A DNA stretch of 64,000 nucleotides, from IMG/VR virus record IMGVR_UViG_3300027985_000557, positions 3,046-67,045 of that record; one strand, written 5' to 3'. The notes under the pieces are model-generated. The model saw only the letters and a program-made list of their open reading frames with translations. It searched no databases and was not told the origin of the DNA. This DNA is from a virus. The number at the start of each line of letters is the position of its first letter. Positions within the stretch are counted from its first letter, which is position 1. Positions 1 through 64,000 of this stretch are shown here, piece by piece. The translations under genes were made by a program, and so were the position numbers.

Positions 1-617
1 ATACGGCCCGTCCTGGCACCCTGGCACTACCCCCCGGGGCGACCCGGGACATGCCGCCCTTTTACGTTGAGTATCTGAAGTCAAGGGGTTACGGTGAAGA
101 GGTCGTCCAACGATTTGACCTGCACGCGGGTGGCTACTCTGGCCCTTTCAAATATCGTTTGATCATACCCGTGTATTGGCACGACCAGCTTGTGAACTAC
201 CTGGGGCGCGACGTCACCGGGCAACTTTCCTCACGGTACAAGAACTGCCGCAACGAATTGGCAGTCGTTCATTCCAAAAGCTGTGTCTACAACATCGATC
301 AGGCCAGCAGGAAGATCATTATCTGTGAAGGTCCGACTGACGTGTGGCGCATGGGCTCTGGTGCCGTCTGCACCCTTGGAACAACTTTCACCAATGACCA
401 GATACGAACCATCAAGGACGCGGGTGTCACGCACGCCGCTGTTCTATTCGACCCGGGGCCGAAGTCCCAGCGCCTTGCCCAGATGCTTGCTGGTTCCCTT
501 GACATGATGGGAATTGAATCCATGGTGTACTGCATGGAGGGTGATCAAGACCCAGGCGAGCTAGACGACGACGCAGCATATGAAATCAGGAAAGAAATAA
601 TGGACTTCATGGGTTGA
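1..617 (+). CDS. DNA primase, TOPRIM-containing C-terminal part (5' truncated by window)
   Basis: YLKSRG, RLIIPV, GRDV, RYKN and TOPRIM motifs ICEGPTD, LFD, DQDPG; frame is open to the window edge. Confidence 0.85.
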   Translation, partial: TARPGTLALPPGATRDMPPFYVEYLKSRGYGEEVVQRFDLHAGGYSGPFKYRLIIPVYWHDQLVNYLGRDVTGQLSSRYKNCRNELAVVHSKSCVYNIDQASRKIIICEGPTDVWRMGSGAVCTLGTTFTNDQIRTIKDAGVTHAAVLFDPGPKSQRLAQMLAGSLDMMGIESMVYCMEGDQDPGELDDDAAYEIRKEIMDFMG

Positions 618-642
618 CCCTGGCCCGGGTAGGCGATACTTT
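614..642 (+). promoter_or_regulatory. Putative sigma70-type promoter
   Basis: TTGACC (614-619), 17-nt spacer, TACTTT (637-642). Confidence 0.5.
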
Positions 643-648
643 GCCCAT

Positions 649-924
649 GTAACAGGCACCACCGTGCGGGGAGTAGTGACCCCGTTCGGGACATCAATCA
701 GCCGAGTGCAGACGGCGCAACTTATAATGCAGGAATGTAGGTTATGGATGACCATAATCAAGTCCCCTCATGGGGAAAGCCTAAAGAACACCAGCAGCGC
801 GCAAATCCTACGTTCCTGCTATTCTGCACTTTTCATGCGCTGATGGTTCGGGTCACTACCCCGGCTTTAGGATTTCCACCACAAGAATGGTCCCGGTCTA
901 TTGTGATCGGGACCATTTTTGTTT
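649..924 (+). ncRNA. Putative structured ncRNA or attenuator leader, family unknown
   Basis: Nested stems 673-682/850-859, 697-702/839-844, 705-712/823-830, 729-741/807-819; inner hairpins 742-757 and 763-776; flanked by a promoter and a terminator. Confidence 0.6.
886..924 (+). terminator. Intrinsic terminator
   Basis: 13-bp stem AATGGTCCCGGTC / GATCGGGACCATT (one G-U) followed by TTTGTTT. Confidence 0.75.
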
Positions 925-943
925 GAGGACAAGGAGCGCGGAT

Positions 944-2488
944 ATGGAAGCCATGTACGACCAGAGTTTTACCTTGGACCCCTCGAACAGGCCCCGCTAC
1001 CGGGCCGTTCCTGACTACTGGGATCATATCCTAAAAGGCAACCACCACCGAGTATTCACATTCATCTACTTCCACGTGGCGCGCCTCATTGCCTCGAACA
1101 CAGGCACTGTCAAAAAGTACCGGAAGCGGGCAAATGGCGGTGTCTGGTGCCAAAGTCCTCTGATAGCCGAACGCCTGGGCTGCACTGAAAAAACCGTGAA
1201 CAATGCCATAGCTTACCTTGATTCCATCGGGTTGCTTATTCGTGTAAGCAATCCGTCGCACGCAAGGGAAGAATTACGGCGTGTCTTCTTCGTGAATCAT
1301 GCGGTCCTGAAGAGACTTGACGCCGCCTACATGAGCGTCAACACGGACGCATGGCACGAACGCTATGACTCTTACGAAGAATACGAGGACGCCAAGCAAG
1401 AGGCCGTAATGCGGGAGTGGGACAATTTCATCACCGCAGGTCGTGAAGCCGCTATTGAACAATTGATTACCGAGTACAAGGTCACGCTACCCCCGGCGGT
1501 AAAAATTACCGCCACCCCCGGTGACTTTTACCGTCCCTCTTACTTAGACAATATCAAAGACAATAAAGAGGTTTCTTCTTCGAAGAAACCGGTGGTTCCG
1601 AGCGGAACCACCTGCACGCCGGCTGCGCCCCCTGTGACAAGGCGTCGTGTCCCCGAAGGTCTTGCCTCCAGTGAAACACCCTTGTTCAAACGCAAACCAG
1701 TCCTTGATGCCAAGACAGGACAAGAAGCCCCTTGCAATACCCTTGCCCAACATGAACGCTACTTGCTTGAATACTGGAACAGCAAAGACACCTTGCGGAC
1801 CCATAAGATCCCGTCTGAGGGTTCCGCGCCGACGAACACCGTCAGGCGGTTTATCACGGACCTCAAGAAGCTCATGGGCGGCACCTTGTTCAAGGGCCTG
1901 CAAGATGTAGATCCTTGTCACGTGCGGGCCTACAGCGTGGCCGAGGTGCGCAAGGCCATCGACGCGTTTGCCCTGGCCGACCCAGTGCTCCGCGACGGGG
2001 TGGGCCTGGACACCTTCTTATTCAATCCTAACCGGGTGGGCGGGCGCAACGGCTTTGGGCGCTCTTGGTTTCTGGCGGCCCTGCACAACGACGTGCGCGG
2101 TTCGATAACCCAGCGCGCTGATGACCATCCCGATCTGACACAGAATTTAATCAAGCAGTATCGCTATTACCATCTCAGGAACAACCCGGTTCAGTTTGAT
2201 ACCCGGGACATGAACAGTTTTATTCAATCGACTGAAAAGATCTTTGCCCTTTACGCCAAGTACGAAGAACGGTTCAGAATGCTCAACTACGGCCCTATCG
2301 ACATCATGCGCAAGGCCGTAGAGGTATCGGCTCATTGGGCCAAGCGGATTGACGTTACCCCAGCCACCATGCACTGCGACTCTCTGTTCAAAGCTATCGA
2401 GGCCTCCATGCTGAAGTCCGGTGTTGTCCAGCAAGACAGCGCCGACGACGAAACCACCGTGTTCGACATCTACGCACCCCGCGACTAG
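944..2488 (+). CDS. Putative replication initiator with N-terminal winged HTH
   Basis: IAERLGCTEKTVNNAIAYLDSIGLLIR helix-turn-helix; lies between primase and helicase; AAGGAG RBS at 931-936 favours ATG 944 over 887. Confidence 0.65.
   Translation: MEAMYDQSFTLDPSNRPRYRAVPDYWDHILKGNHHRVFTFIYFHVARLIASNTGTVKKYRKRANGGVWCQSPLIAERLGCTEKTVNNAIAYLDSIGLLIRVSNPSHAREELRRVFFVNHAVLKRLDAAYMSVNTDAWHERYDSYEEYEDAKQEAVMREWDNFITAGREAAIEQLITEYKVTLPPAVKITATPGDFYRPSYLDNIKDNKEVSSSKKPVVPSGTTCTPAAPPVTRRRVPEGLASSETPLFKRKPVLDAKTGQEAPCNTLAQHERYLLEYWNSKDTLRTHKIPSEGSAPTNTVRRFITDLKKLMGGTLFKGLQDVDPCHVRAYSVAEVRKAIDAFALADPVLRDGVGLDTFLFNPNRVGGRNGFGRSWFLAALHNDVRGSITQRADDHPDLTQNLIKQYRYYHLRNNPVQFDTRDMNSFIQSTEKIFALYAKYEERFRMLNYGPIDIMRKAVEVSAHWAKRIDVTPATMHCDSLFKAIEASMLKSGVVQQDSADDETTVFDIYAPRD
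1497..1612. repeat. Palindrome cluster, candidate replication origin inside the initiator gene
   Basis: CGGT-N7-ACCG at 1497 and 1519; AGACAATA at 1546 and 1558; perfect inverted repeats 1570-1590 and 1591-1612. Confidence 0.45.
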
Positions 2489-2499
2489 GAGCTGGCTTC

Positions 2500-4026
2500 A
2501 TGAGTCTGAGTAGCAACCCGCGTTTGCAGAAGGTAGTAGGCCATGAAAAGATCATTATCACCGGCCTCATCGTGTCGGACACGTTCTGCCAGCAGATTGT
2601 GCCGATACTCGACTTCAACATGTTCGAACAGACGTGGATGCGCGCCCTTGTTGTGAAGTGCGTGGCATACTACGAAGAGTACCACGCCTCCCCGAAGCAA
2701 AGTGTCATCTCGCTGTTTGAAGTCCTGCAAGATGAACTGAGCGAAACAGAAGCGGACCTTATCGCTACGTTCCTTGAGATGCTGTCCACGGACTACGCCA
2801 AGATTGAGGCATCGTTCAATGAACAGTTCTACATCGACGAAGCGGACATGTTCGTCAAGAAGAAGTCTTTGGAGGCGCATATCAGCCGCATCCAAAGTAT
2901 GATCGTCATGGGCAAAACGGAAGATGCCTACGCTCTGGCGAACAACTTTAAGCCTCATGCCCTCAACGGGCACACGAACGGCTTCTGGCGGTTGCGTGAG
3001 GACACCAGCTATGTGAAGATAACACACGCGGACGAGGAAACCAGCGACAGCCGCATCGTACTGGAGTACCCCGGGGCCGTGGGTCGTTTGATCGGCCCTT
3101 GTCGGCGTGGATGGCTGGGCGCTTTCCTGGCCCCCATGAAACGTGGCAAATCCAACTTTCTCATGGAATCAGCGGTCCTGGGCGTGCTGAGGGGGCGCAA
3201 GGTATTCGTCGCCCTGCATGAGATGAAAGAGGATGAATGGTTCGACCGCCTGCTGCTGAATATCAGCGGCGGCGTCTACGGCGACAACACGGCCCTGAAC
3301 ATGCCTGTGTTCGACTGCCTGTCCAACCGCGAGGGCACGTGCATCAAGACCTTCCGCATAAACAAGGAGCCCTACGGCAAAGGGAGCAACCCCCGGTACA
3401 TGGCATGCAATGTCTGTGAACGGGTCAAGGATGGCGGGCACAAGCCCTGTGTGTCCTTTCCGCTCACGGAGTTTCCCCGGCTGAAAACGACGGATGCTAG
3501 ACGCATAACCCAAAGTTTCGGGGCCAGTGCCGGTGGCGACATCATACTTAAGAAGTATGACGCCAACACCGCCAACAGCAAAACGCTCTACCGAGATTGG
3601 CAGTACCTCGCAGATTCTGGCGACGTGTGTGACATCATAATTTCTGACTACGCGGACATCCAAGGCCCGGAAGATAAAGGGCAGGTTGATTCTATCCAGC
3701 GCATCGACGCTACGTGGCTCGGACTGAAGTGGTTGGCGGACACCACGAATGCACTTACACTCACGGCCACGCAAGGCAAACTCAAATCCTTGACTGCTGA
3801 CGACATCGGGCAGGACGACGTGTCCGGGTACATCGGCAAGGCGGCCCATGTTGACTTCATGGTGGGCCTGTCACAAACCAAGGAAGAGAAGTCGCAGGGC
3901 ATTATGCGCCTCAGCAACCTATATCACCGATTTGCGTCCTGTAACGACAACACATGTTGTTCAGTACTCCAGCGCCTTGACTGCGGAAAGTACATTCTTG
4001 ACAGTAGGATGGGAAAGGTGGCCTAA
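2500..4026 (+). CDS. dnaB: Replicative SF4 (DnaB/gp41-like) helicase
   Basis: Walker A APMKRGKS, HEM motif 1a, IISDYAD Walker B, LTATQ, VDFMVGL; Cys-rich insertion. Confidence 0.85.
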   Translation: MSLSSNPRLQKVVGHEKIIITGLIVSDTFCQQIVPILDFNMFEQTWMRALVVKCVAYYEEYHASPKQSVISLFEVLQDELSETEADLIATFLEMLSTDYAKIEASFNEQFYIDEADMFVKKKSLEAHISRIQSMIVMGKTEDAYALANNFKPHALNGHTNGFWRLREDTSYVKITHADEETSDSRIVLEYPGAVGRLIGPCRRGWLGAFLAPMKRGKSNFLMESAVLGVLRGRKVFVALHEMKEDEWFDRLLLNISGGVYGDNTALNMPVFDCLSNREGTCIKTFRINKEPYGKGSNPRYMACNVCERVKDGGHKPCVSFPLTEFPRLKTTDARRITQSFGASAGGDIILKKYDANTANSKTLYRDWQYLADSGDVCDIIISDYADIQGPEDKGQVDSIQRIDATWLGLKWLADTTNALTLTATQGKLKSLTADDIGQDDVSGYIGKAAHVDFMVGLSQTKEEKSQGIMRLSNLYHRFASCNDNTCCSVLQRLDCGKYILDSRMGKVA

Positions 4027-4066
4027 AAATCTGGCAACTTTTTGCATAAATCGTCATGGTACTCCC

Positions 4067-4095
4067 TTGCTTTTGGGCATGCCCCGGGGTATTAT
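4067..4095 (+). promoter_or_regulatory. Putative sigma70-type promoter
   Basis: TTGCTT, 17-nt spacer, TATTAT in the intergenic gap. Confidence 0.55.
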
Positions 4096-4168
4096 GACTT
4101 TGACACTAGCAACACGGGGCGGAAGGGCCGCCCATAACTTCCAACCAACCCCACAGCGGGAGGATACC

Positions 4169-5008
4169 ATGGAATACGCCGCCATCAAATCGGCCGTCGA
4201 AAAGCTGAACGCCTCGCTCGAAAACAAGATCAAGACCGTGGCCGTCAAGGCCGACGACGTGAAGTCCAACTTCTCCAAGGCCATCGGCGACCTGGGCCTG
4301 GAAGCCACCCTGGTTCTCGATCCCGACATCATCCGCGCCTTCGTCCACGTGGTCGGCGCGCTGCCCGATGCCGACTACGCGGGCCTGGACGAAAAGATCC
4401 GCACCGTGTACGACGGCATCCCGGACGAGTACTTCGCGGCCCCGGCCAGCGCCGAGGGCGAGGGCGAGCGCACCGAGGGCGCTTCCGAAGGCGACGGCAC
4501 CAAGGCCCCGGAGGACCCCAAGGCTCCGGCCGCGCCCAAGGCCCCCAAGGAGCCCAAGGCCCCCAAGAAGCCCGGTGACAAGGGCTACAAGTCCGAGTGC
4601 GCCGACTTTGGCAAGAACTGCGACGACGCCGCCCAGCTCTGCCGGTCCTGCAAGGAAAGCCGCAACGACGAATACACCGTCTGCGCCGAGAAGACCGCTG
4701 CCAAGAAGGCCAAGAAAGCCCCGTCCGCCCCGGTGCGCGAGAAGAACGCCCTCGGTCACGTCATCGGCTCCATGTCCGCCGACATCGACGAAATGTTCCT
4801 CGCCGGCCCCTGCTACGCCGACGACGTCATCAAGGTGCTCATGGAAAAGCACCCCACCAAGGACGCCGCGAAGGCCAAGGAAAAGCTGAAGAGCCACATT
4901 TCCTGGCTGATCAACCGCGAAGGCCACAAGGTCGTGCAGACCCCCGAAGGCGAAGGCGACGCCAAGCGCGTCAAGATCGTCTTCACCGCCAAGGCCCCGG
5001 CTGCCTAG
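4169..5008 (+). CDS. Probably highly expressed Lys/Ala/Pro-rich protein with Cys4 motif, possible DNA-binding protein
   Basis: GGAGG RBS before ATG 4169; strongly C/G-ending codons like the capsid gene; PKAPK repeats; C-x2-FG...CRSC...C; own promoter and terminator. Confidence 0.7.
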   Translation: MEYAAIKSAVEKLNASLENKIKTVAVKADDVKSNFSKAIGDLGLEATLVLDPDIIRAFVHVVGALPDADYAGLDEKIRTVYDGIPDEYFAAPASAEGEGERTEGASEGDGTKAPEDPKAPAAPKAPKEPKAPKKPGDKGYKSECADFGKNCDDAAQLCRSCKESRNDEYTVCAEKTAAKKAKKAPSAPVREKNALGHVIGSMSADIDEMFLAGPCYADDVIKVLMEKHPTKDAAKAKEKLKSHISWLINREGHKVVQTPEGEGDAKRVKIVFTAKAPAA

Positions 5009-5040
5009 CTCACCCGCATCGGGTGGATGAGTTAGGTTTA

Positions 5041-5075
5041 GGCCCTGCCCCATGTTCCAGGGGCAGGGCCTTTTC
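5041..5075 (+). terminator. Intrinsic terminator
   Basis: GGCCCTGCCCC / GGGGCAGGGCC stem followed by TTTT. Confidence 0.75.
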
Positions 5076-5092
5076 AATCCAAGGAGGAAAGC

Positions 5093-5854
5093 ATGATCAG
5101 CGTCAAGTCTAAGGATATGGCAACCTTCCTCAAACGCGTCTACCTCGGGGGCGTCATTGAGGACTGCGTACTTCAAACGACCCCCGAAGGCATGTGTGTT
5201 CAGGCCCTCGACCTGTCCAACACCCTGCTCCTGTCCGTCGCGGCCCCTTTCGAGGCGACCCTCAATGCTGGTAACCTGGGCATCAGTCTGCTCGACTGGC
5301 TTATCAAGGCCCTTGGCTCATTCGGCGACGGCCAGATCGAAATGGGCATCGAAGGTAACCGCCTCATCATGCGCGGGGCCGGCAACAGCCTGAAGTACCT
5401 GCTCTCCAGTGCCGAGGCCGTCCCGACCATGCCTGAAGACCCGGCCGCCCTTGCCACCGTCAAGGATGCCCTGGTCTATTCCGTCAAGCTGGACGACCTG
5501 AACAAAGGCAACCTGACCACGAACATCAGCTTGTTCAAGAAACCCACCGTTACGGTAAACATCAACGCGAACAACGGCAAGGGCACCTGCTCCGTCGTCT
5601 GCGGCGCGGAAACCGAGAACCAGTTCACCGTCCAGTTCGGCCGCGTGACCGTCGCTGAGGGAGCGGAGATTATGCCGCTGTCTTTTGAGGTCAATGCAGC
5701 CCACGTCAAAGCCTGTCTGGAAGCCACGTCCAGCGGCGAAGGAACCCCGCTCATGATGATGGCCGCGAACCCCAAGTACCCGGTCATCATCTGCCAGGGC
5801 ATGGACCTCTGGGGATTTCTCCCTGCCGTCGCCCGTCCGAGCGGAGGTGCCTAA
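5093..5854 (+). CDS. Sliding clamp (gp45/PCNA-like)
   Basis: 253 aa, alternating beta/alpha clamp-like pattern (VQALDLSNTLLLSV), directly upstream of the clamp loader. Confidence 0.7.
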   Translation: MISVKSKDMATFLKRVYLGGVIEDCVLQTTPEGMCVQALDLSNTLLLSVAAPFEATLNAGNLGISLLDWLIKALGSFGDGQIEMGIEGNRLIMRGAGNSLKYLLSSAEAVPTMPEDPAALATVKDALVYSVKLDDLNKGNLTTNISLFKKPTVTVNINANNGKGTCSVVCGAETENQFTVQFGRVTVAEGAEIMPLSFEVNAAHVKACLEATSSGEGTPLMMMAANPKYPVIICQGMDLWGFLPAVARPSGGA

Positions 5855-6792
5855 TGTCCATCGAATCCTTCATCTGGTACGAGAAGTATCGCCCGACCAA
5901 CCTCGCCGACATGGTCATGCGGGAGCCCACCCGCGCGGCAATGGAATCCTTCATTACCCAAGACGAGATTCCACACCTGCTGCTGCACGGCCCGGCGGGC
6001 TCCGGCAAGACCACGGTAGCCAAGATCCTGTACGAAACCATTCCGTGTGCGGTTTTGGAGTTAAACGCCTCTAGCGGCGACCGTGGCGTGGAAATCATGA
6101 AGACCAAGGTGAAGCAGTTCGCCGCGTCGGCCCCCATGCCCGGCAAGGACCTGAAGATAGTCTTCCTTGACGAAGCGGACGGCCTGACCCTGGATGCCCA
6201 GAAGGCTCTGCGCAATACCATCGAGGCCTACCAATCCACGTGCCGCTTCTTGTTCACGTGTAACCACTTCGACAAGATGCATGATGCCATTATCAGCCGC
6301 TGCATGTGTTTTGAGTTCAGCCAGTTTCCTCTGGCCGACATGAAGAAGCACGCCTGCGGCATTCTGCGGAAGGAGGGCGTGACGTTTGACCGGGCGGCCG
6401 TGGGCCAACTGGTCGAGCGTTTCTACCCGGACTTCCGTACCATCCTCAACTCCATGCACCTGGGCTCCTTGTCCGGCACGTTTAATGCGGCGTCCATTGC
6501 CGCCCTGAATATTGACCCGGACACGGTCCTCAACTTCCTGCTTGATGGCAAAGTCGGCGAGCTGCGTCGGTATTGGGCCGGGCTGTCCGACTTCACCTTC
6601 ATTTACAAAATCCTGTTCGACAAACTGGTGCCCCTCATTGCCCAGCAAAGCGGCACGGATGCCGCTCGGGTGGTTGTCGTTCTGGCCGAGTACCTGGGGC
6701 GTGACTCTACCATTCCCGACCGTGAACTCAATTTCACGGCCTGCTGCTGCGCCTTGATGGATATCCTCGGCGCGCCGCACGACTTTGCGTAG
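5854..6792 (+). CDS. Clamp loader AAA+ subunit (RFC small/T4 gp44-like)
   Basis: WYEKYRP, GPAGSGKTT, ELNAS, LDEAD, SRC motifs. Confidence 0.93.
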   Translation: MSIESFIWYEKYRPTNLADMVMREPTRAAMESFITQDEIPHLLLHGPAGSGKTTVAKILYETIPCAVLELNASSGDRGVEIMKTKVKQFAASAPMPGKDLKIVFLDEADGLTLDAQKALRNTIEAYQSTCRFLFTCNHFDKMHDAIISRCMCFEFSQFPLADMKKHACGILRKEGVTFDRAAVGQLVERFYPDFRTILNSMHLGSLSGTFNAASIAALNIDPDTVLNFLLDGKVGELRRYWAGLSDFTFIYKILFDKLVPLIAQQSGTDAARVVVVLAEYLGRDSTIPDRELNFTACCCALMDILGAPHDFA

Positions 6793-6801
6793 GAGGTCTA
6801 C

Positions 6802-7500
6802 ATGCCGCCGCGTAAGAAAGAAGTGCCCCAAGCCGAGTATGGCCGCCTGACCGACACGCTTGGGATCGCCATGGCTAACCCGGTGGCCCTTGAGGAAGAG
6901 GGTGTGAGTACGCCGAAACCTGACTTTTTCGGTGATATTCAGAACTACTTCACCAAGGGTCGCCCGGTGACCACGGACAGCAACGGCAACGAGACGTACA
7001 TTCAGGCGCGGTTCCTCTCAATGGCGGCCCAGGGCTTTGAAGGGGCCGCCGCCTACAACCGGCTCTCTGCCAAACTGCCGAAGTGGGCGCGGGCCGTCGT
7101 GCTGTACTGGCTCACCCCGACCTTGTCCCGCGCGCCTCGGATGAACTACATCAAGGCCGAGAAGGGCAAGGAGACGGACGCCTACAAGGAAGTCATCCAG
7201 AAGATCGTAAACTACTTCAAATGCCGGCCGCACCATGCCCCGCAAATCTACGACTTGCTTGAGGCCCAAAAGTTCGATATATACGGATTCTTCGGGCTGA
7301 AGGCACCACGTGGGTTCCTGGGCAGCACGGGTAAGGAGGACGACGATGTCGATAAACCTGGACGATCTGCCGGAAGAAGTGCTGGCACACGTACGCAGCC
7401 TTCCAAAGGAAGAGCAAATCGAGGCGCTGGGGCGGTTGCAGCGGGGGGAACTCCCCAAGGGCATGACGAGACGGGGCTCTTTACTCGTCGGCGGCCATAG
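6802..7500 (+). CDS. Putative clamp loader small subunit (gp62-like)
   Basis: Position after gp44-like gene; YIQARFLSM and IVNYFKC pattern; GGAGG RBS. Confidence 0.55.
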   Translation: MPPRKKEVPQAEYGRLTDTLGIAMANPVALEEEGVSTPKPDFFGDIQNYFTKGRPVTTDSNGNETYIQARFLSMAAQGFEGAAAYNRLSAKLPKWARAVVLYWLTPTLSRAPRMNYIKAEKGKETDAYKEVIQKIVNYFKCRPHHAPQIYDLLEAQKFDIYGFFGLKAPRGFLGSTGKEDDDVDKPGRSAGRSAGTRTQPSKGRANRGAGAVAAGGTPQGHDETGLFTRRRP

Positions 7501-7690
7501 CACGTCGCCGGCCCTGGCCGCCCTTGCTGCCGTGGGCGCGATAGCCGGGCAAGTTGCCCGTTTGCCGCTCGATATGCTGGCCGACCTTGCCCCGGGTCAC
7601 CCCCGGGGGCACCGAGCCAAAAAACGAGCCCCTGGACCGGGTGTCGGCACTAATCGACAGCGCCGCGCCCGCGAAGGTAAGGGCTGGTAG
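7346..7690 (+). CDS. Hypothetical protein overlapping the previous gene by 155 nt
   Basis: Strong AAGGAGGA RBS before ATG 7346 (MSINLDD). Confidence 0.55.
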   Translation: MSINLDDLPEEVLAHVRSLPKEEQIEALGRLQRGELPKGMTRRGSLLVGGHSTSPALAALAAVGAIAGQVARLPLDMLADLAPGHPRGHRAKKRAPGPGVGTNRQRRAREGKGW

Positions 7691-7744
7691 AACACACAAC
7701 CGGGGGCATGGCCGTCGTGCCCCCGTTCACATACAGGAGCCACC

Positions 7745-8299
7745 ATGGGTATCCTCGGCGCTATTGGCGGAACCGAATCGTCACGGGCTGATCGGTTCAA
7801 CAAACAGGCGGAAGGTCTGTCCAAAGAAGCAACCCGCGCCCTCGAAGTCTCCATGCTTAAACCCGAACCCATGATCGAGCCTGCTTGTCCCGCGCCGACT
7901 ACCCGTGGCGTCGTGGATACCAAGGTGGCGTTCTACATCCCTCCCAAACGCTACTGGCGCATCTTTCAAAAGTTCTTCAAAGTGTCCCGCATGGGCGAGC
8001 GCCAGAACGCTAACGGCATTGCCCGTGGCGAGAACTCCGTGCGTGACATCCGCATTTTCCTGGCCCTGCTGGATGGACTGGTCAGCGGCAAGCTGAAGTT
8101 CAATGCGGAGGCCATGACTATTGAGGCGGCCTTGTCTCCGAGACAGGTGAAGCTTCTCGAAGATTTCGAGGTTACTCTTCGTCAGCATATCGAGGCCGAA
8201 GAACAAGATGCCCCGGGTGTCGCAGCAAGCCTTGTCGATGAAGTGCGCACCTTGCTTGACGAGGCGTTTGGCTACCCGGCTGAAGATCGGAATAAGTAA
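7745..8299 (+). CDS. Hypothetical protein
   Basis: AGGAG RBS, in-operon ORF of 184 aa. Confidence 0.65.
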   Translation: MGILGAIGGTESSRADRFNKQAEGLSKEATRALEVSMLKPEPMIEPACPAPTTRGVVDTKVAFYIPPKRYWRIFQKFFKVSRMGERQNANGIARGENSVRDIRIFLALLDGLVSGKLKFNAEAMTIEAALSPRQVKLLEDFEVTLRQHIEAEEQDAPGVAASLVDEVRTLLDEAFGYPAEDRNK

Positions 8300-8308
8300 G
8301 GAGCTGAC

Positions 8309-9733
8309 ATGGCTATCGAACACAGGGAGACAGAGGACATAAGCGAAGAAGCCCTCCGGTGGGTCGTGGAGAACAAGGGTATCAGGGGCGAGGATATTGG
8401 CAAGGGGTATCAGTCCCCGCGCATTTCCTCGGAGATACCCGACTGTTCCATGCCCCTGAGCTTTGACGATAAGTCCTTCTGCGCGCTCGGCTGCCTGTAC
8501 TGCTTCAGCTACATGCAGAAGTGTATCAATCCGTCCCGAAGTGGTCTGGGCCTTCAGACGGTGGATACCCAAAAGATGATCCAGGCTATGACCGGCAAAG
8601 GGGCCAAGGGCCACCACCGCCTTCTCTATGAGCACTTCTACAAACGCCGGTTTCTGCTCCATTGGGGCGGGCTGGCCGACCCGTTCTGCAACTTCGAGCG
8701 GACAGCCGGCTCTACCCGTGAACTGCTGACAGCCCTCGGGGACATGGACTACCCCACCCTGTTCAGCTTCAAGGGCGGTACCGTGTTCCGCAAGGAGTAC
8801 CGCCAGATATTCGAACGGTTCTCCGGGCAGCGTAACTTCGCCTTCCAGGTAAGCATCATCACGGCGGACGACGCCCTTGCCAAAGAAGTAGAGGTCGGTG
8901 TACCATCACCCACGGCCCGGCTGAACGCCTTGAAGATGCTGTCCGAGATGGGGTACTGGACTATTCTGCGTCTGCGTCCCTTCATGATCGGCATCACGGA
9001 CCCGACCCTTGACGAACTGCTGGAGCGTGCCCGGGACGTGGGTATTCGCGGCGTGTCCACAGAGTTCTTTGCCATCGACAACCGCTGTACGGCTGGGGCC
9101 AAAATGCGGTTCAAATGGCTGGCAAAGTACATGGGCGTGGAGAACCTGCACGAATATTACCAAGCCCTCTCCCCCGACCGGGGCACCTACCTGCGTCTGA
9201 ACCGCCACGTCAAGGAGCGGTTCATCAAGAAGATCTATAAGTTCTGCTGCGAGAACAATCTCACCCTTGGCGTGTCCGACCCTGACTTCAAAGAACTCTG
9301 CACGTCTGGCTCTTGCTGCGGCATGCCGGACGATTTCCCCGACAACCGAGCGCTGGAGAACTGGACGCGTGACCAGCTCACGTTTCACGTGAAACGCGCC
9401 CGTCAGATCTACCACCAAAGCGGCCAGCTTGTCGAACTCAAATTCGATGAGGTCTACAACGAGCAAACGTCGCCGTACCTCGTCGAACCCGGCCTTGCCA
9501 ACGATAACTTCGACGTCATCGGCCGCAACTATGCTGAACGCGCCAACCTGACGCAGAAGCTTCTGCTCCAGGAAAAATGGAACAATCTGCGGTCACCGAT
9601 CAACCCGCGCAACTACCTGCACAACAAACTTGTTCCGATCGGACTTGATGACAAGGGCAACTACATCATGCGATACAACCCCCTGGAGTATGAGGAGAGG
9701 TGGAAAAAGGAAGGACTTGATCTAACGCGCTAG
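8309..9733 (+). CDS. Radical SAM protein, spore photoproduct lyase-like
   Basis: CALGCLYC (CxxxCxxC), GGLADPF, E.GVPSPTARL and LRLRP motifs, later GSCCG. Confidence 0.85.
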   Translation: MAIEHRETEDISEEALRWVVENKGIRGEDIGKGYQSPRISSEIPDCSMPLSFDDKSFCALGCLYCFSYMQKCINPSRSGLGLQTVDTQKMIQAMTGKGAKGHHRLLYEHFYKRRFLLHWGGLADPFCNFERTAGSTRELLTALGDMDYPTLFSFKGGTVFRKEYRQIFERFSGQRNFAFQVSIITADDALAKEVEVGVPSPTARLNALKMLSEMGYWTILRLRPFMIGITDPTLDELLERARDVGIRGVSTEFFAIDNRCTAGAKMRFKWLAKYMGVENLHEYYQALSPDRGTYLRLNRHVKERFIKKIYKFCCENNLTLGVSDPDFKELCTSGSCCGMPDDFPDNRALENWTRDQLTFHVKRARQIYHQSGQLVELKFDEVYNEQTSPYLVEPGLANDNFDVIGRNYAERANLTQKLLLQEKWNNLRSPINPRNYLHNKLVPIGLDDKGNYIMRYNPLEYEERWKKEGLDLTR

Positions 9734-9742
9734 GGGGTCATC

Positions 9743-10141
9743 ATGGACGGTGAAGTCGTTATCGGCGGCGTCTACAGGCACTACAAGAACAAACTGAATT
9801 ACCTAGTAATCGGTACATCGTGGTATGTTAGTGACGCCAAGGAAGGAGTTCTTGTCCATTATCTTCCGCTGTACGAATGCCATAAAAAATCATTCGCCCG
9901 CGATCTTCCAGAGTTCAAGGCGGTCGTCAAGGGTGAAGATGGTATCATGCAACCCCGGTTTCTGCTCGTAGACCAAGAAGGCCGGTGCGACATGCTTACC
10001 ATACTCACCGATGTACTTTACAGCGCCCAAATGGCTAAGATCGCCATGTTGAGCTTTCTGTCGCGGTATAATGACCATGCGGGCCTGGACCTTGACGGCC
10101 TGAAACTGGCGACGGATCACTTGAAAAGGAGCATACCGTGA
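9743..10141 (+). CDS. DUF1653-like protein
   Basis: GGVYRHYKNK.Y.VIG ... ARDLPEF ... PRF signature. Confidence 0.7.
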   Translation: MDGEVVIGGVYRHYKNKLNYLVIGTSWYVSDAKEGVLVHYLPLYECHKKSFARDLPEFKAVVKGEDGIMQPRFLLVDQEGRCDMLTILTDVLYSAQMAKIAMLSFLSRYNDHAGLDLDGLKLATDHLKRSIP

Positions 10142-10992
10142 GTACCTTTCACGTCATTGTTACTTCCGCCGGACGGGCCGACCGTTTAGTCACTCCGGCG
10201 AACCTTGGTTCATGGACGCAAGGATACACAACCTTCGTTGTTCCGCACAACCAATACGATGCTTACGCCCAGGCCCTGAGCACCACTGAAATCCAGGTGG
10301 TAGCGGCCCCTGAAGACATTCTGCTCATGTCGCCCAAACGGCAATGGGCCATCGAACAGTGCAAGGGCATCGACTACGTCTGCATTCTGGACGACGATCT
10401 TGACTTCTTTGTCCGCACGCCGGAAATGAAGCTGGTCAAGGCGACTCCCGATCAGGTGGACCAGATGTTCCTTGAGATGCACGACACCCTGGACAGCGGC
10501 ATCCATTTCACGGGTATCAGCTCGCGCTTCGGGAACAACCAAGTCACCGAAGAGTTCAAGGATGTTGGTCGCGTGTCCCGGTGCTGGGCCTTCAACCGCA
10601 AGACCTACATGGACCTCGGCGTCAATATTGCGCCCTTCCCCGAATACTGTATCGACGACTTCCATATCATTCTGTCCTTCCTCGAGGCCGGGCATCCCAA
10701 CCGGGTGTTCTACAAGTACAGCCAGGATGACAAGGGCAGCAACGCGGCCGGCGGTTGCTCGGCCTACCGCAACTTCGACATCCAGCGGCAGTCGGCCGAA
10801 TGGTTGGCGAAAAAGCACGCCGGGTTTGTCGAGGTGGTCGAGAAGCGCACCAAGCATTCCTGGCCTGGAATGGCCAAGGGAGCCGATGGTAGCAACGTCC
10901 GGCATGACGTCCGCATCCACTGGCAAAAGGCCTACCAGAAGGGCCGGGCTGGCGGCGGCATGTCCGCATTTTTGAAGTCGAGACAGAGCTAA
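10138..10992 (+). CDS. GT-A glycosyltransferase, TET-associated (TAGT/GREB1-like) DNA glycosyltransferase type
   Basis: SAGRA, KRQW, ILDDDL (DxD), IDDFH, NAAGGCS.YR motifs. Confidence 0.75.
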   Translation: MSTFHVIVTSAGRADRLVTPANLGSWTQGYTTFVVPHNQYDAYAQALSTTEIQVVAAPEDILLMSPKRQWAIEQCKGIDYVCILDDDLDFFVRTPEMKLVKATPDQVDQMFLEMHDTLDSGIHFTGISSRFGNNQVTEEFKDVGRVSRCWAFNRKTYMDLGVNIAPFPEYCIDDFHIILSFLEAGHPNRVFYKYSQDDKGSNAAGGCSAYRNFDIQRQSAEWLAKKHAGFVEVVEKRTKHSWPGMAKGADGSNVRHDVRIHWQKAYQKGRAGGGMSAFLKSRQS

Positions 10993-11074
10993 CGCACCTC
11001 GTTTGGGCAGGGGCATGGCCTTTGCGTCATGCCCCAAACCCACCCTCTAAAATGAAGCAAATTGGAGCACGAAA

Positions 11075-11551
11075 ATGGCCATCACGCCGAAGTACCAGAC
11101 TTCCGATGGAAAACTGTTCGATACACCTGAGCAGGCAGCAGAACACGAAGAGCAAAGCGCCGACATAAAGAACGAAGTTAAGGCCGTCATGGCGAAGATA
11201 GAAACCTTGACGGGGGTGCGCAGTGCGGGTGACAGGTTCGTGGTAGCGGCCACCATTTTGTTGATGCTTACAAATCGTGAACTGTTTGCTGCACATTTTA
11301 CCAAAAAGAAGATGAGCGCTAAATTGGGCGTTGTGAACAAATGCGAGAACTGCATGCACTGTCCGACGTGGAATCTTGTCACGGAACGGACATTAAAGAC
11401 GGTAGAACGCGGCCTGTGTCGTAAACCTGTGAGTAAAGGAATCATACGCGAACTCGGTCTTCCGCCTGGGACAAGTGTCCAGATGCCGTGGATTTATCGT
11501 AATGCCCAAAAGATGAATTGTCCCGGCTTCATGGAGTTTTTCGAGGCGTAG
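11075..11551 (+). CDS. Hypothetical protein with C-terminal Cys cluster
   Basis: YQTSDGKLFDT N-terminus common in phages; CENCMHC...C...C. Confidence 0.65.
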   Translation: MAITPKYQTSDGKLFDTPEQAAEHEEQSADIKNEVKAVMAKIETLTGVRSAGDRFVVAATILLMLTNRELFAAHFTKKKMSAKLGVVNKCENCMHCPTWNLVTERTLKTVERGLCRKPVSKGIIRELGLPPGTSVQMPWIYRNAQKMNCPGFMEFFEA

Positions 11552-11553
11552 CC

Positions 11554-11952
11554 ATGCGGACGAACGTCGAAAAACTCCATGAGATGTGGGAACTTCGCGA
11601 GCGTGTCGGCACTGCCTTCATGCCACGAAACAGCGGCAAGACTCTGCTGCGCGTTCACGAACTGGCGGCCGGTATCTGTCTTGGCGAACATGACTTGTTT
11701 ATCGTCAGCCTGACCGCGTACCATGACCTCATGTACCTCATACCCATGATCTTTTCCGTGTTCGCCGAGTACGGCATAGTACCGGATCAGCCAAGTTCGC
11801 ACATAAGCATTGAACGGCTAATCGTGCATTATCAGGGACGCCGTATCACCATTCGGTTCTATGCAGTGCGCGATAGCCGGTATTCCTGCCGCGATGAGTT
11901 CACCCGAGGTCTGTCCGACTTCGGCTATGTCCCCATGGGGCATTGGGATTAA
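11554..11952 (+). CDS. Hypothetical protein with P-loop-like motif
   Basis: MPRNSGKT; GAGG RBS before ATG 11554. Confidence 0.55.
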   Translation: MRTNVEKLHEMWELRERVGTAFMPRNSGKTLLRVHELAAGICLGEHDLFIVSLTAYHDLMYLIPMIFSVFAEYGIVPDQPSSHISIERLIVHYQGRRITIRFYAVRDSRYSCRDEFTRGLSDFGYVPMGHWD

Positions 11953-11954
11953 GC

Positions 11955-12455
11955 ATGAAAGGAATCGTACCCTCTAAGCATGTTCGTCCACACATGCTCA
12001 CCCTGGACATCGGGCAGGCTGTCTACGACTGCACTGATGAAATCGAAGACCTGCGCAAAACCCGCGCCCGTCTCATTTACATCATGCGCTCTATCATGCG
12101 GATGATAGGCCCCAAGGACGTTTATGGGCACTGGATCTTCGCCAATACCGGAGGACAGCGTACCTACCAGCGCACCCTCTCCCAGGTCATGGCCGAAGTC
12201 TTTGCCGTGAACAAAAAGACGGCGGATGGCCTTCAGTGGATCATCCTGCTGCACGGCATGGCTGAGGACTGTGAAGACCTTGCGAAAGAAAATGGACAAT
12301 TCGCCCTGGCCCACAGATGGAAACTGGTGTACCGTCTTATGGGCTGGGTCCACGCCCTGTTTGAACCTCAGTACCCGGACGACGCGAGCGCCGAATGGGC
12401 CGCCGCCATCATGCTGTACGACCGAATTACCAAGAAAATTGGAATGCAGAAGTAG
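11955..12455 (+). CDS. Hypothetical protein
   Basis: In-operon ORF abutting its neighbours. Confidence 0.6.
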   Translation: MKGIVPSKHVRPHMLTLDIGQAVYDCTDEIEDLRKTRARLIYIMRSIMRMIGPKDVYGHWIFANTGGQRTYQRTLSQVMAEVFAVNKKTADGLQWIILLHGMAEDCEDLAKENGQFALAHRWKLVYRLMGWVHALFEPQYPDDASAEWAAAIMLYDRITKKIGMQK

Positions 12456-12463
12456 GGGGACGC

Positions 12464-15136
12464 ATGGATTTCTTCAGACGGGTGTTGGCACCCGCATGTT
12501 CTAAGTGCGGCCTTTCCGGCCGATGCACAACCCATCAGATACCTGTTCGTGGGCAAGGGCGGCTGGGCGTTCTTTTTGTGGGCACGTCGCCGTCGCCGGA
12601 AGAAGATGCGGCCGGGACGCGCGGGGTAGGACCGGAGCATGCCCTGATCCAAGAAATGTTCAGTGGGTCGGACATTGACCTGGAGCGGGACTGCTGGCGC
12701 GTGGATGCCGTGAACTGTGTGTCCTACAACCGCAAAGGCGAGCGCCGCCAACCCACGGACGCCGAGATTGACGCCTGCCGGCCTGTATTACAGAAAGTAT
12801 TACGCGATCTGAAGCCCAAAACCGTCATTCTCATGGGCAACGCGGCCCTGAAGTCATTCTATGGGGCGGAAGGGTCCGGGCATCAGTACCTCAACGTCGA
12901 AAGGTACATGAACCAACGCATTCCGGACACTAAGAACGGAGCGTGGGTCACTGCTATCTATGCCCCGGAGCACATGGTCGCCAATGACTTCAACCAGAAC
13001 CTGCGCATGGTCTATGACTTCAGTTACGAAGCCGTCTACGACTGCATAGATTTTGCCCCGCCCCAGGTGGTGGACTACGACTCCATGGTGCAGGTGCTTA
13101 CGGAGTTCAAGGACGTTACCAGCGTCTTGCAAGAAGTCATCGCCAAAGTGCCGTCACGGTTCACACACGATTACGAAGCGAACTGCATCAAACCGCATTG
13201 GCCCGACGCCGTCTTGTATTCCATGTCCTTCAAAACGCCCCTTTCTCGCTTCGCCTATAGTTTTCCGCTGCATTGGCCGGGGCATTGGTCGGACGCGCAA
13301 GCACGGATCATTGACGAACACGTACACCGCATCTTACAGCACCGCCGGATAGGCAAGGTGGCCCACAACATGTCGATGGAGGATGGTTGGGCCGCCAAGC
13401 ACCTGGGCGCATTGGTAGCCCCGTGGCTCAGCGACACCATGGTGGCTCAGCATATCATCTGTACCGAGCGCAATACCAAGGGCCTCAAAGATCAGGCGTG
13501 GTTCCGCTATGGTGTCCACGGGTACGATGACCCGGTGGACGTCTACCTCAAGTCGAAGGGAACCTACAACAACATTCACCGCGCCCCGAAGCCCCTCATT
13601 CTGCACTACGGCGGCTTGGACAGCATATTCACGGACAGACTGTTCGTTGACCAGCGGGAATACATTGAGGCACAAGGACGCGATGATCCCCGATACCTCG
13701 CCGTCGATGACCTGTTTAAGCGCGGGGCCGTGGTCCTGAACCGTATTTCCCAACGAGGCTTCCGCACAGACGGGGCATTCTACAAGGAGCAGGCTACCAA
13801 CCTTGAAGCCGAAATAGCCAAGCTGTCCGAGCGCCTGCTCAACTGCCGTGAGGCCAAACTGTTCACGCGCGAAACGGGCCGGCAACTACGCCTTGATTCT
13901 TCTGATGACCTGCGCTACCTGCTGGTCAACGTCATGGGTTACAAGATCGATAAGCGCACCGGGGCCGACAAGGAGGCCGTGGACAAGGAGATCTTACAGG
14001 AGATTGGGTCGCGGTTCGCTAAGAATATGCTGGCCTACCGTAAGGCGGGCAAGATTCTTAGCACCTACGTCAGTCCGTTCATAAAGCTGGCCGTGGACGA
14101 ACGCATTCACCCTAGCTTCAACCTCCATGTGGCCCGGTCTGGCCGGTCCAGTTCATCCGAACCCAACTTCCAGAACCTCCCCAAGCGCGACCCCCTGGCG
14201 AAGCAGTATGTACGCAAGGGCATCATACCGGACGAAGGCTTTCACTTCTGTGAAGCGGACTACAGTTCTCTGGAAGTCCGCATCTTTGCGTGTCACTGCC
14301 TGGACCCGGTACTCATCGACTATGTGAACGACCCGACCACGGACATGCACCGGGACCAGTGCGTCGATCTCTTTATGCTGGACGGCCAGGAGTACGTGTC
14401 CAAGGCCATGCGGACGGACATCAAAGCCGGTTGGGTCTTCGCCGAGTTCTACGGATCATATTACAAGAGCTGCGCCCGCAAGATGTGGGATGTAATGATC
14501 CTACCCAAGAAGATATGTCTGCATGATCCTGTAGCTGGTGGCAACGGTATTACCCTCATGCAGCATCTCGACAACAAGGGCATCAGGAACCACGCGGACT
14601 TCGAGGCCTATCTAGAAGACTACGAAAAGAACAAGTTCTGGTCGCGGTTCGCGGTGACTAAGGAATACCAGATGAACGCCTTTAAGGAGTACCAGCGTAA
14701 GGGCTACATCGAAACCAAGTGGGGCTTCCGGCGGGGCGGCTTCCTGTCCAAGAACAAAATCATCAATACTCCGACACAGGGCACCGGCTTCCAGAACCTC
14801 TTGTGGTCCCTTGTCGAGATGGACAAAATCCGGCTGAAAGAGAAGTGGCGGTCTTTCTTTGTTGGCCAGATTCATGACTCCATTAACAGCAACATTCACC
14901 CCGACGAATTGCAGTATGTGCTCGATATTCACCACTACATCATGTGCGAGCGCATCCGTGAATTGCACGACTGGATCATAGTCCCCCTTGAAATCGAAGT
15001 CGCTATCGCCCCGGTCAACGAACCGTGGTACTTCACCAAAGACTACATCAAGATTCAGACGGGTGAGTGGGTTCAGAAAGACCTGTACCGCCAGGATGAA
15101 ATCGGTAACTGGTTTCCCAAGGAAGTAGCCACGTAG
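12464..15136 (+). CDS. polA: Family A DNA polymerase with N-terminal family-4 UDG-like domain (SPO1-type) and 3'-5' exonuclease
   Basis: CSKC/VG.SP..EED/EIDAC UDG-like domain; HDYE, AHN...ED, YGGLD exo motifs; SGRSSSSEPNFQN, ADYSSLEVR (A), K...F...YG (B), QIHDS (C). Confidence 0.95.
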   Translation: MDFFRRVLAPACSKCGLSGRCTTHQIPVRGQGRLGVLFVGTSPSPEEDAAGTRGVGPEHALIQEMFSGSDIDLERDCWRVDAVNCVSYNRKGERRQPTDAEIDACRPVLQKVLRDLKPKTVILMGNAALKSFYGAEGSGHQYLNVERYMNQRIPDTKNGAWVTAIYAPEHMVANDFNQNLRMVYDFSYEAVYDCIDFAPPQVVDYDSMVQVLTEFKDVTSVLQEVIAKVPSRFTHDYEANCIKPHWPDAVLYSMSFKTPLSRFAYSFPLHWPGHWSDAQARIIDEHVHRILQHRRIGKVAHNMSMEDGWAAKHLGALVAPWLSDTMVAQHIICTERNTKGLKDQAWFRYGVHGYDDPVDVYLKSKGTYNNIHRAPKPLILHYGGLDSIFTDRLFVDQREYIEAQGRDDPRYLAVDDLFKRGAVVLNRISQRGFRTDGAFYKEQATNLEAEIAKLSERLLNCREAKLFTRETGRQLRLDSSDDLRYLLVNVMGYKIDKRTGADKEAVDKEILQEIGSRFAKNMLAYRKAGKILSTYVSPFIKLAVDERIHPSFNLHVARSGRSSSSEPNFQNLPKRDPLAKQYVRKGIIPDEGFHFCEADYSSLEVRIFACHCLDPVLIDYVNDPTTDMHRDQCVDLFMLDGQEYVSKAMRTDIKAGWVFAEFYGSYYKSCARKMWDVMILPKKICLHDPVAGGNGITLMQHLDNKGIRNHADFEAYLEDYEKNKFWSRFAVTKEYQMNAFKEYQRKGYIETKWGFRRGGFLSKNKIINTPTQGTGFQNLLWSLVEMDKIRLKEKWRSFFVGQIHDSINSNIHPDELQYVLDIHHYIMCERIRELHDWIIVPLEIEVAIAPVNEPWYFTKDYIKIQTGEWVQKDLYRQDEIGNWFPKEVAT

Positions 15137-15209
15137 GCGTTACCTCAGGCAGTTTAGGCAAGGGGCCGTGCTATGTTGGCCCCGGGCACCTTAACCAACA
15201 GGAGAACGT

Positions 15210-15770
15210 ATGGGAGAACACAATTACAGGGAAGACGTCAAGATCGACAAATTTGCCCTTGACGAAGAACTGCTTCAGCACCCGGCCAAGTACATGATGT
15301 ACGCCGAGCTGGCGGCGGACGCGGTGTTCGCCAGGGACAAGGCCAAGGAAAAGCTCGAGTTCATCGAAGCTGAACTCGACTCCGAATGCCGCGCCCATTG
15401 GGATGCGCTGTGCCCCGGTATCAAAATCACCAATGACGGCATCACGGCCTGGATTCGTCAGCAACCCGTGCGTCGCGAGGCGGTCAATGACCTCAACGTA
15501 GCCACCAGGAACATGAACCTGATGACGGCCGCTAAAGAAGCCTTTCAGCATCGGAAGAAATCCTTGGAAGGACTCAAGGAGCTCTACCTCGCCGGCTACT
15601 TCTCGCGTCCGGTCATTCCCGAAGAATCGCGGTACAAGGCGGAACAAGCTCGCGAGGCCGCGTCCAGCGAAGCTCTCGGAGCCAACCCGCGCCTTGCTGG
15701 CCGCCGTCGCCCGGCCCCGCCCCCGCCGAGCGAAACCGCTAAACCTCTCCCTGGGGCTGAACAAGGGTAA
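15210..15770 (+). CDS. UvsY-like recombination mediator
   Basis: IDKFALDEE..QHP..Y, helical body, AFQHRKKSL; adjacent to SSB and RecA. Confidence 0.6.
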   Translation: MGEHNYREDVKIDKFALDEELLQHPAKYMMYAELAADAVFARDKAKEKLEFIEAELDSECRAHWDALCPGIKITNDGITAWIRQQPVRREAVNDLNVATRNMNLMTAAKEAFQHRKKSLEGLKELYLAGYFSRPVIPEESRYKAEQAREAASSEALGANPRLAGRRRPAPPPPSETAKPLPGAEQG

Positions 15771-15772
15771 CG

Positions 15773-15922
15773 ATGCCACAAAATTCATTGGGCATTCTTG
15801 CGCTAGTCGGCGGGGCCGGTGCTATGGTATTGCTTTGGCTTTACCTTGCCGCCCGGCTCGTGTCTTACGGAATAACCAAAAGCTACTTCCAAGCCAGGAA
15901 GGAGGAACAACATGGCAATTGA
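15773..15922 (+). CDS. Small membrane protein, 49 aa, below the ORF-track cutoff
   Basis: Translated by hand: MPQNSLGILALVGGAGAMVLLWLYLAARLVSYGITKSYFQARKEEQHGN; fills the gap. Confidence 0.55.
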   Translation: MPQNSLGILALVGGAGAMVLLWLYLAARLVSYGITKSYFQARKEEQHGN

Positions 15923-17054
15923 CCGCAGCGCGATTCGCAACAACCTTGCCGGCCGTACCGCTCAGTCCTACGCCAACAAGGACAATGAAGGTGGCTTCCG
16001 TATCTACGTGCGCCCCACCAACGGCCGCCCGGTCTTCCGCAAATTCGCCGAAGGCCAGATTATGTTCGACATCATCCCGTTTGCTATCACGGCTAACTTC
16101 ATGCTGGACCCGGATGCGCCTGGCAAGCCCAAGTACCTCGCCGGCCAGTGGCGCTACTTCCTGGAAGTCTTCAGCCACATGAACATCGGCCCCAACAACT
16201 GGAACGTCGCCTGCCCGAACAAGAACTTCGGCCTGCCCTGCCCTATCTGCGAGGAGTTCTCGCGGCTCCAGGCGGCCGGCGCGGATTGGGACACCGTCCT
16301 GAAGCCGCTGAAGCTCAACCGCCGCTGCGTCTACAACATCTGGATGCACGACGTTCCAGCTCTCAAGGAAGAAGCCAAGGGCGTGCAGCTCCTGGAAATC
16401 GCCCACTTCTCACTGGAAGCCAATATCCTGTCCCTGGCCCGCGACCCCCGTACCGGCGCGGTCACCGAAATCGCCGACCCGGACAACGGCCGCACGATCT
16501 ACTTCGAGCGTAAGGGAACGAAAGCGGACAACACCAAGTACACGGGCTTCCAGCTTCTGCCGCGTGACATCGCCATTCCCGACGAAATCCTGGAGCAGGC
16601 CGTTCCTCTGAACGAAGCCATCGAGATTCTGGACTACGAGGCGCTGGACGCCCTGTTCCATGGCGGAGCTGCCCCGGCCCCGGCCGGTGACGAACCCGGC
16701 ACCGTGCGCGCCCCGCGTCGTGGCCCCTTGTCCGCCCCGGCCGCCGCTGCCCCCCAGAAAACGCCCCTGGCGGCCCCGTCCGCTCCCGCCGCGACCCCGC
16801 CCCGACGTCCGGCTCCCCAGGCCGCCTCTGAGCCCGAAACGGTTCCGCCTGCCGCGACCCCGCCGGCTGCTCCTGCCCGTCGTCCGGCCCCGGCGGCTGC
16901 TGCCACCGCCGCTGCCCCGGAACCGGCCCCCGCTGCCGGTGGCGACCAGTGCCCCCACGGTATGATCTTCGGCCAGGACACCGACAAGATCGAGGCCTGC
17001 AACGGTTGCGATCTGTACGACGCCTGCGGCGCGGCCTTCGACGCGAACAACTAG
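15912..17054 (+). CDS. Single-stranded DNA-binding protein (T4 gp32-like)
   Basis: H...CP...PCPICE zinc site, DPDNGRTI...RKG...TKY, Ala/Pro linker, C-terminal Cys4 module. Confidence 0.8.
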   Translation: MAIDRSAIRNNLAGRTAQSYANKDNEGGFRIYVRPTNGRPVFRKFAEGQIMFDIIPFAITANFMLDPDAPGKPKYLAGQWRYFLEVFSHMNIGPNNWNVACPNKNFGLPCPICEEFSRLQAAGADWDTVLKPLKLNRRCVYNIWMHDVPALKEEAKGVQLLEIAHFSLEANILSLARDPRTGAVTEIADPDNGRTIYFERKGTKADNTKYTGFQLLPRDIAIPDEILEQAVPLNEAIEILDYEALDALFHGGAAPAPAGDEPGTVRAPRRGPLSAPAAAAPQKTPLAAPSAPAATPPRRPAPQAASEPETVPPAATPPAAPARRPAPAAAATAAAPEPAPAAGGDQCPHGMIFGQDTDKIEACNGCDLYDACGAAFDANN

Positions 17055-17060
17055 CCAGAT

Positions 17061-17092
17061 GGCCCGGATGGGGTAACCTGTCCGGGCCTTTT
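17061..17092 (+). terminator. Intrinsic terminator
   Basis: GGCCCGGATGGG / CCTGTCCGGGCC stem with GTAA loop, then TTTT. Confidence 0.65.
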
Positions 17093-17105
17093 CATGGAGG
17101 AAAGC

Positions 17106-18332
17106 ATGGCCGACACTCCTGTTCGCAGACGTCCCGCCCCTGCCCCTGCGGCCACCCCAGCGCCTGAGCCTGTCCGACGCCGGCCCGCGCCCGTAACTGC
17201 CCCACAAAGCGCGATCGATAAAGTGGCGGAGCAGGTGGCCGAATCCGCCCTGTCCGAGCCCCAAAAGCGTGAGCCGGTCAACACCGACATCATGATTTCT
17301 ACCGGGTCCACCCTGCTCGACCTCGCCATTTCCGGCGGCATCATCCGGGGCGGCGGCATACCGGGCGGCATCCTTGTCGAGATGTATGGCCCGTCCGGTA
17401 CTGGCAAATCGGCAGTCATGTGCGAGATACTCGGCAACGTGCAACGAAAAGGCGGTCTGACCTCCACACAAGACCCCGAAGGTCGCCTCAATGCCGGGTA
17501 CGCCAAGGTCTACGGCATGAACATCGACCCCAAGTCGTATGATCGTCCTGACACCGTTGTTCAGGCGTTCACCAACACCCGGAAGTTCATTGCCAGCCAT
17601 TTTCGCAAAAAGAAGACTGATCCGATAAACGCCATCGGCACAGATAGCCTTGCCGCTCTCTCATCTGAACTGGAGATGAGCAAGGACGGCGATAAGATGG
17701 GCATGAAGAAGGCCAAAGACCTGAACCAGGAAATGCGCCTTACCTGCCGAGACATCGCAAACTCAGGCAACCTCGTCATCTGCACAAACCAGGAACGTGG
17801 TGAAGGCTACGACGCCAAAACGCCCGGCGGTCAAGCCGTGGGGTATTACGCCTCGGTTCGCCTTCGTCTTACTCCCGACCACGCCAATGATGTGAAGAAG
17901 GACGTCAAGGTCAAGGAAGTTCTGGGCATTGTGGACGAGGACGACGAGGACGATCCGAATACCAGAACGGAAGCCAAAAAAGGTCGTAAGGGGAAAAGCG
18001 AAAAGGGACAGGTCGAGAAAGTACTCGGCATTCGTACGAATATCGCCGTGGTCAAAAGCTCGGTGGATGACCCCTACCGCATGGCCTACGTCTACATCGT
18101 CTTTGGCTACGGCATCGACGACGTGCGCGCCAATCTCCAGTGGATGAAGGATATGCTTCAGACTACCACCTACGTGACCCCGAGCGGTAAGAAATTCCAG
18201 GGTATCGCCCAGGCCATCGACTCGGTAGAAAAGTACGGCGAAGAAGCCGCCTTGCGGGAGCAGGTCATCGACTTGTGGGAGGCCATCGAGAACGCCCTGA
18301 AGGTCAAGCGTAAGCCGAAGGTTAGGATATAG
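17106..18332 (+). CDS. recA: RecA/UvsX-like recombinase
   Basis: ISTGSTLLDLAI.GG, EMYGPSGTGKS, DSLAAL, NQ.R, TPGGQA..YYASVRL. Confidence 0.92.
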   Translation: MADTPVRRRPAPAPAATPAPEPVRRRPAPVTAPQSAIDKVAEQVAESALSEPQKREPVNTDIMISTGSTLLDLAISGGIIRGGGIPGGILVEMYGPSGTGKSAVMCEILGNVQRKGGLTSTQDPEGRLNAGYAKVYGMNIDPKSYDRPDTVVQAFTNTRKFIASHFRKKKTDPINAIGTDSLAALSSELEMSKDGDKMGMKKAKDLNQEMRLTCRDIANSGNLVICTNQERGEGYDAKTPGGQAVGYYASVRLRLTPDHANDVKKDVKVKEVLGIVDEDDEDDPNTRTEAKKGRKGKSEKGQVEKVLGIRTNIAVVKSSVDDPYRMAYVYIVFGYGIDDVRANLQWMKDMLQTTTYVTPSGKKFQGIAQAIDSVEKYGEEAALREQVIDLWEAIENALKVKRKPKVRI

Positions 18333-18334
18333 TC

Positions 18335-18505
18335 ATGGTTAAGTACCCATACTGTTCATTCATGTTGACCATTCGTTTTCACCCGTTGGCCTGGGGATTA
18401 CGATTCCGTAACCACCGCCTTACCAAGACGGCAAAGGAGAACGGAAACGATTACGGATTTATGCGCGTCGGTCCCTTCACTTTTAGCTTCTCAAGAATGC
18501 TGTAG
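18335..18505 (+). CDS. Small hypothetical protein, 56 aa
   Basis: Translated by hand (MVKYPYCSF...FSFSRML); fills the gap between RecA and the next RBS. Confidence 0.45.
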   Translation: MVKYPYCSFMLTIRFHPLAWGLRFRNHRLTKTAKENGNDYGFMRVGPFTFSFSRML

Positions 18506-18514
18506 GAGGTAGGT

Positions 18515-18766
18515 ATGGCACCTTCACCGCTTTCCATACTCCAACTCCGCATCCTTGAATACCTTGTCAACGAGGCTCCCGACCGTGTGGCGACAAAGCG
18601 CATGATTGGTACGGCTATCTTCGGTGCCCAGGAGTTCGTGGCAGACAAGGTGTGGCCGGATTGCAAGGCGCTGGAGGAAATGGGGCTTATCTCCCGCATG
18701 AACGTACTTCACAACGCGGTGTACTCTCCCACGGACAAAGGTTACGAATACATCAGGACACGATAA
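18515..18766 (+). CDS. Small winged-helix protein
   Basis: ILEYL...KALEEMGLI...Y..TDKG wHTH pattern; AGGAGG RBS. Confidence 0.6.
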   Translation: MAPSPLSILQLRILEYLVNEAPDRVATKRMIGTAIFGAQEFVADKVWPDCKALEEMGLISRMNVLHNAVYSPTDKGYEYIRTR

Positions 18767-19161
18767 TGCTTTTACAGTATATGAAGAACCACGTGGCTGA
18801 TAGGCTGGATCATATTGAAAAACACCTAACCGAAGCACGTCGGCAACTCGCTGTTGTTTCTTCTGATGAAGCCCTTATAATCCGTATGAAGGCGTGCTTA
18901 TCCCTTGGCACCGAAATTGATGTAATTAAGGGTGATACCGAATCTATCCTAGCCGTTATCGGAGCCAAAGGCGATAACGAAGATGCTATGAAAGACATGA
19001 CTCCGGTCATTGAAGAACTCAACAAAATGCGAGAATTACGGGGGGACACGGTAGACAAATGTCCCGGAGGCGGCGGTTTCGGCAAACATCCTGATCATAT
19101 GAACGCATGCGCCACGTGCCCGGTGTATGACGCATGCGTAGAAGCCTGCGACGGGGATTAA
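18766..19161 (+). CDS. Hypothetical protein with C-terminal Cys4 module
   Basis: TAATG coupling; ends CPGGGGFGKHPDHMNACATCPVYDAC. Confidence 0.65.
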   Translation: MLLQYMKNHVADRLDHIEKHLTEARRQLAVVSSDEALIIRMKACLSLGTEIDVIKGDTESILAVIGAKGDNEDAMKDMTPVIEELNKMRELRGDTVDKCPGGGGFGKHPDHMNACATCPVYDACVEACDGD

Positions 19162-19162
19162 T

Positions 19163-20059
19163 ATGATCACAAACAGGAAATTCGTTGTGGTGCTCGACTG
19201 TAACGGCATCATGCACATGCTGAAGCATGGCATCAAACGCGACATGTCCCACGGGGGATATGAAACGAGCATCATATACGGGTTCCTGGGACAGATCCGG
19301 TACTATGCGGCTCGTTTCAACACGAGCCGCTTTGTGTTCGCCTGGGACTCGCGTAAATCTCTGCGAAAAGAACGATACCCGTGGTACAAAGAGAAGGGCA
19401 AGGAAGAGACGCCCACCGACCAAGAGATTGAGTTTGAAGCATCTGTCTACCGGCAGTTCAACCAGATTCGCCGCTACGTGGTGCCGACCATCGGGTTCAA
19501 AAATACCTTCCACGTCGCCGGGTACGAGGCTGACGACCTTATCGCCAACATACTCATTCAAAACCCGGACAATCGGTTCATACTGGTGTCTCGGGACGCG
19601 GACATGTACCAACTCTTGCGGTACTGTCTGATCTGTAATCCGGCAACCAAAGAGCTTTACAGCACGGCCGAACTGCAAAACGAATATGGTGTCACACCCG
19701 AGCAGTGGGTGGACATCAAGAAACTCGGCGGCTGCACGTCTGACAAGGTGCCCGGGATACCCGGCGTCGGCGAGGGTGTAGCGGGCCAGTGGATCCGAGG
19801 CGAGCTAAAGCCGAAAGGAAAACGCTATCAAGCTATAGCGGCCGACCTTGCCAACGAAAACAGCGTGGCGGCTCAAAATGATTGGTTGGTGCGCTTACCT
19901 CTACCGGGGACACCGGATATTCGCATTTCCTTTGATGACGAAGTACTCAGCCTGTACGGCTTCGAGGACGTGTGCTCGCGCTATGGCTTCGCATCGCTTC
20001 TGGAAAAGACCACCTTTGAAGTATGGAAAGCGCAACTGAATTTGCGGGAGGAGGACTAG
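19163..20059 (+). CDS. 5'-3' exonuclease (FEN/T4 RNase H-like)
   Basis: VLD.N, FAWD, YK, YEADDLIA, SRDADMYQL, G..SDKVPGIPGVG. Confidence 0.92.
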   Translation: MITNRKFVVVLDCNGIMHMLKHGIKRDMSHGGYETSIIYGFLGQIRYYAARFNTSRFVFAWDSRKSLRKERYPWYKEKGKEETPTDQEIEFEASVYRQFNQIRRYVVPTIGFKNTFHVAGYEADDLIANILIQNPDNRFILVSRDADMYQLLRYCLICNPATKELYSTAELQNEYGVTPEQWVDIKKLGGCTSDKVPGIPGVGEGVAGQWIRGELKPKGKRYQAIAADLANENSVAAQNDWLVRLPLPGTPDIRISFDDEVLSLYGFEDVCSRYGFASLLEKTTFEVWKAQLNLREED

Positions 20060-20062
20060 CTC

Positions 20063-20863
20063 ATGCGCGCCATTGGGTTGGACATGTCGATCACCTGTGC
20101 TGGGGTGGCCATCGTCCATTTGACCTCTGCTGGTCTACACTATCAAACCGTGAAGCGTGTCACGTCCGCACCGGGCAAGGGCTCGGACGCCTTGCGCTAC
20201 CACCACATCTGTGAAGAGATTAGCGACATCATCTGCCTGCGGCCCACGGACCTCGTATTCATTGAAGAGTATGCCTACGGGGCCAACGGCCAGATTACCC
20301 GCATTGCCGAACTTGGCGGCACCTTGCGCTACAAAATCCTCGTTGAACAGGAATTTGACTATGCCCGGTGGTTTGAGGTTGGTCCCTCTGCCCTCAAGAA
20401 GTTCATAGTAGGCAAGGGTAACGCGGCCAAGGAACAGGTGATTAAGGAAGTTTACAAGCGGTACGGCTATGATGCGGCGGACAACAATGAAGCCGATGCC
20501 CTGTCTCTTGCCATGCTGGGCGGCACCCTCATGAACATGGACAACGTCGAGCCGGCCAAGTACCAACGGGAAGCCATTGAGGCTGTCCTCAAAAGGAACA
20601 AGGTCACCCATGAGCAATTTCGACGGCTTATTCCGGCGAAGACAACCGAACCAACCACAGCAGGAGCCGCAAAAAGCGCCCCAAGCGGCCCCCGTCGCCG
20701 CCCCAGCACAACCCAGCCCAGCGGCCCCGCAGACGGCCAAGGCGGCTCCGTCTGCACCCCCAGCGCCCCTACTGCGCCGACGCGCCGACGCCTTAGCGCC
20801 GGCCCCGCCCCTGACGTCCCAGGACTCTTCCAGCGAAGAATACCTGTCCAAAGCAAAGAATGA
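20063..20863 (+). CDS. ruvC: RuvC-like Holliday junction resolvase with long low-complexity tail
   Basis: IGLDMS...G, VFIEEY, P..LKKF..GKGNA.K, NEADA. Confidence 0.85.
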   Translation: MRAIGLDMSITCAGVAIVHLTSAGLHYQTVKRVTSAPGKGSDALRYHHICEEISDIICLRPTDLVFIEEYAYGANGQITRIAELGGTLRYKILVEQEFDYARWFEVGPSALKKFIVGKGNAAKEQVIKEVYKRYGYDAADNNEADALSLAMLGGTLMNMDNVEPAKYQREAIEAVLKRNKVTHEQFRRLIPAKTTEPTTAGAAKSAPSGPRRRPSTTQPSGPADGQGGSVCTPSAPTAPTRRRLSAGPAPDVPGLFQRRIPVQSKE

Positions 20864-21209
20864 ACTCGTCTATGAAGACTACAAACGGCAGCATCCTGAA
20901 TCCTGGGAAAAGTTCCAAAAGAAGCACTTTGCGGCAGGGGCCACCACGCCCGTAAACAGGGGGTGGATCTACTACAAAGACGCCATGCCCCCACGCGAGT
21001 GGATGATAGTTCTTTACACGGATGAATCAGGACATAAGCCAGGAGAAGTGTCTGTTTCCCTCGGCCTCGCCTGCACCCTGTACGACCACATCATGGCAGA
21101 TTTGAAAATGTTCGGGAAAGATGGTCTTCGGTTCAAATACTGGCAACCCGTTCCGGTCCCGCCCGGCATGGAAGGGCGGACTGAGTATATAGGGGAAGCA
21201 GACGTGTAA
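20610..21209 (+). CDS. Hypothetical protein with Pro/Ala/Gln-rich N-terminus, overlapping ruvC by 254 nt
   Basis: ATG 20610 (MSNFDGLFRRR); globular C-terminus WI...MPP...YWQPVP.PP resembling DUF551. Confidence 0.6.
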   Translation: MSNFDGLFRRRQPNQPQQEPQKAPQAAPVAAPAQPSPAAPQTAKAAPSAPPAPLLRRRADALAPAPPLTSQDSSSEEYLSKAKNELVYEDYKRQHPESWEKFQKKHFAAGATTPVNRGWIYYKDAMPPREWMIVLYTDESGHKPGEVSVSLGLACTLYDHIMADLKMFGKDGLRFKYWQPVPVPPGMEGRTEYIGEADV

Positions 21210-21219
21210 CCTGTAACCG

Positions 21220-21483
21220 ATGGAGGATTCACAAATGTCCGAGCAAAACAAGATGACCAAGATGACCCTGACCTGCCGCAAGTGCATCCAGGAACAGCAG
21301 TACGAACCCCTGGAGTTCACGGCGTCCGTGGAAGTGACCTTTACCGAGGCCGACACCCGGGAAACCATTCAGCAGAACATTGGCGCGGCCCGGCGTACCC
21401 TGATCAATGAGATCAACGCCAGCTTTGACGCTTACTTTGCGAAGCAGGACAAACTCCGGGAGGAAGCCGTATGTCGGGGGTAG
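21220..21483 (+). CDS. Hypothetical protein
   Basis: In-operon ORF; start may be 21235 (GGAGG RBS). Confidence 0.6.
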   Translation: MEDSQMSEQNKMTKMTLTCRKCIQEQQYEPLEFTASVEVTFTEADTRETIQQNIGAARRTLINEINASFDAYFAKQDKLREEAVCRG

Positions 21484-21815
21484 GCAAGGCCATCGTCATC
21501 ATGAACATGCAGCATATTCTCTTTGCCGAGCAGCAGGCATTACTCAATGCCAACTTCTCCGGTTATGAGATCATGCTCGTACCCATGGACGGCTGGACAA
21601 AACAGGAGATGGACGAACGTGCGGACACGCTGCTATGTACCGAACACGACATCGTGTTCTTGTCCCCGGTTCCTTACCTGCTGATGAGCATCAGCAAACG
21701 CGTGGAGCAGGAGAAGTCAACACGCCGTGTTTACCTGTTCCACCGCGATGTCCGATACAAAGCCGTGGACCCCAATTCCAAAAGAGGGTGTGTTCCCTGG
21801 ATGCTCGTACATTAA
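21471..21815 (+). CDS. Hypothetical protein
   Basis: GGAGG RBS, in-operon. Confidence 0.6.
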   Translation: MSGVGKAIVIMNMQHILFAEQQALLNANFSGYEIMLVPMDGWTKQEMDERADTLLCTEHDIVFLSPVPYLLMSISKRVEQEKSTRRVYLFHRDVRYKAVDPNSKRGCVPWMLVH

Positions 21816-21828
21816 CCGGAGGACAGCC

Positions 21829-22158
21829 GTGAAACGCGAACTGCATGTATTCACCATTCCGTTGCCTCCGTTGAAAGACGGGGAAACGAATATATTCTCT
21901 TCGTTCGCACACATTCTTCACAAGGGCGCGAAGATCCTTGACGCGCTCATGCTGAATGACAAGGCGGTAGTGGCGTGCGTGGTGGACGTGACTCAGCCAT
22001 ATGTCGAGGAGCACAGATTTTTTACGATTGCCCTTGGAAACGAGATAAATCTGTGCGTTGATGACGTCTACTGCGGTATAATACGGGTTGGCCGTCTATG
22101 GCATGGGGTGTTTCATCAGCCTGCCAAGACGAAGACCATCTCTATCCCGGAGGGCTAA
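21829..22158 (+). CDS. Hypothetical protein
   Basis: GGAGG RBS before GTG 21829. Confidence 0.55.
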   Translation: MKRELHVFTIPLPPLKDGETNIFSSFAHILHKGAKILDALMLNDKAVVACVVDVTQPYVEEHRFFTIALGNEINLCVDDVYCGIIRVGRLWHGVFHQPAKTKTISIPEG

Positions 22159-22412
22159 TGCCCATCATGACCATCAAAGACCTCAAGGATTACCTTGAGG
22201 CATATGAAGGTGGTGACACCGATCCCGTCTATGGCGTGCTTACCGGACAGCCGGGCAAGGCCGACGATGACCTTGCGAACTTCATCTCAACATATTTGCA
22301 GCCAAACCTCTCCAAGATGCAGCTCGGCTTCTTCGCCTGCGCCAACCTGCCGACGACACTTGAAGAGGCCCAAAAACTGCGTGACACAGCCTTCTTCTTT
22401 TCAACCCCGTAA
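22158..22412 (+). CDS. Hypothetical protein
   Basis: TAATG coupling, GGAGG RBS. Confidence 0.55.
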   Translation: MPIMTIKDLKDYLEAYEGGDTDPVYGVLTGQPGKADDDLANFISTYLQPNLSKMQLGFFACANLPTTLEEAQKLRDTAFFFSTP

Positions 22413-22426
22413 CCAAGGAGTTCCAT

Positions 22427-22774
22427 GTGCCCAAGGTCAAAGCCTATCCCATCGACATCACGACAACCGTTCTTGTCGAACGCACCGACGAAAACGGCAA
22501 TTGGGTTAACCCCCTTGTGATGACCGTCATGCCCAACAACGATGGTGGCATGACGCGTATGTTCTCCCTCCTGTTCTCTGAAGCCAAAGACCCCTGGTGC
22601 GTCCCGGCTTTGCTTCCCCATGTAATCATGGGCGAATACGAAATTACCGACGAACTGGCGCAGCAGTATCGCGAAATGGTCAAGAAGATCAAGCACAAAA
22701 TCCAGATGGAAACGTCCGGCATCGTCGCCCCGTCCCAGGCGGCCTTGCGGGCCATTCAGAAGGGGAATGCCTAA
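22427..22774 (+). CDS. Hypothetical protein
   Basis: AAGGAG RBS, in-operon. Confidence 0.6.
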   Translation: MPKVKAYPIDITTTVLVERTDENGNWVNPLVMTVMPNNDGGMTRMFSLLFSEAKDPWCVPALLPHVIMGEYEITDELAQQYREMVKKIKHKIQMETSGIVAPSQAALRAIQKGNA

Positions 22775-23577
22775 TGCCTGCCGCCGGACTTTCGGTCGAA
22801 CTCTTGGCTTATACGCCGAACGCGCTGGCCCTGGTCAATGCGGCCATGCGCCAGTGCTACTCGGACGGCTACGCCATCGACATCTTCGATAAGGCTGCCG
22901 ATGCCCTTTCCGGGGCCGACAGCTTTGAAGAATACAAGCGGCTGAGCGACTTCATCGAAGATGTTATCGCTTCGGGTCACGAGTCGCCAGTCGAACATGT
23001 CAACTTTACCTTCGCGGTGTCCGGTATCAGCCGCGCCCTGTCCCACCAACTCGTGCGCCATCGCATCGCCAGCTACAGCCAGCAGAGCCAACGGTATGTG
23101 GATGCCAACGGTTTTGCCTACATTATTCCGCCGGCTATCGAAGCCATTCCAAAGGCCAAGGCCGCGTTTATCACTATGATGGACGAGGCGGCGGAAACAT
23201 ACCAAGAGCTCCAGGGGATGCTTATCGAAGCTGGGCACAAGGCCACGGCCAACGAGGACGCTCGGTTCGTACTGCCCAACGCGTGCGAAACCCGCGTGGT
23301 ATTCACCATGAACATTCGCGCCCTGTGGAACTTCTTCGGTCTGCGGTGCTGCTCCCGAGCACAGTGGGAAATCCGGGCCATGGCTGTCAAGATGCTGGGC
23401 CTGTGCCGTGCCATGGAACCCGCTCTGTTCAAATTGGCAGGAGCCAAGTGCCTCCGTACCGGCTACTGCAACGAAGGCCCCAAGCGCACGTGCGGTAAGC
23501 GCCCGTTGTTACCCGTGCCGATTACGCCACTTTACACCGACGAAGAACTTACCGAACTTAGCAAGGACTGGCCCTAG
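22774..23577 (+). CDS. thyX: Flavin-dependent thymidylate synthase
   Basis: GHESPVEH, RHRIASYSQQSQRY, EDARFVLP, AQWEIR. Confidence 0.96.
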   Translation: MPAAGLSVELLAYTPNALALVNAAMRQCYSDGYAIDIFDKAADALSGADSFEEYKRLSDFIEDVIASGHESPVEHVNFTFAVSGISRALSHQLVRHRIASYSQQSQRYVDANGFAYIIPPAIEAIPKAKAAFITMMDEAAETYQELQGMLIEAGHKATANEDARFVLPNACETRVVFTMNIRALWNFFGLRCCSRAQWEIRAMAVKMLGLCRAMEPALFKLAGAKCLRTGYCNEGPKRTCGKRPLLPVPITPLYTDEELTELSKDWP

Positions 23578-23585
23578 GAGGCGCT

Positions 23586-24185
23586 ATGTTTCGTATCGAG
23601 GAATACAGGGGACTCCAGCTTGTGTGGCTGGTGTCCGAGTGCATCAACGACAAGGACGAGCTGCTGTACATCTACGACCCGGGCACTAAGGACTTCTTGG
23701 TACCCAAGAAGGGGCGCGTGCCACTGCATGCGCTGTTCGCAACTCTGCTGGGCAACGGCACCGAAAACAAGGAGTACAAGGGCGCTTGCGCCGTACAGGA
23801 CTTCTTTTTTCTGCACGAAGAGTTCATGCAGTGCCTTGAACCCAAGCACAAGCGGAACGACATCTGCATGAACCCGTACTACACGGGCGCGACCCGGGCC
23901 TATCGCACGGTACGAATCCTTGAAATCGTGAATGTGAAGCAGTACACGGCTTGCGGCAACGACGGCCAGAAGTACACCAACCTGAGCATCAGCTACCGCG
24001 TCGAAGATACCAAGACCGGCGACCAGTACATCAAGAACGAGGAAGAACTCCTCTCCCTCGACGAGATCGACGAGGAAAAGGCCAGTGACGCCATTTTCCG
24101 CAAGATCAAGAAGTTCGTGACCGACCTGGGCAAGGAGTCGGCCGGCGCTACCCTTGTATTCAAGGGCAAGGCCTACAAGTTCTAA
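23586..24185 (+). CDS. Hypothetical protein
   Basis: GGAGG RBS, 199 aa, biased codons. Confidence 0.65.
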   Translation: MFRIEEYRGLQLVWLVSECINDKDELLYIYDPGTKDFLVPKKGRVPLHALFATLLGNGTENKEYKGACAVQDFFFLHEEFMQCLEPKHKRNDICMNPYYTGATRAYRTVRILEIVNVKQYTACGNDGQKYTNLSISYRVEDTKTGDQYIKNEEELLSLDEIDEEKASDAIFRKIKKFVTDLGKESAGATLVFKGKAYKF

Positions 24186-24193
24186 CCGCAACC

Positions 24194-24219
24194 GGGGGAG
24201 GGCCTCGAGGCCCTCCCCC
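24194..24219 (+). terminator. GC-rich hairpin, terminator or processing site
   Basis: GGGGAGGGCC / GGCCCTCCCC inverted repeat, weak U-tract. Confidence 0.4.
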
Positions 24220-24230
24220 TTGGGGGAATT

Positions 24231-24527
24231 ATGCACCTGGGCGAACTTGAATGGAAGACCAACGGCAAAAAGGCGCACAAGCTCCACGGCGTGTTTCCCT
24301 ACCAGCCCGTGGTTCAGGAAAAGAAATTCGGCCATGGTAACGCCGCGCAAACCCTCATCGTCGTGCTTATGAATGGGCACCCCATCAAGGGTGGATTTGA
24401 CACCATCAACGAAGCCAAAGTTTACGCCGAGGATTGGGTCTTCTCGACGTGCAAGCAGCTCGCACAAACCCTGGCCTTCCGGCAGCACGAACGCATCAAT
24501 GCGGAGGCGGCTCGTGTCGGCGTTTGA
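24231..24527 (+). CDS. Hypothetical protein
   Basis: In-operon; KGGFDTINEAK resembles a segment of the next gene. Confidence 0.6.
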   Translation: MHLGELEWKTNGKKAHKLHGVFPYQPVVQEKKFGHGNAAQTLIVVLMNGHPIKGGFDTINEAKVYAEDWVFSTCKQLAQTLAFRQHERINAEAARVGV

Positions 24528-24822
24528 TGAAAAAACAGAAGTGAAGTGGGTAACCTCATGGGGTGGAACTACTTACGTGCTCAGTGGCCTCCACCCCTTT
24601 GGGGCCTCTGTGTGGAGCGGGCGTAACGAGCAAAATACGTATGATTGGCGTATCTCGATCTGCGGTGTTAAGATGAAAAAAGGGTACGACACCCTAGAAG
24701 AAGCGAAGACCCGCGCCGCGAAGATACTGCGCAAGGTCATGTTTCGCGGCATCGAGCACCTTGACGCGTACCTTGAGCAAAAGGAATCTGCTGAAGGAGC
24801 CGACCGTGATAAAGGAAATTGA
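24514..24822 (+). CDS. Hypothetical protein
   Basis: GGAGG RBS before GTG 24514; KKGYDTLEEAK. Confidence 0.55.
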   Translation: MSAFDEKTEVKWVTSWGGTTYVLSGLHPFGASVWSGRNEQNTYDWRISICGVKMKKGYDTLEEAKTRAAKILRKVMFRGIEHLDAYLEQKESAEGADRDKGN

Positions 24823-25888
24823 GCTTATCAACTTTCAGGGGCACGAGCACAGCACTCTCAAACTCTCCCCAGGGCTCAATGTCATCACGGGTCCGTCCGA
24901 TAACGGCAAGTCTTCTATTATCCGTGCCCTCAAGTGGGTGCTCCAGAACCGTCCCCAAGGGGACAGCATTTGCCGGCACGACACCAACGAAACCAGGGTA
25001 ATCGTACGAACCAGCGACCACGTTGTGGAGCGTTTCCGCAAGGGCCGGGAAAACGCTTATGTCGTGGACGGCGAGATATTCAGGGCGATGCGCGGCGGAG
25101 TACCCGAAGAGGTGGGAAAGGCTTTGGGCATGTCAGAATCTAGTCTGCAAAGTCAGCATGAAACCCACTTCTTAATCAACCGACCCCCCGGCGAAGCAGC
25201 CAAGTATCTGAACGAACTGGCTGACCTGTCTGAGATCGATGCTGCCATCAAAAAGGCGAACAGTCTCGTCGGCAAGGCCCAGAACGATAAGCGGCATGCG
25301 GAAGTCGAACTTCAGAAACTAGACGATAAAATCGCGGAAAGCGCGAACCTGGATGCCATCGGCGTGCTGGTCGCCCGCATCGAAAGGGCGGCCGGGGCGC
25401 AAGCCACCTTGCGCGCCAAGTCGGACACACTGCTCAAAATCCTGGTTGCGTTCGACGAAACCGTTGCCCAAGAAGCCAAAGCCAACAAGGTTCTTGAAGC
25501 TGAGGCCGACATCATGGATTTGCGGTGGCGTATCACACAGCACTGCGAACTTGAGCAACGGTTCACTATTGGACTTCAGCACTACGATGCCCTCCTTGAT
25601 GCGCAGGAGGCCGTGGATAGGCTGAAGGTAGTGGAAGGTGCGGATGACCTTGCTGATCTTAAACAAGAGGTCACGGACTTTATCAACCAGCGTGAGGTCT
25701 GCACCGATTTGATGCAGATTCTCACGAACATTCAACGGCTGCAGGAGTCGGAGCAAAGAGTACGGGGCACCGTCGATAGCATGCAAGGGGAACTTGCGAC
25801 CCTGTGGGCTGATCTTAAAGTTTGCCCGACGTGTGGGGCTACAATGGGCCAACAAACCGCGCCTGTCCAGCGTAGGAGGCCCGCGTGA
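24806..25888 (+). CDS. sbcC: SbcC/Rad50-like ATPase, N-terminal half ending at the zinc hook
   Basis: IELINFQGH, GLNVITGPSDNGKSS, coiled coil, CPTCG at the C-terminus. Confidence 0.85.
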   Translation: MIKEIELINFQGHEHSTLKLSPGLNVITGPSDNGKSSIIRALKWVLQNRPQGDSICRHDTNETRVIVRTSDHVVERFRKGRENAYVVDGEIFRAMRGGVPEEVGKALGMSESSLQSQHETHFLINRPPGEAAKYLNELADLSEIDAAIKKANSLVGKAQNDKRHAEVELQKLDDKIAESANLDAIGVLVARIERAAGAQATLRAKSDTLLKILVAFDETVAQEAKANKVLEAEADIMDLRWRITQHCELEQRFTIGLQHYDALLDAQEAVDRLKVVEGADDLADLKQEVTDFINQREVCTDLMQILTNIQRLQESEQRVRGTVDSMQGELATLWADLKVCPTCGATMGQQTAPVQRRRPA

Positions 25889-26820
25889 AACTGTACTGCT
25901 CCGCTGATTTGCACCTCAGGGCCGTGGCCCCTGTGAACCGCATCGACGACTACGTGGCCGAACAGCAACGGAAAGTCGAGTTTATAATCAACCATGCCTA
26001 CGAAAATCCCCTGGCTCCGGCTATCATCTGGGGCGGGGACATCTACGACCACCACGATGTTCCGTATTGGGTTACGGAACGATACATCAACGTGTTTAAG
26101 TCCCGGAAGACGTACCTCTATGATCCCCAGCACCTCGTGGTCTTCGGGCAGCATGACCAGCGGTTCCACACATCTGACAAGGTGAACACGCCGCTCGGGA
26201 CAACCCTAGCCGGCGTCGAGGTCATGAAGTTGTTATGGGCGGAGCCCGTCGTTTTCGAGAACGCCGGGGAGAAGCCTGTCCACATCTACGGCATGTCCTG
26301 GGGCCAGAATATTCCCGGCGTCATCACGACCGACAACGTGGTGAACATTCTGGTCGCCCACATGATGACCACGGAAAACGGTCCCTTGTGGCCGGGGCAC
26401 GAAGGGTTCACCAAGGCGTCCGATTTCCTCAAGGATCATCCGGAGTTTAACTACGTCGTGACCGGCGACAATCATCAGCAGTTCGTTACCCGATACCGAG
26501 GTCGTCAGTTGATTAACCCCGGCCCGGTCATGCGGACGGAAATCGACAAGGTGGATTTCGAGCCGGCATTTTTCATTCTGGACACCGTGTCTGGAGAAGT
26601 CGAGCGTGTGCCATTTCTCGTAACCCCGGGCAGCGAAGTGTTCTCTGTCGCGAAGGTCCAGGAGTCCAAGGAGCGAGACGAACGCCTTGAAACCTTCATT
26701 ATGTCCCTGAAGGGAAACCAGGAGGAGACACTCAGCTTTCGTAAGAATCTCACCGTGTTCATGGAGAAGAACAAACTTGATGAACCTGTAGTGGAAGCTA
26801 TTCAGGAGATCATGCGGTGA
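25885..26820 (+). CDS. sbcD: SbcD/Mre11-like metallophosphoesterase nuclease
   Basis: ADLHL, GGDIYD, GQHD, VAH, GDNH, NPG. Confidence 0.9.
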   Translation: MKLYCSADLHLRAVAPVNRIDDYVAEQQRKVEFIINHAYENPLAPAIIWGGDIYDHHDVPYWVTERYINVFKSRKTYLYDPQHLVVFGQHDQRFHTSDKVNTPLGTTLAGVEVMKLLWAEPVVFENAGEKPVHIYGMSWGQNIPGVITTDNVVNILVAHMMTTENGPLWPGHEGFTKASDFLKDHPEFNYVVTGDNHQQFVTRYRGRQLINPGPVMRTEIDKVDFEPAFFILDTVSGEVERVPFLVTPGSEVFSVAKVQESKERDERLETFIMSLKGNQEETLSFRKNLTVFMEKNKLDEPVVEAIQEIMR

Positions 26821-27143
26821 AAGAAGAGAAGCCGTTCAACGAGATTGGCTTTGCTATCATGGTGGCGTGCATTCTGGGTGCTCCTATGCTCATAGGGGCT
26901 TTGAAGAACCAAGAAAACGACTTCAGAACGAGGCAATTACGCTTTCCGGTTACACCAATGGCCCAGCGGTCATGCACGGCAGCAAACGCCCAGGACGGCA
27001 TCTCTCCGGCTCCAGAAAAGCTGTTCCAGGTCCAGGCCCCCGGCCAGTGCCCCCTGGACGCCCAGCAAGACGACAAGAACATGACCAAGGAACTCATAAA
27101 TGGGTTCTACAGCCCCGTAGCCCCCGGCGGGATAGGAGAATAA
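26817..27143 (+). CDS. Hypothetical membrane-anchored protein
   Basis: GTGA coupling; N-terminal hydrophobic segment. Confidence 0.5.
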   Translation: MKEEKPFNEIGFAIMVACILGAPMLIGALKNQENDFRTRQLRFPVTPMAQRSCTAANAQDGISPAPEKLFQVQAPGQCPLDAQQDDKNMTKELINGFYSPVAPGGIGE

Positions 27144-27144
27144 C

Positions 27145-27396
27145 GTGGAAGCGCAAGTAATGCTGGCAAAGATCAGTGGGCTGGAAAGCCAGATCGAAAA
27201 GGCCAAGCACGACAAGGCCCGGCTGAGCGGACGGGTCGAGGAACTCGTCAAACGCCTTGAAGTCGAGTTTGGCGTCAAGACCGTGGAAGAGGCCGAGGCC
27301 CTGCTCACCAAAATGCAGGAGGACATCAAGGACGGGGCCGCCCGCCTGGACAACATGTTCACCCGCATGAAAGAAAAGCACGGCTGGGAGGTGTAG
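27145..27396 (+). CDS. Small coiled-coil protein, possibly the middle piece of split SbcC
   Basis: Heptad pattern, FGVKTVEEAE hinge. Confidence 0.6.
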   Translation: MEAQVMLAKISGLESQIEKAKHDKARLSGRVEELVKRLEVEFGVKTVEEAEALLTKMQEDIKDGAARLDNMFTRMKEKHGWEV

Positions 27397-27397
27397 C

Positions 27398-27895
27398 GTG
27401 TCACTCGATGATGTTCATATTCGTATGAATGATACCGGGGAGTACACGTTGATCCTCAAATCGGATAAATGTGATCCACAGACAGGGAAGCGCCTTACCG
27501 TAGAACTTGGCGGATTTTCCACCAAGGATCTTCTTATGCTGCGGAACGCCATAAGTAATGACTTGATGGCGTGGGACGATGACGGAGTTATACCTCAACC
27601 TGATGGCATGTCATTCAAACAACTTTTGTCCTTTGTGTGGGCGATCGAAGAATCTAGCGAGATAATTCAGGCGATCTGCAAACTCCTGCGGTTTGGTGCG
27701 TTGAATAGCCCCCCGGGAAACGAATGGACAAACCACGACCTGCTCGCTAAGGAGATCGGTAACTTCCAAGCCGCCGTCAACCGCCTTTTGCGCGAAGGTC
27801 GCCTGAGTACTGAGGGCATGCGGTTCGGCATGGTCGAGAAGGAAACCCAACCCATACCGGGCCTTGATTTCCCGGTACCAATCAAGGAGGAGTAA
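27398..27895 (+). CDS. MazG-like NTP pyrophosphatase domain protein
   Basis: IEESSEIIQAICK ... LAKEIGN (the canonical D is N here). Confidence 0.55.
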   Translation: MSLDDVHIRMNDTGEYTLILKSDKCDPQTGKRLTVELGGFSTKDLLMLRNAISNDLMAWDDDGVIPQPDGMSFKQLLSFVWAIEESSEIIQAICKLLRFGALNSPPGNEWTNHDLLAKEIGNFQAAVNRLLREGRLSTEGMRFGMVEKETQPIPGLDFPVPIKEE

Positions 27896-28284
27896 TGCCT
27901 GAATTTCGCAAAGGCAAGGAGATTGACTTCAAACTTAATCTCGACAATGGCAAGTACACGTTCATCCAGTACAAGGATGGCGGTTCTGAGGCCCTGCGTT
28001 ACGGAGAGCCCTGGCAGGACACCACCGGCAACAACCTCGTATTCGCACTGGCGCACAAGCTGCACGAGGTCATTGGCGTTCTCGCTGCAACGGCGGAAGC
28101 CATGCGGTCGGCGTCTGACAGGTCAGCAAAGGTCGGCCTCAGCCTTGTAGAGCAAGTCCGGCAGGCCCAGGTACAGGCCGGCGAGGATATGGTAATCAAC
28201 AACCTCAAGGCCCGTGGGTTGTTCACTACTGATGTCATGGACAGCCAGGGAAAAGGAGAAGACGATGGGCGTGAGAACAGTTGA
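27895..28284 (+). CDS. Hypothetical protein
   Basis: AAGGAGG RBS; GKYTF...ALRYGEPW. Confidence 0.6.
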   Translation: MPEFRKGKEIDFKLNLDNGKYTFIQYKDGGSEALRYGEPWQDTTGNNLVFALAHKLHEVIGVLAATAEAMRSASDRSAKVGLSLVEQVRQAQVQAGEDMVINNLKARGLFTTDVMDSQGKGEDDGRENS

Positions 28285-28462
28285 GCTGGATGTCTACGTC
28301 CGCTCGGTGCGGGGCGAGAGTGTCGATGTCGAATACGACGGCGTCACGGCCAACCTTCCCCTTTCGCAGGTGTCGTGCGAAAACGACTTGTTCGACATGG
28401 TCGGGGATGAGGTCACCATCGAAATCCCCGAATGGCTCGCCATGGACCGGGGCCTGATATGA
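28265..28462 (+). CDS. Small hypothetical phage protein
   Basis: LPLSQV...IEIPEWLA..RGL motif; AGGAG RBS. Confidence 0.6.
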   Translation: MGVRTVELDVYVRSVRGESVDVEYDGVTANLPLSQVSCENDLFDMVGDEVTIEIPEWLAMDRGLI

Positions 28463-29061
28463 CCGAACAGGAACGGTATGCTGAACTGAGTCGGCGGTAC
28501 ATCAGCGCCAAGGCCGTGCGCCAGAGCCATCTTGACGAACGAGAAAAGCGGGTCACCGCCCTGGAGGCCTTGGATAAGCGGATCGACGCCCTGACCAAAG
28601 CTCGTGAAGTCGTTATGCTAGTCGGCAAGAACACGCAGCAGGCCCTTGAATATCGCATCAGTACGCTGGTGTCCCTGGCCCTGGCAACCGTGTTTGATGA
28701 CCCGTATGAGTTCAAGATCAACTTCGTGGAGCGCCGTAATACGGTGGAAGTTGATTTCGTCCTCATACGCGATGGCAAAGAGTATGACATTCTTGACGGC
28801 ACCGGGGGCGGCGTGAGTGACGTCGTGTCCTTTGCCCTGCGGGTGGCCGACTGGAAACTCCGTGGGGGCCGTCCGACGCTCTTGCATGATGAACAGTTCC
28901 GCAACGTCTGGCCGGCGGGCCAGCCCAAGGTGAGCACATTGCTCAAGAAGCTCAGCCATGACCTCGGCCTTCAGATAGTTCTGGTGTCCCATCAGGACTT
29001 GGTCAACGAGGCCGCCGATAAGACCTTTGCTGTCTTGAATAGCGCCGTCAAAGAGGCGTAA
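28459..29061 (+). CDS. SbcC/Rad50-like ATPase, C-terminal half
   Basis: Signature-like GTGGG..DVVSFALR, Walker B LLHDE, H-loop IVLVSH. Confidence 0.8.
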   Translation: MTEQERYAELSRRYISAKAVRQSHLDEREKRVTALEALDKRIDALTKAREVVMLVGKNTQQALEYRISTLVSLALATVFDDPYEFKINFVERRNTVEVDFVLIRDGKEYDILDGTGGGVSDVVSFALRVADWKLRGGRPTLLHDEQFRNVWPAGQPKVSTLLKKLSHDLGLQIVLVSHQDLVNEAADKTFAVLNSAVKEA

Positions 29062-29064
29062 TTT

Positions 29065-29490
29065 ATGCGCATATTCACAGGGTACTACCCCAACACGGGG
29101 CTGATGCTAGAAGGTAACATGCTTGCCAGCATTTCCAGATCACGCCCCGCGTTCTGGGAAGACTTACCTATTATCGAAGAACTTGCCCCACCCGCGTATC
29201 TACTGAATCTGCGTAATGACGGCCTCGTGACTGACCGTCAATTCTCCGTGGTCTACGCGGCAGAAGTTCTGGGTAAGTTCTCCTCAGCACAAAACCTCGT
29301 AGCCATGCTGTACGCCCGATTCGGTAACCAAAAGCCGTTGGGCCTGATATGCTGGGAAACGCCAGACGCATTCTGTCATCGGCACCTTGTCGCGGACTTT
29401 CTACGGATGGCCGGCTTGACAGTTCCCGAATGGGAGAAGCCTGTCCATAACCCTATAACCGATTCACCCTTTTTTAGGAGGAAAGTATGA
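29065..29490 (+). CDS. DUF488-family protein
   Basis: IFTGYY, SISR..P, LAPP, LICWE...FCHRHLVA. Confidence 0.75.
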   Translation: MRIFTGYYPNTGLMLEGNMLASISRSRPAFWEDLPIIEELAPPAYLLNLRNDGLVTDRQFSVVYAAEVLGKFSSAQNLVAMLYARFGNQKPLGLICWETPDAFCHRHLVADFLRMAGLTVPEWEKPVHNPITDSPFFRRKV

Positions 29491-30128
29491 CCGACCCACA
29501 GATTCGTGCCGTGCAGGAAGCTATCATGGACTTCGTCAATAGCGTCGAAGGCTTGCGCGTCAGCCAGGATGGTGTCGTGTCCGGCTCGTGGGTTAAGGCA
29601 AAGTTCGACACATTGAAGGAACTTGGCATCAGCTTGGGCACGGTTGCCGGCACCGGCACCGGCACCGTGGTCCCGGTCGGCCTTCAGCCGGAAGCGCCTT
29701 GGGAACGTCCGGTCAAGAAAACTCCCAGTTTTGGCATCGACAAAAAGATCAACAACTTCCTTGCCGACAAGCCGGCGCATTGGAACGGACGATTCTTTTT
29801 CTTGATGATCGAACGCATGGTCGAGACGTTCATACGTAAGAACACCGACTATGCCGGCCAAGACCACCAGGGCGCGGACATGCTCGTCAGCTTCCGCGAG
29901 TCCGAGGACATCCAGGTCAGCATGCTCAAGGGCATCCTTGTTCGTGCTGGGGATAAGTGGCGGCGGATCAAGAACTTGACGCGCGAAAATCGCGCGGGTA
30001 TGGTGCGCGATGAAACCATCGTGGACACTATGCTTGATCTGGCGATTTACATGGTCATCGCCATCGTCGCGCACATGTCCACGCATCCCACCAACGAACA
30101 CGAGGTGCAGAGTGAACGAGTCGATTAA
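29487..30128 (+). CDS. Nucleotide modification-associated domain 1 (DUF1599-like, all-alpha pyrophosphatase fold)
   Basis: RKNTDY, GILVR..DKWRRI.NL, ETIVDTMLDLAIY. Confidence 0.7.
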   Translation: MTDPQIRAVQEAIMDFVNSVEGLRVSQDGVVSGSWVKAKFDTLKELGISLGTVAGTGTGTVVPVGLQPEAPWERPVKKTPSFGIDKKINNFLADKPAHWNGRFFFLMIERMVETFIRKNTDYAGQDHQGADMLVSFRESEDIQVSMLKGILVRAGDKWRRIKNLTRENRAGMVRDETIVDTMLDLAIYMVIAIVAHMSTHPTNEHEVQSERVD

Positions 30129-30591
30129 GACCCTTAACGAGTACCAAGCCGCCACCGAAACCGTGGCGGTCTATCCGGGTTCCGACCGGGAAGTGACCAC
30201 GGCCTTGACCGAAATGCTCATGCAAGAGATTGGTGAGGCTATGCGGTCACCGGAAGCGGGAACTGACGAGGCTCTCGCCGGAGCGGCCCTTATCCTGCCG
30301 CTTCTCCGCAACATAGGCCATCTCGGCCTGTTCTATACCAGCCTGGGCCTTGCCGGTGAGTCCGGTGAGTTCTGCGAAAAGGTCAAGAAGCTTCTGCGTG
30401 ACGGCCAGGGGGTCATTACCGACGAACGCCGGCTGACCATGGCCCAGGAACTCGGCGACATCCTCTGGTATGTGGCCCAGGCCGCCAAGCAGATCGGTTT
30501 TGATCTCGAAGCCATCGCGAACATCAATATGAACAAACTGCTGGATCGCAAGGACCGGGGCGTCCTCGGCGGGTCCGGGGATTCCAGGTAG
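30112..30591 (+). CDS. MazG-like nucleotide pyrophosphohydrolase
   Basis: LNEYQ, LGLAGESGE..EKVKK, ELGDILWYVA, N..KL.DR..RG. Confidence 0.88.
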   Translation: MNESIKTLNEYQAATETVAVYPGSDREVTTALTEMLMQEIGEAMRSPEAGTDEALAGAALILPLLRNIGHLGLFYTSLGLAGESGEFCEKVKKLLRDGQGVITDERRLTMAQELGDILWYVAQAAKQIGFDLEAIANINMNKLLDRKDRGVLGGSGDSR

Positions 30592-30594
30592 GAT

Positions 30595-31155
30595 ATGAGC
30601 GCCTCCCTTGCACGTTGCAAGGGGGCCATGGCTACGAATAGGGCGGTCCTCCGGCAATGGGCCGCCCTCAGTCTCACCACCCTTGCTATTGTCTTCTTGT
30701 CAACCGGCGCCCTACCTACCGCAGCAAACGCCAATGATCAAAAGGTCGTGGCGCCCTTATTCGACCGATCAAAGCGTGCGCGGCGTATGATGGAGGAGTT
30801 TATGATTGGCGATCGTATTCAGGTCGAGGTAACCGCATATTCGTCCGAGTCACCGGAAACCGGGAATATCACGGCTTCGGGGCAAAGGGTTCGGCGGGGC
30901 ATCATTGCCGTGTCGCGTGATCTTGAAAGCGTCTATGGTCTGAAGTTCGGCGACCTCGTCGAGATTGAAGGCGTCGGCACTTTTGAGGTGCAGGACCGCA
31001 TGAACAAACGATGGACGAAGCGGATAGACATCTGGTTTCCCACTGAGCGCGAGTGCATCAACTTCGGAAAGCAGAACAGAACCCTTATCATCCTCGGAAA
31101 GGACGGCCCTGATGAAAGAGCTAGTTGCGAAGGTACAGGCCCATACCCTGCTTGA
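30595..31155 (+). CDS. Exported 3D-domain (lytic transglycosylase-like) protein
   Basis: Signal peptide; VTAY, ITASG, IAVSRD, VQDR, RIDIW. Confidence 0.8.
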   Translation: MSASLARCKGAMATNRAVLRQWAALSLTTLAIVFLSTGALPTAANANDQKVVAPLFDRSKRARRMMEEFMIGDRIQVEVTAYSSESPETGNITASGQRVRRGIIAVSRDLESVYGLKFGDLVEIEGVGTFEVQDRMNKRWTKRIDIWFPTERECINFGKQNRTLIILGKDGPDERASCEGTGPYPA

Positions 31156-31693
31156 TCGTGACCGCCTGCTGGCCCTGGCCAGCAACGCACAGATCTGTAA
31201 ACGATATTCCGGCGACTTCGCGGAGTTCGGTGTCTACCGGGGCGGCGGGGCCTTGCTCCTGCGATCTATTGCCCCGGAAAAGACCTTGCACCTGTTCGAT
31301 ACCTTCCAAGGTATCCCGGAAGATGATGTCATGCCTGACGGTCACAAGGCTGGTGACTTCAGGGACACGTCCATCAAAGACGTGCGCAAGCTGCTCGGTG
31401 ATTCGTTGAGGGTCATGTACCACCAAGGATGGTTTCCCCTCAAGCGCATGCCGAACACCCTTTACGCCTTGGTTCACATGGACGCGGACACTTACCAGAG
31501 CACCAAAGCTGGAATCGACTACTTCGCCCCGCGCCTTGTCCCTGGCGGCCGTATCATTTTTGATGACTATGGGTGGAAGGACTGCCCCGGCGTGAAGAAG
31601 GCAATCCACGAGCATTTGCTTCATTGTCCGCCGAACAAATACTACACCGTGTCCGAAGCCCGCTATCAGCTCACGTTCATACGGGAAAAGTAA
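31112..31693 (+). CDS. TylF/MycF-family O-methyltransferase
   Basis: GDFAEFGVYRGG, LFDTFQG, GWF, VHMDAD.Y.ST, GGRIIFDDY. Confidence 0.88.
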   Translation: MKELVAKVQAHTLLDRDRLLALASNAQICKRYSGDFAEFGVYRGGGALLLRSIAPEKTLHLFDTFQGIPEDDVMPDGHKAGDFRDTSIKDVRKLLGDSLRVMYHQGWFPLKRMPNTLYALVHMDADTYQSTKAGIDYFAPRLVPGGRIIFDDYGWKDCPGVKKAIHEHLLHCPPNKYYTVSEARYQLTFIREK

Positions 31694-31754
31694 AAAACCG
31701 AGAGCCATACAGAGCCGCATTTGCGTTTTTCAGGGGTAACCTACCCCAAACTAT

Positions 31755-31790
31755 AGGCCCATGGCAAACGAGCTGCCATGGGCCTTTTTG
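31755..31790. terminator. Terminator between the convergent early and late arms
   Basis: AGGCCCATGGCA / TGCCATGGGCCT stem followed by TTTT. Confidence 0.75.
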
Positions 31791-31813
31791 CGCGACTAGC
31801 GGCGGTCTGGCGG

Positions 31814-32389
31814 TTATGCGGCCCGGTAAAAGGGACCGATAAGGCGGTAGAGGACACCGTCCCACCATTTTGAGATGTCAGGCGGCTGTGGAGCGAAGCC
31901 TTGCGGGGCAGAAGTCTTGCGTTTCAGCCCGGCATATTCAGTAGCGAAGCCGAAGGCTTCCGAGCAGAACAGTTTCTCGTCGTCTTCTCGCACGCGGCCC
32001 ATGATTTGCTTGAACAGATCAGGATAATCATAAGGAGTCTGCTTCAGCATCATGTCCATGAGGTAAAAGCGGAAAGCTTCTTGGACCTCGACGGTCAAGC
32101 CGTGCGGAACGAACAGGTAAAGGGTTCCTTCAAAGTCCCGGAAATAGTGGCTGAGGTATGTCGGGGTCAACCCGTGTTCCAGAGCCTCGATGAGAGTGAC
32201 CCGCTCTTCGCGAACCATGTTCGCAGGGTAGCGCACCACCGGAGCTGCGTGACTGCAATAGGCATCGTGCCCTTCAAAGCACCGAATGGCTTTCCCCAAC
32301 GGGCTGGAGGAAGCCGTAAGGATGCAGGAGCCGGTGACGCACAGGTCACGGCCGCCTTCCAGATAGGGGATGTCAATGATGGCGGGCAC
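31814..32389 (-). CDS. Permuted papain-like amidase (YaeF/YiiX-type NlpC/P60)
   Basis: SHA histidine precedes PYDY and LFCSE cysteine. Confidence 0.7.
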   Translation of the reverse strand: MPAIIDIPYLEGGRDLCVTGSCILTASSSPLGKAIRCFEGHDAYCSHAAPVVRYPANMVREERVTLIEALEHGLTPTYLSHYFRDFEGTLYLFVPHGLTVEVQEAFRFYLMDMMLKQTPYDYPDLFKQIMGRVREDDEKLFCSEAFGFATEYAGLKRKTSAPQGFAPQPPDISKWWDGVLYRLIGPFYRAA

Positions 32390-32398
32390 GGCGGCCTC

Positions 32399-32764
32399 CT
32401 ATTTTAACAAGGTGTTCACGACAATGGGCAAGGCGGCGGTGACCGCCGCGTCGAGTGCCGACTTGGCGATACCCCACTTCTTTTCCGTGGAATTGTTTTT
32501 GAACGCCTCCGTGGCAGTAATAGCTTGCTCGACAACGGAAGCCGCCGCATCAACTTTTGCCGTCACTGACGGATTGTCCGCTTTGGCCTTGTTCAAAAGA
32601 TCGAGCATCTTGGTGGCAGATTCGTTCAAGTAGGTGACGCCGGCCACGGCTTGCTCCTGGGAGATGACAGGCTGGACAGGGGCGGTTGTCGTCTGCGTTC
32701 CGACACAGCCGATGAAGCAAAAGGCGACGATGGTGCTGATGAGGAAAAGAATGAACAGGCGCAT
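32399..32764 (-). CDS. Lipoprotein in the lysis cassette, spanin candidate
   Basis: Signal peptide with FIGC lipobox, helical body. Confidence 0.55.
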   Translation of the reverse strand: MRLFILFLISTIVAFCFIGCVGTQTTTAPVQPVISQEQAVAGVTYLNESATKMLDLLNKAKADNPSVTAKVDAAASVVEQAITATEAFKNNSTEKKWGIAKSALDAAVTAALPIVVNTLLK

Positions 32765-32765
32765 A

Positions 32766-32930
32766 CTACTCTCCTTCGCGTACGATTAGAGGTTTTGGCA
32801 CGTAGCCGTCCGGGCCACCCCGGCCGTCATTCTGCCAGACAGTATCCCCGACCCCAAACCGAATGGCTGGCTTCCAGCAGCCAGCCATGGTGAGAGTAAG
32901 GATCAGTAGAAGGAGCGCGCTACCTTTCAG
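32766..32930 (-). CDS. Small putative lipoprotein, o-spanin candidate, start uncertain
   Basis: ALLLLILTLTMAGC lipobox-like stretch right after the endolysin; no clear start codon. Confidence 0.3.
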   Translation of the reverse strand: MKGSALLLLILTLTMAGCWKPAIRFGVGDTVWQNDGRGGPDGYVPKPLIVREGE

Positions 32931-33639
32931 GAAATGCCGTGAGCAGCGCCGCCCAAGTATACTTTCCGATGATTCCGTCGTCGTCAAGGCCGTGCTCCTT
33001 TTGGAACTTGATGACCCCGCCGTAGGTCTTCTGACCAAAAAGGCCGTCATCCTTGAGGCCGAGCTTCTTTTGGACCCAGGCCACATCGCTGCCGGCGCAC
33101 GTCAGGCTGAGAATACGCATGCCCAGCGGGTAGACCCGCAAGGATTCAGTCTGCTGCGCCGACTTAGCTATGGCGATATTGCCGGACGGCGCGGAAATAC
33201 GGAAGCCCTTGGGATTGAGGTTCAGCACGTATTTGTAGTCGAACACCGGGCAGGCTTTGTTCGCCACTTCACAATGCCCGTGATAGTGGACGATGCCGCC
33301 ATAGGCCGCATCGATTTTGTCAGCCAGAGCGCGCAGGGTAGCGAACTGCTTCTCGTTGAAGTCGGACTGCTTGAGACCGTCCAGGCAAACGGCGATGCTC
33401 CCGGTATTGTGCCCTTCCTGCGCGGCCGGAATTTCTTCCAGGCCCCGGTAGGTCGGGATGAGGGTACCTTCGCGATCGATGATGTAGTGGTAGCCCGTCG
33501 TGCGGAAGCCCCGGGCCACGTGCCACGAGGTAACAGCGTCCAGGAGCTTTTTGCCCATCAGGTCGCCGTTGCCGTAGGCGGTGCAGTGCAGGAATACACG
33601 GGTCACAAGGCGTTTCGGTTTCGTGAACTCGATTGTCAT
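32920..33639 (-). CDS. Endolysin: N-acetylmuramoyl-L-alanine amidase plus peptidoglycan-binding domain
   Basis: FLHCT, WH..RGF..GYHY, GH.E...KACP; C-terminal DG.FG..T...FQ..GL..DGIIG..TW; GGAGG RBS before 33639. Confidence 0.92.
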   Translation of the reverse strand: MTIEFTKPKRLVTRVFLHCTAYGNGDLMGKKLLDAVTSWHVARGFRTTGYHYIIDREGTLIPTYRGLEEIPAAQEGHNTGSIAVCLDGLKQSDFNEKQFATLRALADKIDAAYGGIVHYHGHCEVANKACPVFDYKYVLNLNPKGFRISAPSGNIAIAKSAQQTESLRVYPLGMRILSLTCAGSDVAWVQKKLGLKDDGLFGQKTYGGVIKFQKEHGLDDDGIIGKYTWAALLTAFPER

Positions 33640-33655
33640 GGTGTCCTCCATGAGG

Positions 33656-34210
33656 TTATGGGCCAGCGTGCGCCCCAGCGGCGGCAACGGCGGCCTTAAC
33701 CGCCGGAGTATTATGCCACATCCACAGGGCAACCAAGGCGATCAAAACCGCAACGCTATAGGCAATTCGTAACTCCCACTTGATGCGGTCCCATGATTCT
33801 GCCAGGGTCTTGGCTGGTTTTACTTCTTCCACAATCATAGCTTTCAGCGTGGCGACAATATCTTCCAAACATTTCTTGGTAAGGATGTCGCGGGTGTCGT
33901 CACGCTCTTTTTGGATTGTATGCCTGGAATCGCAGGCTTGGTTACGGATGCGGTGGCCCTCGTCGATAGCCACCTTGACCTTTTCAAGAATCTCGATAAT
34001 GTCAGAAGACTGCCCTTCGGTAATCTCCCGAAGGGCGTCTATGATGGTCTGGCGAGTCGGCTCGCTCTGCGCCATATCAACGATACGCTGAATCTGCTGC
34101 GTCACCAGGGCAAGCAGTTGTGATTGCTTGTTCTGGGTTTCTTGAAATGGAAGCAGAACGGACTGAAGTAGACTGACAAGCTCCCTCAGTTCATCGACTC
34201 CTGCCATCAT
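33656..34210 (-). CDS. Coiled-coil protein with C-terminal TM helix, holin/antiholin candidate
   Basis: Heptads then IAYSVAVLIALVALWMW; directly upstream of the endolysin. Confidence 0.6.
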   Translation of the reverse strand: MMAGVDELRELVSLLQSVLLPFQETQNKQSQLLALVTQQIQRIVDMAQSEPTRQTIIDALREITEGQSSDIIEILEKVKVAIDEGHRIRNQACDSRHTIQKERDDTRDILTKKCLEDIVATLKAMIVEEVKPAKTLAESWDRIKWELRIAYSVAVLIALVALWMWHNTPAVKAAVAAAGAHAGP

Positions 34211-35082
34211 CCACCTTCCATTTTTGCGAGCATTCTTTCCGTCTCGAACAAGGTGGAAAAGGCCTCGTCCGTCTTCTCCTTGATTTCCTGGTGCTGATCA
34301 CTCATGCGATTGCGGGCCAGTTCAAGGAGTTCCTTTGTCCGCTGATGGCGGTACGTTGTGTCACGGCCCACACACTGCACTTCCGTAACATGTCCTTGGA
34401 CGTTGCGAATTGCACTAGCCCGCCATGAAATCCACCGACCATTCATTGTAAACTCCCCGCCATCAGCGATCTCGCACTGGTTGGCGAGGACGCGCCCCAC
34501 CGTAGTGAACTGCTGTTTGGCGGCCCCGTCGAGGTAATCGCCTATCAGCGTCCCTTGCATTTCACCTTCGATCATATTGCAAAGATCGGCAAAGGATTTG
34601 TTCACAAAGGTTACAATCCCGTTTGGGCGGAACCTGCAAATATAGTCTGGTGTAAGATTTACAACAGAATCGTAAAGTTGGCAACGGTCTTGAAGTTGTT
34701 TTTCCATCTCCCATTTTTCGACCGTCAATATCAAGATTAGGGGGAGAGCTGAAATATCACATTTGCGTACATAGGAAGACGCGCCCGCATGGATACTGGC
34801 CTTGGCGATGTCTATATTGTCCGTCCCCGTCAGCACGATAATGGGGATATTCGGGCACATCTCCCGGACGGCCCGTACCGAGTTGATGCCAGTACTATCC
34901 GGCAGCATAAGATCGACAAGGACAACGTCAAGGCATCCCTGATCCATCAATTTTCGGGCTTCTTCCAATGTGTGACACGGAGTATAGATATAGTCTTCCG
35001 ACGGCAAGTTCTTTGCCAACAAGGAACGGACGATATGGATTTGGATTTCACTGTCTTCTATGTGCAGAACACGGAAGCTCAT
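34207..35082 (-). CDS. Response-regulator receiver + PAS/PAC + coiled-coil protein
   Basis: VLHIEDS, VLVDLMLPD, IIVLTG, GASSYVRK; PDYICRF..NG..TFVN ... VGRDTT; GGAGG RBS before 35082. Confidence 0.88.
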   Translation of the reverse strand: MSFRVLHIEDSEIQIHIVRSLLAKNLPSEDYIYTPCHTLEEARKLMDQGCLDVVLVDLMLPDSTGINSVRAVREMCPNIPIIVLTGTDNIDIAKASIHAGASSYVRKCDISALPLILILTVEKWEMEKQLQDRCQLYDSVVNLTPDYICRFRPNGIVTFVNKSFADLCNMIEGEMQGTLIGDYLDGAAKQQFTTVGRVLANQCEIADGGEFTMNGRWISWRASAIRNVQGHVTEVQCVGRDTTYRHQRTKELLELARNRMSDQHQEIKEKTDEAFSTLFETERMLAKMEGG

Positions 35083-35083
35083 G

Positions 35084-35470
35084 CTACCCTCCTTCCCCAG
35101 AGGCGGCTGCGCCTTCTGGGCGTCTTCGCGGACCACCTGCCTTCGGTGGTGCGGACGGACTAAAGAAGGAATCAGCTATTCCGCTTAATGCCGTATCGGA
35201 CCCAAGCATGCACCCTTCGCTCTTGGCCTCAATGTTCTTCTGCCACCCTTTGGCGAACAAGGCCGCTACTGCTCCAAGAAGACCGGTGAAGTCAGTTAAG
35301 TTAAGGGGAATAAATTCCTTCTTCTCGATACATACAATCTTCCAAACTGAGATTACCTCCATGAATAGGTAAATACTGGCCGCCACAGTCATCATTGTCA
35401 TTATGCGCATGCTCGAAAGCCGTTTACGGTCATCCGTAAACGGCTCGAGAAGTTTGGTGAAAAATGTCAT
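35084..35470 (-). CDS. Putative holin with two hydrophobic segments
   Basis: KRLSSMR then two TM-like stretches and a charged tail; first gene of the lysis cassette. Confidence 0.55.
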   Translation of the reverse strand: MTFFTKLLEPFTDDRKRLSSMRIMTMMTVAASIYLFMEVISVWKIVCIEKKEFIPLNLTDFTGLLGAVAALFAKGWQKNIEAKSEGCMLGSDTALSGIADSFFSPSAPPKAGGPRRRPEGAAASGEGG

Positions 35471-35483
35471 ACGGCCCCTCCAA

Positions 35484-35765
35484 TTATCGTTCGCTCACCT
35501 TAATTTTCGCAGAACGCTCACAGGTTTTGCCGTTATTGGTAACAATCTTACAGGTTACGATGTAAGAATTACCCGCAGTCCCTCCAGATAGCCATAGCGT
35601 CACCATGCTATCCGTAAATTCGTAACTGTCAATGTCTATTCCATCAGTGACCGTGAGGGTAACTGATTTGATCGTATCCTGCGAATTAAGCCATCCTGAC
35701 CAATCAAAGAAATAGTCCAGGATGTCACTCGGATCTTTGGCGCTTGGCCAACTGCTGATTCCCAT
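35484..35765 (-). CDS. Phage fibre-adaptor protein
   Basis: KDP...LDY.FDW..WL ... WLSGG..G..Y.VTC.I.T. Confidence 0.7.
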   Translation of the reverse strand: MGISSWPSAKDPSDILDYFFDWSGWLNSQDTIKSVTLTVTDGIDIDSYEFTDSMVTLWLSGGTAGNSYIVTCKIVTNNGKTCERSAKIKVSER

Positions 35766-36235
35766 TATGCATGCTCCCACACAAAGGTTAATCCGTCGTT
35801 GACCATGTTGATCGTCCCTTCCAGAACGGTACGGGCAACCCACAGGCGCACGTAGCTTCCTGCTGGAATAACCGGACAAATCAGGCGCGAATCAACAGTG
35901 TAGGCGGCAAAGCTGCCGGTTATCGGAGGGGCAGTAGTCTCGTTCGGGATAGAAGTCACCGAGTCTATCGGGGAGTCTTCCAGCCCAAAGAGCGCATCCG
36001 TACCCGGGCTTGGGGTGCCAGAACAGTAGATGGTAACATTGTGCGCTTCATCATCACCAGAATTTAATATGTCAACCGCGCGATATTCGATACCACCAGC
36101 CGAGGATTCAGCAGGAAGCACGTCATCAAAGAGGTTGTTGATTGGTACATCCGAAAGCTGTTCTTCCGAAGCGGCCCCGCCCAAGCTCATGCCATTCGTA
36201 AGCGCGCTCAAATGAAGTTCAAGAACGGAGGGCAT
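35765..36235 (-). CDS. Virion structural protein
   Basis: SLGG...NNLFDDV...G.EYR...LWVART pattern common in fibre modules. Confidence 0.6.
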   Translation of the reverse strand: MPSVLELHLSALTNGMSLGGAASEEQLSDVPINNLFDDVLPAESSAGGIEYRAVDILNSGDDEAHNVTIYCSGTPSPGTDALFGLEDSPIDSVTSIPNETTAPPITGSFAAYTVDSRLICPVIPAGSYVRLWVARTVLEGTINMVNDGLTFVWEHA

Positions 36236-36253
36236 TACTATTCTCCTTGCTGG

Positions 36254-37507
36254 TTAATTATCAATCACGACAGTTCTGCTTTCTGCCACAATGCGCACTA
36301 TTCTGCTTTCTGTCGCGATGCGTATTGTTCGGTTATCTTCTGCGACCACAACCATTCTGACAGCAATCGGAGTGGATACGCGGACTATCCCGACATTCCA
36401 CAACGATTGCTTTTCCTTCTTTATACGGATGTTCCATACAGATCCCCGTGTATTCAACAAATGAATATTCCATCGAGATGTATGGCTGCTCCGTGTGCCT
36501 ATATTCCAGTTAGCCTGATGTTCTGTTTTTAGGGTAATATTCCAGGCACTACCGGTACTATTCTGTACCTTGATGTCCCATCCTGTCGCCTTTGTTTTTT
36601 GAACAAGGTTGTTCCAGTACGCCCCCTGCTGACGTGCGGTATAAATATTCCATGAGGATTCTTTGGTACTCTTCGCTAAAACATTCCACTGTGATGCTGT
36701 AGCATCTGTTGTTCGCACATCCCAGCGGGAGTTAAGGGCATATGAAGTAAGTGAAGTAATAGCGAAGAATAATCGATTTTTCTTAAATATCTGGTATGGA
36801 TTATTTTCAAGTTCTTTTAGTTCATCATAAGAAAGAAGACGGTTATATAATAACTGCGGACCAAAGATTGCATTGAGTGGTTCGCCCAACCAATTGATGT
36901 TATGGTTTCCAAAGCAAAGGGTGGCCCCTGCTCCAAACGAAAGTGGCTGAGCCGAAATAATCTTATCGTACAGTCCGCCAAGTCTGCTATAAAACCTCGC
37001 TGTAGAGGGGCTAAATCCACCAGAGTATAAATTTATCTCAGTATTTATTTCGAGAGCGCCAGAACTTAGGGTAAAAGATTGATAAGAAGATGACGCAGTC
37101 GCTGAACCAATTTGCAATCCAGTAGAAGCGGCATTTCGACAAAGGCTACAGCCGTACGGCCAGTTCCAGTTAGAGGTAGAATATGGAATAGAGCAAAATG
37201 TAGCATAGGACGGACTATACGACAATATTCTGCTAAAACTAACAAAGTTGATTTCAGTAGTGATCTTATCGAGAACGCTAGGAGGCATGGTGATGTAAGC
37301 ACAATCATAGGAGCCGCCTCCCGTATAGAAAGTGCCATCATCGTTCATGCCAGCCGAGGTATAGAACATTAGCGCATTATTGGATATTCTGTCTAATCCA
37401 CCATCAACGAAAACGAGTAATCCAGAAGCTAACGGATGACTCCAGTCGATGAGTGCCCCATGCGGAGGGGGCACCCGCCACCTTGATTTACGGAATAGAC
37501 CTGCCAT
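36254..37507 (-). CDS. Fibre-like protein: LamG/concanavalin-like head plus 12-residue W(N/D) repeats
   Basis: IDWSHPLA.GL and YNRLLS..E...NPYQ; ten Trp at 12-residue spacing; AT-richer than the genome. Confidence 0.65.
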   Translation of the reverse strand: MAGLFRKSRWRVPPPHGALIDWSHPLASGLLVFVDGGLDRISNNALMFYTSAGMNDDGTFYTGGGSYDCAYITMPPSVLDKITTEINFVSFSRILSYSPSYATFCSIPYSTSNWNWPYGCSLCRNAASTGLQIGSATASSSYQSFTLSSGALEINTEINLYSGGFSPSTARFYSRLGGLYDKIISAQPLSFGAGATLCFGNHNINWLGEPLNAIFGPQLLYNRLLSYDELKELENNPYQIFKKNRLFFAITSLTSYALNSRWDVRTTDATASQWNVLAKSTKESSWNIYTARQQGAYWNNLVQKTKATGWDIKVQNSTGSAWNITLKTEHQANWNIGTRSSHTSRWNIHLLNTRGSVWNIRIKKEKQSLWNVGIVRVSTPIAVRMVVVAEDNRTIRIATESRIVRIVAESRTVVIDN

Positions 37508-37508
37508 G

Positions 37509-37865
37509 CTATATGCTCGTAAGTTCGTGTCCCACGCATTCGACAGTAACGCTTTGCCCGGTGTTACCGGAGAAGATAGCTCTGGCGTACATGAACTCTT
37601 CAGAAATAGAGAATGGAATATCCTTTACGGCGTTAGCTGCCACAGAAGCAGTAACGCTGAATAATTTACGCCATGTCACGCTGTCGTTGCTTACTTCGAC
37701 AGTAAACGTACAACCAATCGTCGGCCCAGTAGCTCCGTTCGTGATACGGGCCACACCGCCCAGGCCGAAAGCCGTGGTAAGGTCTATGGCGCTCCCTGTC
37801 GTAGTGGCACCGGCCGCATTCGTCGCGGAAGCCTGGAGAACCCGAGCGGTCTTTACGATAGCCAT
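37509..37865 (-). CDS. Virion structural protein, beta-rich
   Basis: GGAGG RBS; VEVSND..TW; in fibre module. Confidence 0.6.
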   Translation of the reverse strand: MAIVKTARVLQASATNAAGATTTGSAIDLTTAFGLGGVARITNGATGPTIGCTFTVEVSNDSVTWRKLFSVTASVAANAVKDIPFSISEEFMYARAIFSGNTGQSVTVECVGHELTSI

Positions 37866-37932
37866 CGTGTTTTCCTCCTATTCAGAATTGCCCATATGCA
37901 CTTTTGCGTAAAAGCACAACCTAAAATGACAA

Positions 37933-38316
37933 CTAGACAGGAGTTGGAACAAAATAGCTGTTTTCAGGAACCATCTTGTAGACACCCTGGTCTGCCTTGC
38001 AGTAGAACATATAGCCTTCAAACAACGTGAAGAACTTCCATTCTTCGGCGTGAGTGTCATAGACGGCAAGTTCGCGATCATGCCCCACCCAGGCCCCGGT
38101 AGCATCGACGGCCACATAGTAGGCCACACAATCATCAGGGGCCACGGCCGGCGGCTCGGTGAGCGTGATGCTTTCGACCACCCGTTTCAGGATGGGAAGC
38201 AAGAGGTTCAAGCTGGCCGTGTTGGCCGAGAGGACGGTATTCCAGTTGGTCTGCCCGGAGAACAGCAGTTCCAAACGGTTGATGTCGAAAAGACCGGAAA
38301 GAGCGATAGCGGACAT
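37933..38316 (-). CDS. DUF2793-like tail-associated protein
   Basis: PP..P.D...Y.V...ATGAW.GH...LA......W.F. Confidence 0.7.
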   Translation of the reverse strand: MSAIALSGLFDINRLELLFSGQTNWNTVLSANTASLNLLLPILKRVVESITLTEPPAVAPDDCVAYYVAVDATGAWVGHDRELAVYDTHAEEWKFFTLFEGYMFYCKADQGVYKMVPENSYFVPTPV

Positions 38317-38325
38317 GGTGTTCTC

Positions 38326-39351
38326 CTAGTTGGTGAAGTAAGTGCCGTCTTCGGCCGGGACGTCCAAAACGATCGGGTCAGATTCCATACCGTTGTCCCG
38401 CTGCCACACCTTTACCGTGGCCGCCCCAGCCGCGCTAGCGTCCATGTACGGCTCAAAATGGAGGCGTTTCGGGGCATCATTGACGCTATAAGCAAAGTGC
38501 CCGGTAAAGTAGGGCGGGTCAAGGTCCACGGAGATTTCCGGGGATAGGTTGCCGGCCCCGCCGTAGCCCCGGACACGCGGAATCCAGGACAGGGACAAGG
38601 TGCTTCCGGTGCGGATGGCCTGGAGACGCGCCGGGCGCAGGGGGTTGCGGCTCTTGTCATGGATGACCATTTTGATTGGTTCTATGTCCGTGCCGTCCAT
38701 GGGGTTGCCCAGGTAGTTCATGGGCACCACTTTGAAGTAGAATGTGCCCGTCCCTGCCAAGGCGTAGGTACATCCGGCCGTCAAGCCGCCCATGACCGGC
38801 GTTCCAGCCGCGTGCGCTTGGATTGGGGTGTTGAACAGCCCCCGCACGACCTTTGTGAGGTGGTAGTCACTGGAACCGATTGGAGTTGCCCCACCGAAAC
38901 CAAAGATTTCATCGTCGATGCATACGAACCGCACGGGCGTCTGACGAAATAGATCAGCGTCAGAAATGGGGCCGAAGGCCGTGTCATCCGTAGCCCCGCC
39001 CACATAGAGGCCGTGGTCTTTGTCGTAGTGGAACGCATTGATGGGGTATGGGGCCGTGAGCATGCCGTAAAGCCCAAAGGCGTGCATAGTGGCGATGACG
39101 GAAAAGCCCTGATCAGGTAAAGATGACATGAGAATCTGTGCGCCAGTCTGGCCCTCGTCACTTTTGGCGAACAAAAAGGCAAGGCTCGACAGCCCGTCTC
39201 CGATGTCTTGGTCTAGCTCAATGATGTTGACCTGCTCAAACGGCACGTTCACTACTTCCGAGAGCGTCGGCATAGTGGTCATGCGTGTTGGGGCCGGAGC
39301 GGCATGAGCCGCCATAGCGAGGGCGAGTGCCGGAGAAGTAGGAGTCGTCAT
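38326..39351 (-). CDS. Tail tip/host-attachment protein, C-terminal part
   Basis: IDDEI, Y.L....RGLF.T....H.AG, LSWIPR.R as in GTA-type tip C-termini. Confidence 0.65.
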   Translation of the reverse strand: MTTPTSPALALAMAAHAAPAPTRMTTMPTLSEVVNVPFEQVNIIELDQDIGDGLSSLAFLFAKSDEGQTGAQILMSSLPDQGFSVIATMHAFGLYGMLTAPYPINAFHYDKDHGLYVGGATDDTAFGPISDADLFRQTPVRFVCIDDEIFGFGGATPIGSSDYHLTKVVRGLFNTPIQAHAAGTPVMGGLTAGCTYALAGTGTFYFKVVPMNYLGNPMDGTDIEPIKMVIHDKSRNPLRPARLQAIRTGSTLSLSWIPRVRGYGGAGNLSPEISVDLDPPYFTGHFAYSVNDAPKRLHFEPYMDASAAGAATVKVWQRDNGMESDPIVLDVPAEDGTYFTN

Positions 39352-39354
39352 GAG

Positions 39355-39873
39355 TTACTCCAATACGAGAACGCTGTCATGCGCGTCGCGCCAGTAGACC
39401 TCGCGCATCCACGCGTGGGTCGGATCGGGTTTAACGATGAACTCGTCGTACCCGTCTATCTCCTGAAGAACTGCTGTGTTCGCCTTGTTCGTGAAGAAAA
39501 ACAACATGGGACACCCGCGCGCCCACCCGGGAATGCGCATGATCTCATTTATGATCGGGGACAAGCTGGGAGTGTAGACCACCTGTTCCATATCCCACAG
39601 GTCGTCGGAAGTAAGAATCCAATCGACCTTCGCGTTGGTGCGCGGGGCGGCAATTGCCTCGGCGGCATTGGCCGGGGCCTTCGCTCTGGGCAAGGCGCAC
39701 CCGCGAATCTGAATGTGCATGGGGGCGCAGCCGTTTACCGACGTCATCATGCGGATGCGTGTCTCAATCCCATTCACAGCCTTGTAGTACGTGAACACTC
39801 CGCCGCCAACAGAGATCTCGGGCCAAGACAGGGTCGTGAGGCCCATGACGTTTCCTATATCACCGAGATTCAT
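39355..39873 (-). CDS. Hypothetical tail-region protein
   Basis: GGAAGG RBS before 39873; lies between the two tip halves. Confidence 0.55.
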   Translation of the reverse strand: MNLGDIGNVMGLTTLSWPEISVGGGVFTYYKAVNGIETRIRMMTSVNGCAPMHIQIRGCALPRAKAPANAAEAIAAPRTNAKVDWILTSDDLWDMEQVVYTPSLSPIINEIMRIPGWARGCPMLFFFTNKANTAVLQEIDGYDEFIVKPDPTHAWMREVYWRDAHDSVLVLE

Positions 39874-39874
39874 A

Positions 39875-41362
39875 TTACCACCTTCCCGTAGGTTCTTCGC
39901 TCGTAAGCGAAAGGTTCTCAAGATCTTCGAAGAAGATTGTGGTGGAATCCGCTTCGATTTCAACAGTGCCTTCGTCAAATGGGTTGATGGACACGCTTTT
40001 GACCATAAACGCGCCCTTGACGCCATTCACACTGTTCTCAAATACCCAAACCTCGCCTGGAAGTATATGGGCAGCGCGCAAGGAGCACGTACAGTTGAGC
40101 GTCCACGACATGTCCGCCAAAGAGGCCCCGATGTAGTAGGCGTAGAACATGGCTGTGACGTAGTCCGTGAACCGCGTCAGATCAATGGTGACCGGGCAGG
40201 GGGCACCGCCTTTGAGGCGACGAACGTTCTCGTTGTAGAATGAAACAATCTGTTCTGAGTATTCCACGTTGTCGAGGTACTTGGCCCGGACCTCGGATGG
40301 CATGTCCCACACGTCCCTCGGTTTCATGCTGAATGCCGAGAAGTCGTCTTTGATGGTGCCGGCTACCGAGGCAAATTCAACCATGCTGTTCTTGAGTTGG
40401 AACTTACCGTCCTTGATGGCAAGGAAGGCGTAGAGGTTCTCAAGAGCCTTGGCTATGAGGTCGCCGCATGATTCTTGTGACGTTATGGACATGTTAATCA
40501 TCGGCGTGGGCCAGCCGTTATTCTCGACCCCTTCCGGGTTGGCGAACTGCCGGGCCATGGCCTCAAAAGAGGGCACGTCAATCTGTCCATCGGCCACACC
40601 GGCCCGCTTGAGAAGATCATACACGACGTTCGCAGGATTGGCCCCCTTGCTGGCATCGGTATAATCCGCGGTCCAGGGGGCAAAGGGGATGCACATGACG
40701 CTGAACTCGTAGCTCGGCGTGCGCCAGCCGTCCTTGCTGATGTAGTTCACGCAATTGACAGTGGCGATGCCTTCCAGCAAAAGCGGGTACTGGATGCCCG
40801 AGATGCCCATGGACTGCGGAGCCGTGTTGCCCACGCCTGTGTTGATGAACGTGGCGACCGCCCCGAACACGTTGGTCAGCATGCCCGTGGAGGAGTCAAT
40901 GTAATAGAACATGGTGTTGACACCGACGTTCGACCCATCTTTCCACATGTTGGTGATGGCGACAGGAGAGGGAACTGCCGTGTAGGTTTCGCCGTCATCA
41001 GCTAGTGATTCGGACCATGAATTACCGCACAAGGCCACGGCCAACCAGAGGGAAACGAAGTAGTAGTACCCGGCCACATAGCTGGAAGATCCACCACTGG
41101 ACCCCTTGCCGCCGGATGCAGTTGATCCCATGTAGGGCATGATGAAGTAGCCCCCATACCAGATGTACGTGGGGGCAAGGCGGCAGCTCCCATAAGCGAT
41201 GGGCACGGGCGTCCCTTCGGTGGTTGTTGCCACCTGAAGGTTCGCGAGGCTGTCCGGCTGCGGCGTTTCCGTCTTAGTTGAAGAGGAACTCTTTTTGGAC
41301 AGGAGTTTGGCACCGATTGAGATGCCTACCCCAACGACGCCGACAACGGCTCCAACACCCAT
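39875..41362 (-). CDS. Tail tip (hub, gpJ-like) protein, N-terminal part
   Basis: EG.PVPIAYG..R, GGKG, ANPA.VVYDLL, L.PG.V. Confidence 0.75.
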   Translation of the reverse strand: MGVGAVVGVVGVGISIGAKLLSKKSSSSTKTETPQPDSLANLQVATTTEGTPVPIAYGSCRLAPTYIWYGGYFIMPYMGSTASGGKGSSGGSSSYVAGYYYFVSLWLAVALCGNSWSESLADDGETYTAVPSPVAITNMWKDGSNVGVNTMFYYIDSSTGMLTNVFGAVATFINTGVGNTAPQSMGISGIQYPLLLEGIATVNCVNYISKDGWRTPSYEFSVMCIPFAPWTADYTDASKGANPANVVYDLLKRAGVADGQIDVPSFEAMARQFANPEGVENNGWPTPMINMSITSQESCGDLIAKALENLYAFLAIKDGKFQLKNSMVEFASVAGTIKDDFSAFSMKPRDVWDMPSEVRAKYLDNVEYSEQIVSFYNENVRRLKGGAPCPVTIDLTRFTDYVTAMFYAYYIGASLADMSWTLNCTCSLRAAHILPGEVWVFENSVNGVKGAFMVKSVSINPFDEGTVEIEADSTTIFFEDLENLSLTSEEPTGRW

Positions 41363-41365
41363 GGC

Positions 41366-41875
41366 CTACTCCTTGTAGAGGCGATACACGTTCCCGATGC
41401 GGGCCGCCCAGGTCTTGGGGAATTTGATTTCGTCAACCTTGCCAAAAGACATGGCATGCACGATGGTATCGTTGCCCATGTATATGACGGCATGATTGTT
41501 TAGTTGATTGTGAGCGATCTGTAGAGTGACAATATCGCCCCGGTACAAGGGTTGGGTTACCCTGGTAGCCCTGAGCCCTGAAACGAGGTATTTTTGAATG
41601 TGTTTTTCCATGTAGGCCAGAATCAAATCATTGGCCCCGTTGATGAACCAATCGGCGTGGTAGTAGGTGTAGTTCAGGTGGGTGATGAGTCCCAGCTCTT
41701 TGAAGATGCTACCCACCAGTAAAGAGCAGTCCACACCCCGGCCCTTGGCGGCGACACAATGCCGGAACGGGGTGCCGATCCAGGAAAGGGTTTCCTTCGC
41801 AAACCGTTGCCATTCGGCTTCATCGGCAAGGAACGGCATGGGGGCCATCCCTTCCGTGATTACGAGGTCTTCCAT
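41366..41875 (-). CDS. NlpC/P60 tail-associated peptidase
   Basis: WIGTPF.H...GVDCS, NHAVIY, IVHA. Confidence 0.88.
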   Translation of the reverse strand: MEDLVITEGMAPMPFLADEAEWQRFAKETLSWIGTPFRHCVAAKGRGVDCSLLVGSIFKELGLITHLNYTYYHADWFINGANDLILAYMEKHIQKYLVSGLRATRVTQPLYRGDIVTLQIAHNQLNNHAVIYMGNDTIVHAMSFGKVDEIKFPKTWAARIGNVYRLYKE

Positions 41876-42783
41876 TAGAACATACCTTGCGTTGCGGGGT
41901 TCTTCGTCGGGAGTTCAGGGAACCCGAAAAAGTTGTTCATGTTCGCAAACTTCGTGGAACACGTCGTGATGGACTTGTCGCAGCCAGGGGCTATGATGAC
42001 ACGTTCGTCATCGTAGATTTTGCGGTCAAAGGCCGGGGCAATGGCTATCTGATCGCCGGCCTGCCAGTTAATCATACGGCGGTCACGTGAGGTATTCCAG
42101 TCCCCGATTACGATGCTGCCTCCGTAGAAGTAGGTTTCACCGAACGCACCAATCGACGGGTGGGTGAGTTCCCAATGGGTGTGCCCGGCCCAATAGTCGC
42201 TCATGGTGACATTCTGAAAATCGCCCCATTGGAGTTGCAGGCTGTAGTTCTGCCACAGAAGACCGCAGCGGCGTCCGAACAAGATGTTGTTACACATCTT
42301 TTGATAGACCACGTCGGGAAGCAGGCGGTCAAGAATGCGCCGGTCCTCACGAATTATGATGGAAACACCATCACCGTCGTACATGGTCGGAACACCTTCC
42401 CCGACAATCAAAACCTGATTCGCTTCCGGGGCGGTTATGTGCTGCCAGACAATGACCACGATGTAGTTATTGTTCACCTGCTTCAGTAAGAACTGCTGCG
42501 AGCCAGCAAGGCCTTCCAGGGTTACTTCCACCTGGGTATCGCGCGGATCCATAGTGCGGGTAATGGCCCCCCGGGTAATGCCGGCCGGGTAGGCGACGTA
42601 TGATCCACCAAGATTGGTCCCGCCAAACGGAATGTCGATGGAAAGAGAAATCTCACGACCATAAGATGTAAGCCACAGTGGCGCGACGTCGTCCGCGTTA
42701 CTGAACGCTTTGAAGAAACCAAAGCATTCGGCATACGTTTCGAGTTCTGTCTTCTGAACGTCAAAGTTCCACTGGTCGCCCAT
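41875..42783 (-). CDS. Tail tip protein, DUF2163/BR0599 (gpL-like, Fe-S Cys)
   Basis: C...LF...C and PGCDK...TC..KF.N..NF.GFP. Confidence 0.85.
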   Translation of the reverse strand: MGDQWNFDVQKTELETYAECFGFFKAFSNADDVAPLWLTSYGREISLSIDIPFGGTNLGGSYVAYPAGITRGAITRTMDPRDTQVEVTLEGLAGSQQFLLKQVNNNYIVVIVWQHITAPEANQVLIVGEGVPTMYDGDGVSIIIREDRRILDRLLPDVVYQKMCNNILFGRRCGLLWQNYSLQLQWGDFQNVTMSDYWAGHTHWELTHPSIGAFGETYFYGGSIVIGDWNTSRDRRMINWQAGDQIAIAPAFDRKIYDDERVIIAPGCDKSITTCSTKFANMNNFFGFPELPTKNPATQGMF

Positions 42784-42785
42784 GG

Positions 42786-43625
42786 TTACTCCGATTGGTG
42801 GTATGAGTCCGAAATGCCCGAGACTACCTGGAACGAGGCGCTAATCTCGATAGCGCGACCAGAAAGATCCAACCGATTGATATTGCTAATCCAGTTTTCG
42901 GTTAAACCGGAGGCAAACGTCCATCGGCGAACACGGCTTACCATGAAGATGTCTTTGTAAGCTATATCAATCGGGAAAGGCTCTGTCAACATAAGGAAGG
43001 AGTCCGCGTTGCACGACGCGATGGGCCTCACATATTGATCGCCATTCTTTTTTCTGACGAACAAGGCTTGGTCGTTCCAACCAAGCTCCGGCCGCATCCA
43101 TTCAGGAAACACACGGCGCAGCCCATTTGGGTACATGCGGATCTTAGGATCGCCACCTGTAATACCTTCCGTGCAGGCAAACTCTTCGATCCACACAGGC
43201 ATCCAGAACTCATGCACCTTGCCAAAGGCATAATCGCAGTGAAAATGCCGGATGTACTCGCGGACAGAGTGATCCACACATTCCCACAAATAGGTGACGC
43301 TAAATCTGTTCTCCTGGCAGTACCGGGTACGGTTCTCGAAGCCAGCGTAGGTAGAGATACTGACGGCATGATCCATGCCAAACTTGATGGCCGGTACGTC
43401 ATACAATTTGGGCATGATCATAAGACTAAGACCGTCGTAGGGAAAGACGTAGTCTTCCACGTAGGGTCGCCAGCGGAACGTGCCATTGTCTTGGAATACC
43501 GTAATAGACGGGAAGATGGTCTGTTCCATCTCCCCGCTAAACATATTCGCATCCGGAGCGAGCGTCACATAGGTGGAACCGCCGCCGAAAATAGATGTTA
43601 GTCGTGCTTTTTCGTCAAGAGCCAT
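42786..43625 (-). CDS. Distal tail-like protein
   Basis: G.E.R, GK...FW.P.W; position between TMP and the gpL-like gene. Confidence 0.55.
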   Translation of the reverse strand: MALDEKARLTSIFGGGSTYVTLAPDANMFSGEMEQTIFPSITVFQDNGTFRWRPYVEDYVFPYDGLSLMIMPKLYDVPAIKFGMDHAVSISTYAGFENRTRYCQENRFSVTYLWECVDHSVREYIRHFHCDYAFGKVHEFWMPVWIEEFACTEGITGGDPKIRMYPNGLRRVFPEWMRPELGWNDQALFVRKKNGDQYVRPIASCNADSFLMLTEPFPIDIAYKDIFMVSRVRRWTFASGLTENWISNINRLDLSGRAIEISASFQVVSGISDSYHQSE

Positions 43626-43634
43626 GACCGCCCC

Positions 43635-44732
43635 CTATTTTGGGGAAAACGGGTAATCAAGGACCGGGAGATAATAATCCGGAGTATCAATCACATAATT
43701 TGTGACCCTATGATCGACATACGAGCAAACCCCTGTCCCTACATCACCCATCGCAACCCAGATATCTGCCCAATCGAGCATAGGCCACGTCTTGATTATA
43801 TCGAAATTGATGAAATCGGCCGTTGCAACAAGGTTAGTCCCAAGATATGAATCCATGTCTGATTGTGTTACAATCATGAATTTGCCGTTCTGCTGTACGA
43901 AATGATGGGCCGCATTCATACCTAAAAAGTTGTAGGGTGTCGCACTGTTCATACAAGTCATTCGTGGTTGCTTCACTGGATCAGCATCGTACGCCCATGT
44001 TTTTTCAATCGTCCACGTCGTCGCCGCCAAGGCTGGGGTGCTACTCAAAAGGCAACATTGCCCCCGTCGTAAATCTGGAAGAGGATACGTCTGTTTTGAC
44101 ACTGCGACGTAGAGCTTACCGTTGGCCGGAATTACCGGAGACGTATCGGCATATCCTGACACTGGAAGAATAGGTGTTCCTTTATTCGCATACGATGTCC
44201 ATTGCGTGGCATCTGGAACATAAAGTTGCCCCGCGTAAGACCACATATTTATGCTACAACCTGGAATCTCATTATAAAATCCATGAAATTCCATATTCGT
44301 CTTTCGTTCAAGAGGGAGTGTGTTACCCACAATGTTCGACATATTTCCAATGTGCAGGCCCGCCAGAGACATAAGACAAATGTATTGCCCCCAAAATCCA
44401 ACGAAAAGAAAGGCGTTATTCCAATTGCCATCAGTAGAAGCCGAAATACCGAGTTTAATTGGTTCACTCCAATGGACCCCGTCCTGTGATCTAATCAAAT
44501 AACTGCCGAGGGCGTATTTTCTATCCTGCACACAGGACAGAGAGAAGTAATACCATCCGTCGTGGTATAAGGCATTCTTAAGGCTGTAGGACATGACCAT
44601 ACCATCAAGATCGAGTACCGTAGTCCAGTTCTCAAGATCCTTGGTTGTCTGAACCCTAAAACGAAATTTGTCGTAGATACCATTCGCACCATAGAATAGT
44701 GTTGTGCCGGCGACTAGGTTTCTATCAAGCAT
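43635..44732 (-). CDS. Putative receptor-binding, beta-propeller-like tail protein
   Basis: Asp-box-like TTKDLENW, SQDGVHW, TADFINF; AT-richer. Confidence 0.55.
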   Translation of the reverse strand: MLDRNLVAGTTLFYGANGIYDKFRFRVQTTKDLENWTTVLDLDGMVMSYSLKNALYHDGWYYFSLSCVQDRKYALGSYLIRSQDGVHWSEPIKLGISASTDGNWNNAFLFVGFWGQYICLMSLAGLHIGNMSNIVGNTLPLERKTNMEFHGFYNEIPGCSINMWSYAGQLYVPDATQWTSYANKGTPILPVSGYADTSPVIPANGKLYVAVSKQTYPLPDLRRGQCCLLSSTPALAATTWTIEKTWAYDADPVKQPRMTCMNSATPYNFLGMNAAHHFVQQNGKFMIVTQSDMDSYLGTNLVATADFINFDIIKTWPMLDWADIWVAMGDVGTGVCSYVDHRVTNYVIDTPDYYLPVLDYPFSPK

Positions 44733-45789
44733 CGTTTAACCCATATATCCAATCAGTTGAAACGGCTACTTCGGTGTACCCCGGATAATTAGGATCGGAT
44801 GGATCAGTAATCTCCGGGGGCACATAGGGCACAGGGCCGGGCTTGACATAGCCACGCGGGCTTCTAGCGGGGCGACCTTCCCGAACAGTCAAGGAGCCAC
44901 TAAGCGTTTTGCGATTTACGAGGTCCGGGGAAGAGTCACCGACCCACCCAATGAGCACCGGGAACATAGCGAATCGGCCGCGCGTGTAGGGAATAGGAGC
45001 AGCAGGAAAAACAGTCATGGAGCCAAGGTGAGGAGCGACGTTTGTGGTTGAGTCATCATTTAAGGCTACGATCTTGTGAAAACACCCGTACTTCCCCGCC
45101 CCGTCCATGACGAACACGTATTCCGAATGATAAAGGTGGTACTCCGGTTCGGTACTGAAATACAGATCAGTCTCCCCGGCGGCAATGTCGCAGGAGAACC
45201 GATACATCTCAGGGAACAAAGGCACCGCCACTACAAAACGATCAGTGTTCTCCATGATATGGAGGAATGGAAACTGTTCGATGTAGGGCACCACGTAGTC
45301 AAACGTGTACGTGCGGAACGGTAGCTCGTAGTCGTTTTGCCGCTGTTCCACATGCGTGGCCGACCGGGTGCTATGTCCCTTAAATTCGCTGATTATCTGC
45401 GCGGTAGGGCGCTGTCCGAGGCCACACGGCAAGAGCGGAAGTTGCATGCCCAAGCCGCCGTAGTACTCGAACATGAAGATGTCTTGTCCCGAGGGTAGCC
45501 CAGGCTGCGGGGCAGGTGCCACTTCTTCTATCGTAAAGTCAGCGGAAAAGGAGGCCCCGAACACTCCGGTTTCGTACATCCGTTTGTTCGTATCGACTAC
45601 GGATGTACTGAAAAAAACCCCAAACTTCGGGGCATGCACAAGGAGGGAACGCGAGGTATCGACGTCGGCCGAGAAGGTGGCCCCGAACAGGCCACCTTCC
45701 TTAGTCTCGTCGATTCCCGGGACGTTACCGGTCTCGATTTCCGCCGAAACGGTTACCGGGAGGTCAAGGGAGACATCGACGTCTGCCAT
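44725..45789 (-). CDS. Minor tail protein
   Basis: EQR...P.R.Y.FDY distal-tail-like segment; tail operon. Confidence 0.55.
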   Translation of the reverse strand: MADVDVSLDLPVTVSAEIETGNVPGIDETKEGGLFGATFSADVDTSRSLLVHAPKFGVFFSTSVVDTNKRMYETGVFGASFSADFTIEEVAPAPQPGLPSGQDIFMFEYYGGLGMQLPLLPCGLGQRPTAQIISEFKGHSTRSATHVEQRQNDYELPFRTYTFDYVVPYIEQFPFLHIMENTDRFVVAVPLFPEMYRFSCDIAAGETDLYFSTEPEYHLYHSEYVFVMDGAGKYGCFHKIVALNDDSTTNVAPHLGSMTVFPAAPIPYTRGRFAMFPVLIGWVGDSSPDLVNRKTLSGSLTVREGRPARSPRGYVKPGPVPYVPPEITDPSDPNYPGYTEVAVSTDWIYGLNDA

Positions 45790-45793
45790 GGGA

Positions 45794-46312
45794 TTAACCG
45801 TCCTGGGCGGTAACGGTGGCGGTCACTCGCAGAGTTGTGCCGTTGGAAAGCACCTGGGCCGCCCCGAACTTTGCCGCAGCAAGGAGCACTGCCCCGGTGT
45901 CCGACGAGTTGCCCTTGGTGCTGGAACCGACGACAAGGCCCGCGCCGTAGATGGTCACGTTCTCGGTGATGGAGAACAGCGCCGGGTCGGCCGAGTTGGT
46001 GATCTGATTGGCCAGAATGTCCCCGGACTGGAATATGGGGCGAGTGGCTTCGGTGTACCCGCTGTATTCCGTGACACCCTTCACCGCATAGGTGCTATCC
46101 GCCGTGGGGGTTGCGTTGTCGCTGAAGATCATGATGTACCAGTCCGTGGACGGGATGACCGCGCCTTTGAACATCACGTCCAGCCAGAACGCGAGGCCTT
46201 CATTGGTCATCACGTTGGGCATGAAATCAGATAGGCTGATGATATGTCCGCCCGCGTCCAACACCTCAGCCTTCCAGAAAGACTTGGCCCGTAAGCCCCC
46301 GAATTTACGCAT
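45794..46312 (-). CDS. Virion structural protein
   Basis: N.MT.EG...LD, WY, Y..R, IYGAG...G..LLAAA.F...TL.VT. Confidence 0.6.
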   Translation of the reverse strand: MRKFGGLRAKSFWKAEVLDAGGHIISLSDFMPNVMTNEGLAFWLDVMFKGAVIPSTDWYIMIFSDNATPTADSTYAVKGVTEYSGYTEATRPIFQSGDILANQITNSADPALFSITENVTIYGAGLVVGSSTKGNSSDTGAVLLAAAKFGAAQVLSNGTTLRVTATVTAQDG

Positions 46313-46354
46313 GATTTTATCCTCGTTTTAGGCTCGTTTTCGACCCGCCGTGGC

Positions 46355-49300
46355 CTATGACCCGGAAATGCGTTTCAACGTCCTGTTATTGCTCGCTATG
46401 ATGTTCATTACGACCTTCTGCCCGGCCGTGGTCCCCAGAGCGTCAAGGACCATCTTGGGGTCCGTGACGTTGATGATATTCACGGCCGAGGAACCCCCAC
46501 CCGTCGAGCCTTGCGAGGATACCCCCAGGTTGCCCTGGCTGTCCCGCTTCAAGGGGAGGATGGCCTCCGGGCCTTTCTCGCCCAGGACACCCAGCGCCCC
46601 GGCCCCGCCCTTTGCGAACTTGAACACATGCGGAGTATTGAATACCCCGCCGTTGGCGAACGCATAGGCCCCTCCAGCAAAGGCTGCGCCCCTGGCAAAG
46701 AACTGCGCGCCGCCATGGCTAAAGCCGCCGCCCTTGGCGAATAGTGACCCAATAGCACTGAATAATCCGCCGAGCAAGCCCCCGCCGCCGAGCAAGCCCC
46801 CGCCGCCGAGCAAGCCCCCGCCGCCGCTACTGCCCCCGCCAAACAGTGAACTGAACAACGAGGTCAGTGTGCTGATGAGTGAAGAAAAAATATTCGTGGT
46901 GCCGCTAGACCAATCACTGAAGGTGTTCTTGGACTCTTCAGCAAACTGTGCCACATCCGCGCCCATGGCGTAGGAGTTCGCAGTCATGGCCGTGGCCGCT
47001 GCGTCCATGGTGCCGGACCCCGCCGCCCCCGTAGCGCCAGCTACAGCATTCGCTACCGAGCTACCTGCACTCCCTGCGCCGGTCAAGTTGGCCGTGGACA
47101 GCGCCGTGGTCAAACCCTGGATAGCGATCGTATTTGCGCCTGTAGCCGCAGTGTTCGCCGTCTGTGCGGAAGCCGCTGCCGTGTCCCCGGCCCCGCCGAG
47201 GCCACTGATCAGACTACCCGAGTCAAAACCGAAGGCCCCGCCGACGCCCTTGAGCATGCTGGACATCATGTTATTCAGGCCAAATTCAATGAACCGCTTG
47301 CCGATGTTCTTCAGCATACTGGCGATGGACTCTTCGGCTGTCTTGGTACCGTCGATGAGTCCTTCAATCATGTCACCCAGGCCCGACTTGATGTCGTCCA
47401 GGGTACCCTTCATGAGTTCTACGACCTGCTGGCCGGTAGTCTTCTGTTCAGCAAGCCATTCAGCAAGACCGAGCTTCATTTGGTCGTACATGGAGCCTTC
47501 GATCTCAATGCGCTTCTTGGCGTACTCCAGCGCACTGATCTGCCCCTCGTTGTACTTCTGCTTGAGCAAGGACATGTACTCGCTTTCGGACATAATGCCG
47601 TAGGCGTAGTAATCGTCCATGTACCGCTTGCGCGCGTCGTACAGGCTCTTCTCGTAGCTGACGTTCGCGGCAGCCAGTTCGGCCCTCTTGTTATTGAGAT
47701 CCGTCTCCAGCTTTTTCTTGGCGTCCGACCCTTCCTTCTCAAGGGCCAGTTCACGCTGAATCTCAGCGATCTCGGCGTTGACCGACGCCACCTTGGCCGA
47801 GTGTTTCTTGCGCTCGATGTCTTGGTAGTAGGTGAAGCTATCATTCATGCCCGCGATTTCGAGATCATCGCGAGACTTGTTCAGAGCGATGCTTGTTTCG
47901 GCCGCCTGTTTGTCGAACTTCTTCTTGGACTCAATCTGCTGCGCGTAGAGGATGAGCAGTTCCTTGTTGGCGGCGTTCTGCTCTTTCTCGGCAGAGTCGA
48001 TGTCGGTTTCCGACTTGGCCTTGGCACGCATCTGATCGGCGACGGCCACGTACTCCTTGGCTGTCTCGATCTTCTTTTCAATGAGGGCAATCTCCGCTTC
48101 TTCGGCAGAGGTTTCCCCCTTGGCAACGGAAAGACGGGACTGTGCCTCTTCCAGTTCCATAAGAGACTTTAGGTTGGCGATGCGCTTGCGCTCAGCCTTA
48201 AACACATCCCCGTGCCCGCCTGCCAGGGAGTTGAGTGATTTAACATGCGCTCGCTCAGCCCCGGTCGCTTTATTCGTGGCCCCTGTGAGTCCTTCCGTTA
48301 CCGACTGGACCGCCGGGATAAGCTGAATAACCGGGAGATTGAATTGTTCGCCGAACAATGTCCTGAGTGCGGACATCATTCCTTCGTAAATCTTCAGGAC
48401 AGCGTTCGCATTGTCTATGTTCTGCTGCTGCCACTTCTCATTATTTTCTTTGTTCGCGAGTGCCCCGGCACCGTCCGTCTTAGCGATGGACTGCTCGACG
48501 TTAGCAAGGGCGTCAGCATTCGCCTGCTTCTGGGCCTCCAGTTGCAGCTTGTACGGCTCGAGAACAGCCTTAGCGACTTCATCAAGGGCCTTGAGCTTTG
48601 CGTCACGCTCTTCTTTGGCCGCAGCTTCCTGCGTCTGCTTACCTTCAGCGACAGCCTTATTAATCTTATCCTGGGCATCGTTGTAGGCGGTAACCGCCTC
48701 GTCGATATATCCCTTGCGCAGGACGGCGTTCTCACGTTCAGCTTCCGTCCCGGTCTTCATGGTTTCTTGAAGTTTCTGGTAAGCGGAGGTCACGCCGTCA
48801 ATGTTTAAGCTCTTGAGCCCTTCATCGACTTTGGCCTGGGCAGAAGCCATGGCTACTTCCGCTTCAGCCGCCTTCTGGGTATTGCCGGCGAGTTCAAGCA
48901 CCCGCTGCGCCATGTCGTTGGGCATCTTGTCAAGGAATGCCTGAGCCATGGCCCTGGAGGCCTCGTCGCCCGCGTCCCGCAGCTTCTTGACATACTCGAC
49001 AGCATTCGCAACAGCGGTGCGCTGTTTATTCGTCGCCTCAGTGTACTCCGCCGCGTTCTTCTTCGGATCGCTTACCGTCGCAGCATCACCAGCCTCGACC
49101 GCTCCAACGTGGGCGTCACTACGGATGTTCTGGAGCTGCTGCTGCCCCTTCTTAAAAAGGGCGATGTCCGCATCAATGGCGGCTTTCATCTCATCGGTGT
49201 GCCCCGTCGCCTTTTTGGCAATCAAGGCGTCGATGGCGGCGAGGTAGTCCTTGGTGGAAGCCGTCGCCAAGTCCAGGGTGTTCGCCAACTCAGGAAAAGC

Positions 49301-51877
49301 GGCAAGGAGGCGCACTGTCTGCTGCTGCCAGAGTTCACCGCCCTCTTTGGCCGATCCAATGCTTCCCTTGTATCGCTCAAGCTCCGTAACTTGCTTCTCA
49401 AGAGAAGTAGCCAGTTCCGAGTGCTTCTTGATCGCCTTTTCTGTGGAAGTGCCGATGTCGGACAGGGCGTAAGCAAGGCCGCCAAGGGCCACAACCCCGG
49501 CGGCGACCCAGCCCCATACCGGAACAGCCGCCAAGGCAACGGTGGCGCTCTCAAATCCAGCGGTAGCCAAAGCCGCACTGCCGAGGGGGCTTACAAGAGT
49601 CCCAATCTTAGCCCCGAAGGCGACAAGGGCATCAAACGACATGGCGACTTTGAGGGCGCGAAATGCCGTCGTTGCCAGCCCGACCGCAACGGTAAGGGCC
49701 GCGAGCTTGATGATGAGGCCGCCCACCGCGCTTTCCGCGAAGGTATTCATCGCGGTCATCGTGCTATTGATGATGTCGAGGATGCCGCCGAACACGTTCG
49801 CAATGCCGTTCTCACCAAGGGTAGCCATGAGAACGGCGAACTTATTCTTCACAAGATCAATCTTCGCACCAAGGCCCTGCATCTGCGTTTGGGCCATCTC
49901 ATGCGCGGCACCAACCTCGTTAAGAGCGAGACTGAACTCCTGAACTTGCTTGGCCGATGAGGCAAGCTGAATAGCAGCGTTACCCGCCCGCGTCCCGAAG
50001 ATGTCATAGAAATTGGCATTCCGCTGCAAAAGAGTGCCGAGATTCTCAAGAACGGTACCGTAGCTGTTCTGCTTGAGGTTGAAGTCATTCAAACTCATGC
50101 CGGCTTTAACCACGGCCGTTGTGAACTTACCGGACCCTTCACCAAGAATCTGAAAGATCTGCCGCAGGCCCGTACCAATAGTGGAAGCCCGGAGGCCCGC
50201 ATTGGCAAGGGACATGGTGGAAGCCGTGGCATCCTTGAAGCTGATGCCTGCCTGACGGGCGGCCACGCCGACGTAGTTGTACGCCGTGTTCAGCTTATCA
50301 ACGTCGAGCTTCGACTTGTTGATAGCGACGGCCAGGGCATCGACCACCTCGCCGGATTGAGCGGCATCCATATTGAAGGCACGGATAATCGTCGTGACAA
50401 GATTCGTGGCCTTGCCCATATCCGACATGGTGCCCGTGGCAAGTTCGGTTACCGATCCGATAGTTTGCATCGTCTCGGTCGCACTGAAACCGGCTTGGGC
50501 AATCTCGGTCATGCCCCCGGCGATGTCTTTGATCCCTTTATTGGACCTGGCTGCGACGTTCTTGAGCGTGTCGCCCATGCGGCCCATCTGTTCGTCAGTG
50601 GCTCCGGAGATGGACTGGAGATTACGGAGAGACTGGTCGTACTCGACAATGGCCTGCGAAGCCTTGTAGATGCCGGTGATCAAGGCGGTAGCGATAGCGT
50701 AGGAAGCCATCGTCTTGAACGCATTGGCGACTCGGGTCACGGCCCCTTGAAGCGTACCCATGATGCCCGTGGCCTGCCGTGAAGCCGTGACGGTCTTACC
50801 CATCTCGGCGGCGGCTTCTGTCTGCACTTTTCCGTGCCGGGCAGTCGCCTCATTCAAAACCTGGGCAGAAGAAGTGAGGGCATTGTACTCCGTTCCGAGA
50901 GTCTTGGCCCTGGATGCCGACCGGAGCTGTTCCTCTCCGACCGCCTGAATGTTCTTGTAGAGTGCCTTATACATCCCCGAGTTGCTGCCGTAATCCTTGG
51001 CAACCGCGACGGCGGCTTCCTGGTACTGGCGGCCATACTGCCCCAGGTCTTTGAGGCCTCTGGCGTAGTCAAGAACACCCTTCTTCGCAGCGGTCATGCC
51101 CGTGGACATGTTGGCCGTAGAAGTGGATACCTCGACAAGGCCGTCCCGAGTCATCTTGGTGACGCCGGCCGCGTTACGCTCTGCCTCGGACAAAACCTGA
51201 CGAGACGAGGAGAGCTTCTTGTACTCATCCCCCAACAAGGCGGACTTCTGGGCGGCAATGGCCTGGGACGCGGCGACGTTTTTAATGCCGACCGCAACGG
51301 CCTCGAATTGAGCCGTACCGGCTCCGTACTGCTCGGCGGCGCGCTTTACTGCGTTGCTGTAGACCGTGCCGTAAGACCCGACCTTTTGAATCGCTTTCAG
51401 GTAGCTATTGGTGCTGTTCACACCATTTTCCATGGTGTTGTTCAGCAAGGCGAAGCGGTCCTGCGATTGATACCACGCATTGCCCGCCGAACCCATGGTC
51501 CTACTGGTCTTGTAGAGCTGCTTCTCGAGCTTGTCCAGAACAGCGAACTGTTCCTTCCACGCGGTGGACCCCTGCTGGATACCGCGTTCAGCATTTTGAG
51601 CGGAGAGCTTTTTGACGGCGTCGGAGTAGGCCTCGGTCTGCGCCGAGAGCCGCGTCATGGAGGAAGACTGAGCATCTGCCGCCTGTCCCGCTTTACGAAG
51701 AGAACCCGACAACGCGGCGAGCTGCCCTTCAAGGCGAGAAGAGACGTTGTAGACCTTGTTCATGGCAACCTTGAGGTTGCCAATGGAATTATCCAGCAAA
51801 GCCAGGGCGGAAGACAGACTCTTGTCCATCTTGCCCACAATGCTCAGCAGGAGCTGCTGCTCAGTCTTCCCTGCCAT
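46355..51877 (-). CDS. Tape measure protein
   Basis: 1840 aa, Ala/Gly-rich helical; TP901-like core (LANAG..ASTIGTGLR); C-terminal FA.GG and GEKGPEAILPL. Confidence 0.93.
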   Translation of the reverse strand: MAGKTEQQLLLSIVGKMDKSLSSALALLDNSIGNLKVAMNKVYNVSSRLEGQLAALSGSLRKAGQAADAQSSSMTRLSAQTEAYSDAVKKLSAQNAERGIQQGSTAWKEQFAVLDKLEKQLYKTSRTMGSAGNAWYQSQDRFALLNNTMENGVNSTNSYLKAIQKVGSYGTVYSNAVKRAAEQYGAGTAQFEAVAVGIKNVAASQAIAAQKSALLGDEYKKLSSSRQVLSEAERNAAGVTKMTRDGLVEVSTSTANMSTGMTAAKKGVLDYARGLKDLGQYGRQYQEAAVAVAKDYGSNSGMYKALYKNIQAVGEEQLRSASRAKTLGTEYNALTSSAQVLNEATARHGKVQTEAAAEMGKTVTASRQATGIMGTLQGAVTRVANAFKTMASYAIATALITGIYKASQAIVEYDQSLRNLQSISGATDEQMGRMGDTLKNVAARSNKGIKDIAGGMTEIAQAGFSATETMQTIGSVTELATGTMSDMGKATNLVTTIIRAFNMDAAQSGEVVDALAVAINKSKLDVDKLNTAYNYVGVAARQAGISFKDATASTMSLANAGLRASTIGTGLRQIFQILGEGSGKFTTAVVKAGMSLNDFNLKQNSYGTVLENLGTLLQRNANFYDIFGTRAGNAAIQLASSAKQVQEFSLALNEVGAAHEMAQTQMQGLGAKIDLVKNKFAVLMATLGENGIANVFGGILDIINSTMTAMNTFAESAVGGLIIKLAALTVAVGLATTAFRALKVAMSFDALVAFGAKIGTLVSPLGSAALATAGFESATVALAAVPVWGWVAAGVVALGGLAYALSDIGTSTEKAIKKHSELATSLEKQVTELERYKGSIGSAKEGGELWQQQTVRLLAAFPELANTLDLATASTKDYLAAIDALIAKKATGHTDEMKAAIDADIALFKKGQQQLQNIRSDAHVGAVEAGDAATVSDPKKNAAEYTEATNKQRTAVANAVEYVKKLRDAGDEASRAMAQAFLDKMPNDMAQRVLELAGNTQKAAEAEVAMASAQAKVDEGLKSLNIDGVTSAYQKLQETMKTGTEAERENAVLRKGYIDEAVTAYNDAQDKINKAVAEGKQTQEAAAKEERDAKLKALDEVAKAVLEPYKLQLEAQKQANADALANVEQSIAKTDGAGALANKENNEKWQQQNIDNANAVLKIYEGMMSALRTLFGEQFNLPVIQLIPAVQSVTEGLTGATNKATGAERAHVKSLNSLAGGHGDVFKAERKRIANLKSLMELEEAQSRLSVAKGETSAEEAEIALIEKKIETAKEYVAVADQMRAKAKSETDIDSAEKEQNAANKELLILYAQQIESKKKFDKQAAETSIALNKSRDDLEIAGMNDSFTYYQDIERKKHSAKVASVNAEIAEIQRELALEKEGSDAKKKLETDLNNKRAELAAANVSYEKSLYDARKRYMDDYYAYGIMSESEYMSLLKQKYNEGQISALEYAKKRIEIEGSMYDQMKLGLAEWLAEQKTTGQQVVELMKGTLDDIKSGLGDMIEGLIDGTKTAEESIASMLKNIGKRFIEFGLNNMMSSMLKGVGGAFGFDSGSLISGLGGAGDTAAASAQTANTAATGANTIAIQGLTTALSTANLTGAGSAGSSVANAVAGATGAAGSGTMDAAATAMTANSYAMGADVAQFAEESKNTFSDWSSGTTNIFSSLISTLTSLFSSLFGGGSSGGGGLLGGGGLLGGGGLLGGLFSAIGSLFAKGGGFSHGGAQFFARGAAFAGGAYAFANGGVFNTPHVFKFAKGGAGALGVLGEKGPEAILPLKRDSQGNLGVSSQGSTGGGSSAVNIINVTDPKMVLDALGTTAGQKVVMNIIASNNRTLKRISGS
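46767..46820. repeat. Three 18-bp tandem repeats inside the TMP
   Basis: CCGCCGAGCAAGCCCCCG x3, encoding GGGGLL. Confidence 0.85.
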
Positions 51878-51885
51878 GGTTCCCC

Positions 51886-52287
51886 CTAGAGCCCGGTATT
51901 ACCGAACTGCTTCATCAAGTTGCTGCGCATCTTCTTGGTCAGCCTGTCTCGTTCTTCTTGACTCATGTCTTCATAGGCTGAAGGATCCTTGAAGATTCCG
52001 TCGCCTTGATTGGTAAGCGAGCCCGAGGGGGCGTTTTTAACCAGTTTGCGAAGATCGACGCCTTGCAGCTTGGCATCGAAGCACATCTGGTCGAACTGTT
52101 TACCTTCTGCGGCTTCAAATAGAAAGTGAACTTGGTTGAAGGTCAGACCTCCGTCCTTGAAACTCTTGTAGAAGATATGATGTATCGTGTACTGAGGGTA
52201 CGCCAGCAAAAACCGGGCGGCGACCTCATCCAGCGACAGGGTTACTGAATCTTCTGCCCCGCCATGCGCTTGATGAGGTTCCGCACG
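51886..52287 (-). CDS. Tail assembly chaperone, -1 frameshift extension (gpGT-like)
   Basis: Overlapping -1 frame entered at A-AAA-AAC; abuts the TMP. Confidence 0.75.
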   Translation of the reverse strand, partial: RAEPHQAHGGAEDSVTLSLDEVAARFLLAYPQYTIHHIFYKSFKDGGLTFNQVHFLFEAAEGKQFDQMCFDAKLQGVDLRKLVKNAPSGSLTNQGDGIFKDPSAYEDMSQEERDRLTKKMRSNLMKQFGNTGL

Positions 52288-52664
52288 TTTTTTATGTTGC
52301 CCTCGTAGTTCAGTTCCCAAATGCCTATGACGATATCCGTGAGCTGCGTGTTGGTCATGCTGCCCACCACCTCATCGATCTCGTTGGCCGGGACGTCGCT
52401 GGCAATGGCAAGGATCTTGCCGAGGTTATCCGTAATGATGGCCATGACATCGGTGATGATGCCGGCGTTCTCCAGGCCGTCCTTGACTGAGGCGATGTCC
52501 TCGTATTCCTTGGACTTCTCGGCGAACACCTTGACGGCCTCGACGATGACGGTGCCCATCTTGTTCTGATCGGAGATGGACAAGGGGTAAACGGTAATCT
52601 CGCGCAATTCGCGCGATCCGACTTCGTACTGCCGGACCTGAGGATTGAGTTTGCTTTCGGACAT
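52242..52664 (-). CDS. Tail assembly chaperone (gpG-like)
   Basis: Between tail tube and TMP; contains the slippery site. Confidence 0.8.
   Translation of the reverse strand: MSESKLNPQVRQYEVGSRELREITVYPLSISDQNKMGTVIVEAVKVFAEKSKEYEDIASVKDGLENAGIITDVMAIITDNLGKILAIASDVPANEIDEVVGSMTNTQLTDIVIGIWELNYEGNIKNVRNLIKRMAGQKIQ
52287..52293 (-). other. Programmed -1 ribosomal frameshift site
   Basis: ATA AAA AAC (X XXY YYZ) near the end of the chaperone gene; the -1 frame continues KKRAEPHQ. Confidence 0.75.
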
Positions 52665-52688
52665 AGTTCCTTCTCCTTTGGAGATTTA

Positions 52689-52714
52689 GGGGGCCAAGGC
52701 GGACCTTGGCCCCG
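52689..52714 (-). terminator. Hairpin after the tail tube gene
   Basis: GGGGCCAAGG / CCTTGGCCCC inverted repeat. Confidence 0.45.
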
Positions 52715-52721
52715 TTGCGGG

Positions 52722-53306
52722 TTACTGGAACAGGATGCGGCCGAGGGGACGCTCGTCCCACACGACGTCGCCGCCGGCCACTTCGGAATCGGCGCGCTTG
52801 GATTCGAAGGTGACCGGGACGGCCACGGCGTCTTCGGCCTTCAGGTCCATCTCGATGGACGAGGTGGCCTGGGCGCGCGGGAAGATGATGGTGAACTTGT
52901 CGATGCCGTTCGGGTAGACGTACTCGGCTTCCATGCGGATGAAGGCCGGGGACGTCAAGGTGCCGATGACGATTTCGCCGGAGTGGGCCGTGGCGTAGCC
53001 GGTGGAAGCATCCTTGCCCATGGCGTAGGCGAGGTTTTTCGGGCTAACTTCCTTGAACTCGCACTCCAGGGAGGCGGACGAGCGCAGGGGAATGGTCATG
53101 TCCTCCATCAGCGGAAAGCCGGATTCCAGCTTCCAGTACTCGGTGTTGCCGGTGTACTTGGTGGAGGCCATCGCGCCCATGGAATCGGTCTTGGTCAGGA
53201 CCGGATCGATCTCGGCGATGTTGGTGGATGAAGCACCCAGGCGAATCTGGGCGAGGCCAAGGGCAACGGTCGTGGTGTCGCGGGTTACCGGGCCGGTACG
53301 GGGCAT
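52722..53306 (-). CDS. Major tail tube protein
   Basis: Beta-rich 194 aa, strong codon bias, NLAYAMG, IIFPRA; upstream of the chaperones. Confidence 0.8.
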   Translation of the reverse strand: MPRTGPVTRDTTTVALGLAQIRLGASSTNIAEIDPVLTKTDSMGAMASTKYTGNTEYWKLESGFPLMEDMTIPLRSSASLECEFKEVSPKNLAYAMGKDASTGYATAHSGEIVIGTLTSPAFIRMEAEYVYPNGIDKFTIIFPRAQATSSIEMDLKAEDAVAVPVTFESKRADSEVAGGDVVWDERPLGRILFQ

Positions 53307-53330
53307 GGGGATTCTCCTTGTATAGGGAGG

Positions 53331-53597
53331 TTATATGTTGGTCTTCTCGACAGATTCGCTGATGTCTTGGTCGTTCGGTTGCCCGATTATATCGTTGGGC
53401 GGGAAATAGTTCAGGGTCACGAACTTCCCGCAGTCACGACGGAAACACCGGATGCGCAATGATCCATGAATGTAGATGTCAACCGGAACAAAGGTTCCCG
53501 GCTGCGATTTACCAAACATGAAATGCCAAAGGCCGTTCGGCAGCCGGGTGAGCAGCTTGCGCCCGCAGTGGGGGCACATGATGAATTTCTCTTCCAT
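53331..53597 (-). CDS. Com-like zinc-ribbon protein
   Basis: CPHCGRKL ... IRCFRRDCGK..LN. Confidence 0.6.
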   Translation of the reverse strand: MEEKFIMCPHCGRKLLTRLPNGLWHFMFGKSQPGTFVPVDIYIHGSLRIRCFRRDCGKFVTLNYFPPNDIIGQPNDQDISESVEKTNI

Positions 53598-53598
53598 G

Positions 53599-54078
53599 CT
53601 ACACCTTTGATGCGAATCGAATCATGGTGGAAAGCTGCCGGGCCTTGGTGTCGTCGGCAAGGGGTGGGCTCACGGTGGTTTCCTGAATGCGTGTTACCGC
53701 CAAGGCACCAATGACTTCCCAATCCTTGTCCGAGTAGCTCTGGTAAAACGGAATGCGCTTGGGAGGCACCTCGCCCGCGTTGTCGTCAGCGATCAGGTAG
53801 CCCATGACCGTATCGCACAGACGGGCCAGGGCAAAGCCTTCGTTATCCTGCCGCGAACAGCAGAACAAGTCCACGAAAAGCGAAGACAGGGTGTCGCGTT
53901 CAAGTGGCCCAATCATGATGGACACCCACTGATCGGCGGCAACACCCTGGACCGTGGGGGCGGCAAGGCCCCGGTCGAACGTAATGGGAATGCCTTCAAC
54001 GATCTGGAGATTCTCCAAGAAATATCGCTTCAGACTGTCCCGGATGTTAGCCTCTCGGGCGGTTGGGTCCAGTGCCAT
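53599..54078 (-). CDS. Putative tail terminator
   Basis: Size and position upstream of the tail tube. Confidence 0.55.
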   Translation of the reverse strand: MALDPTAREANIRDSLKRYFLENLQIVEGIPITFDRGLAAPTVQGVAADQWVSIMIGPLERDTLSSLFVDLFCCSRQDNEGFALARLCDTVMGYLIADDNAGEVPPKRIPFYQSYSDKDWEVIGALAVTRIQETTVSPPLADDTKARQLSTMIRFASKV

Positions 54079-54268
54079 GATCAAACTCGTCCAGAAACGT
54101 GCCAAGCAGGGCGGCGAATTTCTTCAACTGCTCGGCGTTCTGGTGGTCTTCGGCCCCTTCGGTATTGATGGTGGCCTTGTCCAGGGCATCCGCTATGCCG
54201 CGTACTTCAGTTAATCTAAGTTCCACCGTAACAAGAATGTCGGCGGGCTGCAAGTCCAATATCTTCAT
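54047..54268 (-). CDS. Small hypothetical protein
   Basis: ATGA coupling, in-operon. Confidence 0.5.
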   Translation of the reverse strand: MKILDLQPADILVTVELRLTEVRGIADALDKATINTEGAEDHQNAEQLKKFAALLGTFLDEFDHGTGPNRPRG

Positions 54269-54786
54269 TTTTTACCCCAAGTGGTGGCTAAATCGCGCAA
54301 GGCTTGGCCCACGTACTTCTCGAACTCCGCCTGCATGTTGTCCATGATCGGACTAAACACCTGCCGAGCGGGGATAGTCATCCACGAGCCGCCCTTGCCC
54401 CGGCCCCGGTAGCCCCACTCCGTGAGGCCCACATACCAGTTGATTTCATCGGGCAGAGAACCGATGTATTCCACGTAGTCGTCAGCCTTGGTTACCGGCT
54501 GAGCGCGCCATGCCCGCTCTTGCAGTGCCGCCCGGAGGGCACCCGTCTTGACCCAAAACTTTGGCGAGTAGCCATGATTCTCTTTCCACTTCTTGTATTT
54601 TGCACTCAAGGGGTCATAAGCGGAGGCATACCGCTGCGTTTCAATCGCCCGGAGAACGGCACGATAGTAGGCGGTGATGTAAAGACGGGGAAGTTCGTCT
54701 TTCCAGAACCGCGTGCGCCGGTCAATAGCCGTACGAGCCTTGTTGAACCGTACCTCATACCGTTTCTCCAGGCGAGCGTCGAACAT
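54265..54786 (-). CDS. Neck/tail-completion (virion morphogenesis) protein
   Basis: PLS..Y..WK, TG.L, EWG...IPARQVF.P. Confidence 0.7.
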   Translation of the reverse strand: MFDARLEKRYEVRFNKARTAIDRRTRFWKDELPRLYITAYYRAVLRAIETQRYASAYDPLSAKYKKWKENHGYSPKFWVKTGALRAALQERAWRAQPVTKADDYVEYIGSLPDEINWYVGLTEWGYRGRGKGGSWMTIPARQVFSPIMDNMQAEFEKYVGQALRDLATTWGKK

Positions 54787-54787
54787 A

Positions 54788-55174
54788 CTACCCCCGCAAG
54801 AACCCGTCCAGCACCCGCTCGAAGACAAGGGGCGTGGGATACTTGGGCATGAGCCCTTCCATCTGAATCCCGGACTTAAAGATCCTGGGGGCCTGGAAGA
54901 ACTTCTTGTCAAACACGTTTCGACGGAACAGAGTGAGCACATCCCAATACCGGAATGCCGGCTGGAAGTAAACGGGCAGCGCTCGTCGAAGCGGGAGCTC
55001 AATGAGTTCGTCCGAATACATGTAGGCGCAGTAGGGGGCCTGAGCCTCTTGAAACCGAGGCTCCCTGGTGTCACACACGACGACGTTCCGCAGCAGGTTC
55101 TTGCCGAAGGAAGTCACCGCTCCATCAATGTCGGGGACGCGGTCCCCTGGAATGATGTAGAGAGTGACGAGCAT
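54788..55174 (-). CDS. Short GT2-like (GT-A) protein
   Basis: YMYSDE.I...L (degenerate DxDE) and QAPRIFK as in LPS beta-glucosyltransferase-like proteins. Confidence 0.45.
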   Translation of the reverse strand: MLVTLYIIPGDRVPDIDGAVTSFGKNLLRNVVVCDTREPRFQEAQAPYCAYMYSDELIELPLRRALPVYFQPAFRYWDVLTLFRRNVFDKKFFQAPRIFKSGIQMEGLMPKYPTPLVFERVLDGFLRG

Positions 55175-55875
55175 TACGCCGCCCCCAGCTTTCGGGTCAC
55201 CGAAACCATGGCATCATTGGCCTTGGCGAGTTCTTCGGCATCGAACTTCTCCACCGAAAAGGTCTTAATGAACGACGTCATAGTCGGCTCCATTTCGAGC
55301 CCAGCAAGGCCACAAAGGCGCTTTGCCAGGGCGGCGGCCCGGCGGTAGTCCCCGGGCGCAACCATGGATCCGCCATACGACTTCTCGTAGGCCGTATGCC
55401 ACGCGCAGCGCAGGTACGACCGCTCATACAGGTCCAGGCCGGGCCAGATTCCTTCGATGTTAATGCGCGAATCTTCCGGGCAGTCGGTCATGATCAAGGG
55501 ACGGGACAGGTGCGCCCGTCCGTCCGGGTACAAGGCGTTTGACACGATAAGTTCATCAATAGGCCGCGCCGTCTGCAAGAAGATCGGAGTCAGTCCGAGC
55601 GGATTATCTTCGAAAAACTGACGGGCATGGATGTACCCCGGGGCCTTGATGACAAGGGCGTTCCCCTCTTCAGCGCACCAGTAATCCCACAACTTGCTGA
55701 GGCCGCTGTAATTCTTGGCGGCGATGGCCGCGTGCATGACCTGGGGCGGCTCGTTGGTATGCTTGGGGTGCGGGTCCGCACATCCCTTGATCTTGGAATG
55801 TGCGAGCAGACACCGCATAAGAAACGTGGTCCTGGAGCGCGGCGCTCCGCCGATGACATACAAAAACTTATTCAT
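55174..55875 (-). CDS. Sulfotransferase-family protein
   Basis: VIGGAPRSRTTFL..LL.H (5'-PSB-like), K.P, R.....SN (3'-PB-like), RLC...GLE. Confidence 0.65.
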   Translation of the reverse strand: MNKFLYVIGGAPRSRTTFLMRCLLAHSKIKGCADPHPKHTNEPPQVMHAAIAAKNYSGLSKLWDYWCAEEGNALVIKAPGYIHARQFFEDNPLGLTPIFLQTARPIDELIVSNALYPDGRAHLSRPLIMTDCPEDSRINIEGIWPGLDLYERSYLRCAWHTAYEKSYGGSMVAPGDYRRAAALAKRLCGLAGLEMEPTMTSFIKTFSVEKFDAEELAKANDAMVSVTRKLGAA

Positions 55876-57913
55876 TGGTGATTCCCTTGTCAGCAAGAGT
55901 GGTCAGCAGGGCCGCGCGCACGGCCTCCGGCTTAATGGTGTTGATGCATGGCGTCTTGCAGGGCCGCCGGCTAGGCGCTCCCCAGCACGTGGTCAGAATG
56001 GGACAGGCATCAAGGCGGTTGGGCTCCAGGTTGACGATGACCCCGTTGTCATCCCTGGGGTGGGTGACCCGGGCCGGGGCTGGGCCGTACAGGACCACGG
56101 CCGGCGTACCGAGCGCCCCGCACAGGTGGGCCGGAAAGCTATCAATCACGACGCCGGCCGTGGCGTGCCCGACAACCCAGGCGCTCTCCTGAAATGAGAG
56201 CTTTCCCCGAAGGTCCAGCGAGGCATAGCGACACAGCGGATCTTCATGGCTACCGATCTGAACGACGGGCAAGGGCGTGCCGGCCAGCACCAGATCCATA
56301 TGCTCGTAGGTTCGATATTCCTTGCTTCCGCCGGCCGTCTGCACGATTATGTACTTCTCGGGCAAGGCGTCTGCGTGAAGTTCCGGGCGCTGCTTCGTGA
56401 TGCGCACCGTGTCCGCTTCCAATTGCCCACAGAAGTATGGATACATCTCGTAGAGCGCGGTATCAAGGGAGTTGAATCCTCCTGTTACGATGCGCTCCCC
56501 GTGCGGGTTGTAAACGATGGAATACCGGCGCATCATGTCCGGATTCCAGTCGATAACTTCATCCAGGTCCGGATGGTCTTCCACGATGTTGTGGAACTTC
56601 TTCTGCGTCATGTAAACAAGGCGCTTGCCGGGGTGCTTCTTCTTGAGTCCTTTGAAGCACTGCGTGGTCATGAGCACGTCCCCGGCGGCGCTATGCTGGG
56701 CGAACAAAACGGCGTCTATCTGGTCCGACGCCGGGCTTATGGAGTTGCTGAGGACGCGGTCGATGTGTGCGTTGATGTCCATGGTCCCGGAAAGCCACTT
56801 CACGGCCTGCTCAATCCCAATGCGGCTCAGACGGTGGCGAACGTCGGGTTGAAGCATGAAGCCAATAGCCTTGGCGATAGCTTCGGGCCGACAACTCTTA
56901 ACGCGGGTGAACCCATCGCCGTGGGCCGTCGGAACCGGCACCATGTAAGGCACCGTGAGGCCCACGTAGATGCCTGCGTCTTCGACGAGCTCCCGATGCG
57001 CCGGGCAGTTCGACACAATAACCGGGACACCGCACTTCATGGCTTCCAGGGGCGTGTAGGACAGGCCCTCGAATGCCGAGCACATGACGATCATGTCCAT
57101 GGCGTTGTAGACCTGAACAAGGCGATTAGTCGGATAGGAGTAAATGGCCTGATCCTTAGCGAGCACGGCACCCTTTCGGATGCCCGCGTCCGCGCAAAGC
57201 TGCGGAAGGTTGAACACGCCCTGCATGTTGGTGTGCAGATAGAGGTGTAGGCGCTCGTCCTTGGCCGCCGCGAGAGCGAACCCCTCGATAAGACCCATGG
57301 GATCTTTACGGAACTGGTTGTTTCCAACGAATCCCACAATGATGGCCTCATCTGACAGATGAGGAAATGATGTCCGACGCCCATATTCACGAGCTATTTG
57401 CGACCGGGCAAAGAAGTCCAGGTGTGGGGCGGGTGGCCGGAAGTAAGCGCTGGAATTGAGGTACGGGGCTACCAGCCCATGCCCGCTTTCCGAATAAATC
57501 AGGACGTGGTCGAATACCGAGAACCATACCAGCCAATCCTGGCGCAAGGTCGGCAGGTCGTAGGGGGCAAGGCACATGGTCTTGAAGCTGTGTGCTTGAG
57601 CCATACGGAGCATTTCCGGGTAGATATGGGCATAGCGCCATACGTCCAACCCGACGAAAAACACGAGGTCAGGACGGATCGTGTTTATGGTGGAAAGAAG
57701 TTTCTTCCCACCCCAGGGGTCGCGGTCGCTGTGCGAAGAAACGATGGGAAAAGACATGATGGTGTCGAAGAGGGTGTCGGGAGCCGGGTCACCGTAAGCG
57801 AAAATGGCAATCTCATGCTGAGAAGCATCGATGGTGGACAGAATGCCCGCCATCATGTTGCCTGTTCCGCTCCCACAATAGGGATGTTCGCCGACAATAA
57901 GGATCTTGGACAT
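55868..57913 (-). CDS. Bifunctional glycosyltransferase: GT4-like plus GT9 (heptosyltransferase-like)
   Basis: VG.N..RKD and EGLSYTPLEAMKCGVPVI; GDVLM...LKKKHP and IDS.PAHL.GALGTP.VVLYGP. Confidence 0.88.
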   Translation of the reverse strand: MSKILIVGEHPYCGSGTGNMMAGILSTIDASQHEIAIFAYGDPAPDTLFDTIMSFPIVSSHSDRDPWGGKKLLSTINTIRPDLVFFVGLDVWRYAHIYPEMLRMAQAHSFKTMCLAPYDLPTLRQDWLVWFSVFDHVLIYSESGHGLVAPYLNSSAYFRPPAPHLDFFARSQIAREYGRRTSFPHLSDEAIIVGFVGNNQFRKDPMGLIEGFALAAAKDERLHLYLHTNMQGVFNLPQLCADAGIRKGAVLAKDQAIYSYPTNRLVQVYNAMDMIVMCSAFEGLSYTPLEAMKCGVPVIVSNCPAHRELVEDAGIYVGLTVPYMVPVPTAHGDGFTRVKSCRPEAIAKAIGFMLQPDVRHRLSRIGIEQAVKWLSGTMDINAHIDRVLSNSISPASDQIDAVLFAQHSAAGDVLMTTQCFKGLKKKHPGKRLVYMTQKKFHNIVEDHPDLDEVIDWNPDMMRRYSIVYNPHGERIVTGGFNSLDTALYEMYPYFCGQLEADTVRITKQRPELHADALPEKYIIVQTAGGSKEYRTYEHMDLVLAGTPLPVVQIGSHEDPLCRYASLDLRGKLSFQESAWVVGHATAGVVIDSFPAHLCGALGTPAVVLYGPAPARVTHPRDDNGVIVNLEPNRLDACPILTTCWGAPSRRPCKTPCINTIKPEAVRAALLTTLADKGITNE

Positions 57914-57943
57914 TTCATCCTCCCGGATGATTAGGGTTTGGGG

Positions 57944-58597
57944 CTATTCGCGCGTATCCTCCTCAAGGTAGACAACGCTTACCCCATCAAACGAATGCGG
58001 TTCCAACGAAGTCACCTTGTAGTGTTCTTCGCCAGAAATCGCGCCCCGGTAGGGGCTTTCCCCACTCACGACAAAGCGGTCGAGGGGAATTGGCTTAACG
58101 TATGCGGGAACATACAGGATAAGGCCCGTCACGTCAACCGCCGCAAAGTCGTGTGTCTGCTCGTCCAGGCGGGTGGCATAGAGCTTATCCGTGAGCAAGG
58201 CGGGAAAGTCGGTCTTGACCGGAAGCCACGTGGTCTTGGTTTTGAACGAATAGGTTTCCGTCTCCCCGGACGGGCGGAGTAAAGATCCTACAACGTTGCA
58301 GCGGTAGAGGACCGCCGACGTCTCGATGATTTGATTCTCGAACAGTTCGGGCAGGGCCGACATGACCAGATACCGGCGACCATCCACGAGAAAGCGGATG
58401 ACGTCTCCGGGAACTACCTGGGTGTCATGGAACAGTTTTACGAAAAGGAAGTGCTGGAACGTAAACGGCTTGGTCATCTGGGTATTTTCCTCATAGTCGA
58501 GGTACTCGCCCCTGATGGTAGTCGTTTCCCGTTCAACCTCGAAACCGAGGCCTACCTCAACGACAACCGCCTTGATGTCATCGCCCAGCGAAACCAC
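57944..58597 (-). CDS. Putative head closure/neck protein
   Basis: Beta-rich, PGD.I...YLV; position after the adaptor. Confidence 0.55.
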   Translation of the reverse strand: MVSLGDDIKAVVVEVGLGFEVERETTTIRGEYLDYEENTQMTKPFTFQHFLFVKLFHDTQVVPGDVIRFLVDGRRYLVMSALPELFENQIIETSAVLYRCNVVGSLLRPSGETETYSFKTKTTWLPVKTDFPALLTDKLYATRLDEQTHDFAAVDVTGLILYVPAYVKPIPLDRFVVSGESPYRGAISGEEHYKVTSLEPHSFDGVSVVYLEEDTRE

Positions 58598-58599
58598 GA

Positions 58600-59046
58600 C
58601 TACGAATCCTTTAGGGGGTTGATGATAACCCGGTTACTCGGATCGTAGGTCATGTCGCGGCCTAGGTCATCGTAAGCAAAACCGGCCGAAGCCACACTGC
58701 CGAACACAGCAATGCGGTCCTCAGGCGTGTCAAGGGGCAGCTCGGCAGCGAGCCAAGCATTATCTTCCATTTCAATCAGCTTGAGGTAATGTTCAAACCT
58801 CTGCTGAAGATTGATTTGCTTGTACTTGAATTTGTTGGCGTTCATCACCAACAAGAGGTAGAGCGCATGCCGGGTGGCCCGCCGCAAAAACCACGTGATT
58901 CGGCTATTGCCTTCAAGGGGCAGCGTCCAGCCGGTTTCCCGCTCCGTGGTCCGCATGACCTCAGTCAGTTCGTCATCGTCGAACAGGTCGGTAAGACCCT
59001 TCAGACGCCCGATCTTGAGGGCATCAATGGCTTCATCTTCGGTCAT
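58600..59046 (-). CDS. Putative head-tail adaptor
   Basis: Helical, F.DDEL, Q.FEHY; second gene after the capsid. Confidence 0.55.
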   Translation of the reverse strand: MTEDEAIDALKIGRLKGLTDLFDDDELTEVMRTTERETGWTLPLEGNSRITWFLRRATRHALYLLLVMNANKFKYKQINLQQRFEHYLKLIEMEDNAWLAAELPLDTPEDRIAVFGSVASAGFAYDDLGRDMTYDPSNRVIINPLKDS

Positions 59047-59073
59047 GCGCTCATCCTCCCTTGGCCGTTGGAA

Positions 59074-59337
59074 TTACTGCGCGGCGCGGCGACGGCCGCC
59101 CGTGCGGGGAGCGGACGGGGCCGCCAGGGGCGGGGTGTCGCCATCGGTTTCCGGGGTGACATCGGCGTCGGGCACTTCGGCGGTGCCCAGGACGACCACG
59201 TGCGGGGCCTTGGCGTTGATTTCCGCCTGAAGAATGTCGGAGTACGGGCTGTCCGGGAGAGTATGGTTGCCGGCCGGAATGAAGACGTGACCCGACTGGA
59301 GATTGACGGTGAGGTTGATGCTGGTCTTGGTAGCCAT
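59074..59337 (-). CDS. Small head-associated protein
   Basis: AAGGAG RBS before 59337; directly follows the capsid gene. Confidence 0.55.
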   Translation of the reverse strand: MATKTSINLTVNLQSGHVFIPAGNHTLPDSPYSDILQAEINAKAPHVVVLGTAEVPDADVTPETDGDTPPLAAPSAPRTGGRRRAAQ

Positions 59338-59354
59338 GACGCTCTCCTTCATAA

Positions 59355-59381
59355 CAGGGGGCTAGGCGTTCTAGCCCCCTG
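59355..59381 (-). terminator. Hairpin after the major capsid gene
   Basis: CAGGGGGCTAG / CTAGCCCCCTG inverted repeat. Confidence 0.55.
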
Positions 59382-59398
59382 ATTGATTGGCTGGATGG

Positions 59399-60619
59399 TT
59401 ATTTCACGACCATCGTGTAGGTGGTGTCCGGGTTGTAGTAGACCGGGAGGCCCTTGTCCTGCACGCGAATCCAGACGCCGTCCGGATCCCACTCGTACTT
59501 GGTGTCCACGTAGGTGCCCCAACGGCGATCGACGCCGTGGGGGGCCGCGAGGAACTCGGCGACGGCCACGCCTTCCGCCGTGGAAGAGAACATGGTGAAG
59601 GTGTTGTCCGCGATGTATTTCTTCTTCATGAGCACGCGGTCGCGGCCCATGAGGTAGCTCTTGGTCGGGGCGGCGTTCACGGTCACGGTGCCGGCCAGCA
59701 CATCCACGTCGGTGATGGTGCGGTCTTCCCAGACCTTGGGGGTCTTCATGTTCTGAAAGCGCAGGGTGCCGCCGATCTCGAAGTCGGTGACCTGATCCAG
59801 GTAGATCGTGGTGCCGCCCGTGGACGAGGCGTTCTGCATGAGGAACGCCTGGAGTTCGTAGAACTCGTCGTAGACGTACAGCGGGATGCCGAGCAGCGCG
59901 CCGATGACGGCCTTGGGGTTCTTGAACAGGTCGCCGTCGCCGAACTGCGACTTGGCCAGCAGGGTCTGGATCTTGGTGTCCAGCATCAGCAGGGTCAACA
60001 AGGTGCTGTTCAGGATGCCGTATTCGGGCACGACACCGGCATCGTCGGCGAGAACCTTCTTGCCGGTCAGGACGTCCTCGAGCGGATTGCGGTTGGCACC
60101 GTCGCTCCATTTGCGGTCGGCGGCCAGGGTCACGCGGTGGGTGGCGGGAACGCCGTAGTCCACGGTGAAGGCCATGCCCTTGGCATCGAGATAGGAGAAG
60201 CGGCCGTCGGTGAACATCTTGGCGACCATCCACTCGCGCCGACGCAGGCAGCGGTTGCGCAGCTTCAGGGTCTGGCGGGCCAGGGTACGTTCGGCGGTCT
60301 GGTAGGTCTGCACGGTGCCGGGCTGCTTCAGGTTGTTCAGGAAGGATTCGTCGAAGTAGGTCTTCTCCTTCCAGTAGGCCGCCTTGGCCGAACCCTCGCC
60401 GGTCCCGTCCACGCCAACGGTCGGAGCCGGAGCGCCGGGGGCGACGAACGGGGTGATGCCACCCGAGCCGTACTCGTATTCCCACGTGATGGCGTTGGAA
60501 TCGTTGTTGAAGCTGCCGAACATGCCCATGAAAAACCCGGTGGGGGCCTTAACAGGCAGCGAGATGAAACGGTTGAGCACCTCCAGGCGGAGGGCCGGGA
60601 TACCGGAATCGCCTTTCAT
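59399..60619 (-). CDS. Major capsid protein (lambda gpE-like family) with an insertion domain
   Basis: PFVAPGAP, RRREWM, VDYG.P, W......PLED, W.DP, LPV...PD; strong codon bias. Confidence 0.9.
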   Translation of the reverse strand: MKGDSGIPALRLEVLNRFISLPVKAPTGFFMGMFGSFNNDSNAITWEYEYGSGGITPFVAPGAPAPTVGVDGTGEGSAKAAYWKEKTYFDESFLNNLKQPGTVQTYQTAERTLARQTLKLRNRCLRRREWMVAKMFTDGRFSYLDAKGMAFTVDYGVPATHRVTLAADRKWSDGANRNPLEDVLTGKKVLADDAGVVPEYGILNSTLLTLLMLDTKIQTLLAKSQFGDGDLFKNPKAVIGALLGIPLYVYDEFYELQAFLMQNASSTGGTTIYLDQVTDFEIGGTLRFQNMKTPKVWEDRTITDVDVLAGTVTVNAAPTKSYLMGRDRVLMKKKYIADNTFTMFSSTAEGVAVAEFLAAPHGVDRRWGTYVDTKYEWDPDGVWIRVQDKGLPVYYNPDTTYTMVVK

Positions 60620-60632
60620 GGTTGTTGCCCCC

Positions 60633-61331
60633 TTAGATGACCAGCAGGTTGTTGAAGATGAACGGAATGGTCACGGCCGCAAGGTCGGTGAGAACCTGGG
60701 CATCGTAGTCCACGAGGCTGTTCCGGTACAGGGTCGCGTTCTTGAACACGACGGAACCGAGGCCGCCCTGCGGGATGGTGCCGGCTTCGTCGTCGGCCCC
60801 GTAGCCGGTATCCACGCCAAGATCGCAGATGCAGAAGGCCTTGGAGAACTTGCCCGCCGTGCCGGCCTTCGGGTAGCAGTGGGTGTTGTTCGCCATGGTG
60901 TAGGTCGCCACGGCGGTCGCGTTGGTGAAGGTGATCTTTGCCCGATAGGCGTCGGTGTCGCGGTCGATGGCAGTGATCGCACCGCCGTCCAGGAAGGTGG
61001 CGTCCTGAGCGAGAATCAGACTGTCACCGATCTGGAACTTGTAGCTGTCGTCCATGGTGACATAGACGAACGCCGCGCCGTTGGCGACGTCGTTGATCGC
61101 CCGGGCAACGCCCTTGGTCACGCCGAAGACAACGGCGTCCGGGACGTAAGGAACCAGCTTGCCGGTAACGGCGTTCTTGGCCATAATCTGGCCGGGCGGC
61201 AGGTAGCCGAAACCGGCCTGATAGACGCCCTCTTCGATGAGGGCAGTCTCACGCTGGCTCTTGAAAAGCGGGCGCTGACCGAGGGTCATGGCCCCAATGT
61301 TCATCTGGGGAATCGAACCTTTGGTGCTCAT
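60633..61331 (-). CDS. Head decoration protein
   Basis: L..G.IMAK...TGK..PY; between protease/scaffold and capsid. Confidence 0.75.
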   Translation of the reverse strand: MSTKGSIPQMNIGAMTLGQRPLFKSQRETALIEEGVYQAGFGYLPPGQIMAKNAVTGKLVPYVPDAVVFGVTKGVARAINDVANGAAFVYVTMDDSYKFQIGDSLILAQDATFLDGGAITAIDRDTDAYRAKITFTNATAVATYTMANNTHCYPKAGTAGKFSKAFCICDLGVDTGYGADDEAGTIPQGGLGSVVFKNATLYRNSLVDYDAQVLTDLAAVTIPFIFNNLLVI

Positions 61332-61361
61332 TGTGCTCTCCTTGTGGTGCGTGCGAGCAGG

Positions 61362-62609
61362 TTATTCGGCGTCGTCGCCCTTGGATCCGTCGAAGCCCAG
61401 GTAACCGGCCATGCGTTCGGCCTGGGTGGCCGGATCGAAGAACTGGCCCGCGCCGTTATTGGCACCCGCGCCGCCGAAGAGCGGAGCCGGGGAACCACCG
61501 CCCAGGACGCGGCCTTCGCCGCCGCTGGACTTCGAGAAGATGCCCTGCCATTCGATGATGTCCTTCTTGACGGCCTCGGAGAAGGCGGCTTCGTCGAGCA
61601 CGCCGTCCTTGACGAAGGCGCTGTAGGACGGCAAGACGCCCTTGACCTTGCTTTCCTGGTAGTCCGAGAAGCAGGCTTCCTTGAGCAGGCCGGACACGAT
61701 GGCGCTGGAAGTGGCCACGATGTCCTTTTCCTTGACCTGGGCGGTGAACTTCGCCATGGTCTGCTCGACGGTGTCCAGGCGGGTGGAGAGTTCGGTCTTG
61801 CTGGCGGACAGTTCGCCAATGGTCTTGTCCTTGTCGGCGAGTTCGGCCTTGAGGCCGGAAACCTCGGCGGTGACGGCGTCGGTGGCTTCCTTCTTCATGG
61901 AATCGCAGAAGGCCGCGAACGTCGGGTCGTCTTTGAACTGGCTGGGGTCGAAGGGCATTGCCTTTTCCTCCGGTTTGGGTTGATGTTCGTTGCCTTCCTC
62001 GATGTATGAGAAGCTCACGCGGGCCATTTCAGCAACTTCCTGTTCGCTGAACACCGTTGCGGCGGTGTTGCTATCCACGCCGAAGACGCATACGGAGCCT
62101 TCCTTGTAGATGTTGTTCCGCCAGATGGCAACCGGCCCCTTAACGGTGTAGCCGTTCACCTCGGCTTCTTCGCCTTCTTCAAGGCGCTGGATTTTCGTCG
62201 GCTTGATGCTGATGCTCGCCTGGAACGGAAACCCATCGTCACCGAGTTTTACGACCTTCTGGGTATCTTCCGTATCGACGAGGGTGACGTTTGTCAAGCG
62301 GATTGATTTCTTTCCCGCATCGTCAGTCACAATTTCCGGCCGCCCGCTGAAACCCAGGATTCGATCGGTGCTGTGATCCCGCAAAACGGGGAACTTCTTT
62401 CCACGGAAGACCATGCTGTCCAGGTCGATGATCACGTCACCGAACCACCAATGCTTGACAGGGGCACCAGAGTACAAGGGCTCGATGGTCAGGCTTTTTT
62501 TCTTCCCTTCACCGTCAACGGCGGAGAAGGAGATCCGCTGGTCGTCGCCGGTGAAGTAGAAGGCTTTGCTGGGAACCTGCTCTTCTCTTGGCCGCTCAGT
62601 TCGTGGCAT
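61362..62609 (-). CDS. Prohead protease with C-terminal scaffold
   Basis: PVLRDH, FPFQASI, EGSVCVFGVD..T; coiled-coil C-terminal half with an internal RBS before MPFDP. Confidence 0.85.
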   Translation of the reverse strand: MPRTERPREEQVPSKAFYFTGDDQRISFSAVDGEGKKKSLTIEPLYSGAPVKHWWFGDVIIDLDSMVFRGKKFPVLRDHSTDRILGFSGRPEIVTDDAGKKSIRLTNVTLVDTEDTQKVVKLGDDGFPFQASISIKPTKIQRLEEGEEAEVNGYTVKGPVAIWRNNIYKEGSVCVFGVDSNTAATVFSEQEVAEMARVSFSYIEEGNEHQPKPEEKAMPFDPSQFKDDPTFAAFCDSMKKEATDAVTAEVSGLKAELADKDKTIGELSASKTELSTRLDTVEQTMAKFTAQVKEKDIVATSSAIVSGLLKEACFSDYQESKVKGVLPSYSAFVKDGVLDEAAFSEAVKKDIIEWQGIFSKSSGGEGRVLGGGSPAPLFGGAGANNGAGQFFDPATQAERMAGYLGFDGSKGDDAE

Positions 62610-63069
62610 AAGGCTTACCTCCTACCCACTTTGTCTTCGCTCCCCCGTCATACGGGGTTGCGAGGCCTTTATCAATCAATTTTTTCGCTACGTCAACTCC
62701 GCCGCAAAGGACGGTGCCCCCGATACGGAAGTATTTGTCCCGCCATGCGCTCCGTATCGTGATTATCGAACCGCTGGGGCACATATTCGTCACGGCAAGG
62801 CCTGCCTGCCGGGCGACTCGCCGATTAAGTTCGTCAGGATCGTTCATTTCAGGAGTGTCGATGCCGCCGACACGCACCGAGATGTTCTTGCCAATGATGT
62901 CCGGCCACTCAGGTACGTCAATGGTGATGGTGTCCCCGTCGTGGTTGGAGACTACGATCCCTTGAACGTCGCCATAAGTCTTTTCGCCGCCATCGGCGAG
63001 GCAGGCGAAGAAAAGGGTGATTCCAAAGCCGAAAGAGAAGACCAAGGCAGCAATAATGCGGTAATTCAT
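62596..63069 (-). CDS. Thermonuclease (staphylococcal nuclease family) with signal/anchor peptide
   Basis: DGDTI, VRVGGIDTPE, DKYFR, LI..GLA..Y.GG; GAGG RBS before 63069. Confidence 0.88.
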   Translation of the reverse strand: MNYRIIAALVFSFGFGITLFFACLADGGEKTYGDVQGIVVSNHDGDTITIDVPEWPDIIGKNISVRVGGIDTPEMNDPDELNRRVARQAGLAVTNMCPSGSIITIRSAWRDKYFRIGGTVLCGGVDVAKKLIDKGLATPYDGGAKTKWVGGKPYATN

Positions 63070-63077
63070 TCTGTCCT

Positions 63078-63275
63078 CTAAACGGCCGGGGCAATGAAGC
63101 CACTCCCGCCGCATGCTTTGCACATCTTTACGTGGCCTATTTGGGCTCCAGGGGTATCGTCTTGGCCCACGGTGCCCATGCCCTGGCAAACGGGGCAACG
63201 CGGCTCTGTATGGCTCAGTTGGACAATTCGCTGGGGGTCAACAAGGGCGGCCATATCCGGGGCGTGGACGTGCAT
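63078..63275 (-). CDS. Small DnaJ-type zinc-finger protein
   Basis: CPVCQGMG and CKACGGSG; AAGGAG RBS. Confidence 0.6.
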   Translation of the reverse strand: MHVHAPDMAALVDPQRIVQLSHTEPRCPVCQGMGTVGQDDTPGAQIGHVKMCKACGGSGFIAPAV

Positions 63276-63352
63276 ACCGTGAAAACTCCTTGGTTGGTCG
63301 CCCCGGCGGCGTAGGGGAGTCCACCGGGGCTTTGTGGCTTGGTGATCAACGG

Positions 63353-63454
63353 TTACTTGCAGCCGCCTTTGCCGCCGCCTTTGGTGCCCCCTTTGGTGCC
63401 CCCTTTGGAGCCCCCTTTGGAGCCCCCTTTGGAGCCCGTGCCTTTCTTGGCCAT
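63353..63454 (-). CDS. 33-aa Lys/Gly repeat peptide
   Basis: Translated by hand: MAKKGTGSKGGSKGGSKGGTKGGTKGGGKGGCK; GGGGGTG RBS; 12-bp tandem repeats. Confidence 0.65.
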   Translation of the reverse strand: MAKKGTGSKGGSKGGSKGGTKGGTKGGGKGGCK

Positions 63455-63514
63455 TTACATCACCCCCTTCATGCCGTCGAATAAGCTATCGCCTTGTGGA
63501 GGCAAGGCGCTTGC

Positions 63515-64000
63515 TCACAGAACAGGCCACTGAATAGCTGCTTGTGCCGCCAGGACGTCAGCGACAGAAGAAGTGGCTTTTACCGCCTTTTTCCCGCCAA
63601 GGCGGACGCTCTCCAGCGCATCACCAAAGGCGTACCACGCGTCAGCATTCGCGATGACTATGCGTGCTACATCGACCGGCGTGTCGGCCGTTATACCTAC
63701 TTCAGCATATATAGCCGAATAGGTCTTCTTGAACACCGCTAACGCGTCTTCGGCTACCGGAATAGCATCCGCCATAAAGGCACGAGCCTGCGCCTCTTTA
63801 CGAATGTACGCTGCCATTTGTCCTGCCCCAGGAGTGAGGACGGTGTTACGCAACTGTTCGGCAACGGCGTCGATGGCATTACACACGGAAGCCTTGGCGT
63901 CCTCCAGCGTAACCTCCCAGGCCTGCCCGATCTCCACGGGTGTGCCGTTAGGGATGGTGAGGATGAGGCAGCCCGGGTAACAGCCAGAGACGCACGCGCC
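63515..64000 (-). CDS. Fibre-associated helical protein (5' truncated by window)
   Basis: TPGAGQ...Y..K..QA.AF ... E.VRL.GK.AV ... I.WP; frame is open to the window edge. Confidence 0.6.
   Translation of the reverse strand, partial: GACVSGCYPGCLILTIPNGTPVEIGQAWEVTLEDAKASVCNAIDAVAEQLRNTVLTPGAGQMAAYIRKEAQARAFMADAIPVAEDALAVFKKTYSAIYAEVGITADTPVDVARIVIANADAWYAFGDALESVRLGGKKAVKATSSVADVLAAQAAIQWPVL

Follow-up and report, generated by a model that had tools for sequence, protein, structure and literature searches.

The spacer between the primase and initiator-like genes of an uncultivated phage (positions 618-943, 326 nt) is a real, non-coding, strongly structured element, and it is most likely a leader attenuator of the replication-initiator gene that belongs to no catalogued RNA family. 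All positions refer to the window, the whole stretch of 64,000 nt that we analyzed, which comprises bases 3046-67045 of an IMG/VR virus record of 67,045 nt with an estimated completeness of 58%. We give about even chances to the specific proposal that the spacer encodes a sense-strand structured leader RNA acting in cis, as an attenuator, on the operon of the initiator and the helicase. In this proposal, transcripts would originate at a weak promoter (614-642), come in from the primase gene, or both, and would then fold into a rod of ~195 nt before reaching an 18-bp U-tailed terminator that abuts the initiator Shine-Dalgarno sequence. No promoter fits between this hairpin and the start codon; therefore, the initiator and the helicase would be made only by read-through, and the element would set or time the level of the replication proteins through attenuation. 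The terminated product would be a discrete, stable RNA of ~280-310 nt, and candidate modulators of read-through are a phage antitermination factor, the initiator itself, and the conformation of the rod or of a pseudoknot. The attenuator reading follows from the layout, since the hairpin and the ribosome binding site (RBS) lie too close together for a promoter to fit between them and the same layout is found in distant relatives.

The + strand carries every gene around the spacer, and all flanking genes are co-directional. Upstream lies the 3' part of a DnaG-type primase gene (51-617; 301 aa in full, with its start upstream of the window), whose product gives weak DNAG_N/Toprim Pfam matches and has 97 homologues, some of them labelled DNA primase by their source. 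On the downstream side, the Shine-Dalgarno sequence AAGGAG (930-935) precedes the initiator start codon (944-946), and the choice of the ATG at 944 agrees with the aligned N-termini of the homologues. The initiator-like gene (944-2488) encodes a protein of 514 aa with an N-terminal winged helix and a conserved C-terminal domain. This protein weakly matches phrog_270 ('replication initiation protein'), HTH_36 was detected in 6 of 13 members of its family, and profile comparison linked it to DnaD and RepA through their N-terminal domains (E 0.004-0.025); the name 'initiator' is thus reasonable, although weakly supported. Next comes the gene of a DnaB-like replicative helicase (2500-4026; phrog_19, E 1e-21), and further downstream are genes for a clamp-loader-like AAA+ protein, a DNA polymerase, an SSB-like protein and a UvsX-like recombinase.

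The + strand of 640-925 has a minimum free energy (MFE) of -117.2 kcal/mol, compared with -84.5 ± 4.8 kcal/mol for shuffled sequences (z -6.81), and none of the 200 shuffles was as good, so that the fold is far better than its shuffled controls. The - strand of the same element gave a z of -4.36. The MFE fold, the helix table and the inverted repeats all describe an imperfect rod of ~195 nt (668-864, + strand). At its base is a 10-bp helix (673-682/850-859) extended by 669-671/860-862, followed in the MFE fold by 698-702/839-843, a 9-bp helix (704-712/823-831) and a 13-bp helix with one G-U pair (729-741/807-819). The rod is interrupted by internal loops at 683-697 and 713-728, the latter being a bulge that faces only 3 nt (820-822); the largest loops of the rod are asymmetric. 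Two apical hairpins (742-747/752-757 and 763-767/772-776, within 742-776 on the + strand) complete the MFE fold. An independent listing of inverted repeats recovered 670-682/850-862, 705-712/823-830 and 729-746/802-819. The rod helices and the apical hairpins that the initial annotation had drawn are all present, both in the sequence and in the MFE fold of 640-925. In a crude GC-corrected sliding scan with 200-nt segments, the segment 751-950 ranked 4th on the + strand, three others being as good or better.

The rod is separated by a 16-nt linker from an intrinsic-terminator-like hairpin with a U-rich tail (881-929, + strand). Its stem (881-898/905-922) has 18 bp including 2 G-U pairs and closes a 6-nt loop, and the 13-bp terminator noted earlier in front of the initiator RBS is the core of this longer hairpin. 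The hairpin alone has a folding energy of -30.2 kcal/mol (z -7.2), compared with -22.2 kcal/mol for the opposite strand. Both features by which an intrinsic (Rho-independent) terminator is recognized are found at 881-922, namely a stable G+C-containing hairpin and a U-rich tract directly 3' of it. The hairpin ends 7 nt before AAGGAG, its U-rich tail runs into the Shine-Dalgarno sequence, and the space that is left in front of the RBS is too short for any promoter. The T-rich run covers both the end of the stem and the tail, and a standard terminator scan missed the site because the stem reaches into the T run. When the two strands of the 64 kb (128 kb in all) were searched with a custom scan for at least 9 uninterrupted pairs and a tail with at least 6 T in 8, four hairpin-plus-T-run sites emerged, among which 881-922 was the strongest and longest (17 pairs vs 9 in the others). 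The hairpin is terminator-like in sequence, and we infer that it terminates transcription in vivo.

The promoter that the initial annotation had assigned to the RNA can be found, but it is weak. TTGACC-17-TACTTT (614-642, + strand) overlaps the primase stop codon and is a candidate sigma-70-type promoter with 8 of 12 consensus matches (3 of 6 in the -10 box), scored against a sigma-70 consensus that may not be that of the host. A stricter promoter scan of 1-6000 gave zero sites, and 614-642 was seen only with relaxed rules; the relaxed pattern TTGAC-N16-20-TAnnnT has 12 occurrences in 128 kb, one of them at 614-642. Transcripts are presumed to start there; since the promoter is weak, the hairpin might do no more than terminate transcription of the primase gene. 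An internal promoter at TATAAT 723-728 was also considered and dropped because its -35 region is poor and it is not kept in the strain variant described below. For the initiator and helicase genes, no promoter of their own was seen.

The RNA matches no catalogued family and no phage record that we searched. The initial annotation had recognized no family, and in agreement with this Rfam 15 yielded no family at the gathering threshold anywhere in the window. A permissive Rfam scan of 400-1200 at E ≤ 10 gave five matches, all at chance level and none to 6S RNA. ARAGORN found no tRNA or tmRNA in the element, blastn of the RNA against 50,697 phage records gave no match, and exact-pattern scans of viral contigs found neither an apical 22-mer nor the two basal arms (0 and 0 matches). 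A full-text literature search, judged mostly from abstracts, turned up no structured RNA described at this position in phages. A retron ncRNA and a miniature transposable element were considered as well; the former was dropped because no reverse transcriptase lies nearby and the latter because the spacer stretch is present once in its own record, as judged by a copy search of the record.

Close relatives of the flanking genes come from one assembly collection, which holds four homologues of the initiator at 36-47% identity and the three closest primases at 70-81% identity. The initiator, used either as a single protein or as alignment A1, found no relative in viral, metagenome or genome contigs, and tblastn against phages gave none; as a single-protein query, the helicase likewise found no relative. 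Among the sequencing runs listed as containing the region there was no RNA run, and two DNA runs with it may stem from the source sample. The comparative data on the window's own RNA consist of one partial strain variant and are thin. This variant comes from the sequencing run X3, which contains a strain 90-99% identical to the window in contigs of ~150 nt; one contig covers 631-781 and none covers 782-936. It has 10 differences (8 substitutions and 2 indels), all of them within 707-739, the 5' arm and bulge of the rod, and zero differences in 631-704 and 740-781, leaving the apical hairpins unchanged. Seven of the substitutions are transitions that affect paired bases in the two inner helices: those at 712, 731 and 739 keep G-U pairs against the window's 3' arm, and those at 707, 732, 737 and 738 would break pairs unless the 3' arm, which lies outside the contig, has also changed. 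The remaining changes lie within the 713-728 bulge, whose TATAAT they abolish. Loops that stay constant beside stems that change are compatible with selection on an RNA fold, without proving it.

More distant loci were collected with alignments of the primase (5 metagenome loci), the helicase (14 viral loci) and the initiator-like protein (A7; 12 more viral loci). Several are duplicate or partial, leaving 17 distinct loci with an initiator-like ORF and readable upstream DNA. The gene order primase, initiator-like, helicase is kept in these relatives at 24-38% protein identity, and in 10 of the 17 a hairpin of 105-180 nt heads the initiator operon, as judged from folds and repeat lists (L004, L006, L007, L008, L012, L013, L014, L023/24, L025 and L026/27). 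In L031 the hairpin is shorter and no U run follows it, and the other six (L010, L011, L015/16, L018, L032 and L033) have no such hairpin. The hairpins of these ten relatives share with the window's element the genomic position, the strand and a U run ahead of the RBS. In most of them, the U run directly follows the hairpin and a start codon, either that of the initiator or that of a small preceding ORF, comes 25-50 nt further on; there is thus no room for a promoter in the relatives either. The relatives' hairpins alone fold with z from -3.5 to -10.8, and in 5 of 14 loci scanned they rank first or second among the inverted repeats. They also differ from the window's element. In most relatives the long hairpin is itself U-tailed, in contrast to the rod and separate terminator of the window, their GC content is 0.30-0.49 as against 0.56 in the window, and they are analogues by position that do not align with the window RNA. 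None of the 11 relatives' loci scanned matches an Rfam family, and a conserved 21-mer of the L012 group matches only the four contigs already in the set. A promoter and terminator scan of L006, L007, L012 and L025 gave the same counts as shuffled sequences; its 3-8-nt loop limit misses long hairpins.

Within groups of relatives that can be aligned, paired positions have changed together. The RNAalifold alignment of L012, L013 and L026 contains 57 predicted pairs, of which 6 are changed on both sides, and a rougher alignment of L006, L007 and L025 contains 31 predicted pairs, 14 of them with double changes. The spacers of L012 and L013 are 88% identical, while the coding sequence diverges directly past the ATG. 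A 14-bp helix of L012 joins sequence on the 5' side of the hairpin to the hairpin's interior; L012, L013 and L026 all keep this helix with different letters, and the L026 version includes two G-U pairs. This covariation was read by eye because MAFFT shifts L026 by one or two columns. Judging from these sequence comparisons, the positional analogues of the relatives appear to be under structural selection. In 9 of the 10 elements for which both strands were folded, the sense strand was the more stable one, with L023 as the exception; if the window counts once, this corresponds to 6 of 7 independent sequence groups. A strand-neutral mismatch tally gave no clear sense bias overall (51 G-U-type vs 41 A-C-type), with 5 G-U-type vs 8 A-C-type in the window's rod and 7 G-U-type vs 3 A-C-type among isolated mismatches inside helices. 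Taken together, RNA-level selection likely acts on the sense strand.

The initial annotation had proposed a two-state attenuator. The alternative pairings on which this idea was built do exist, but neither of them touches the terminator. The apical single-stranded segment 774-786 could serve as the 5' strand of a pseudoknot or alternative helix with 865-877, the segment between the rod and the terminator; the two are complementary at 12 of 13 positions, and this 13-nt match is longer than previously described. The same 3' segment could instead pair through 868-875 with 803-810 (8 of 8 complementary). The 774-786/865-877 duplex has a z of -2.07 (7 of 200 shuffles as good), and enforcing it raises the energy of the fold from -116.6 to -107.8 kcal/mol, a cost of ~9 kcal/mol. 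Neither pairing involves 881-922, no alternative structure sequestering the terminator was found, and no pre-emptor for the 5' arm of the terminator was found in the leader, whose best duplex with that arm (-14.7 kcal/mol) has a z of +1.2 with 278 of 300 shuffles as good. A switch in the window's own RNA is thus possible, but unsupported.

Several of the relatives' hairpins have a flank-to-interior helix similar to 774-786/865-877 of the window. The complementarity was better than in shuffled sequences in four elements, namely the 3' flank of L004 (z -4.5, 0 of 200 shuffles as good), the 5' flank of L014 (z -5.1, 0 of 200), L008 (z -3.0, 2 of 200) and the window; in the L012 group the signal against shuffles is weak, and it is covariation that supports the helix. 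As these helices run across the main rod and have short linkers (2 nt in the window), the full rod and the flank-to-interior helix are unlikely to coexist, which suggests two states. The alternative of L004 is a U-tailed hairpin that is nearly isoenergetic with the rod (-52.1 vs -56.2 kcal/mol), and the two are predicted to form a classical terminator/antiterminator pair. A more far-reaching reading, which we put forward only as a tentative possibility, is that the window RNA and the relatives' hairpins make up an undescribed, fast-evolving class of large leader RNAs that would head the initiator-helicase operon of widespread uncultivated phages with T4-like replisome genes. Their conformational switch would sense a replication signal and decide between termination and read-through, its two states being the rod and the flank-to-interior helix, which would exclude each other sterically; the covariation in L012, L013 and L026 and the 774-786/865-877 complementarity of the window would both reflect it.

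Little has been described, to our knowledge, of how large lytic phages or uncultivated ones time and dose their replication initiator and helicase, and control of the initiator at the RNA level is textbook knowledge for plasmids but not for such phages. If the leader reading is true, a large structured leader recurs at the same position across relatives with 24-38% protein identity, and it would constitute a new class of regulatory RNA whose output is read-through into replication genes and one more entry on the small list of big structured phage RNAs. If the element is merely an operon terminator with a processing hairpin, it would be ordinary. In phage lambda, the tR1 terminator with N antitermination lies ahead of the replication genes O and P. 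The window is similar to tR1 in that a terminator before replication genes would make their expression conditional on read-through. It differs from lambda in that no nut-like site or N-like factor was identified in the window, the primase gene is upstream of the terminator, and the large structured RNA has no known counterpart in lambda.

Among the other explanations, a stand-alone ncRNA acting in trans, either as a protein decoy or sponge, including a 6S-like one, or as a base-pairing RNA, is rather unlikely. Its position would then be incidental and read-through mere leakage. Such an RNA would explain why a candidate promoter, a large structured body and a strong terminator make up one discrete unit and why the rod far exceeds the needs of a terminator, and the invariant apical hairpins and 5' part of the X3 variant beside changing stems are what loop recognition sites would produce. 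On the other hand, the downstream genes lack a promoter of their own, and in most relatives the long hairpin itself is U-tailed before the start codon, which ties it to the operon; neither 6S nor any other Rfam family matched. With 6S RNA the element shares a rod shape, a length of about 200 nt and internal loops, and the initial annotation had suggested this kinship. The suggestion did not hold up, since no 6S model matched at E ≤ 10, the loops are asymmetric, and the promoter-like UAUAAU of the bulge is lost in X3 (722 T>A, 728 deleted). A conserved central bubble of the 6S type, which resembles an open promoter, was likewise rejected, given that no more than 3 nt lie opposite 713-728 and that X3 carries a changed UAUAAU. 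It is unlikely that the element is an RNase III-type processing or stability element in a long primase-initiator-helicase transcript with no regulated termination, where the rod and the hairpin would be cleaved or would shield the ends of the mRNA. RNase III processing hairpins are known from the R sites of the T7 early region and from the lambda N leader, and they are not known to carry a U-run terminator. The elements studied here resemble those sites in being long, imperfect hairpins in the intergenic space of co-directional phage genes, a short distance ahead of an RBS. Their helices reach 18 bp in the window and 25-30 bp in L012, L025 and L006, and the promoter is weak. RNase III cleaves dsRNA of about two helical turns, and the window offers helices of 13-18 bp. 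However, the window's hairpin has a U-run tail unlike the T7 and lambda sites, and this U-rich tail after the hairpin recurs in most relatives, whereas processing sites need none.

Attenuation could also be driven by an antisense RNA, with a counter-transcript from the - strand forcing the terminator to form, which we consider decidedly unlikely. The portion of PMC5703833 that deals with pT181 repC and pIP501 repR describes a long untranslated leader with an inverted repeat and poly-T directly 5' of the initiator start, and initiator synthesis that depends on read-through. Compared with the leaders as described there, the window has the same terminator-like repeat and poly-T just 5' of the initiator start, but it belongs to a phage instead of a plasmid, neither a credible antisense promoter nor a pre-emptor was found, and its leader adds a ~195-nt rod that the plasmid mechanism makes unnecessary. 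The - strand does carry an 8/12 promoter-like match (761-734) and a small hairpin with a T-rich tail (777-763). However, the match is at background level, with 3 such in 460 nt, and lies downstream of the - strand hairpin. With no pre-emptor found either, a pre-emptor attenuator of the pT181 type is not supported. A protein-coding explanation, in which a small gene has an incidentally structured mRNA, is highly improbable. The spacer holds two ORFs of 59-60 codons (744-926 and 664-843), and AGGA stands 9 nt before the ATG at 744; nevertheless, 744-926 has no homologue, no self-entry in the protein collection and no called gene in its own record, and 664-843 matches only stretches of long repetitive proteins. 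Lastly, the element could act at the DNA level, as a replication origin or as a single-strand initiation signal formed by a hairpin in ssDNA. Single-strand initiation hairpins are known from plasmid sso and from the minus-strand origins of M13. The element sits in the replication module, compensatory changes in inverted repeats would be expected for a DNA hairpin as well, and the mismatch tally lacks a clear strand bias. Even so, this explanation is very unlikely, since 500-1100 contains no iterons but just two-copy matches of 8-17 nt, the spacer has no AT-rich stretch (GC 0.53 vs 0.56 for the window), and in most loci the U run and the RBS follow the hairpin on the gene strand, the sense strand folding better in 9 of 10 elements. 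The GC skew of the window gave no origin signal, and a better origin candidate lies at 1474-1612 within the initiator gene, where direct repeats and palindromes form a denser cluster. This cluster overlaps the codons for EVSSSKKP, a peptide that is invariant within an otherwise variable linker. Analogous to it, palindromic direct repeats of 25 nt are found inside the initiator-like gene of L004.

Inside the initiator gene of the window, a cluster of repeats at 1474-1612 is a candidate origin. It comprises two 23-nt direct repeats spaced 25 nt apart (1474-1496 and 1499-1521), an inverted repeat of 15 nt (1497-1533) and a pair of perfect palindromes lying side by side (1570-1590 and 1591-1612). 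The palindromes overlap the codons of the peptide EVSSSKKP, which is invariant across the initiator homologues within an otherwise variable linker. The candidate origin would be placed as in lambda O, where the origin likewise lies inside the initiator gene. An analogous, origin-like cluster was found in the distant relative L004 (2541-2779), where a self-complementary 25-nt repeat, present in two copies 130 nt apart, and a 34-nt inverted repeat are located within the initiator-like ORF.

The loci of three other relatives share an alignable RNA (L012, 3395-3600; L013, 3383-3590; L026, 1250-1455), which consists of a small 5' hairpin, a helix joining the flank to the interior (14 bp long in L012) and a U-tailed hairpin of 120 nt. 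Both long helices show compensatory changes, and conservation is higher in the spacer than in the coding sequence downstream. In some relatives, the long hairpin is separated from the initiator-like gene by an additional ORF, which encodes 61 aa in L007 (4227-4412), 138 aa in L026 (about 1448-1864) and 125 aa in L023 (1207-1584). The L023 ORF matches, with E 1e-7, the phage protein family phrog_2880, 'replication initiation protein', so that this relative may have a split initiator. L032 is arranged differently and lacks the hairpin; 5' of its initiator-like gene, the sequence at about 1420-1455 resembles by eye a tRNA 3' end, and this putative tRNA end is followed by a small ORF. Closer to the phage itself, the metagenome run X3, which belongs to a third study, contains a strain that is 90-99% identical, in the form of short contigs within window positions 1-2500; therefore, natural variants of the phage exist.

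Elsewhere in the window, a GC-corrected sliding scan revealed four 200-nt segments that fold at least as well as the structured RNA upstream of the initiator gene (5001-5200, 59351-59550 and 33951-34150 on the + strand, and 63601-63800 on the - strand), most of which probably sit in coding sequence. Besides that of the structured RNA, the window has only one + strand hairpin that is followed by a T-rich tail, a 9-bp hairpin with seven G-C pairs at 19307-19330, possibly an ordinary terminator. A perfect G+C-rich palindrome of 26 nt, having overlapping 17-nt arms with 100% complementarity, is located at 24194-24219.

Follow-up and report, generated by a model that had tools for sequence, protein, structure and literature searches.

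How might a virus provide a sugar acceptor on its DNA when none of the enzymes that usually make one is found in the 67-kb record of its genome? The question is raised by a 64,000-nucleotide stretch of viral DNA (the window), in which genes for a radical SAM protein (rSAM) and a TAGT-type glycosyltransferase (TAGT) lie close together amongst replication genes. The original prediction was that the rSAM may activate a base and so create the acceptor without O2. The genes that bear on this are as follows.

5854-6792, + strand: clamp-loader AAA+ ATPase (Pfam AAA 9.3e-15, DNA_pol3_delta2 6.9e-9), the upstream edge of the cassette slot
7745-8299, + strand: small protein of cluster c5, directly 5' of the rSAM gene
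8309-9733, + strand: rSAM gene, 474 aa, with a CxxxCxxC motif and a predicted fold like that of spore photoproduct lyase (SPL)
9743-10141, + strand: DUF1653-domain gene, 132 aa, with the domain at residues 9-73 (Pfam PF07866)
10138-10992, + strand: TAGT glycosyltransferase gene, 284 aa, GTG start (Pfam PF20691)
12395-15136, + strand: family A DNA polymerase, PolA (Pfam DNA_pol_A 6.5e-45), the downstream edge of the cassette slot
22597-23577, + strand: flavin-dependent thymidylate synthase, ThyX (Pfam Thy1 3e-67; own-genome search 2.6e-69)

Gene order and the search for an acceptor-making gene

The rSAM, DUF1653 and TAGT genes lie where the original prediction placed them, in a single + strand run between the clamp loader and PolA, with the start of the TAGT ORF overlapping the stop of the DUF1653 ORF by 4 nt. 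The clamp loader also matches Gp44_lid at 20.9 bits, under the 27-bit Pfam cut-off, and PolA carries an N-terminal UDG-like domain (residues 55-201, Pfam UDG 2.8e-12). Clamp-loader homologues were found in 36 of the 47 rSAM-bearing viral loci that make up our comparison set, and c5 homologues occupy the same site in 23 of them. An alignment of 22 c5 homologues is poorly conserved (mean identity 25%) and contains no Cys motif, and c5 matches no Pfam family; the protein is probably an accessory of the replication module and not an enzyme. The DUF1653 domain was confirmed (29.2 bits, cut-off 23.5), but its gene is not a conserved member of the trio, since no homologue was found in 46 other rSAM loci, 80 TAGT loci or 80 loader loci (phmmer, E<=0.01). 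It is probably a passenger and not a core part of the system.

The TAGT ORF matches the whole of PF20691 (65.2 bits, E 1e-17, cut-off 27.5; profile positions 1-205 of 205) and, in PHROGs, phrog_842, ‘beta-glucosyl-HMC-alpha-glucosyltransferase’ (1.4e-37). The best PDB fold matches of its AF2 model (pLDDT 92.6) are GT-A-type nucleotide-sugar enzymes such as TarP/TarS and GnT-I, and R13, D85-D87 (DDD) and G205-G206 are invariant among 19 aligned homologues. The fold matches and D85-D86-D87 together give a GT-A fold with the acidic DxD motif, and we propose that the protein glycosylates a hydroxymethyl base in DNA.

The usual partner of a TAGT, a TET/JBP or ThyA-like protein, is absent from the source record, and the rSAM stands in its place. 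This absence, recognised at first in the window, was borne out when the record was searched with HMMs in six frames over all of its 67,045 bp, of which just 3,045 bp lie outside the window. There were no matches to PF00303 (ThyA fold) at E<=10, to PF12851 (Tet_JBP), a model whose power is shown by its matches in TAGT contigs, or to PF00145 (C5-MTase), and ThyX is the only thymidylate-synthase-type gene. The record is linear with a CheckV completeness of 58%, so that this check of the genome for TET/JBP and hydroxymethylases extends to that part of it. Since a PHROGs scan of ten large ORFs in the record gave no head or packaging match, and an rSAM 86% identical to that of the window lies on an 88.8-kb contig, an acceptor-making gene could sit in the missing part.

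Other rSAM records are more nearly complete. In the ten that are at least 90% complete, the ThyA fold, Tet_JBP and C5-MTase are each found in none; TAGT is present in three of these (G019, G021, G035), and a kinase with ADDT, an amino-acid:DNA transferase family, in two (G029, G044). C5-MTase was found in 0 of the 48 records searched. The ThyA fold appears at E<=0.01 in five of the 47 rSAM records, three of them above the cut-off. Two TAGT-positive rSAM records, G006 and G024, encode intact ThyA-like proteins of 271 and 257 aa, whose genes lie outside the cassette (~13 kb from TAGT in G006 and ~8 kb in G024) and one of which adjoins a dCMP-deaminase-like ORF. The gene that directly follows the rSAM in G038 and G045, ahead of a kinase, encodes a divergent protein of 470 aa that matches ThyA weakly (20 bits, under the cut-off).

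The radical SAM protein and its partners

The rSAM has the sequence CALGCLYC, a CxxxCxxC motif, at residues 58-65, and the three cysteines (C58, C62, C65) are kept in 93-95% of 83 full-length representatives. Additional cysteines are also conserved in these representatives: C46, 12 residues upstream of the motif, in 86%, and C336 and C337, in the C-terminal part, in 94% each. SPL itself is marked by a catalytic cysteine that donates hydrogen and by a tyrosine relay; C127 of the window protein is poorly kept in the clade (28% Cys). The Pfam Radical_SAM model (PF04055) scores the window protein at 21.6 bits (E 2.7e-4), below its cut-off of 29.5, and many homologues carry a precomputed PF04055 assignment. 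We accept membership of the superfamily because of the motif and because the AF2 model (pLDDT 86.6) matches many rSAM structures. The top Foldseek matches in the PDB are SPL entries (4k9r, E 6.4e-5, 330 columns), a modest match with TM scores of 0.56-0.58 on the target (0.57 for 4k9r), and the generic rSAM peptide maturases SkfB and SuiB are also among the matches at similar E-values. The predicted likeness to SPL holds at the level of the modelled fold only: a 32-sequence rSAM profile found no SPL among PDB sequences (hmmsearch, E<=1), and no SPL model is among the NCBIfam matches.

The nearest NCBIfam models are PA0069 (NF033668; 56.8 bits, E 1.8e-15, cut-off 360) and Rv2578c (NF038135; 42.7 bits, E 3.4e-11, cut-off 430). 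Membership of either family was rejected, the scores being far short of the curated cut-offs. Homologues of the rSAM are labelled ‘DNA repair photolyase’ by JGI, and inteins are present within the clade. The family comprises 197 clusters at 50% identity (E<=1e-30), or 1,839 at E<=1e-3. A tblastn search of 50,697 deposited phage genomes gave no match at 1e-5. The clade is virus-restricted.

In the loci compared, the rSAM gene always comes first in a cassette whose other members vary, and in most of these loci the cassette sits between the clamp loader and the DNA polymerase. The rSAM is partnered by TAGT, by a P-loop kinase with ADDT, by an FkbM methyltransferase, or by an rSAM of the SPASM or B12 type. 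TAGT is found in 21 of the 47 rSAM records and in G047, making 22 viral records in which the two are adjacent, TAGT usually lying no more than a few genes downstream; no TAGT was seen in the other 26 of the 47. The coupling extends to covalent fusion: seven of 20 homologues of at least 615 aa are rSAM-TAGT fusions (Pfam, above cut-off), in both domain orders. One of the 20 is a triple fusion of P-loop kinase, rSAM and TAGT, and one joins the rSAM to an FkbM methyltransferase. One fusion protein matches Ploopntkinase3 at 22.7 bits, below the cut-off. The co-occurrence of clade and glycosyltransferase foreseen in the original prediction is thus found, and it supports a functional coupling of rSAM and TAGT. 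Loci with a related loader provide a background for this: of 29 whose sequence continues for at least 6 kb past the loader, 28 have neither the rSAM nor any cassette gene, and the single rSAM-bearing locus (L139) also has TAGT and a SPASM rSAM.

Cassette types are interspersed in the rSAM tree, the starred branches of which force at least seven changes of TAGT label; L016, with TAGT, is sister to L025, with ADDT and a kinase (SH-aLRT 100). A thymidine-hypermodification system of the type considered for these cassettes has a 5-hmdU DNA kinase (5-HMUDK) and a transferase of the AADT/aGPT-Pplase family. The transferase is represented by ADDT (PF18724; 61.3 bits in an ORF of L007, cut-off 26.2), which forms a cluster in six rSAM loci, and the window itself is without it. 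The cassette kinase matches AAA_18 and Zeta_toxin weakly and has no BLASTP similarity to gp54, the 5-hmdU kinase of phage M6 (E 1.6). FkbM-type methyltransferases act on hydroxyl groups, and glycosyl- and phospho-transferases likewise use them. Amino-acid:DNA transferases use phosphorylated 5-hmdU (PMC8989533). That closely related rSAMs serve both TAGT cassettes and cassettes of kinase and amino-acid:DNA transferase argues for a common opening reaction whose product is a 5-hydroxymethylpyrimidine.

The converse comparison starts from the glycosyltransferase. When the best 80 of 185 TAGT loci were searched with local HMMs, a ThyA-like gene was present in 62, at a median distance of 196 bp from TAGT, the rSAM in 12, and both together in none. 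Of the remaining six, two have Tet_JBP next to TAGT, and in four TAGT lies within ~1 kb of a contig end. The exclusion has p = 3e-10 by Fisher's test, a value computed over loci that are not independent. Whole-record searches agree: amongst 50 TAGT records outside the rSAM set, 46 have the ThyA fold, none of these 46 carries the rSAM, and the single rSAM-bearing record is ThyA-negative. In one case (L079) the ThyA-like protein beside TAGT shares 47% identity with M6 gp58 along its entire length; gp58 belongs to the ThyA superfamily, and the DNA modifications of phage M6 are derived from 5-hmdU (PMC5889632 and PMC8989533). No cluster of TAGTs at 90, 70 or 50% identity mixes rSAM and ThyA-like partners, and the partner label is clustered among TAGTs (0 of 500 shuffles). 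The TAGT clades are thus partner-specific, so the complementarity of rSAM and ThyA-like genes is partly phylogenetic.

A candidate oxygen-independent step and its alternatives

We lean, with somewhat better than an even chance, towards a reading in which the rSAM makes a 5-hydroxymethylpyrimidine in DNA without O2, probably 5-hmU from thymine, and TAGT glycosylates the product. The two genes would constitute a two-step DNA hypermodification module within the replication operon. The rSAM would work on phage DNA after replication and put a hydroxyl-bearing substituent on C5 of a pyrimidine, the likeliest reaction being the conversion of thymine to 5-hydroxymethyluracil. A 5'-deoxyadenosyl radical would take a hydrogen atom off the thymine methyl group, and the resulting allylic radical would lose one electron, with SAM as the oxidant, before reacting with water; O2 would not be required. 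TAGT, as a GT-A enzyme, would then move a sugar from a nucleotide-sugar donor onto the hydroxyl to give a base-J-like glycosyl-hmU. This reading is favoured because SPL, the best fold match, handles a thymine-methyl radical in DNA, and because the rSAM is distantly related to M6 gp53, an rSAM that acts on modified thymine in DNA. The original prediction of an acceptor made without O2 gains from the coupling, the absences, the ThyA-like/rSAM exclusion and the shared cassettes, and loses from the five records with a ThyA fold, the 26 rSAM records that show no TAGT and the incompleteness of the window's own record; its chemistry (radical activation, O2 independence and the base concerned) is what we infer, as are DNA as the substrate, a hydroxymethyl group as the product and any role for C46 and C336/C337. 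For the anaerobic host that the original prediction had in mind there is one hint, the label of a run that may itself have given rise to this DNA.

A wider proposal, which we hold more tentatively and at a little under an even chance, is that the rSAM clade hydroxylates thymine in DNA independently of O2, or makes a 5-hydroxymethylpyrimidine there in some equivalent way. Such a third route to 5-hmU or 5-hmC in DNA would feed interchangeable glycosyl-, phospho-/aminoacyl- and methyl-transfer modules and give base-J-like glycosylated hmU in this phage. In the parts of the literature available to us, the hydroxymethyl-pyrimidine routes described for phages and kinetoplastids have two starts, ThyA-like enzymes acting on free nucleotides or O2-dependent TET/JBP enzymes acting on DNA. 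A literature search found no rSAM reported to hydroxylate DNA and no description of an rSAM-headed phage DNA-glycosylation route. If true, this third way for phages to hypermodify their DNA, not described before, would be mechanistically unrelated to both the folate-dependent hydroxymethylases and the dioxygenases, and would explain DNA hypermodification by viruses of anoxic habitats. It would also represent a new type of radical SAM reaction, in which a DNA base is hydroxylated at a C-H bond or receives a hydroxymethyl group, and might serve as a tool with which 5-hmU or 5-hmC could be written into DNA without O2. A large group of uncultured viruses can be recognised by the rSAM, and their DNA is probably unusual, which would matter for restriction, CRISPR targeting and sequencing.

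Alternatively, the rSAM may be a tailoring enzyme that acts after attachment, as M6 gp53 does, rearranging or oxidising an appended sugar or amino acid, with the acceptor coming from an unrecognised enzyme or from one encoded in the 40% of the genome that is missing. We consider this unlikely, although several observations fit it: gp53 is a distant homologue, an SPL-like rSAM of 480 aa that acts downstream in its pathway (PMC8989533), the record has a completeness of 58%, intact ThyA-like genes are present in two rSAM records that also carry TAGT, and a weakly ThyA-like protein adjoins the rSAM in two others. However, rSAMs at 40-60% identity serve a glycosyltransferase, a kinase with ADDT, or a methyltransferase, and since these partners are chemically unrelated a tailoring enzyme would need to accept very different substrates. 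The ten near-complete rSAM genomes without a ThyA fold or Tet_JBP and the 46 ThyA-positive TAGT records without the rSAM also argue against tailoring, as does an identity to gp53 of just 22%, confined to the rSAM core.

A different way of making the acceptor would be the addition of a one-carbon unit to unmethylated C or U in DNA through methyl-cysteine radical chemistry like that of RlmN/Cfr, in which hydrolytic release would lead straight to 5-hmC or 5-hmU. The cysteines beyond the cluster motif, kept in 86-94% of representatives, have a layout that we take to resemble that of the two mechanistic cysteines of RlmN, and the lack of C5-MTase in all 48 records is also in keeping with such a route. 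Yet C46 and C336/C337 could equally bind an auxiliary Fe-S cluster, and the best fold match is SPL, with no RlmN or Cfr entry among the matches listed. ADDT, and the TAGT clades otherwise paired with an M6-type ThyA-like gene, are moreover known from 5-hmdU chemistry (PMC8989533), and we regard the one-carbon route as improbable.

It is more improbable still that the target of rSAM and glycosyltransferase is a protein, a peptide, a small molecule or a polymer of the cell surface. The matches of the rSAM to SkfB and SuiB and of TAGT to generic GT-A enzymes would allow such a target, but the usual position of the cassette between clamp loader and DNA polymerase, the inclusion of ADDT and nucleotide-type P-loop kinases amongst the partners, and the adjacency of TAGT in other phages to an M6 gp58-type ThyA-like gene or TET/JBP all point to DNA. 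Finally, an SPL-like repair lyase with a function unrelated to the glycosyltransferase, which the best structural match and the JGI label would suggest, is hardly credible given the covalent fusions to TAGT, kinase and methyltransferase, the constant position of the rSAM at the head of modification cassettes and the lack of a sequence-level SPL match in the PDB.

Comparison with known systems

SPL (SplB; 4fhc/4k9r) is, like the window protein, a radical SAM enzyme, and 330 of its 340 residues can be aligned. DNA is its substrate, and a thymine-methyl (allylic) radical is an intermediate of its reaction. The two differ in size (340 and 474 aa) and share only 13-14% identity; unlike SPL, the viral rSAM has an extra C-terminal region and the conserved C46 and C336/C337, is virus-restricted, and has transferases, not repair functions, as its neighbours or fusion partners. 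PA0069 and Rv2578c (COG1533 ‘DNA repair photolyase’), the nearest curated models, represent cellular families of unknown function; one NCBIfam model of the Rv2578c family contains an intein, a feature also seen in the rSAM clade.

M6 gp53, an rSAM glycinyl-thymine isomerase, is also SPL-like and of similar length, and is encoded in a phage thymidine-hypermodification cluster. The target of gp53, as described by Lee et al. 2021 (PMC8989533), is the C5 substituent on a pyrimidine of polymeric DNA, and a dUMP hydroxymethyltransferase of ThyA type, a kinase and a transferase all act before it; the window clade comes first in its cassette and occurs where the hydroxymethylase is missing. Alignment by hhalign gave a probability of 93.6% (E 2e-7) over 218 of ~475 columns at 22% identity; being limited to these columns of the rSAM core, it led us to reject full-length orthology. 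The position of gp53, the only characterised DNA-modifying relative, as a downstream isomerase counts against an initiator role for the clade.

The ThyA-fold dUMP hydroxymethyltransferases that accompany TAGT (PhiJL001 gp24/gp22; M6 gp58 type) serve the same glycosyltransferase family in tight adjacency. There the hydroxymethyl group is made with folate on the free nucleotide before replication, and no such gene is in the record. The pairing of TET/JBP with TAGT or the J-glucosyltransferase, in phage TET systems and base J, has the same logic as that proposed here, post-replicative hydroxymethylation followed by glycosylation. TET_JBP replaces the dUMP hydroxymethylase in the same manner in the account of Lee et al. 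2021 (PMC8989533), and in two TAGT contigs Tet_JBP takes the position that the rSAM has elsewhere. The enzymes are unrelated in fold and cofactors, TET/JBP needing O2 and 2-oxoglutarate whereas the rSAM would depend on SAM together with an Fe-S cluster. Radical SAM enzymes are typically O2-sensitive.

The cassette and its genomic setting

The trio named in the original prediction is present between the clamp loader and PolA, as ORFs at 8309-10992 with Pfam and PHROGs matches: a radical SAM protein (rSAM) resembling spore photoproduct lyase (SPL), a DUF1653 member and a PF20691 glycosyltransferase (TAGT). The three ORFs are tightly packed, the start of the TAGT ORF overlapping the end of the DUF1653 ORF by 4 nt, and they share one co-directional run with the replication genes.

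Genes of the cassette and of the replication run
5854-6792, + strand: clamp-loader ATPase
8309-9733, + strand: rSAM, 474 aa; CxxxCxxC motif; Radical_SAM match sub-threshold (21.6 bits)
9743-10141, + strand: DUF1653 member, 132 aa; 29.2 bits
10138-10992, + strand: TAGT glycosyltransferase, 284 aa; 65.2 bits; phrog_842 at 1.4e-37
12395-15136, + strand: PolA with N-terminal UDG-like domain (residues 55-201, 2.8e-12)
15912-17054, + strand: gp32-like protein
17094-18332, + strand: RecA/UvsX-like protein
19163-20059, + strand: FEN
20063-20863, + strand: RuvC
22597-23577, + strand: ThyX
24761-26820, + strand: SbcC/SbcD-like genes

A UDG-superfamily domain also forms the C-terminus (residues 986-1090, 4e-10) of PolIII-alpha (12517-15846) in the related viral locus L006; so in viruses that carry the rSAM, two unrelated polymerases are joined to such a domain.

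The source record is a linear viral sequence of 67,045 bp (the window being bases 3046-67045), with a CheckV completeness estimate of 58%. Tail genes are present, including a tape-measure protein of 1,840 aa (46355-51877, - strand; phrog_1533 at 3.3e-54) that implies a very long tail, and the 10 large ORFs compared with PHROGs gave no match to any head or packaging family. Among the tail-region genes, a 681-aa protein (55868-57913, - strand) has a second glycosyltransferase-like segment at residues 190-315 (phrog_2170 at 1.4e-14). A 309-aa receiver and PAS protein (34207-35136, - strand; Response_reg 7.8e-16, PAS_4 3.1e-7) lies within a low-GC stretch at 34001-38000 (0.46-0.51, against ~0.56 elsewhere) and is either an unusual phage signalling gene or part of a recently acquired island. 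At 3848-5176, where GC is 0.62, long ORFs overlap on both strands; the + strand product includes a lysine/proline/alanine-rich low-complexity run, and no Pfam family was found for these ORFs. The run label 'hydrothermal vent metagenome' is not independent evidence of habitat, as the run may be the source sample.

The rSAM family and its partners

A word-indexed search with the rSAM returned 507 proteins at E<=1e-5, the best 120 of which are full-length and 50-86% identical, and an exhaustive profile search of 1.84 billion representatives gave 1,839 at E<=1e-3, 778 at E<=1e-10 and 197 at E<=1e-30. Judged from these sequences, the family is large and strongly conserved. It was found in none of 50,697 deposited phage genome records at 1e-5, and a scan of 185,579 species genomes gave only 4 copies, every one in a metagenome-assembled genome, so that the family is treated here as virus-restricted. 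The 4 copies, from unrelated taxa (three on 3-4 kb contigs, one on a 63.7-kb contig), are likely to be viral fragments and thus do not allow a host to be inferred.

The description of the rSAM as SPL-like holds at the level of fold but not of sequence: SPL entries are the best PDB fold matches (E 6e-5, TM 0.57 on target, 330 columns, 13-14% identity) of an AF2 model with pLDDT 86.6 and pTM 0.90, and no PDB chain matched the rSAM profile. Matches to the nearest curated models, PA0069 and Rv2578c, are far under their cut-offs. Besides the cluster cysteines, across 83 full-length representatives C46 is conserved in 86% and C336 and C337 in 94% each, and C127 (28%) is not conserved. The gene is often split or enlarged (relatives L007, L029, L030, L034, L035, L041, L043, L049 and L051), and Pfam identifies inteins or LAGLIDADG homing endonucleases in the long homologues P0173, P0175, P0182, P0225 and P0228. 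The two rSAM pieces of L007 are separated by an ORF with a weak, sub-threshold likeness to TnsA (17.7 bits). Such interruptions suggest that their target is strongly conserved and matters to the virus.

ORFs were clustered across 46 further viral rSAM loci, which include near-duplicates (L013/14/15/18, L026/27, L029/30, L037/38, L046/53). The rSAM almost always comes after the genes for the clamp, the clamp loader and small accessory proteins, and almost always before the DNA polymerase; a variable cassette begins with it.

Cassette types that follow the rSAM
TAGT alone, as in the window
TAGT with a SPASM-type rSAM (SPASM rSAM in 12 loci)
P-loop kinase with an amino-acid:DNA transferase (ADDT; PF18724, 61 bits), in 6 loci, sometimes with FkbM methyltransferase, GATase or amidoligase
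B12-binding rSAM with an unknown 450-aa protein
DUF2284 protein with another P-loop kinase

The richest cassette, at locus positions ~10000-18000 in L026 and L027 (record G019; 95 kb, 100% complete), has the rSAM, a B12-binding rSAM, two SPASM rSAMs and two TAGT paralogues one after another, and points to a modification that may be more elaborate than that of the window.

Neither the DUF1653 gene nor the three small ORFs at 11075-12455 have homologues in any locus examined, so they do not appear to be conserved parts of the system; the place given to DUF1653 in the original prediction is lost, since the gene is unique to this genome among these loci, which rules it out as a conserved pathway member. 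A small protein encoded upstream of the rSAM (7745-8299) was considered as an electron-transfer or DNA-binding partner and rejected: its conservation is low (mean identity 25%), it lacks a Cys motif and Pfam assigns it to no family. It has the look of an accessory in the replication module.

The expected co-occurrence of rSAM and TAGT was borne out, TAGT being present in 21 of the 47 rSAM records, plus one (G047) found from the TAGT side, while 26 of the 47 show no TAGT. The two are also fused. Pfam analysis of 20 rSAM homologues of at least 615 aa found a TAGT domain above cut-off in 7 (three rSAM-TAGT, two TAGT-rSAM, one kinase-like + rSAM-TAGT and one intein-containing rSAM-TAGT) and a sub-threshold TAGT match (24.5 bits) in one more; one is fused to an FkbM-type methyltransferase, 6 have inteins or LAGLIDADG endonucleases and 6 have no extra recognised domain. 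Because fusion occurs in both orders, rSAM and TAGT are likely to act on the same substrate, for which these protein architectures are strong evidence.

The rSAM itself is not tied to one kind of partner. On a quick IQ-TREE phylogeny of 36 rows (six identical rows having been dropped, along with the four loci in which no ORF measured 400-520 aa) the cassette types are interspersed: L016 (TAGT) is sister to L025 (ADDT + kinase) with SH-aLRT 100, and L032 (TAGT) to L007 (ADDT + kinase) with SH-aLRT 90. The TAGT label changes at least 7 times, with no clustering (99 of 500 shuffles gave a value as low). Thus, closely related rSAMs serve chemically different downstream enzymes, a distribution that would fit a shared upstream step better than substrate-specific tailoring.

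Clamp-loader loci provide a control. A single-protein clamp-loader search gave no matches; an alignment-based search supplied, among the matches listed, from which known rSAM contigs were missing, 80 related-loader loci, 29 with at least 6 kb downstream of the loader. Within these listed matches, 28 of the 29 lack the rSAM and every cassette gene, and the remaining one has rSAM, TAGT and SPASM rSAM, which supports module behaviour of the cassette genes, though only indicatively.

Sources of the acceptor

The TAGT profile has 185 relatives in the viral collection, and the loci of the best 80 of these were searched with local HMMs. A ThyA-like gene is present in 62 of these 80 loci (median 196 bp from TAGT, range 0-3,623 bp) and the rSAM in 12; no locus of the 80 has both. 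The 6 with neither comprise two with Tet_JBP beside TAGT and four in which no more than ~1 kb separates TAGT from the end of its contig. Pfam searches of whole records gave a similar picture outside the rSAM set, with a ThyA fold in 46 of 50 TAGT records (12 of 13 at a completeness of 90% or more) and the rSAM in one, which is ThyA-negative. One of the ThyA-like proteins encoded beside TAGT, L079, shows 47% full-length identity to gp58 of Pseudomonas phage M6, a thymidylate-synthase-superfamily gene from a phage group in which 5-hmdU kinase co-associates with dUMP hydroxymethyltransferase (PMC5889632).

Shared descent could also produce such a distribution. The Fisher p of 3e-10 for exclusion between rSAM and ThyA-like genes among TAGT loci overstates the independence of the loci, because the partner label of TAGT clusters by lineage. 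On a FastTree phylogeny of TAGT this clustering is strong (0 of 500 shuffles as low), the well-supported branches force as few as 1-2 switches, and ThyA and rSAM partners never share a TAGT cluster, whether the identity threshold is 90, 70 or 50%. The complementary pattern appears to be only partly more than lineage.

The original prediction recognised no TET/JBP, hydroxymethylase or C5-methyltransferase, the thymidylate synthase being ThyX. This was upheld by a six-frame HMM search of the whole 67,045-bp record, which is 58% complete: there was no match to the ThyA fold at E<=10, to Tet_JBP or to C5 DNA methyltransferase, and one match to ThyX. The Tet_JBP model had no match in any control genome, yet it has power on such sequence, since two other viral contigs gave TET/JBP matches (41.3 and 36.6 bits) beside TAGT. 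These absences are limited by the incompleteness of the record and by an 88.8-kb contig that carries an rSAM of 86% identity. The ten rSAM records at least 90% complete, including TAGT carriers (G019, G021, G035) and kinase + ADDT carriers (G029, G044), have no ThyA fold, Tet_JBP or C5-methyltransferase.

Counting against the rSAM as acceptor-maker, a ThyA fold was found in 5 of 47 rSAM records. In G038 and G045 (L046 and L053, 11332-12744) the gene directly between the rSAM and a P-loop kinase encodes a divergent protein of 470 aa whose match to the ThyA fold is weak and partial (20 bits). This protein is 26% identical to M6 gp58 over 92 aa and may be a diverged hydroxymethylase present alongside the rSAM. 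A PDB sequence search with the L046 protein gave nothing useful. In G006 and G024, which have rSAM and TAGT, intact ThyA-like proteins of 271 and 257 aa are encoded outside the cassette, ~13 kb and ~8 kb from TAGT respectively; one of the genes adjoins a dCMP-deaminase-like ORF, and the alignment of the G024 protein to M6 gp58 spans just 80 residues. G039 also carries a ThyA-fold ORF. Tet_JBP is found in none of the 47 records. ThyX as a hidden hydroxymethylase partner is not linked, being present in only 9 of 48 rSAM records, and a cytosine route via 5mC was rejected, C5-methyltransferase being found in 0 of 48.

The predicted reaction and known systems

Glycosyltransferases and kinases need a hydroxyl group, as do FkbM-type methyltransferases. 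Amino-acid:DNA transferases use phosphorylated 5-hydroxymethyl-dU, according to Lee et al. (PMC8989533). Given these requirements, the simplest product that the rSAM could supply to all of them would be 5-hydroxymethylpyrimidine in DNA. Without a C5-methyltransferase, no 5-methylpyrimidine other than thymine is at hand. An active site like that of SPL would suit a flipped-out thymine and a thymine methyl radical. The 5'-deoxyadenosyl radical may take an H atom from the thymine methyl; one-electron oxidation of the allylic radical, perhaps via a cluster bound by C46 and C336/C337, and addition of water would give 5-hmU; and TAGT, a GT-A enzyme with an invariant DDD motif, would move a sugar onto the new hydroxyl. 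We infer all of this chemistry: DNA as the rSAM target, the base, the product, the O2 independence and the radical steps. Less likely than this oxidation of thymine is a route in which the acceptor arises by adding one carbon to C or U, in the manner of RlmN.

A characterised relative that modifies DNA is M6 gp53, a remote homologue of the rSAM family (hhalign probability 93.6%; 218 core columns aligned at 22% identity). This enzyme isomerises N-alpha-glycinylthymine in DNA and is called by its authors the first rSAM installing a DNA modification; that paper names rSAMs only among tailoring enzymes (PMC8989533). No link was established between the cassette kinase and proven 5-hmdU kinases, and the ADDT resembles the M6 glycine:DNA transferase weakly (E 0.004). 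Our literature searches turned up no proposal that an rSAM supplies a hydroxymethyl acceptor; Iyer et al. 2013 (NAR 41:7635), to which Lee et al. 2021 refer for DNA-modification systems predicted by computation (PMC8989533), may comment on rSAM-TAGT neighbours. If true, the predicted reaction would be a novelty for rSAM enzymology as well as for the enzymology of DNA modification. The replacement it implies follows the same logic as that described by Lee et al., where TET_JBP replaces dUMP hydroxymethylase in some thymidine-hypermodification clusters (PMC8989533), and we rate the system as a pyrimidine hypermodification cassette of a known sort with a new first enzyme.

Follow-up and report, generated by a model that had tools for sequence, protein, structure and literature searches.

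A receiver-PAS protein paired with a tail-anchored membrane protein in phage lysis cassettes: a proposed modulator of holin triggering

Lysis timing is a central phage fitness trait and, to our knowledge, its known regulators (dual-start antiholins, T4 RI/RIII and N4 gp62) have no recognisable sensory domains. In a stretch of 64,000 nucleotides from the viral record IMGVR_UViG_3300027985_000557 of IMG/VR, referred to here in its entirety as the window, a protein that joins a receiver domain to a PAS domain is encoded between a holin-like gene and an endolysin gene. The question that this locus raises is what such a protein does among lysis genes.

The lysis cassette is located on the minus strand, as are all of the features described here, and runs in the order holin-like protein, receiver-PAS protein (REC-PAS), tail-anchored helical membrane protein (CC-TM) and amidase endolysin, with intergenic gaps of at most 4 nt. 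The open reading frames named in an earlier note on this DNA were all present where it had placed them, and the reading frames, the overlap and the Pfam and PHROG amidase matches agreed with the gene order that it had described. The upstream boundary is set by a gene for a Gp77-type fiber-tail adaptor (35484-35879; PF23148, 7.3e-27), the last of the structural genes ahead of the cassette. The stop codon of the holin-like gene (128 aa, 35084-35470) is 1 nt from the REC-PAS start codon, an ATG at 35082 (291 aa, 34207-35082); the REC-PAS and CC-TM genes (the latter 184 aa, 33656-34210) overlap by 4 nt in an ATGA sequence, and the CC-TM stop codon lies 4 nt from the probable endolysin start, an ATG at 33651. 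Although the endolysin frame is open from a TTG at 33732 (32920-33732), the gene was taken as 32920-33651; it encodes an N-acetylmuramoyl-L-alanine amidase (Amidase_2) with a PG_binding_1 domain, as identified by Pfam and by PHROG amidase/endolysin families, and no signal or SAR segment was seen in the product. Further downstream is a 121-aa spanin candidate (32399-32764), with a lipobox-like signal at the N-terminus and a weak hydrophobic segment towards the C-terminus; it matched no Pfam or PHROG family. The operon is closed by a gene for a 191-aa protein (31814-32389; phrog_1128, 6.3e-5) homologous to proteins from three other loci, L165, L166 and L169 (phmmer 3e-7); in L165 the homologue is encoded between a holin and a lipoprotein, beside a distant REC-PAS gene.

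Promoter and terminator scans gave no more than the shuffled expectation (7 against 4.9 ± 1.8 and 10 against 6.0 ± 2.7). The GC3 values of the holin-like, REC-PAS and CC-TM genes were all low (0.54-0.60), whereas the amidase gene had 0.77 and the tape measure and head genes had 0.71-0.90, which suggests that the three genes were acquired as one block. The low-GC3 block also takes in fibre genes, so co-transfer was not specific to the lysis genes.

REC-PAS matched REC and PAS families only. Residues 5-108 matched Response_reg (PF00072; 6.8e-16, 58.9 bits, cut-off 30.2), a result that was repeated on the genome DNA (60.8 bits), residues 142-247 matched PAS_4 (PF08448; 2.9e-7, 31.1 bits, cut-off 23.1) and a match to PAS (PF00989) also was obtained (1.7e-6, 28.5 bits, cut-off 22.6). 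In the AF2 model (pLDDT 79.1) the REC domain (residues 1-106, 34765-35082, with K107 at its edge) had the (beta-alpha)5 arrangement, with strands at residues 3-8, 31-36, 53-57, 81-85 and 103-106 and helices at 12-25, 39-47, 66-75 and 90-98, followed by alpha5. A long linker helix (residues 107-141, 34660-34764) runs on from alpha5 into the PAS domain (residues 142-241, 34360-34659), which was modelled from residue 147 with five strands (147-151, 156-160, 209-213, 216-226 and 232-241) and was followed by a C-terminal helix (residues 243-290, 34210-34359). The earlier note had proposed a receiver with a full catalytic set, a PAS domain ending in a GRDTT PAC motif and no output domain beyond it. 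All three proposals held: E9, D10, the phospho-acceptor D57, T85 and K107 were present, the PAS domain was recognised both by the profiles and by its five-stranded fold with GRDTT at its end, and Pfam revealed no DNA-binding/HTH, GGDEF or DHp/HATPase_c domain. A helix after the PAS domain also had been predicted correctly, but its length of about 35 residues had not, since the modelled helix comprises about 48. REC-PAS has no membrane segment and, without an effector domain, it is not a classical response regulator.

Structural comparison with Foldseek placed the REC domain at an rmsd of about 2 Å from the NtrC1, ArcA and KdpE receivers, and the DgcR and NtrC1 receivers were its best PDB relatives. 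A single-sequence search of the PDB with the PAS domain gave no match. A profile of five PAS-plus-helix regions was closest to the ARNT, BMAL1 and PER PAS domains (8.6e-13 to 1e-8), with FixL and LOV domains at E values of 0.002-0.004, and no cofactor motif was seen when the PAS alignments were read. The nearest cellular sequences were multi-PAS histidine kinases (REC-PAS...HATPase_c) or GGDEF proteins, in which the related part is the REC-PAS input half at the N-terminus. Both helices are conserved: the linker bears a family-specific ALPL..LTVEKW motif with conserved columns at L113, P114, L115, E122 and K123, and H246, L252, L253, A256, L278, E280 and E289 of the C-terminal helix were invariant in 11 close relatives. 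The C-terminal helix is the sole candidate for an output element in REC-PAS.

The active-site residues were tallied over 21 family members, of which E9 was present in all, D10 in 18, D57 in 19, T or S at position 85 in 20 and K107 in 19. Two members (P0011 and P0040) had no D57 and had lost D10 and K107 as well, and a third (P0029) differed at D10 alone. The loss of the phospho-acceptor in two of the 21 indicates that phosphorylation is not universally required. Genomic context was visible for four records, with about 17 more members known as proteins only. The full-length relatives with visible context were 28-44% identical, a level at which synonymous sites are saturated between the window and these relatives, and the closer relatives (64-72%) were among those known as proteins only. 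Population variation in the REC-PAS gene amounted to five changed codons, three synonymous and two not, which is too few to show selection.

CC-TM matched no Pfam or PHROG family. It has one hydrophobic segment, at residues 147-165 (33716-33772; Kyte-Doolittle 1.97), followed by a 19-aa tail, and a single C-terminal segment of this kind was present in all eight members of its family. The predicted cytoplasmic part contains a His...Cys-x-[SG]-Arg motif (residues 86-96, 33923-33955), in which C93 and R96 were invariant in the eight members and a histidine preceded the cysteine by 4 or 7 residues in each. The AF2 model was all-helical and of low confidence (pLDDT 55.8). Complex prediction of REC-PAS with residues 1-146 of CC-TM scored 0.02 against a mark of 0.32, with the fold of CC-TM itself uncertain; the score counts neither for nor against contact between the two. 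Atlas look-alikes scored below 0.9 and were viral clusters without names. A role for CC-TM as a DHp- or Hpt-like phosphotransfer partner was considered and was unsupported, as no HisKA or Hpt match was obtained in the four CC-TM proteins or their genomes. Similarly, no sequence kinship with the RI, RIII, LydB or S107-type antiholins emerged: neither REC-PAS nor CC-TM matched a lysis-category PHROG or Pfam family at E ≤ 0.01, the only hits being at E 0.018.

The small membrane protein encoded upstream of REC-PAS has two hydrophobic segments by Kyte-Doolittle analysis (residues 22-49 and 53-72) and a low-complexity, charged C-terminal tail, with four basic and two acidic residues among the last 25. 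It matched no Pfam or PHROG family, and the label of putative holin was given from its size, topology and position only. It was homologous to an 86-aa protein encoded beside a GH108 endolysin in the L001 record (BLASTP 1e-8; phmmer 3.1e-5), which in turn matched a 101-aa protein of L158 (7e-7) and was weakly similar to the phrog_1356 holin (E 0.023). Its Atlas neighbours were viral clusters without names (score 0.92).

Whether the gene stays beside lysis genes in relatives had been set beforehand as a refuting test. In all four records with visible context (4/4), covering at least three backbones, REC-PAS overlapped a CC-TM homologue and was located among lysis genes, so the proposal survived it. 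The CC-TM homologue was immediately downstream of REC-PAS in L001, L157 and L158, with overlaps of 1 nt in L001 and 14-38 nt in L157 and L158, compared to the 4 nt of the window. Endolysin type, gene order and backbone all varied. The order in L001 (record G001) was i-spanin-like protein, lipoprotein, REC-PAS, CC-TM, holin-like protein and GH108 with PG_binding_3; in L157 (G002) it was Amidase_2, membrane protein, Rz-like protein, lipoprotein, REC-PAS and CC-TM; and in L158 (G003) it was Amidase_3, holin-like protein, Hydrolase_2, Rz-like protein, lipoprotein, REC-PAS and CC-TM. The pair is enclosed by other cassette genes in the window and L001 and is the last element, at the cassette edge, in L157 and L158. 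The major head protein of the window matched one of the three other records (G002, 53% identity), and its DNA polymerase matched G002 (38%) and, weakly, G001 (30% over 190 aa). In a distant fifth case, L165, to which L166 and L169 are near-identical, the REC-PAS gene is followed by one for a non-homologous, single-TM helical protein and adjoins a holin that matched phrog_36209 (9.4e-9).

A CC-TM HMM matched reading frames only in records that carry a full-length REC-PAS, and no other locus among the 235 sequences (234 loci and the window) was matched; the four positives were built into the HMM, so only the absence of matches elsewhere is informative. Together with the conserved overlap, these results suggest that REC-PAS and CC-TM form a two-gene module of the lysis cassette. 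GenBank phages gave no DNA match and no protein match to REC-PAS, CC-TM or the holin-like protein of the window or to the L165 REC-PAS, and their matches to the L157 and L158 proteins were receiver-only pieces that covered at most 45% of the query, none being full-length. Scans of IMG/VR with a single protein, a CC-TM alignment and two subgroup alignments revealed no further family contexts; scans of metagenomes and species genomes, with patterns tuned to the close subgroup, returned only L003 (the contig of L001) and generic REC or PAS proteins. The REC-PAS/CC-TM arrangement was found in no cultured phage and no paper. The view that the phage supplies no canonical histidine kinase was borne out in records G000-G003, three of which were estimated to be 91-100% complete: no HATPase_c match exceeded the cut-off and no Hpt match was obtained.

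We propose that REC-PAS, tethered to the membrane, acts as a sensor in the cytoplasm and tunes the triggering of the holin in response to a host phosphodonor, a PAS-perceived signal or both, and we put the probability of this reading at about one half. Both proteins would be made late, from one mRNA with the holin and the endolysin, and translational coupling would keep them in roughly equal amounts. The soluble sensor may then dock on CC-TM, at its acidic, helical domain in the cytoplasm, and so be kept at the inner membrane. Its state would be set by phosphorylation of D57, by a cue sensed by the PAS domain or by both; since no kinase is encoded by the phage, the phosphoryl group would come from a histidine kinase or an Hpt protein of the host, or from acetyl phosphate. 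Transmitted through the long helices, the state of the sensor might alter how CC-TM and the small holin associate within the membrane, and the moment of holin triggering would shift, much as with an antiholin or co-holin. Counting against this model, REC-PAS has no membrane segment and little of the small holin-like protein is exposed to the cytoplasm; in L157 and L158, moreover, the pair is at the cassette edge, where hitch-hiking genes also gather.

An unlikely alternative is that the module is a late-expressed device of host takeover in which REC-PAS is a decoy, parked by CC-TM at the inner membrane beside host histidine kinases. The orphan receiver would drain or block the phosphoryl flow of these kinases as a phosphate sink, so that a host response to envelope stress, a defence response or motility is silenced late in infection. 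The position beside lysis genes would then reflect common late timing and a common target, the membrane, rather than any control over the holin. The intact receiver chemistry, the lack of a phage kinase or Hpt, the missing output domain and the membrane anchor of the partner are all consistent with a decoy. Because the closest cellular relatives of REC-PAS are input halves of histidine kinases and GGDEF proteins, it could compete for their partners, and other phages carry two-component parts as auxiliary genes, as seen among BFVD entries and with the PhoB-like gene described in the sections available from PMC8228385. However, for a sink there would be no need to conserve the PAS domain or the 48-residue helix, or to keep the gene within lysis cassettes while the endolysin type, the order of genes and the phage backbone vary; in the window the gene lies between the holin-like gene and the endolysin with gaps of only 1-4 nt.

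We regard it as distinctly improbable that CC-TM is the true lysis effector. It would then be a holin, pinholin or antiholin of one-TM, N-in/C-out topology, most of it lying in a large domain on the cytoplasmic side, and REC-PAS would act on it as a cytoplasmic lock, mainly by protein contact, with phosphorylation dispensable or vestigial. ARNT/BMAL1/PER-type PAS domains, the closest to that of REC-PAS, act as protein-interaction modules, and D57 is missing in two family members, as such a lock would allow. A precedent for the topology is N4 gp63, a one-TM, N-in/C-out pinholin in the part of PMC12642591 that describes it. The very weak match of the L001 CC-TM to the phrog_689 holin (E 0.018) points the same way but is at noise level, a separate small holin-like membrane protein is already present in all four cassettes, and the retention of receiver residues in 18-21 of the 21 members argues for a working phospho-site. 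Least probable of all is a hitch-hiking accessory pair that serves neither lysis nor host signalling but, for instance, superinfection exclusion or the regulation of another late process, and is near lysis genes only by ancestry and the tolerance of cassette borders to insertions, as the terminal position in L157 and L158 and the apparently acquired low-GC3 block would permit, but the pair is within the cassette in the window and L001 and accompanies lysis genes in at least three backbones, and the distant L165 gene again adjoins a holin.

A broader form of the sensor model is tentative, and we think it possible rather than probable: that an orphan receiver plus PAS domain, tethered by CC-TM, is a portable input to the lysis clock across unrelated phage lineages, converting host phosphorylation, a metabolite or redox cue, or both, into earlier or later holin triggering without transcription. 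If a receiver-PAS module is fixed in lysis cassettes, some phages would be reading the signalling or the metabolic condition of the host as late as the final step of infection. If the lysis-clock reading is true, no virus-encoded receiver domain would have been shown earlier to gate the formation of membrane holes, and it would give a lytic phage a route, unlike T4-type lysis inhibition, to fit its burst time to host physiology. Two-component signalling in viruses would be extended to an output that is post-translational and at the level of the membrane, and the compact four-gene cassette could serve synthetic biology as a lysis device that is possibly signal-tunable.

Among known systems, T4 RI senses superinfection in the periplasm. 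Through the T4 antiholins RI and RIII, which are accessory proteins, a signal is coupled to the triggering of the holin. RIII acts in the cytoplasm and RI binds the holin, according to the portion of PMC8385771 that was available. This coupling resembles what is proposed for the window module, whereas the window proteins match no PHROG of that kind, and RI and RIII are not known to have a receiver or PAS domain or to depend on phosphorylation. The lysis cassette of N4 likewise has an added membrane regulator, gp62, and in the accessible text of PMC12642591 gp63 has a regulatory cytoplasmic region and regulation from the cytoplasmic side is proposed. N4 differs in that gp62 has two TM segments and in that the system has neither a PAS domain nor a phospho-acceptor aspartate. 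The "Receiver domain" of gp63 is a false lead to a two-component receiver, being in that text the name of a stretch of gp63 (PMC12642591).

Two-component signalling is tied to holin-like membrane proteins in bacteria as well as here, and LytSR, which controls the holin-like genes lrgAB and cidAB, is an example. It differs from the phage module in being cellular and transcriptional, in having a complete kinase together with a LytTR regulator, and in lying outside any phage cassette. The vibriophage VP882 protein VqmA-Phi has a PAS sensor domain. It is a phage copy of a bacterial sensor that turns a host signal into a decision on when to kill the cell, as outlined in the passages available from PMC10426928. 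VqmA-Phi, however, is a DNA-binding transcription factor at the lysogeny-lysis switch, whereas REC-PAS has a receiver, has no HTH and is located among lysis genes. RoeA, a PhoB-like protein encoded beside a phage-derived lysis cassette of Yersinia entomophaga, controls that cassette; as far as the available part of PMC10101115 describes it, RoeA acts transcriptionally and lacks a phosphorylation domain, the winged-helix half that binds DNA being all that it has. REC-PAS is the opposite half, a receiver without DNA binding. In architecture it is most like the dual-sensor kinase 6oaq and DgcR (6zxm), which were its best Foldseek and profile matches and which share the N-terminal REC domain, the long helix and a spine of sensor domain plus helix. 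Compared to the multi-PAS kinases and diguanylate cyclases, the phage family ends after the signalling helix, without DHp/HATPase_c or GGDEF, and its members are free-standing proteins of about 290 aa, each with a membrane protein as its partner.

The window takes up 64,000 bases of a linear IMG/VR virus record that is 67,045 bases long and has an estimated completeness of 58%. Plus-strand genes, among them those encoding a DnaB-like helicase, a DNA polymerase and a UvsX-like recombinase, extend to approximately 31.7 kb; from 31.8 kb on, minus-strand genes include those for a head protease, the major head protein, a 1840-aa tape measure protein and tail proteins. In the head and packaging region, a 681-aa protein (55868-57913, minus strand) has a glycosyltransferase-like segment (phrog_2170, 1.4e-14).

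The receiver-PAS protein (REC-PAS) is encoded in a cassette at the 3' end of this late block, converging on the early genes. Read in the direction of transcription, the minus-strand genes here encode a Gp77-type fiber-tail adaptor (35484-35879; PF23148, 7.3e-27), a 128-aa holin-like protein with two hydrophobic segments (35084-35470), the 291-aa REC-PAS (34207-35082), the 184-aa helical protein CC-TM (33656-34210), an endolysin with Amidase_2 and PG_binding_1 matches (frame open from 33732, likely start ATG at 33651), a 121-aa protein with a lipobox-like signal (32399-32764) and, as the last gene of the operon, a 191-aa phrog_1128 protein (31814-32389). ORF reading and domain scans bore out the arrangement described in the earlier note, namely holin-like, REC-PAS, CC-TM and amidase genes with a 4-nt overlap. 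REC-PAS, the ATG of which is preceded by a strong AAGGAGG, lies 1 nt from the holin-like gene and shares a 4-nt ATGA overlap with CC-TM, which is separated by 4 nt from the amidase gene.

Genomic context was available from IMG/VR records only, which provided three further phages with a full-length REC-PAS relative. Locus L001 (the same as L003; L002, whose ORFs are identical, is this phage from a different sample) belongs to a 106-kb record (G001, estimated 100% complete) and its REC-PAS is 44% identical to that of the window. The genes there encode, in order, a coiled-coil protein with an N-terminal TM segment (weakly matching DUF2570), a lipoprotein whose gene overlaps the preceding one, REC-PAS, a CC-TM homologue that overlaps REC-PAS by 1 nt (BLASTP 1e-8 to CC-TM of the window), an 86-aa protein homologous to the holin-like protein of the window (1e-8), a GH108 and PG_binding_3 endolysin, and a Gp80-type fibre protein. 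L157, from an 87-kb record (G002, estimated 91% complete), encodes an Amidase_2 and PG_binding_1 protein, a 108-aa membrane protein, an Rz-like coiled-coil TM protein (phrog_739, E 0.0011), an overlapping lipoprotein, a 334-aa REC-PAS (28% identity) and an overlapping CC-TM homologue, followed by opposite-strand genes. L158, from a 63.7-kb record with terminal repeats (G003, estimated 100% complete), encodes a terminase, an Amidase_3 protein, a holin-like protein sharing an N-terminal motif with that of L001 (7e-7), a Hydrolase_2 cell-wall hydrolase, an Rz-like protein (phrog_89, E 0.0065), a lipoprotein, REC-PAS (31% identity) and an overlapping CC-TM homologue.

In all four visible contexts, therefore, a CC-TM homologue directly followed and overlapped REC-PAS, and lysis genes accompanied the pair each time. 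Around it the holin changed position, the adjoining modules differed, and the endolysins came from four catalytic families. An HMM of eight CC-TM sequences matched ORFs only in the records that carry the pair, and not in the remaining loci searched, which have unrelated REC or PAS genes. The earlier note had named absence of the gene from related phages, or its random placement there, as refuting a role in lysis; in these four contexts REC-PAS was not placed at random, and the cassette feature is real and conserved.

A more distant fifth case was found at L165 (near-identical to L166 and L169), where a 315-aa REC-PAS shows relatedness to the family (hhalign probability 99.4%) across columns 3-195, from the receiver through the linker and half-way into the PAS domain. 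The next gene encodes a helical protein of 176 aa with a single TM segment, for which no relation to CC-TM was detectable (probability 0.4%). Divergently beside it are genes for a lipoprotein, a homologue of the 191-aa window protein, and a holin backed by PHROGs (phrog_36209, 9.4e-9; phrog_13712, 7.5e-7). The 191-aa protein, whose phrog_1128 family is labelled enoyl-CoA hydratase-like, may be another lysis-associated protein; its homologue (L165, 6801-7346, minus strand) lies between the holin and the lipoprotein at all three of these loci.

Several observations concern the other cassette genes. An ORF at 32766-33086 (minus strand) is in a different frame from the amidase gene, overlaps its 3' end and stops 1 nt ahead of the next gene. 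Its last approximately 50 residues, a hydrophobic stretch leading to a lipobox-like ...AGC and a short Pro/Gly-rich tail, resemble a small o-spanin-type lipoprotein; no ATG, GTG or TTG immediately precedes the hydrophobic stretch. The N-terminus of the 121-aa protein resembles that of a lipoprotein, and its C-terminal hydrophobic segment is weak (residues 102-120; Kyte-Doolittle 1.61); the protein could be a unimolecular spanin or i-spanin. No clear Rz-like N-TM coiled-coil gene was found in the window, whereas one was present at L001, L157 and L158. The Gp77 and Gp80 fibre modules, named after podophage GP4, are not confined to podophages, since the window pairs its adaptor with a 1840-aa tape measure (46355-51877), indicating long-tailed morphology, and L001 carries the Gp80 domain (10229-10633).

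The phages that carry the pair are not one lineage by backbone. The major head protein of the window had a match in only one of the three other records, G002 (53% identity); its DNA polymerase matched that of G002 (38%) and, weakly, that of G001 (30% over 190 residues), and G003 had no match to either protein. Yet REC-PAS of the window is closer to that of G001 (44%) than to that of the backbone-related G002 (28%), so that the module appears to move among phages while keeping to lysis genes. GC3 was 0.54-0.60 in the holin-like, REC-PAS and CC-TM genes, 0.77 in the amidase gene and 0.71-0.90 in the tape measure and head genes. Such values are consistent with the trio having been acquired as one block, although the neighbouring fibre genes also have low GC3; the whole low-GC3 block (33656-37865; 0.41-0.60 versus 0.67-0.90 in the flanks), which comprises the trio, the Gp77-like adaptor and three downstream ORFs of the tail or fibre region, suggests a recombinant segment. 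Population data came from one run (X3), in which a relative is represented by short contigs, most of them 90-99% identical. Across the four covered cassette genes, the differences listed included 27 synonymous and 8 non-synonymous codon changes (a further seven differences fell outside the list), of which 3 and 2 (T64V, R283K), respectively, were in REC-PAS; taken over the whole cassette these values fit purifying selection, the counts being too thin for REC-PAS alone.

REC-PAS matched Response_reg (58.9 bits; cut-off 30.2), PAS_4 and PAS and no other family, and has no hydrophobic segment. The AlphaFold2 model (11 relatives, pLDDT 79.1) comprised a (beta-alpha)5 receiver (1-106), a helix extending alpha5 (107-141), a PAS domain with five strands (147-241) and a single helix (243-290). 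A word-indexed search gave 11 full-length relatives (41-72% identity, 291-304 aa; alignment A1), and searching 1.84 billion cluster representatives with a profile gave many multi-domain matches, with 11 stand-alone end-to-end proteins (287-303 aa) among the best 150. In an alignment of 21 sequences (A3; the first set plus ten new stand-alone proteins), conservation spanned the receiver, linker helix, PAS domain and beginning of the last helix. The receiver active site was largely retained (E9 21/21, D10 18/21, D57 19/21, T/S85 20/21, K107 19/21); P0011 and P0040 lacked D57, D10 and K107, and P0029 lacked D10 alone. Loss in this near all-or-none manner suggests that the phospho-site functions in most lineages and that two carry a pseudo-receiver.

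The nearest cellular sequences have an N-terminal REC-PAS followed by further PAS domains and HATPase_c, or by GAF/GGDEF; among ten scanned, HATPase_c was present in five, GGDEF in two and PAS domains only in three. The best structural matches were the dual-sensor histidine kinase 6oaq, DgcR and NtrC1-type receivers. The phage protein thus resembles the input half of a receiver-modulated sensor enzyme, truncated after the signalling helix. A single-sequence search found no solved structural relative of the PAS domain; with a PAS-helix profile of five sequences, ARNT, BMAL1 and PER PAS domains were closest (8.6e-13 to 1e-8), FixL and LOV being much more distant matches. PAS domains of the ARNT type serve chiefly in protein-protein contacts.

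CC-TM had no Pfam or PHROG match and its model was all-helical, at low confidence (pLDDT 55.8). A single C-terminal hydrophobic segment (147-165), a 19-residue tail and an N-terminal domain of net charge -6 fit a tail-anchored protein with predicted N-in topology; one terminal TM segment, a 10-21 residue tail and an acidic N-domain were common to all eight sequences. P51, C93 and R96 were invariant. Within residues 86-96 (33923-33955, minus strand), His precedes Cys by 4 or 7 residues and x-[SG]-R follows (8/8), often with another His after. This spacing places His and Cys on one face of the predicted helix; a metal or redox site is only a thought.

No phage kinase was found: in the four records no HATPase_c match exceeded the cut-off, control genomes being positive as expected, and no Hpt was detected. 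G000 (the record of the window) and G001 each have exactly one receiver. The sole sub-threshold match, in a 2736-aa frame of G003, was a HATPase_c_3 (GHKL, MORC/MutL-type) segment (1.3e-7; L240, 1501-1755); a scan of 1085 aa around this segment gave no HisKA match, and the protein was rejected as a canonical histidine kinase. Any phosphoryl group on D57 would have to come from a kinase or Hpt of the host or from a small phosphodonor.

From its sequence context, the pair probably works with the lysis machinery (probability roughly 0.6-0.65). In the specific mechanism proposed, REC-PAS would be a soluble two-input sensor, with its helix as the only output, acting toward the holin, and the translationally coupled, tail-anchored CC-TM would be its partner. 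To this scheme, which draws on the anatomy, the coupled partner, the separate small holin in every cassette and analogy with antiholins, we give even odds. The main rival, in which the module parks at the membrane and acts on host kinases as a phosphate sink or decoy, accounts for the orphan receiver but leaves the conserved PAS domain and helix, and the loyalty to lysis cassettes, unexplained; we regard it as unlikely. Less likely again is that CC-TM is itself the lysis effector and REC-PAS a phosphorylation-independent lock. That the pair is an unrelated hitch-hiker is the least probable reading.

The REC-PAS/CC-TM pair is thus rated as a candidate lysis-cassette accessory regulator made of two-component parts; phosphorylation-gated post-translational control of a holin, if shown, could make it more than a variant of such regulators. 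Full-text searches of the main text of openly available papers found none that reports a lysis cassette of a phage containing a receiver or PAS protein; 'PAS domain' and 'response regulator' had zero occurrences among the antiholin/spanin matches listed. Neither cultured phages nor the literature searched yielded the feature. Receivers in phages are not new as such, since BFVD already includes phage proteins annotated as response regulator, PAS protein or kinase. In an N4 preprint, 'Receiver domain' names a stretch of pinholin gp63 (PMC12642591), and PhoB-like phage genes are treated as auxiliary genes in another report (PMC8228385). RoeA of Yersinia entomophaga differs from REC-PAS in that it is a PhoB-like DNA-binding half only, with the phosphorylation domain absent (PMC10101115).
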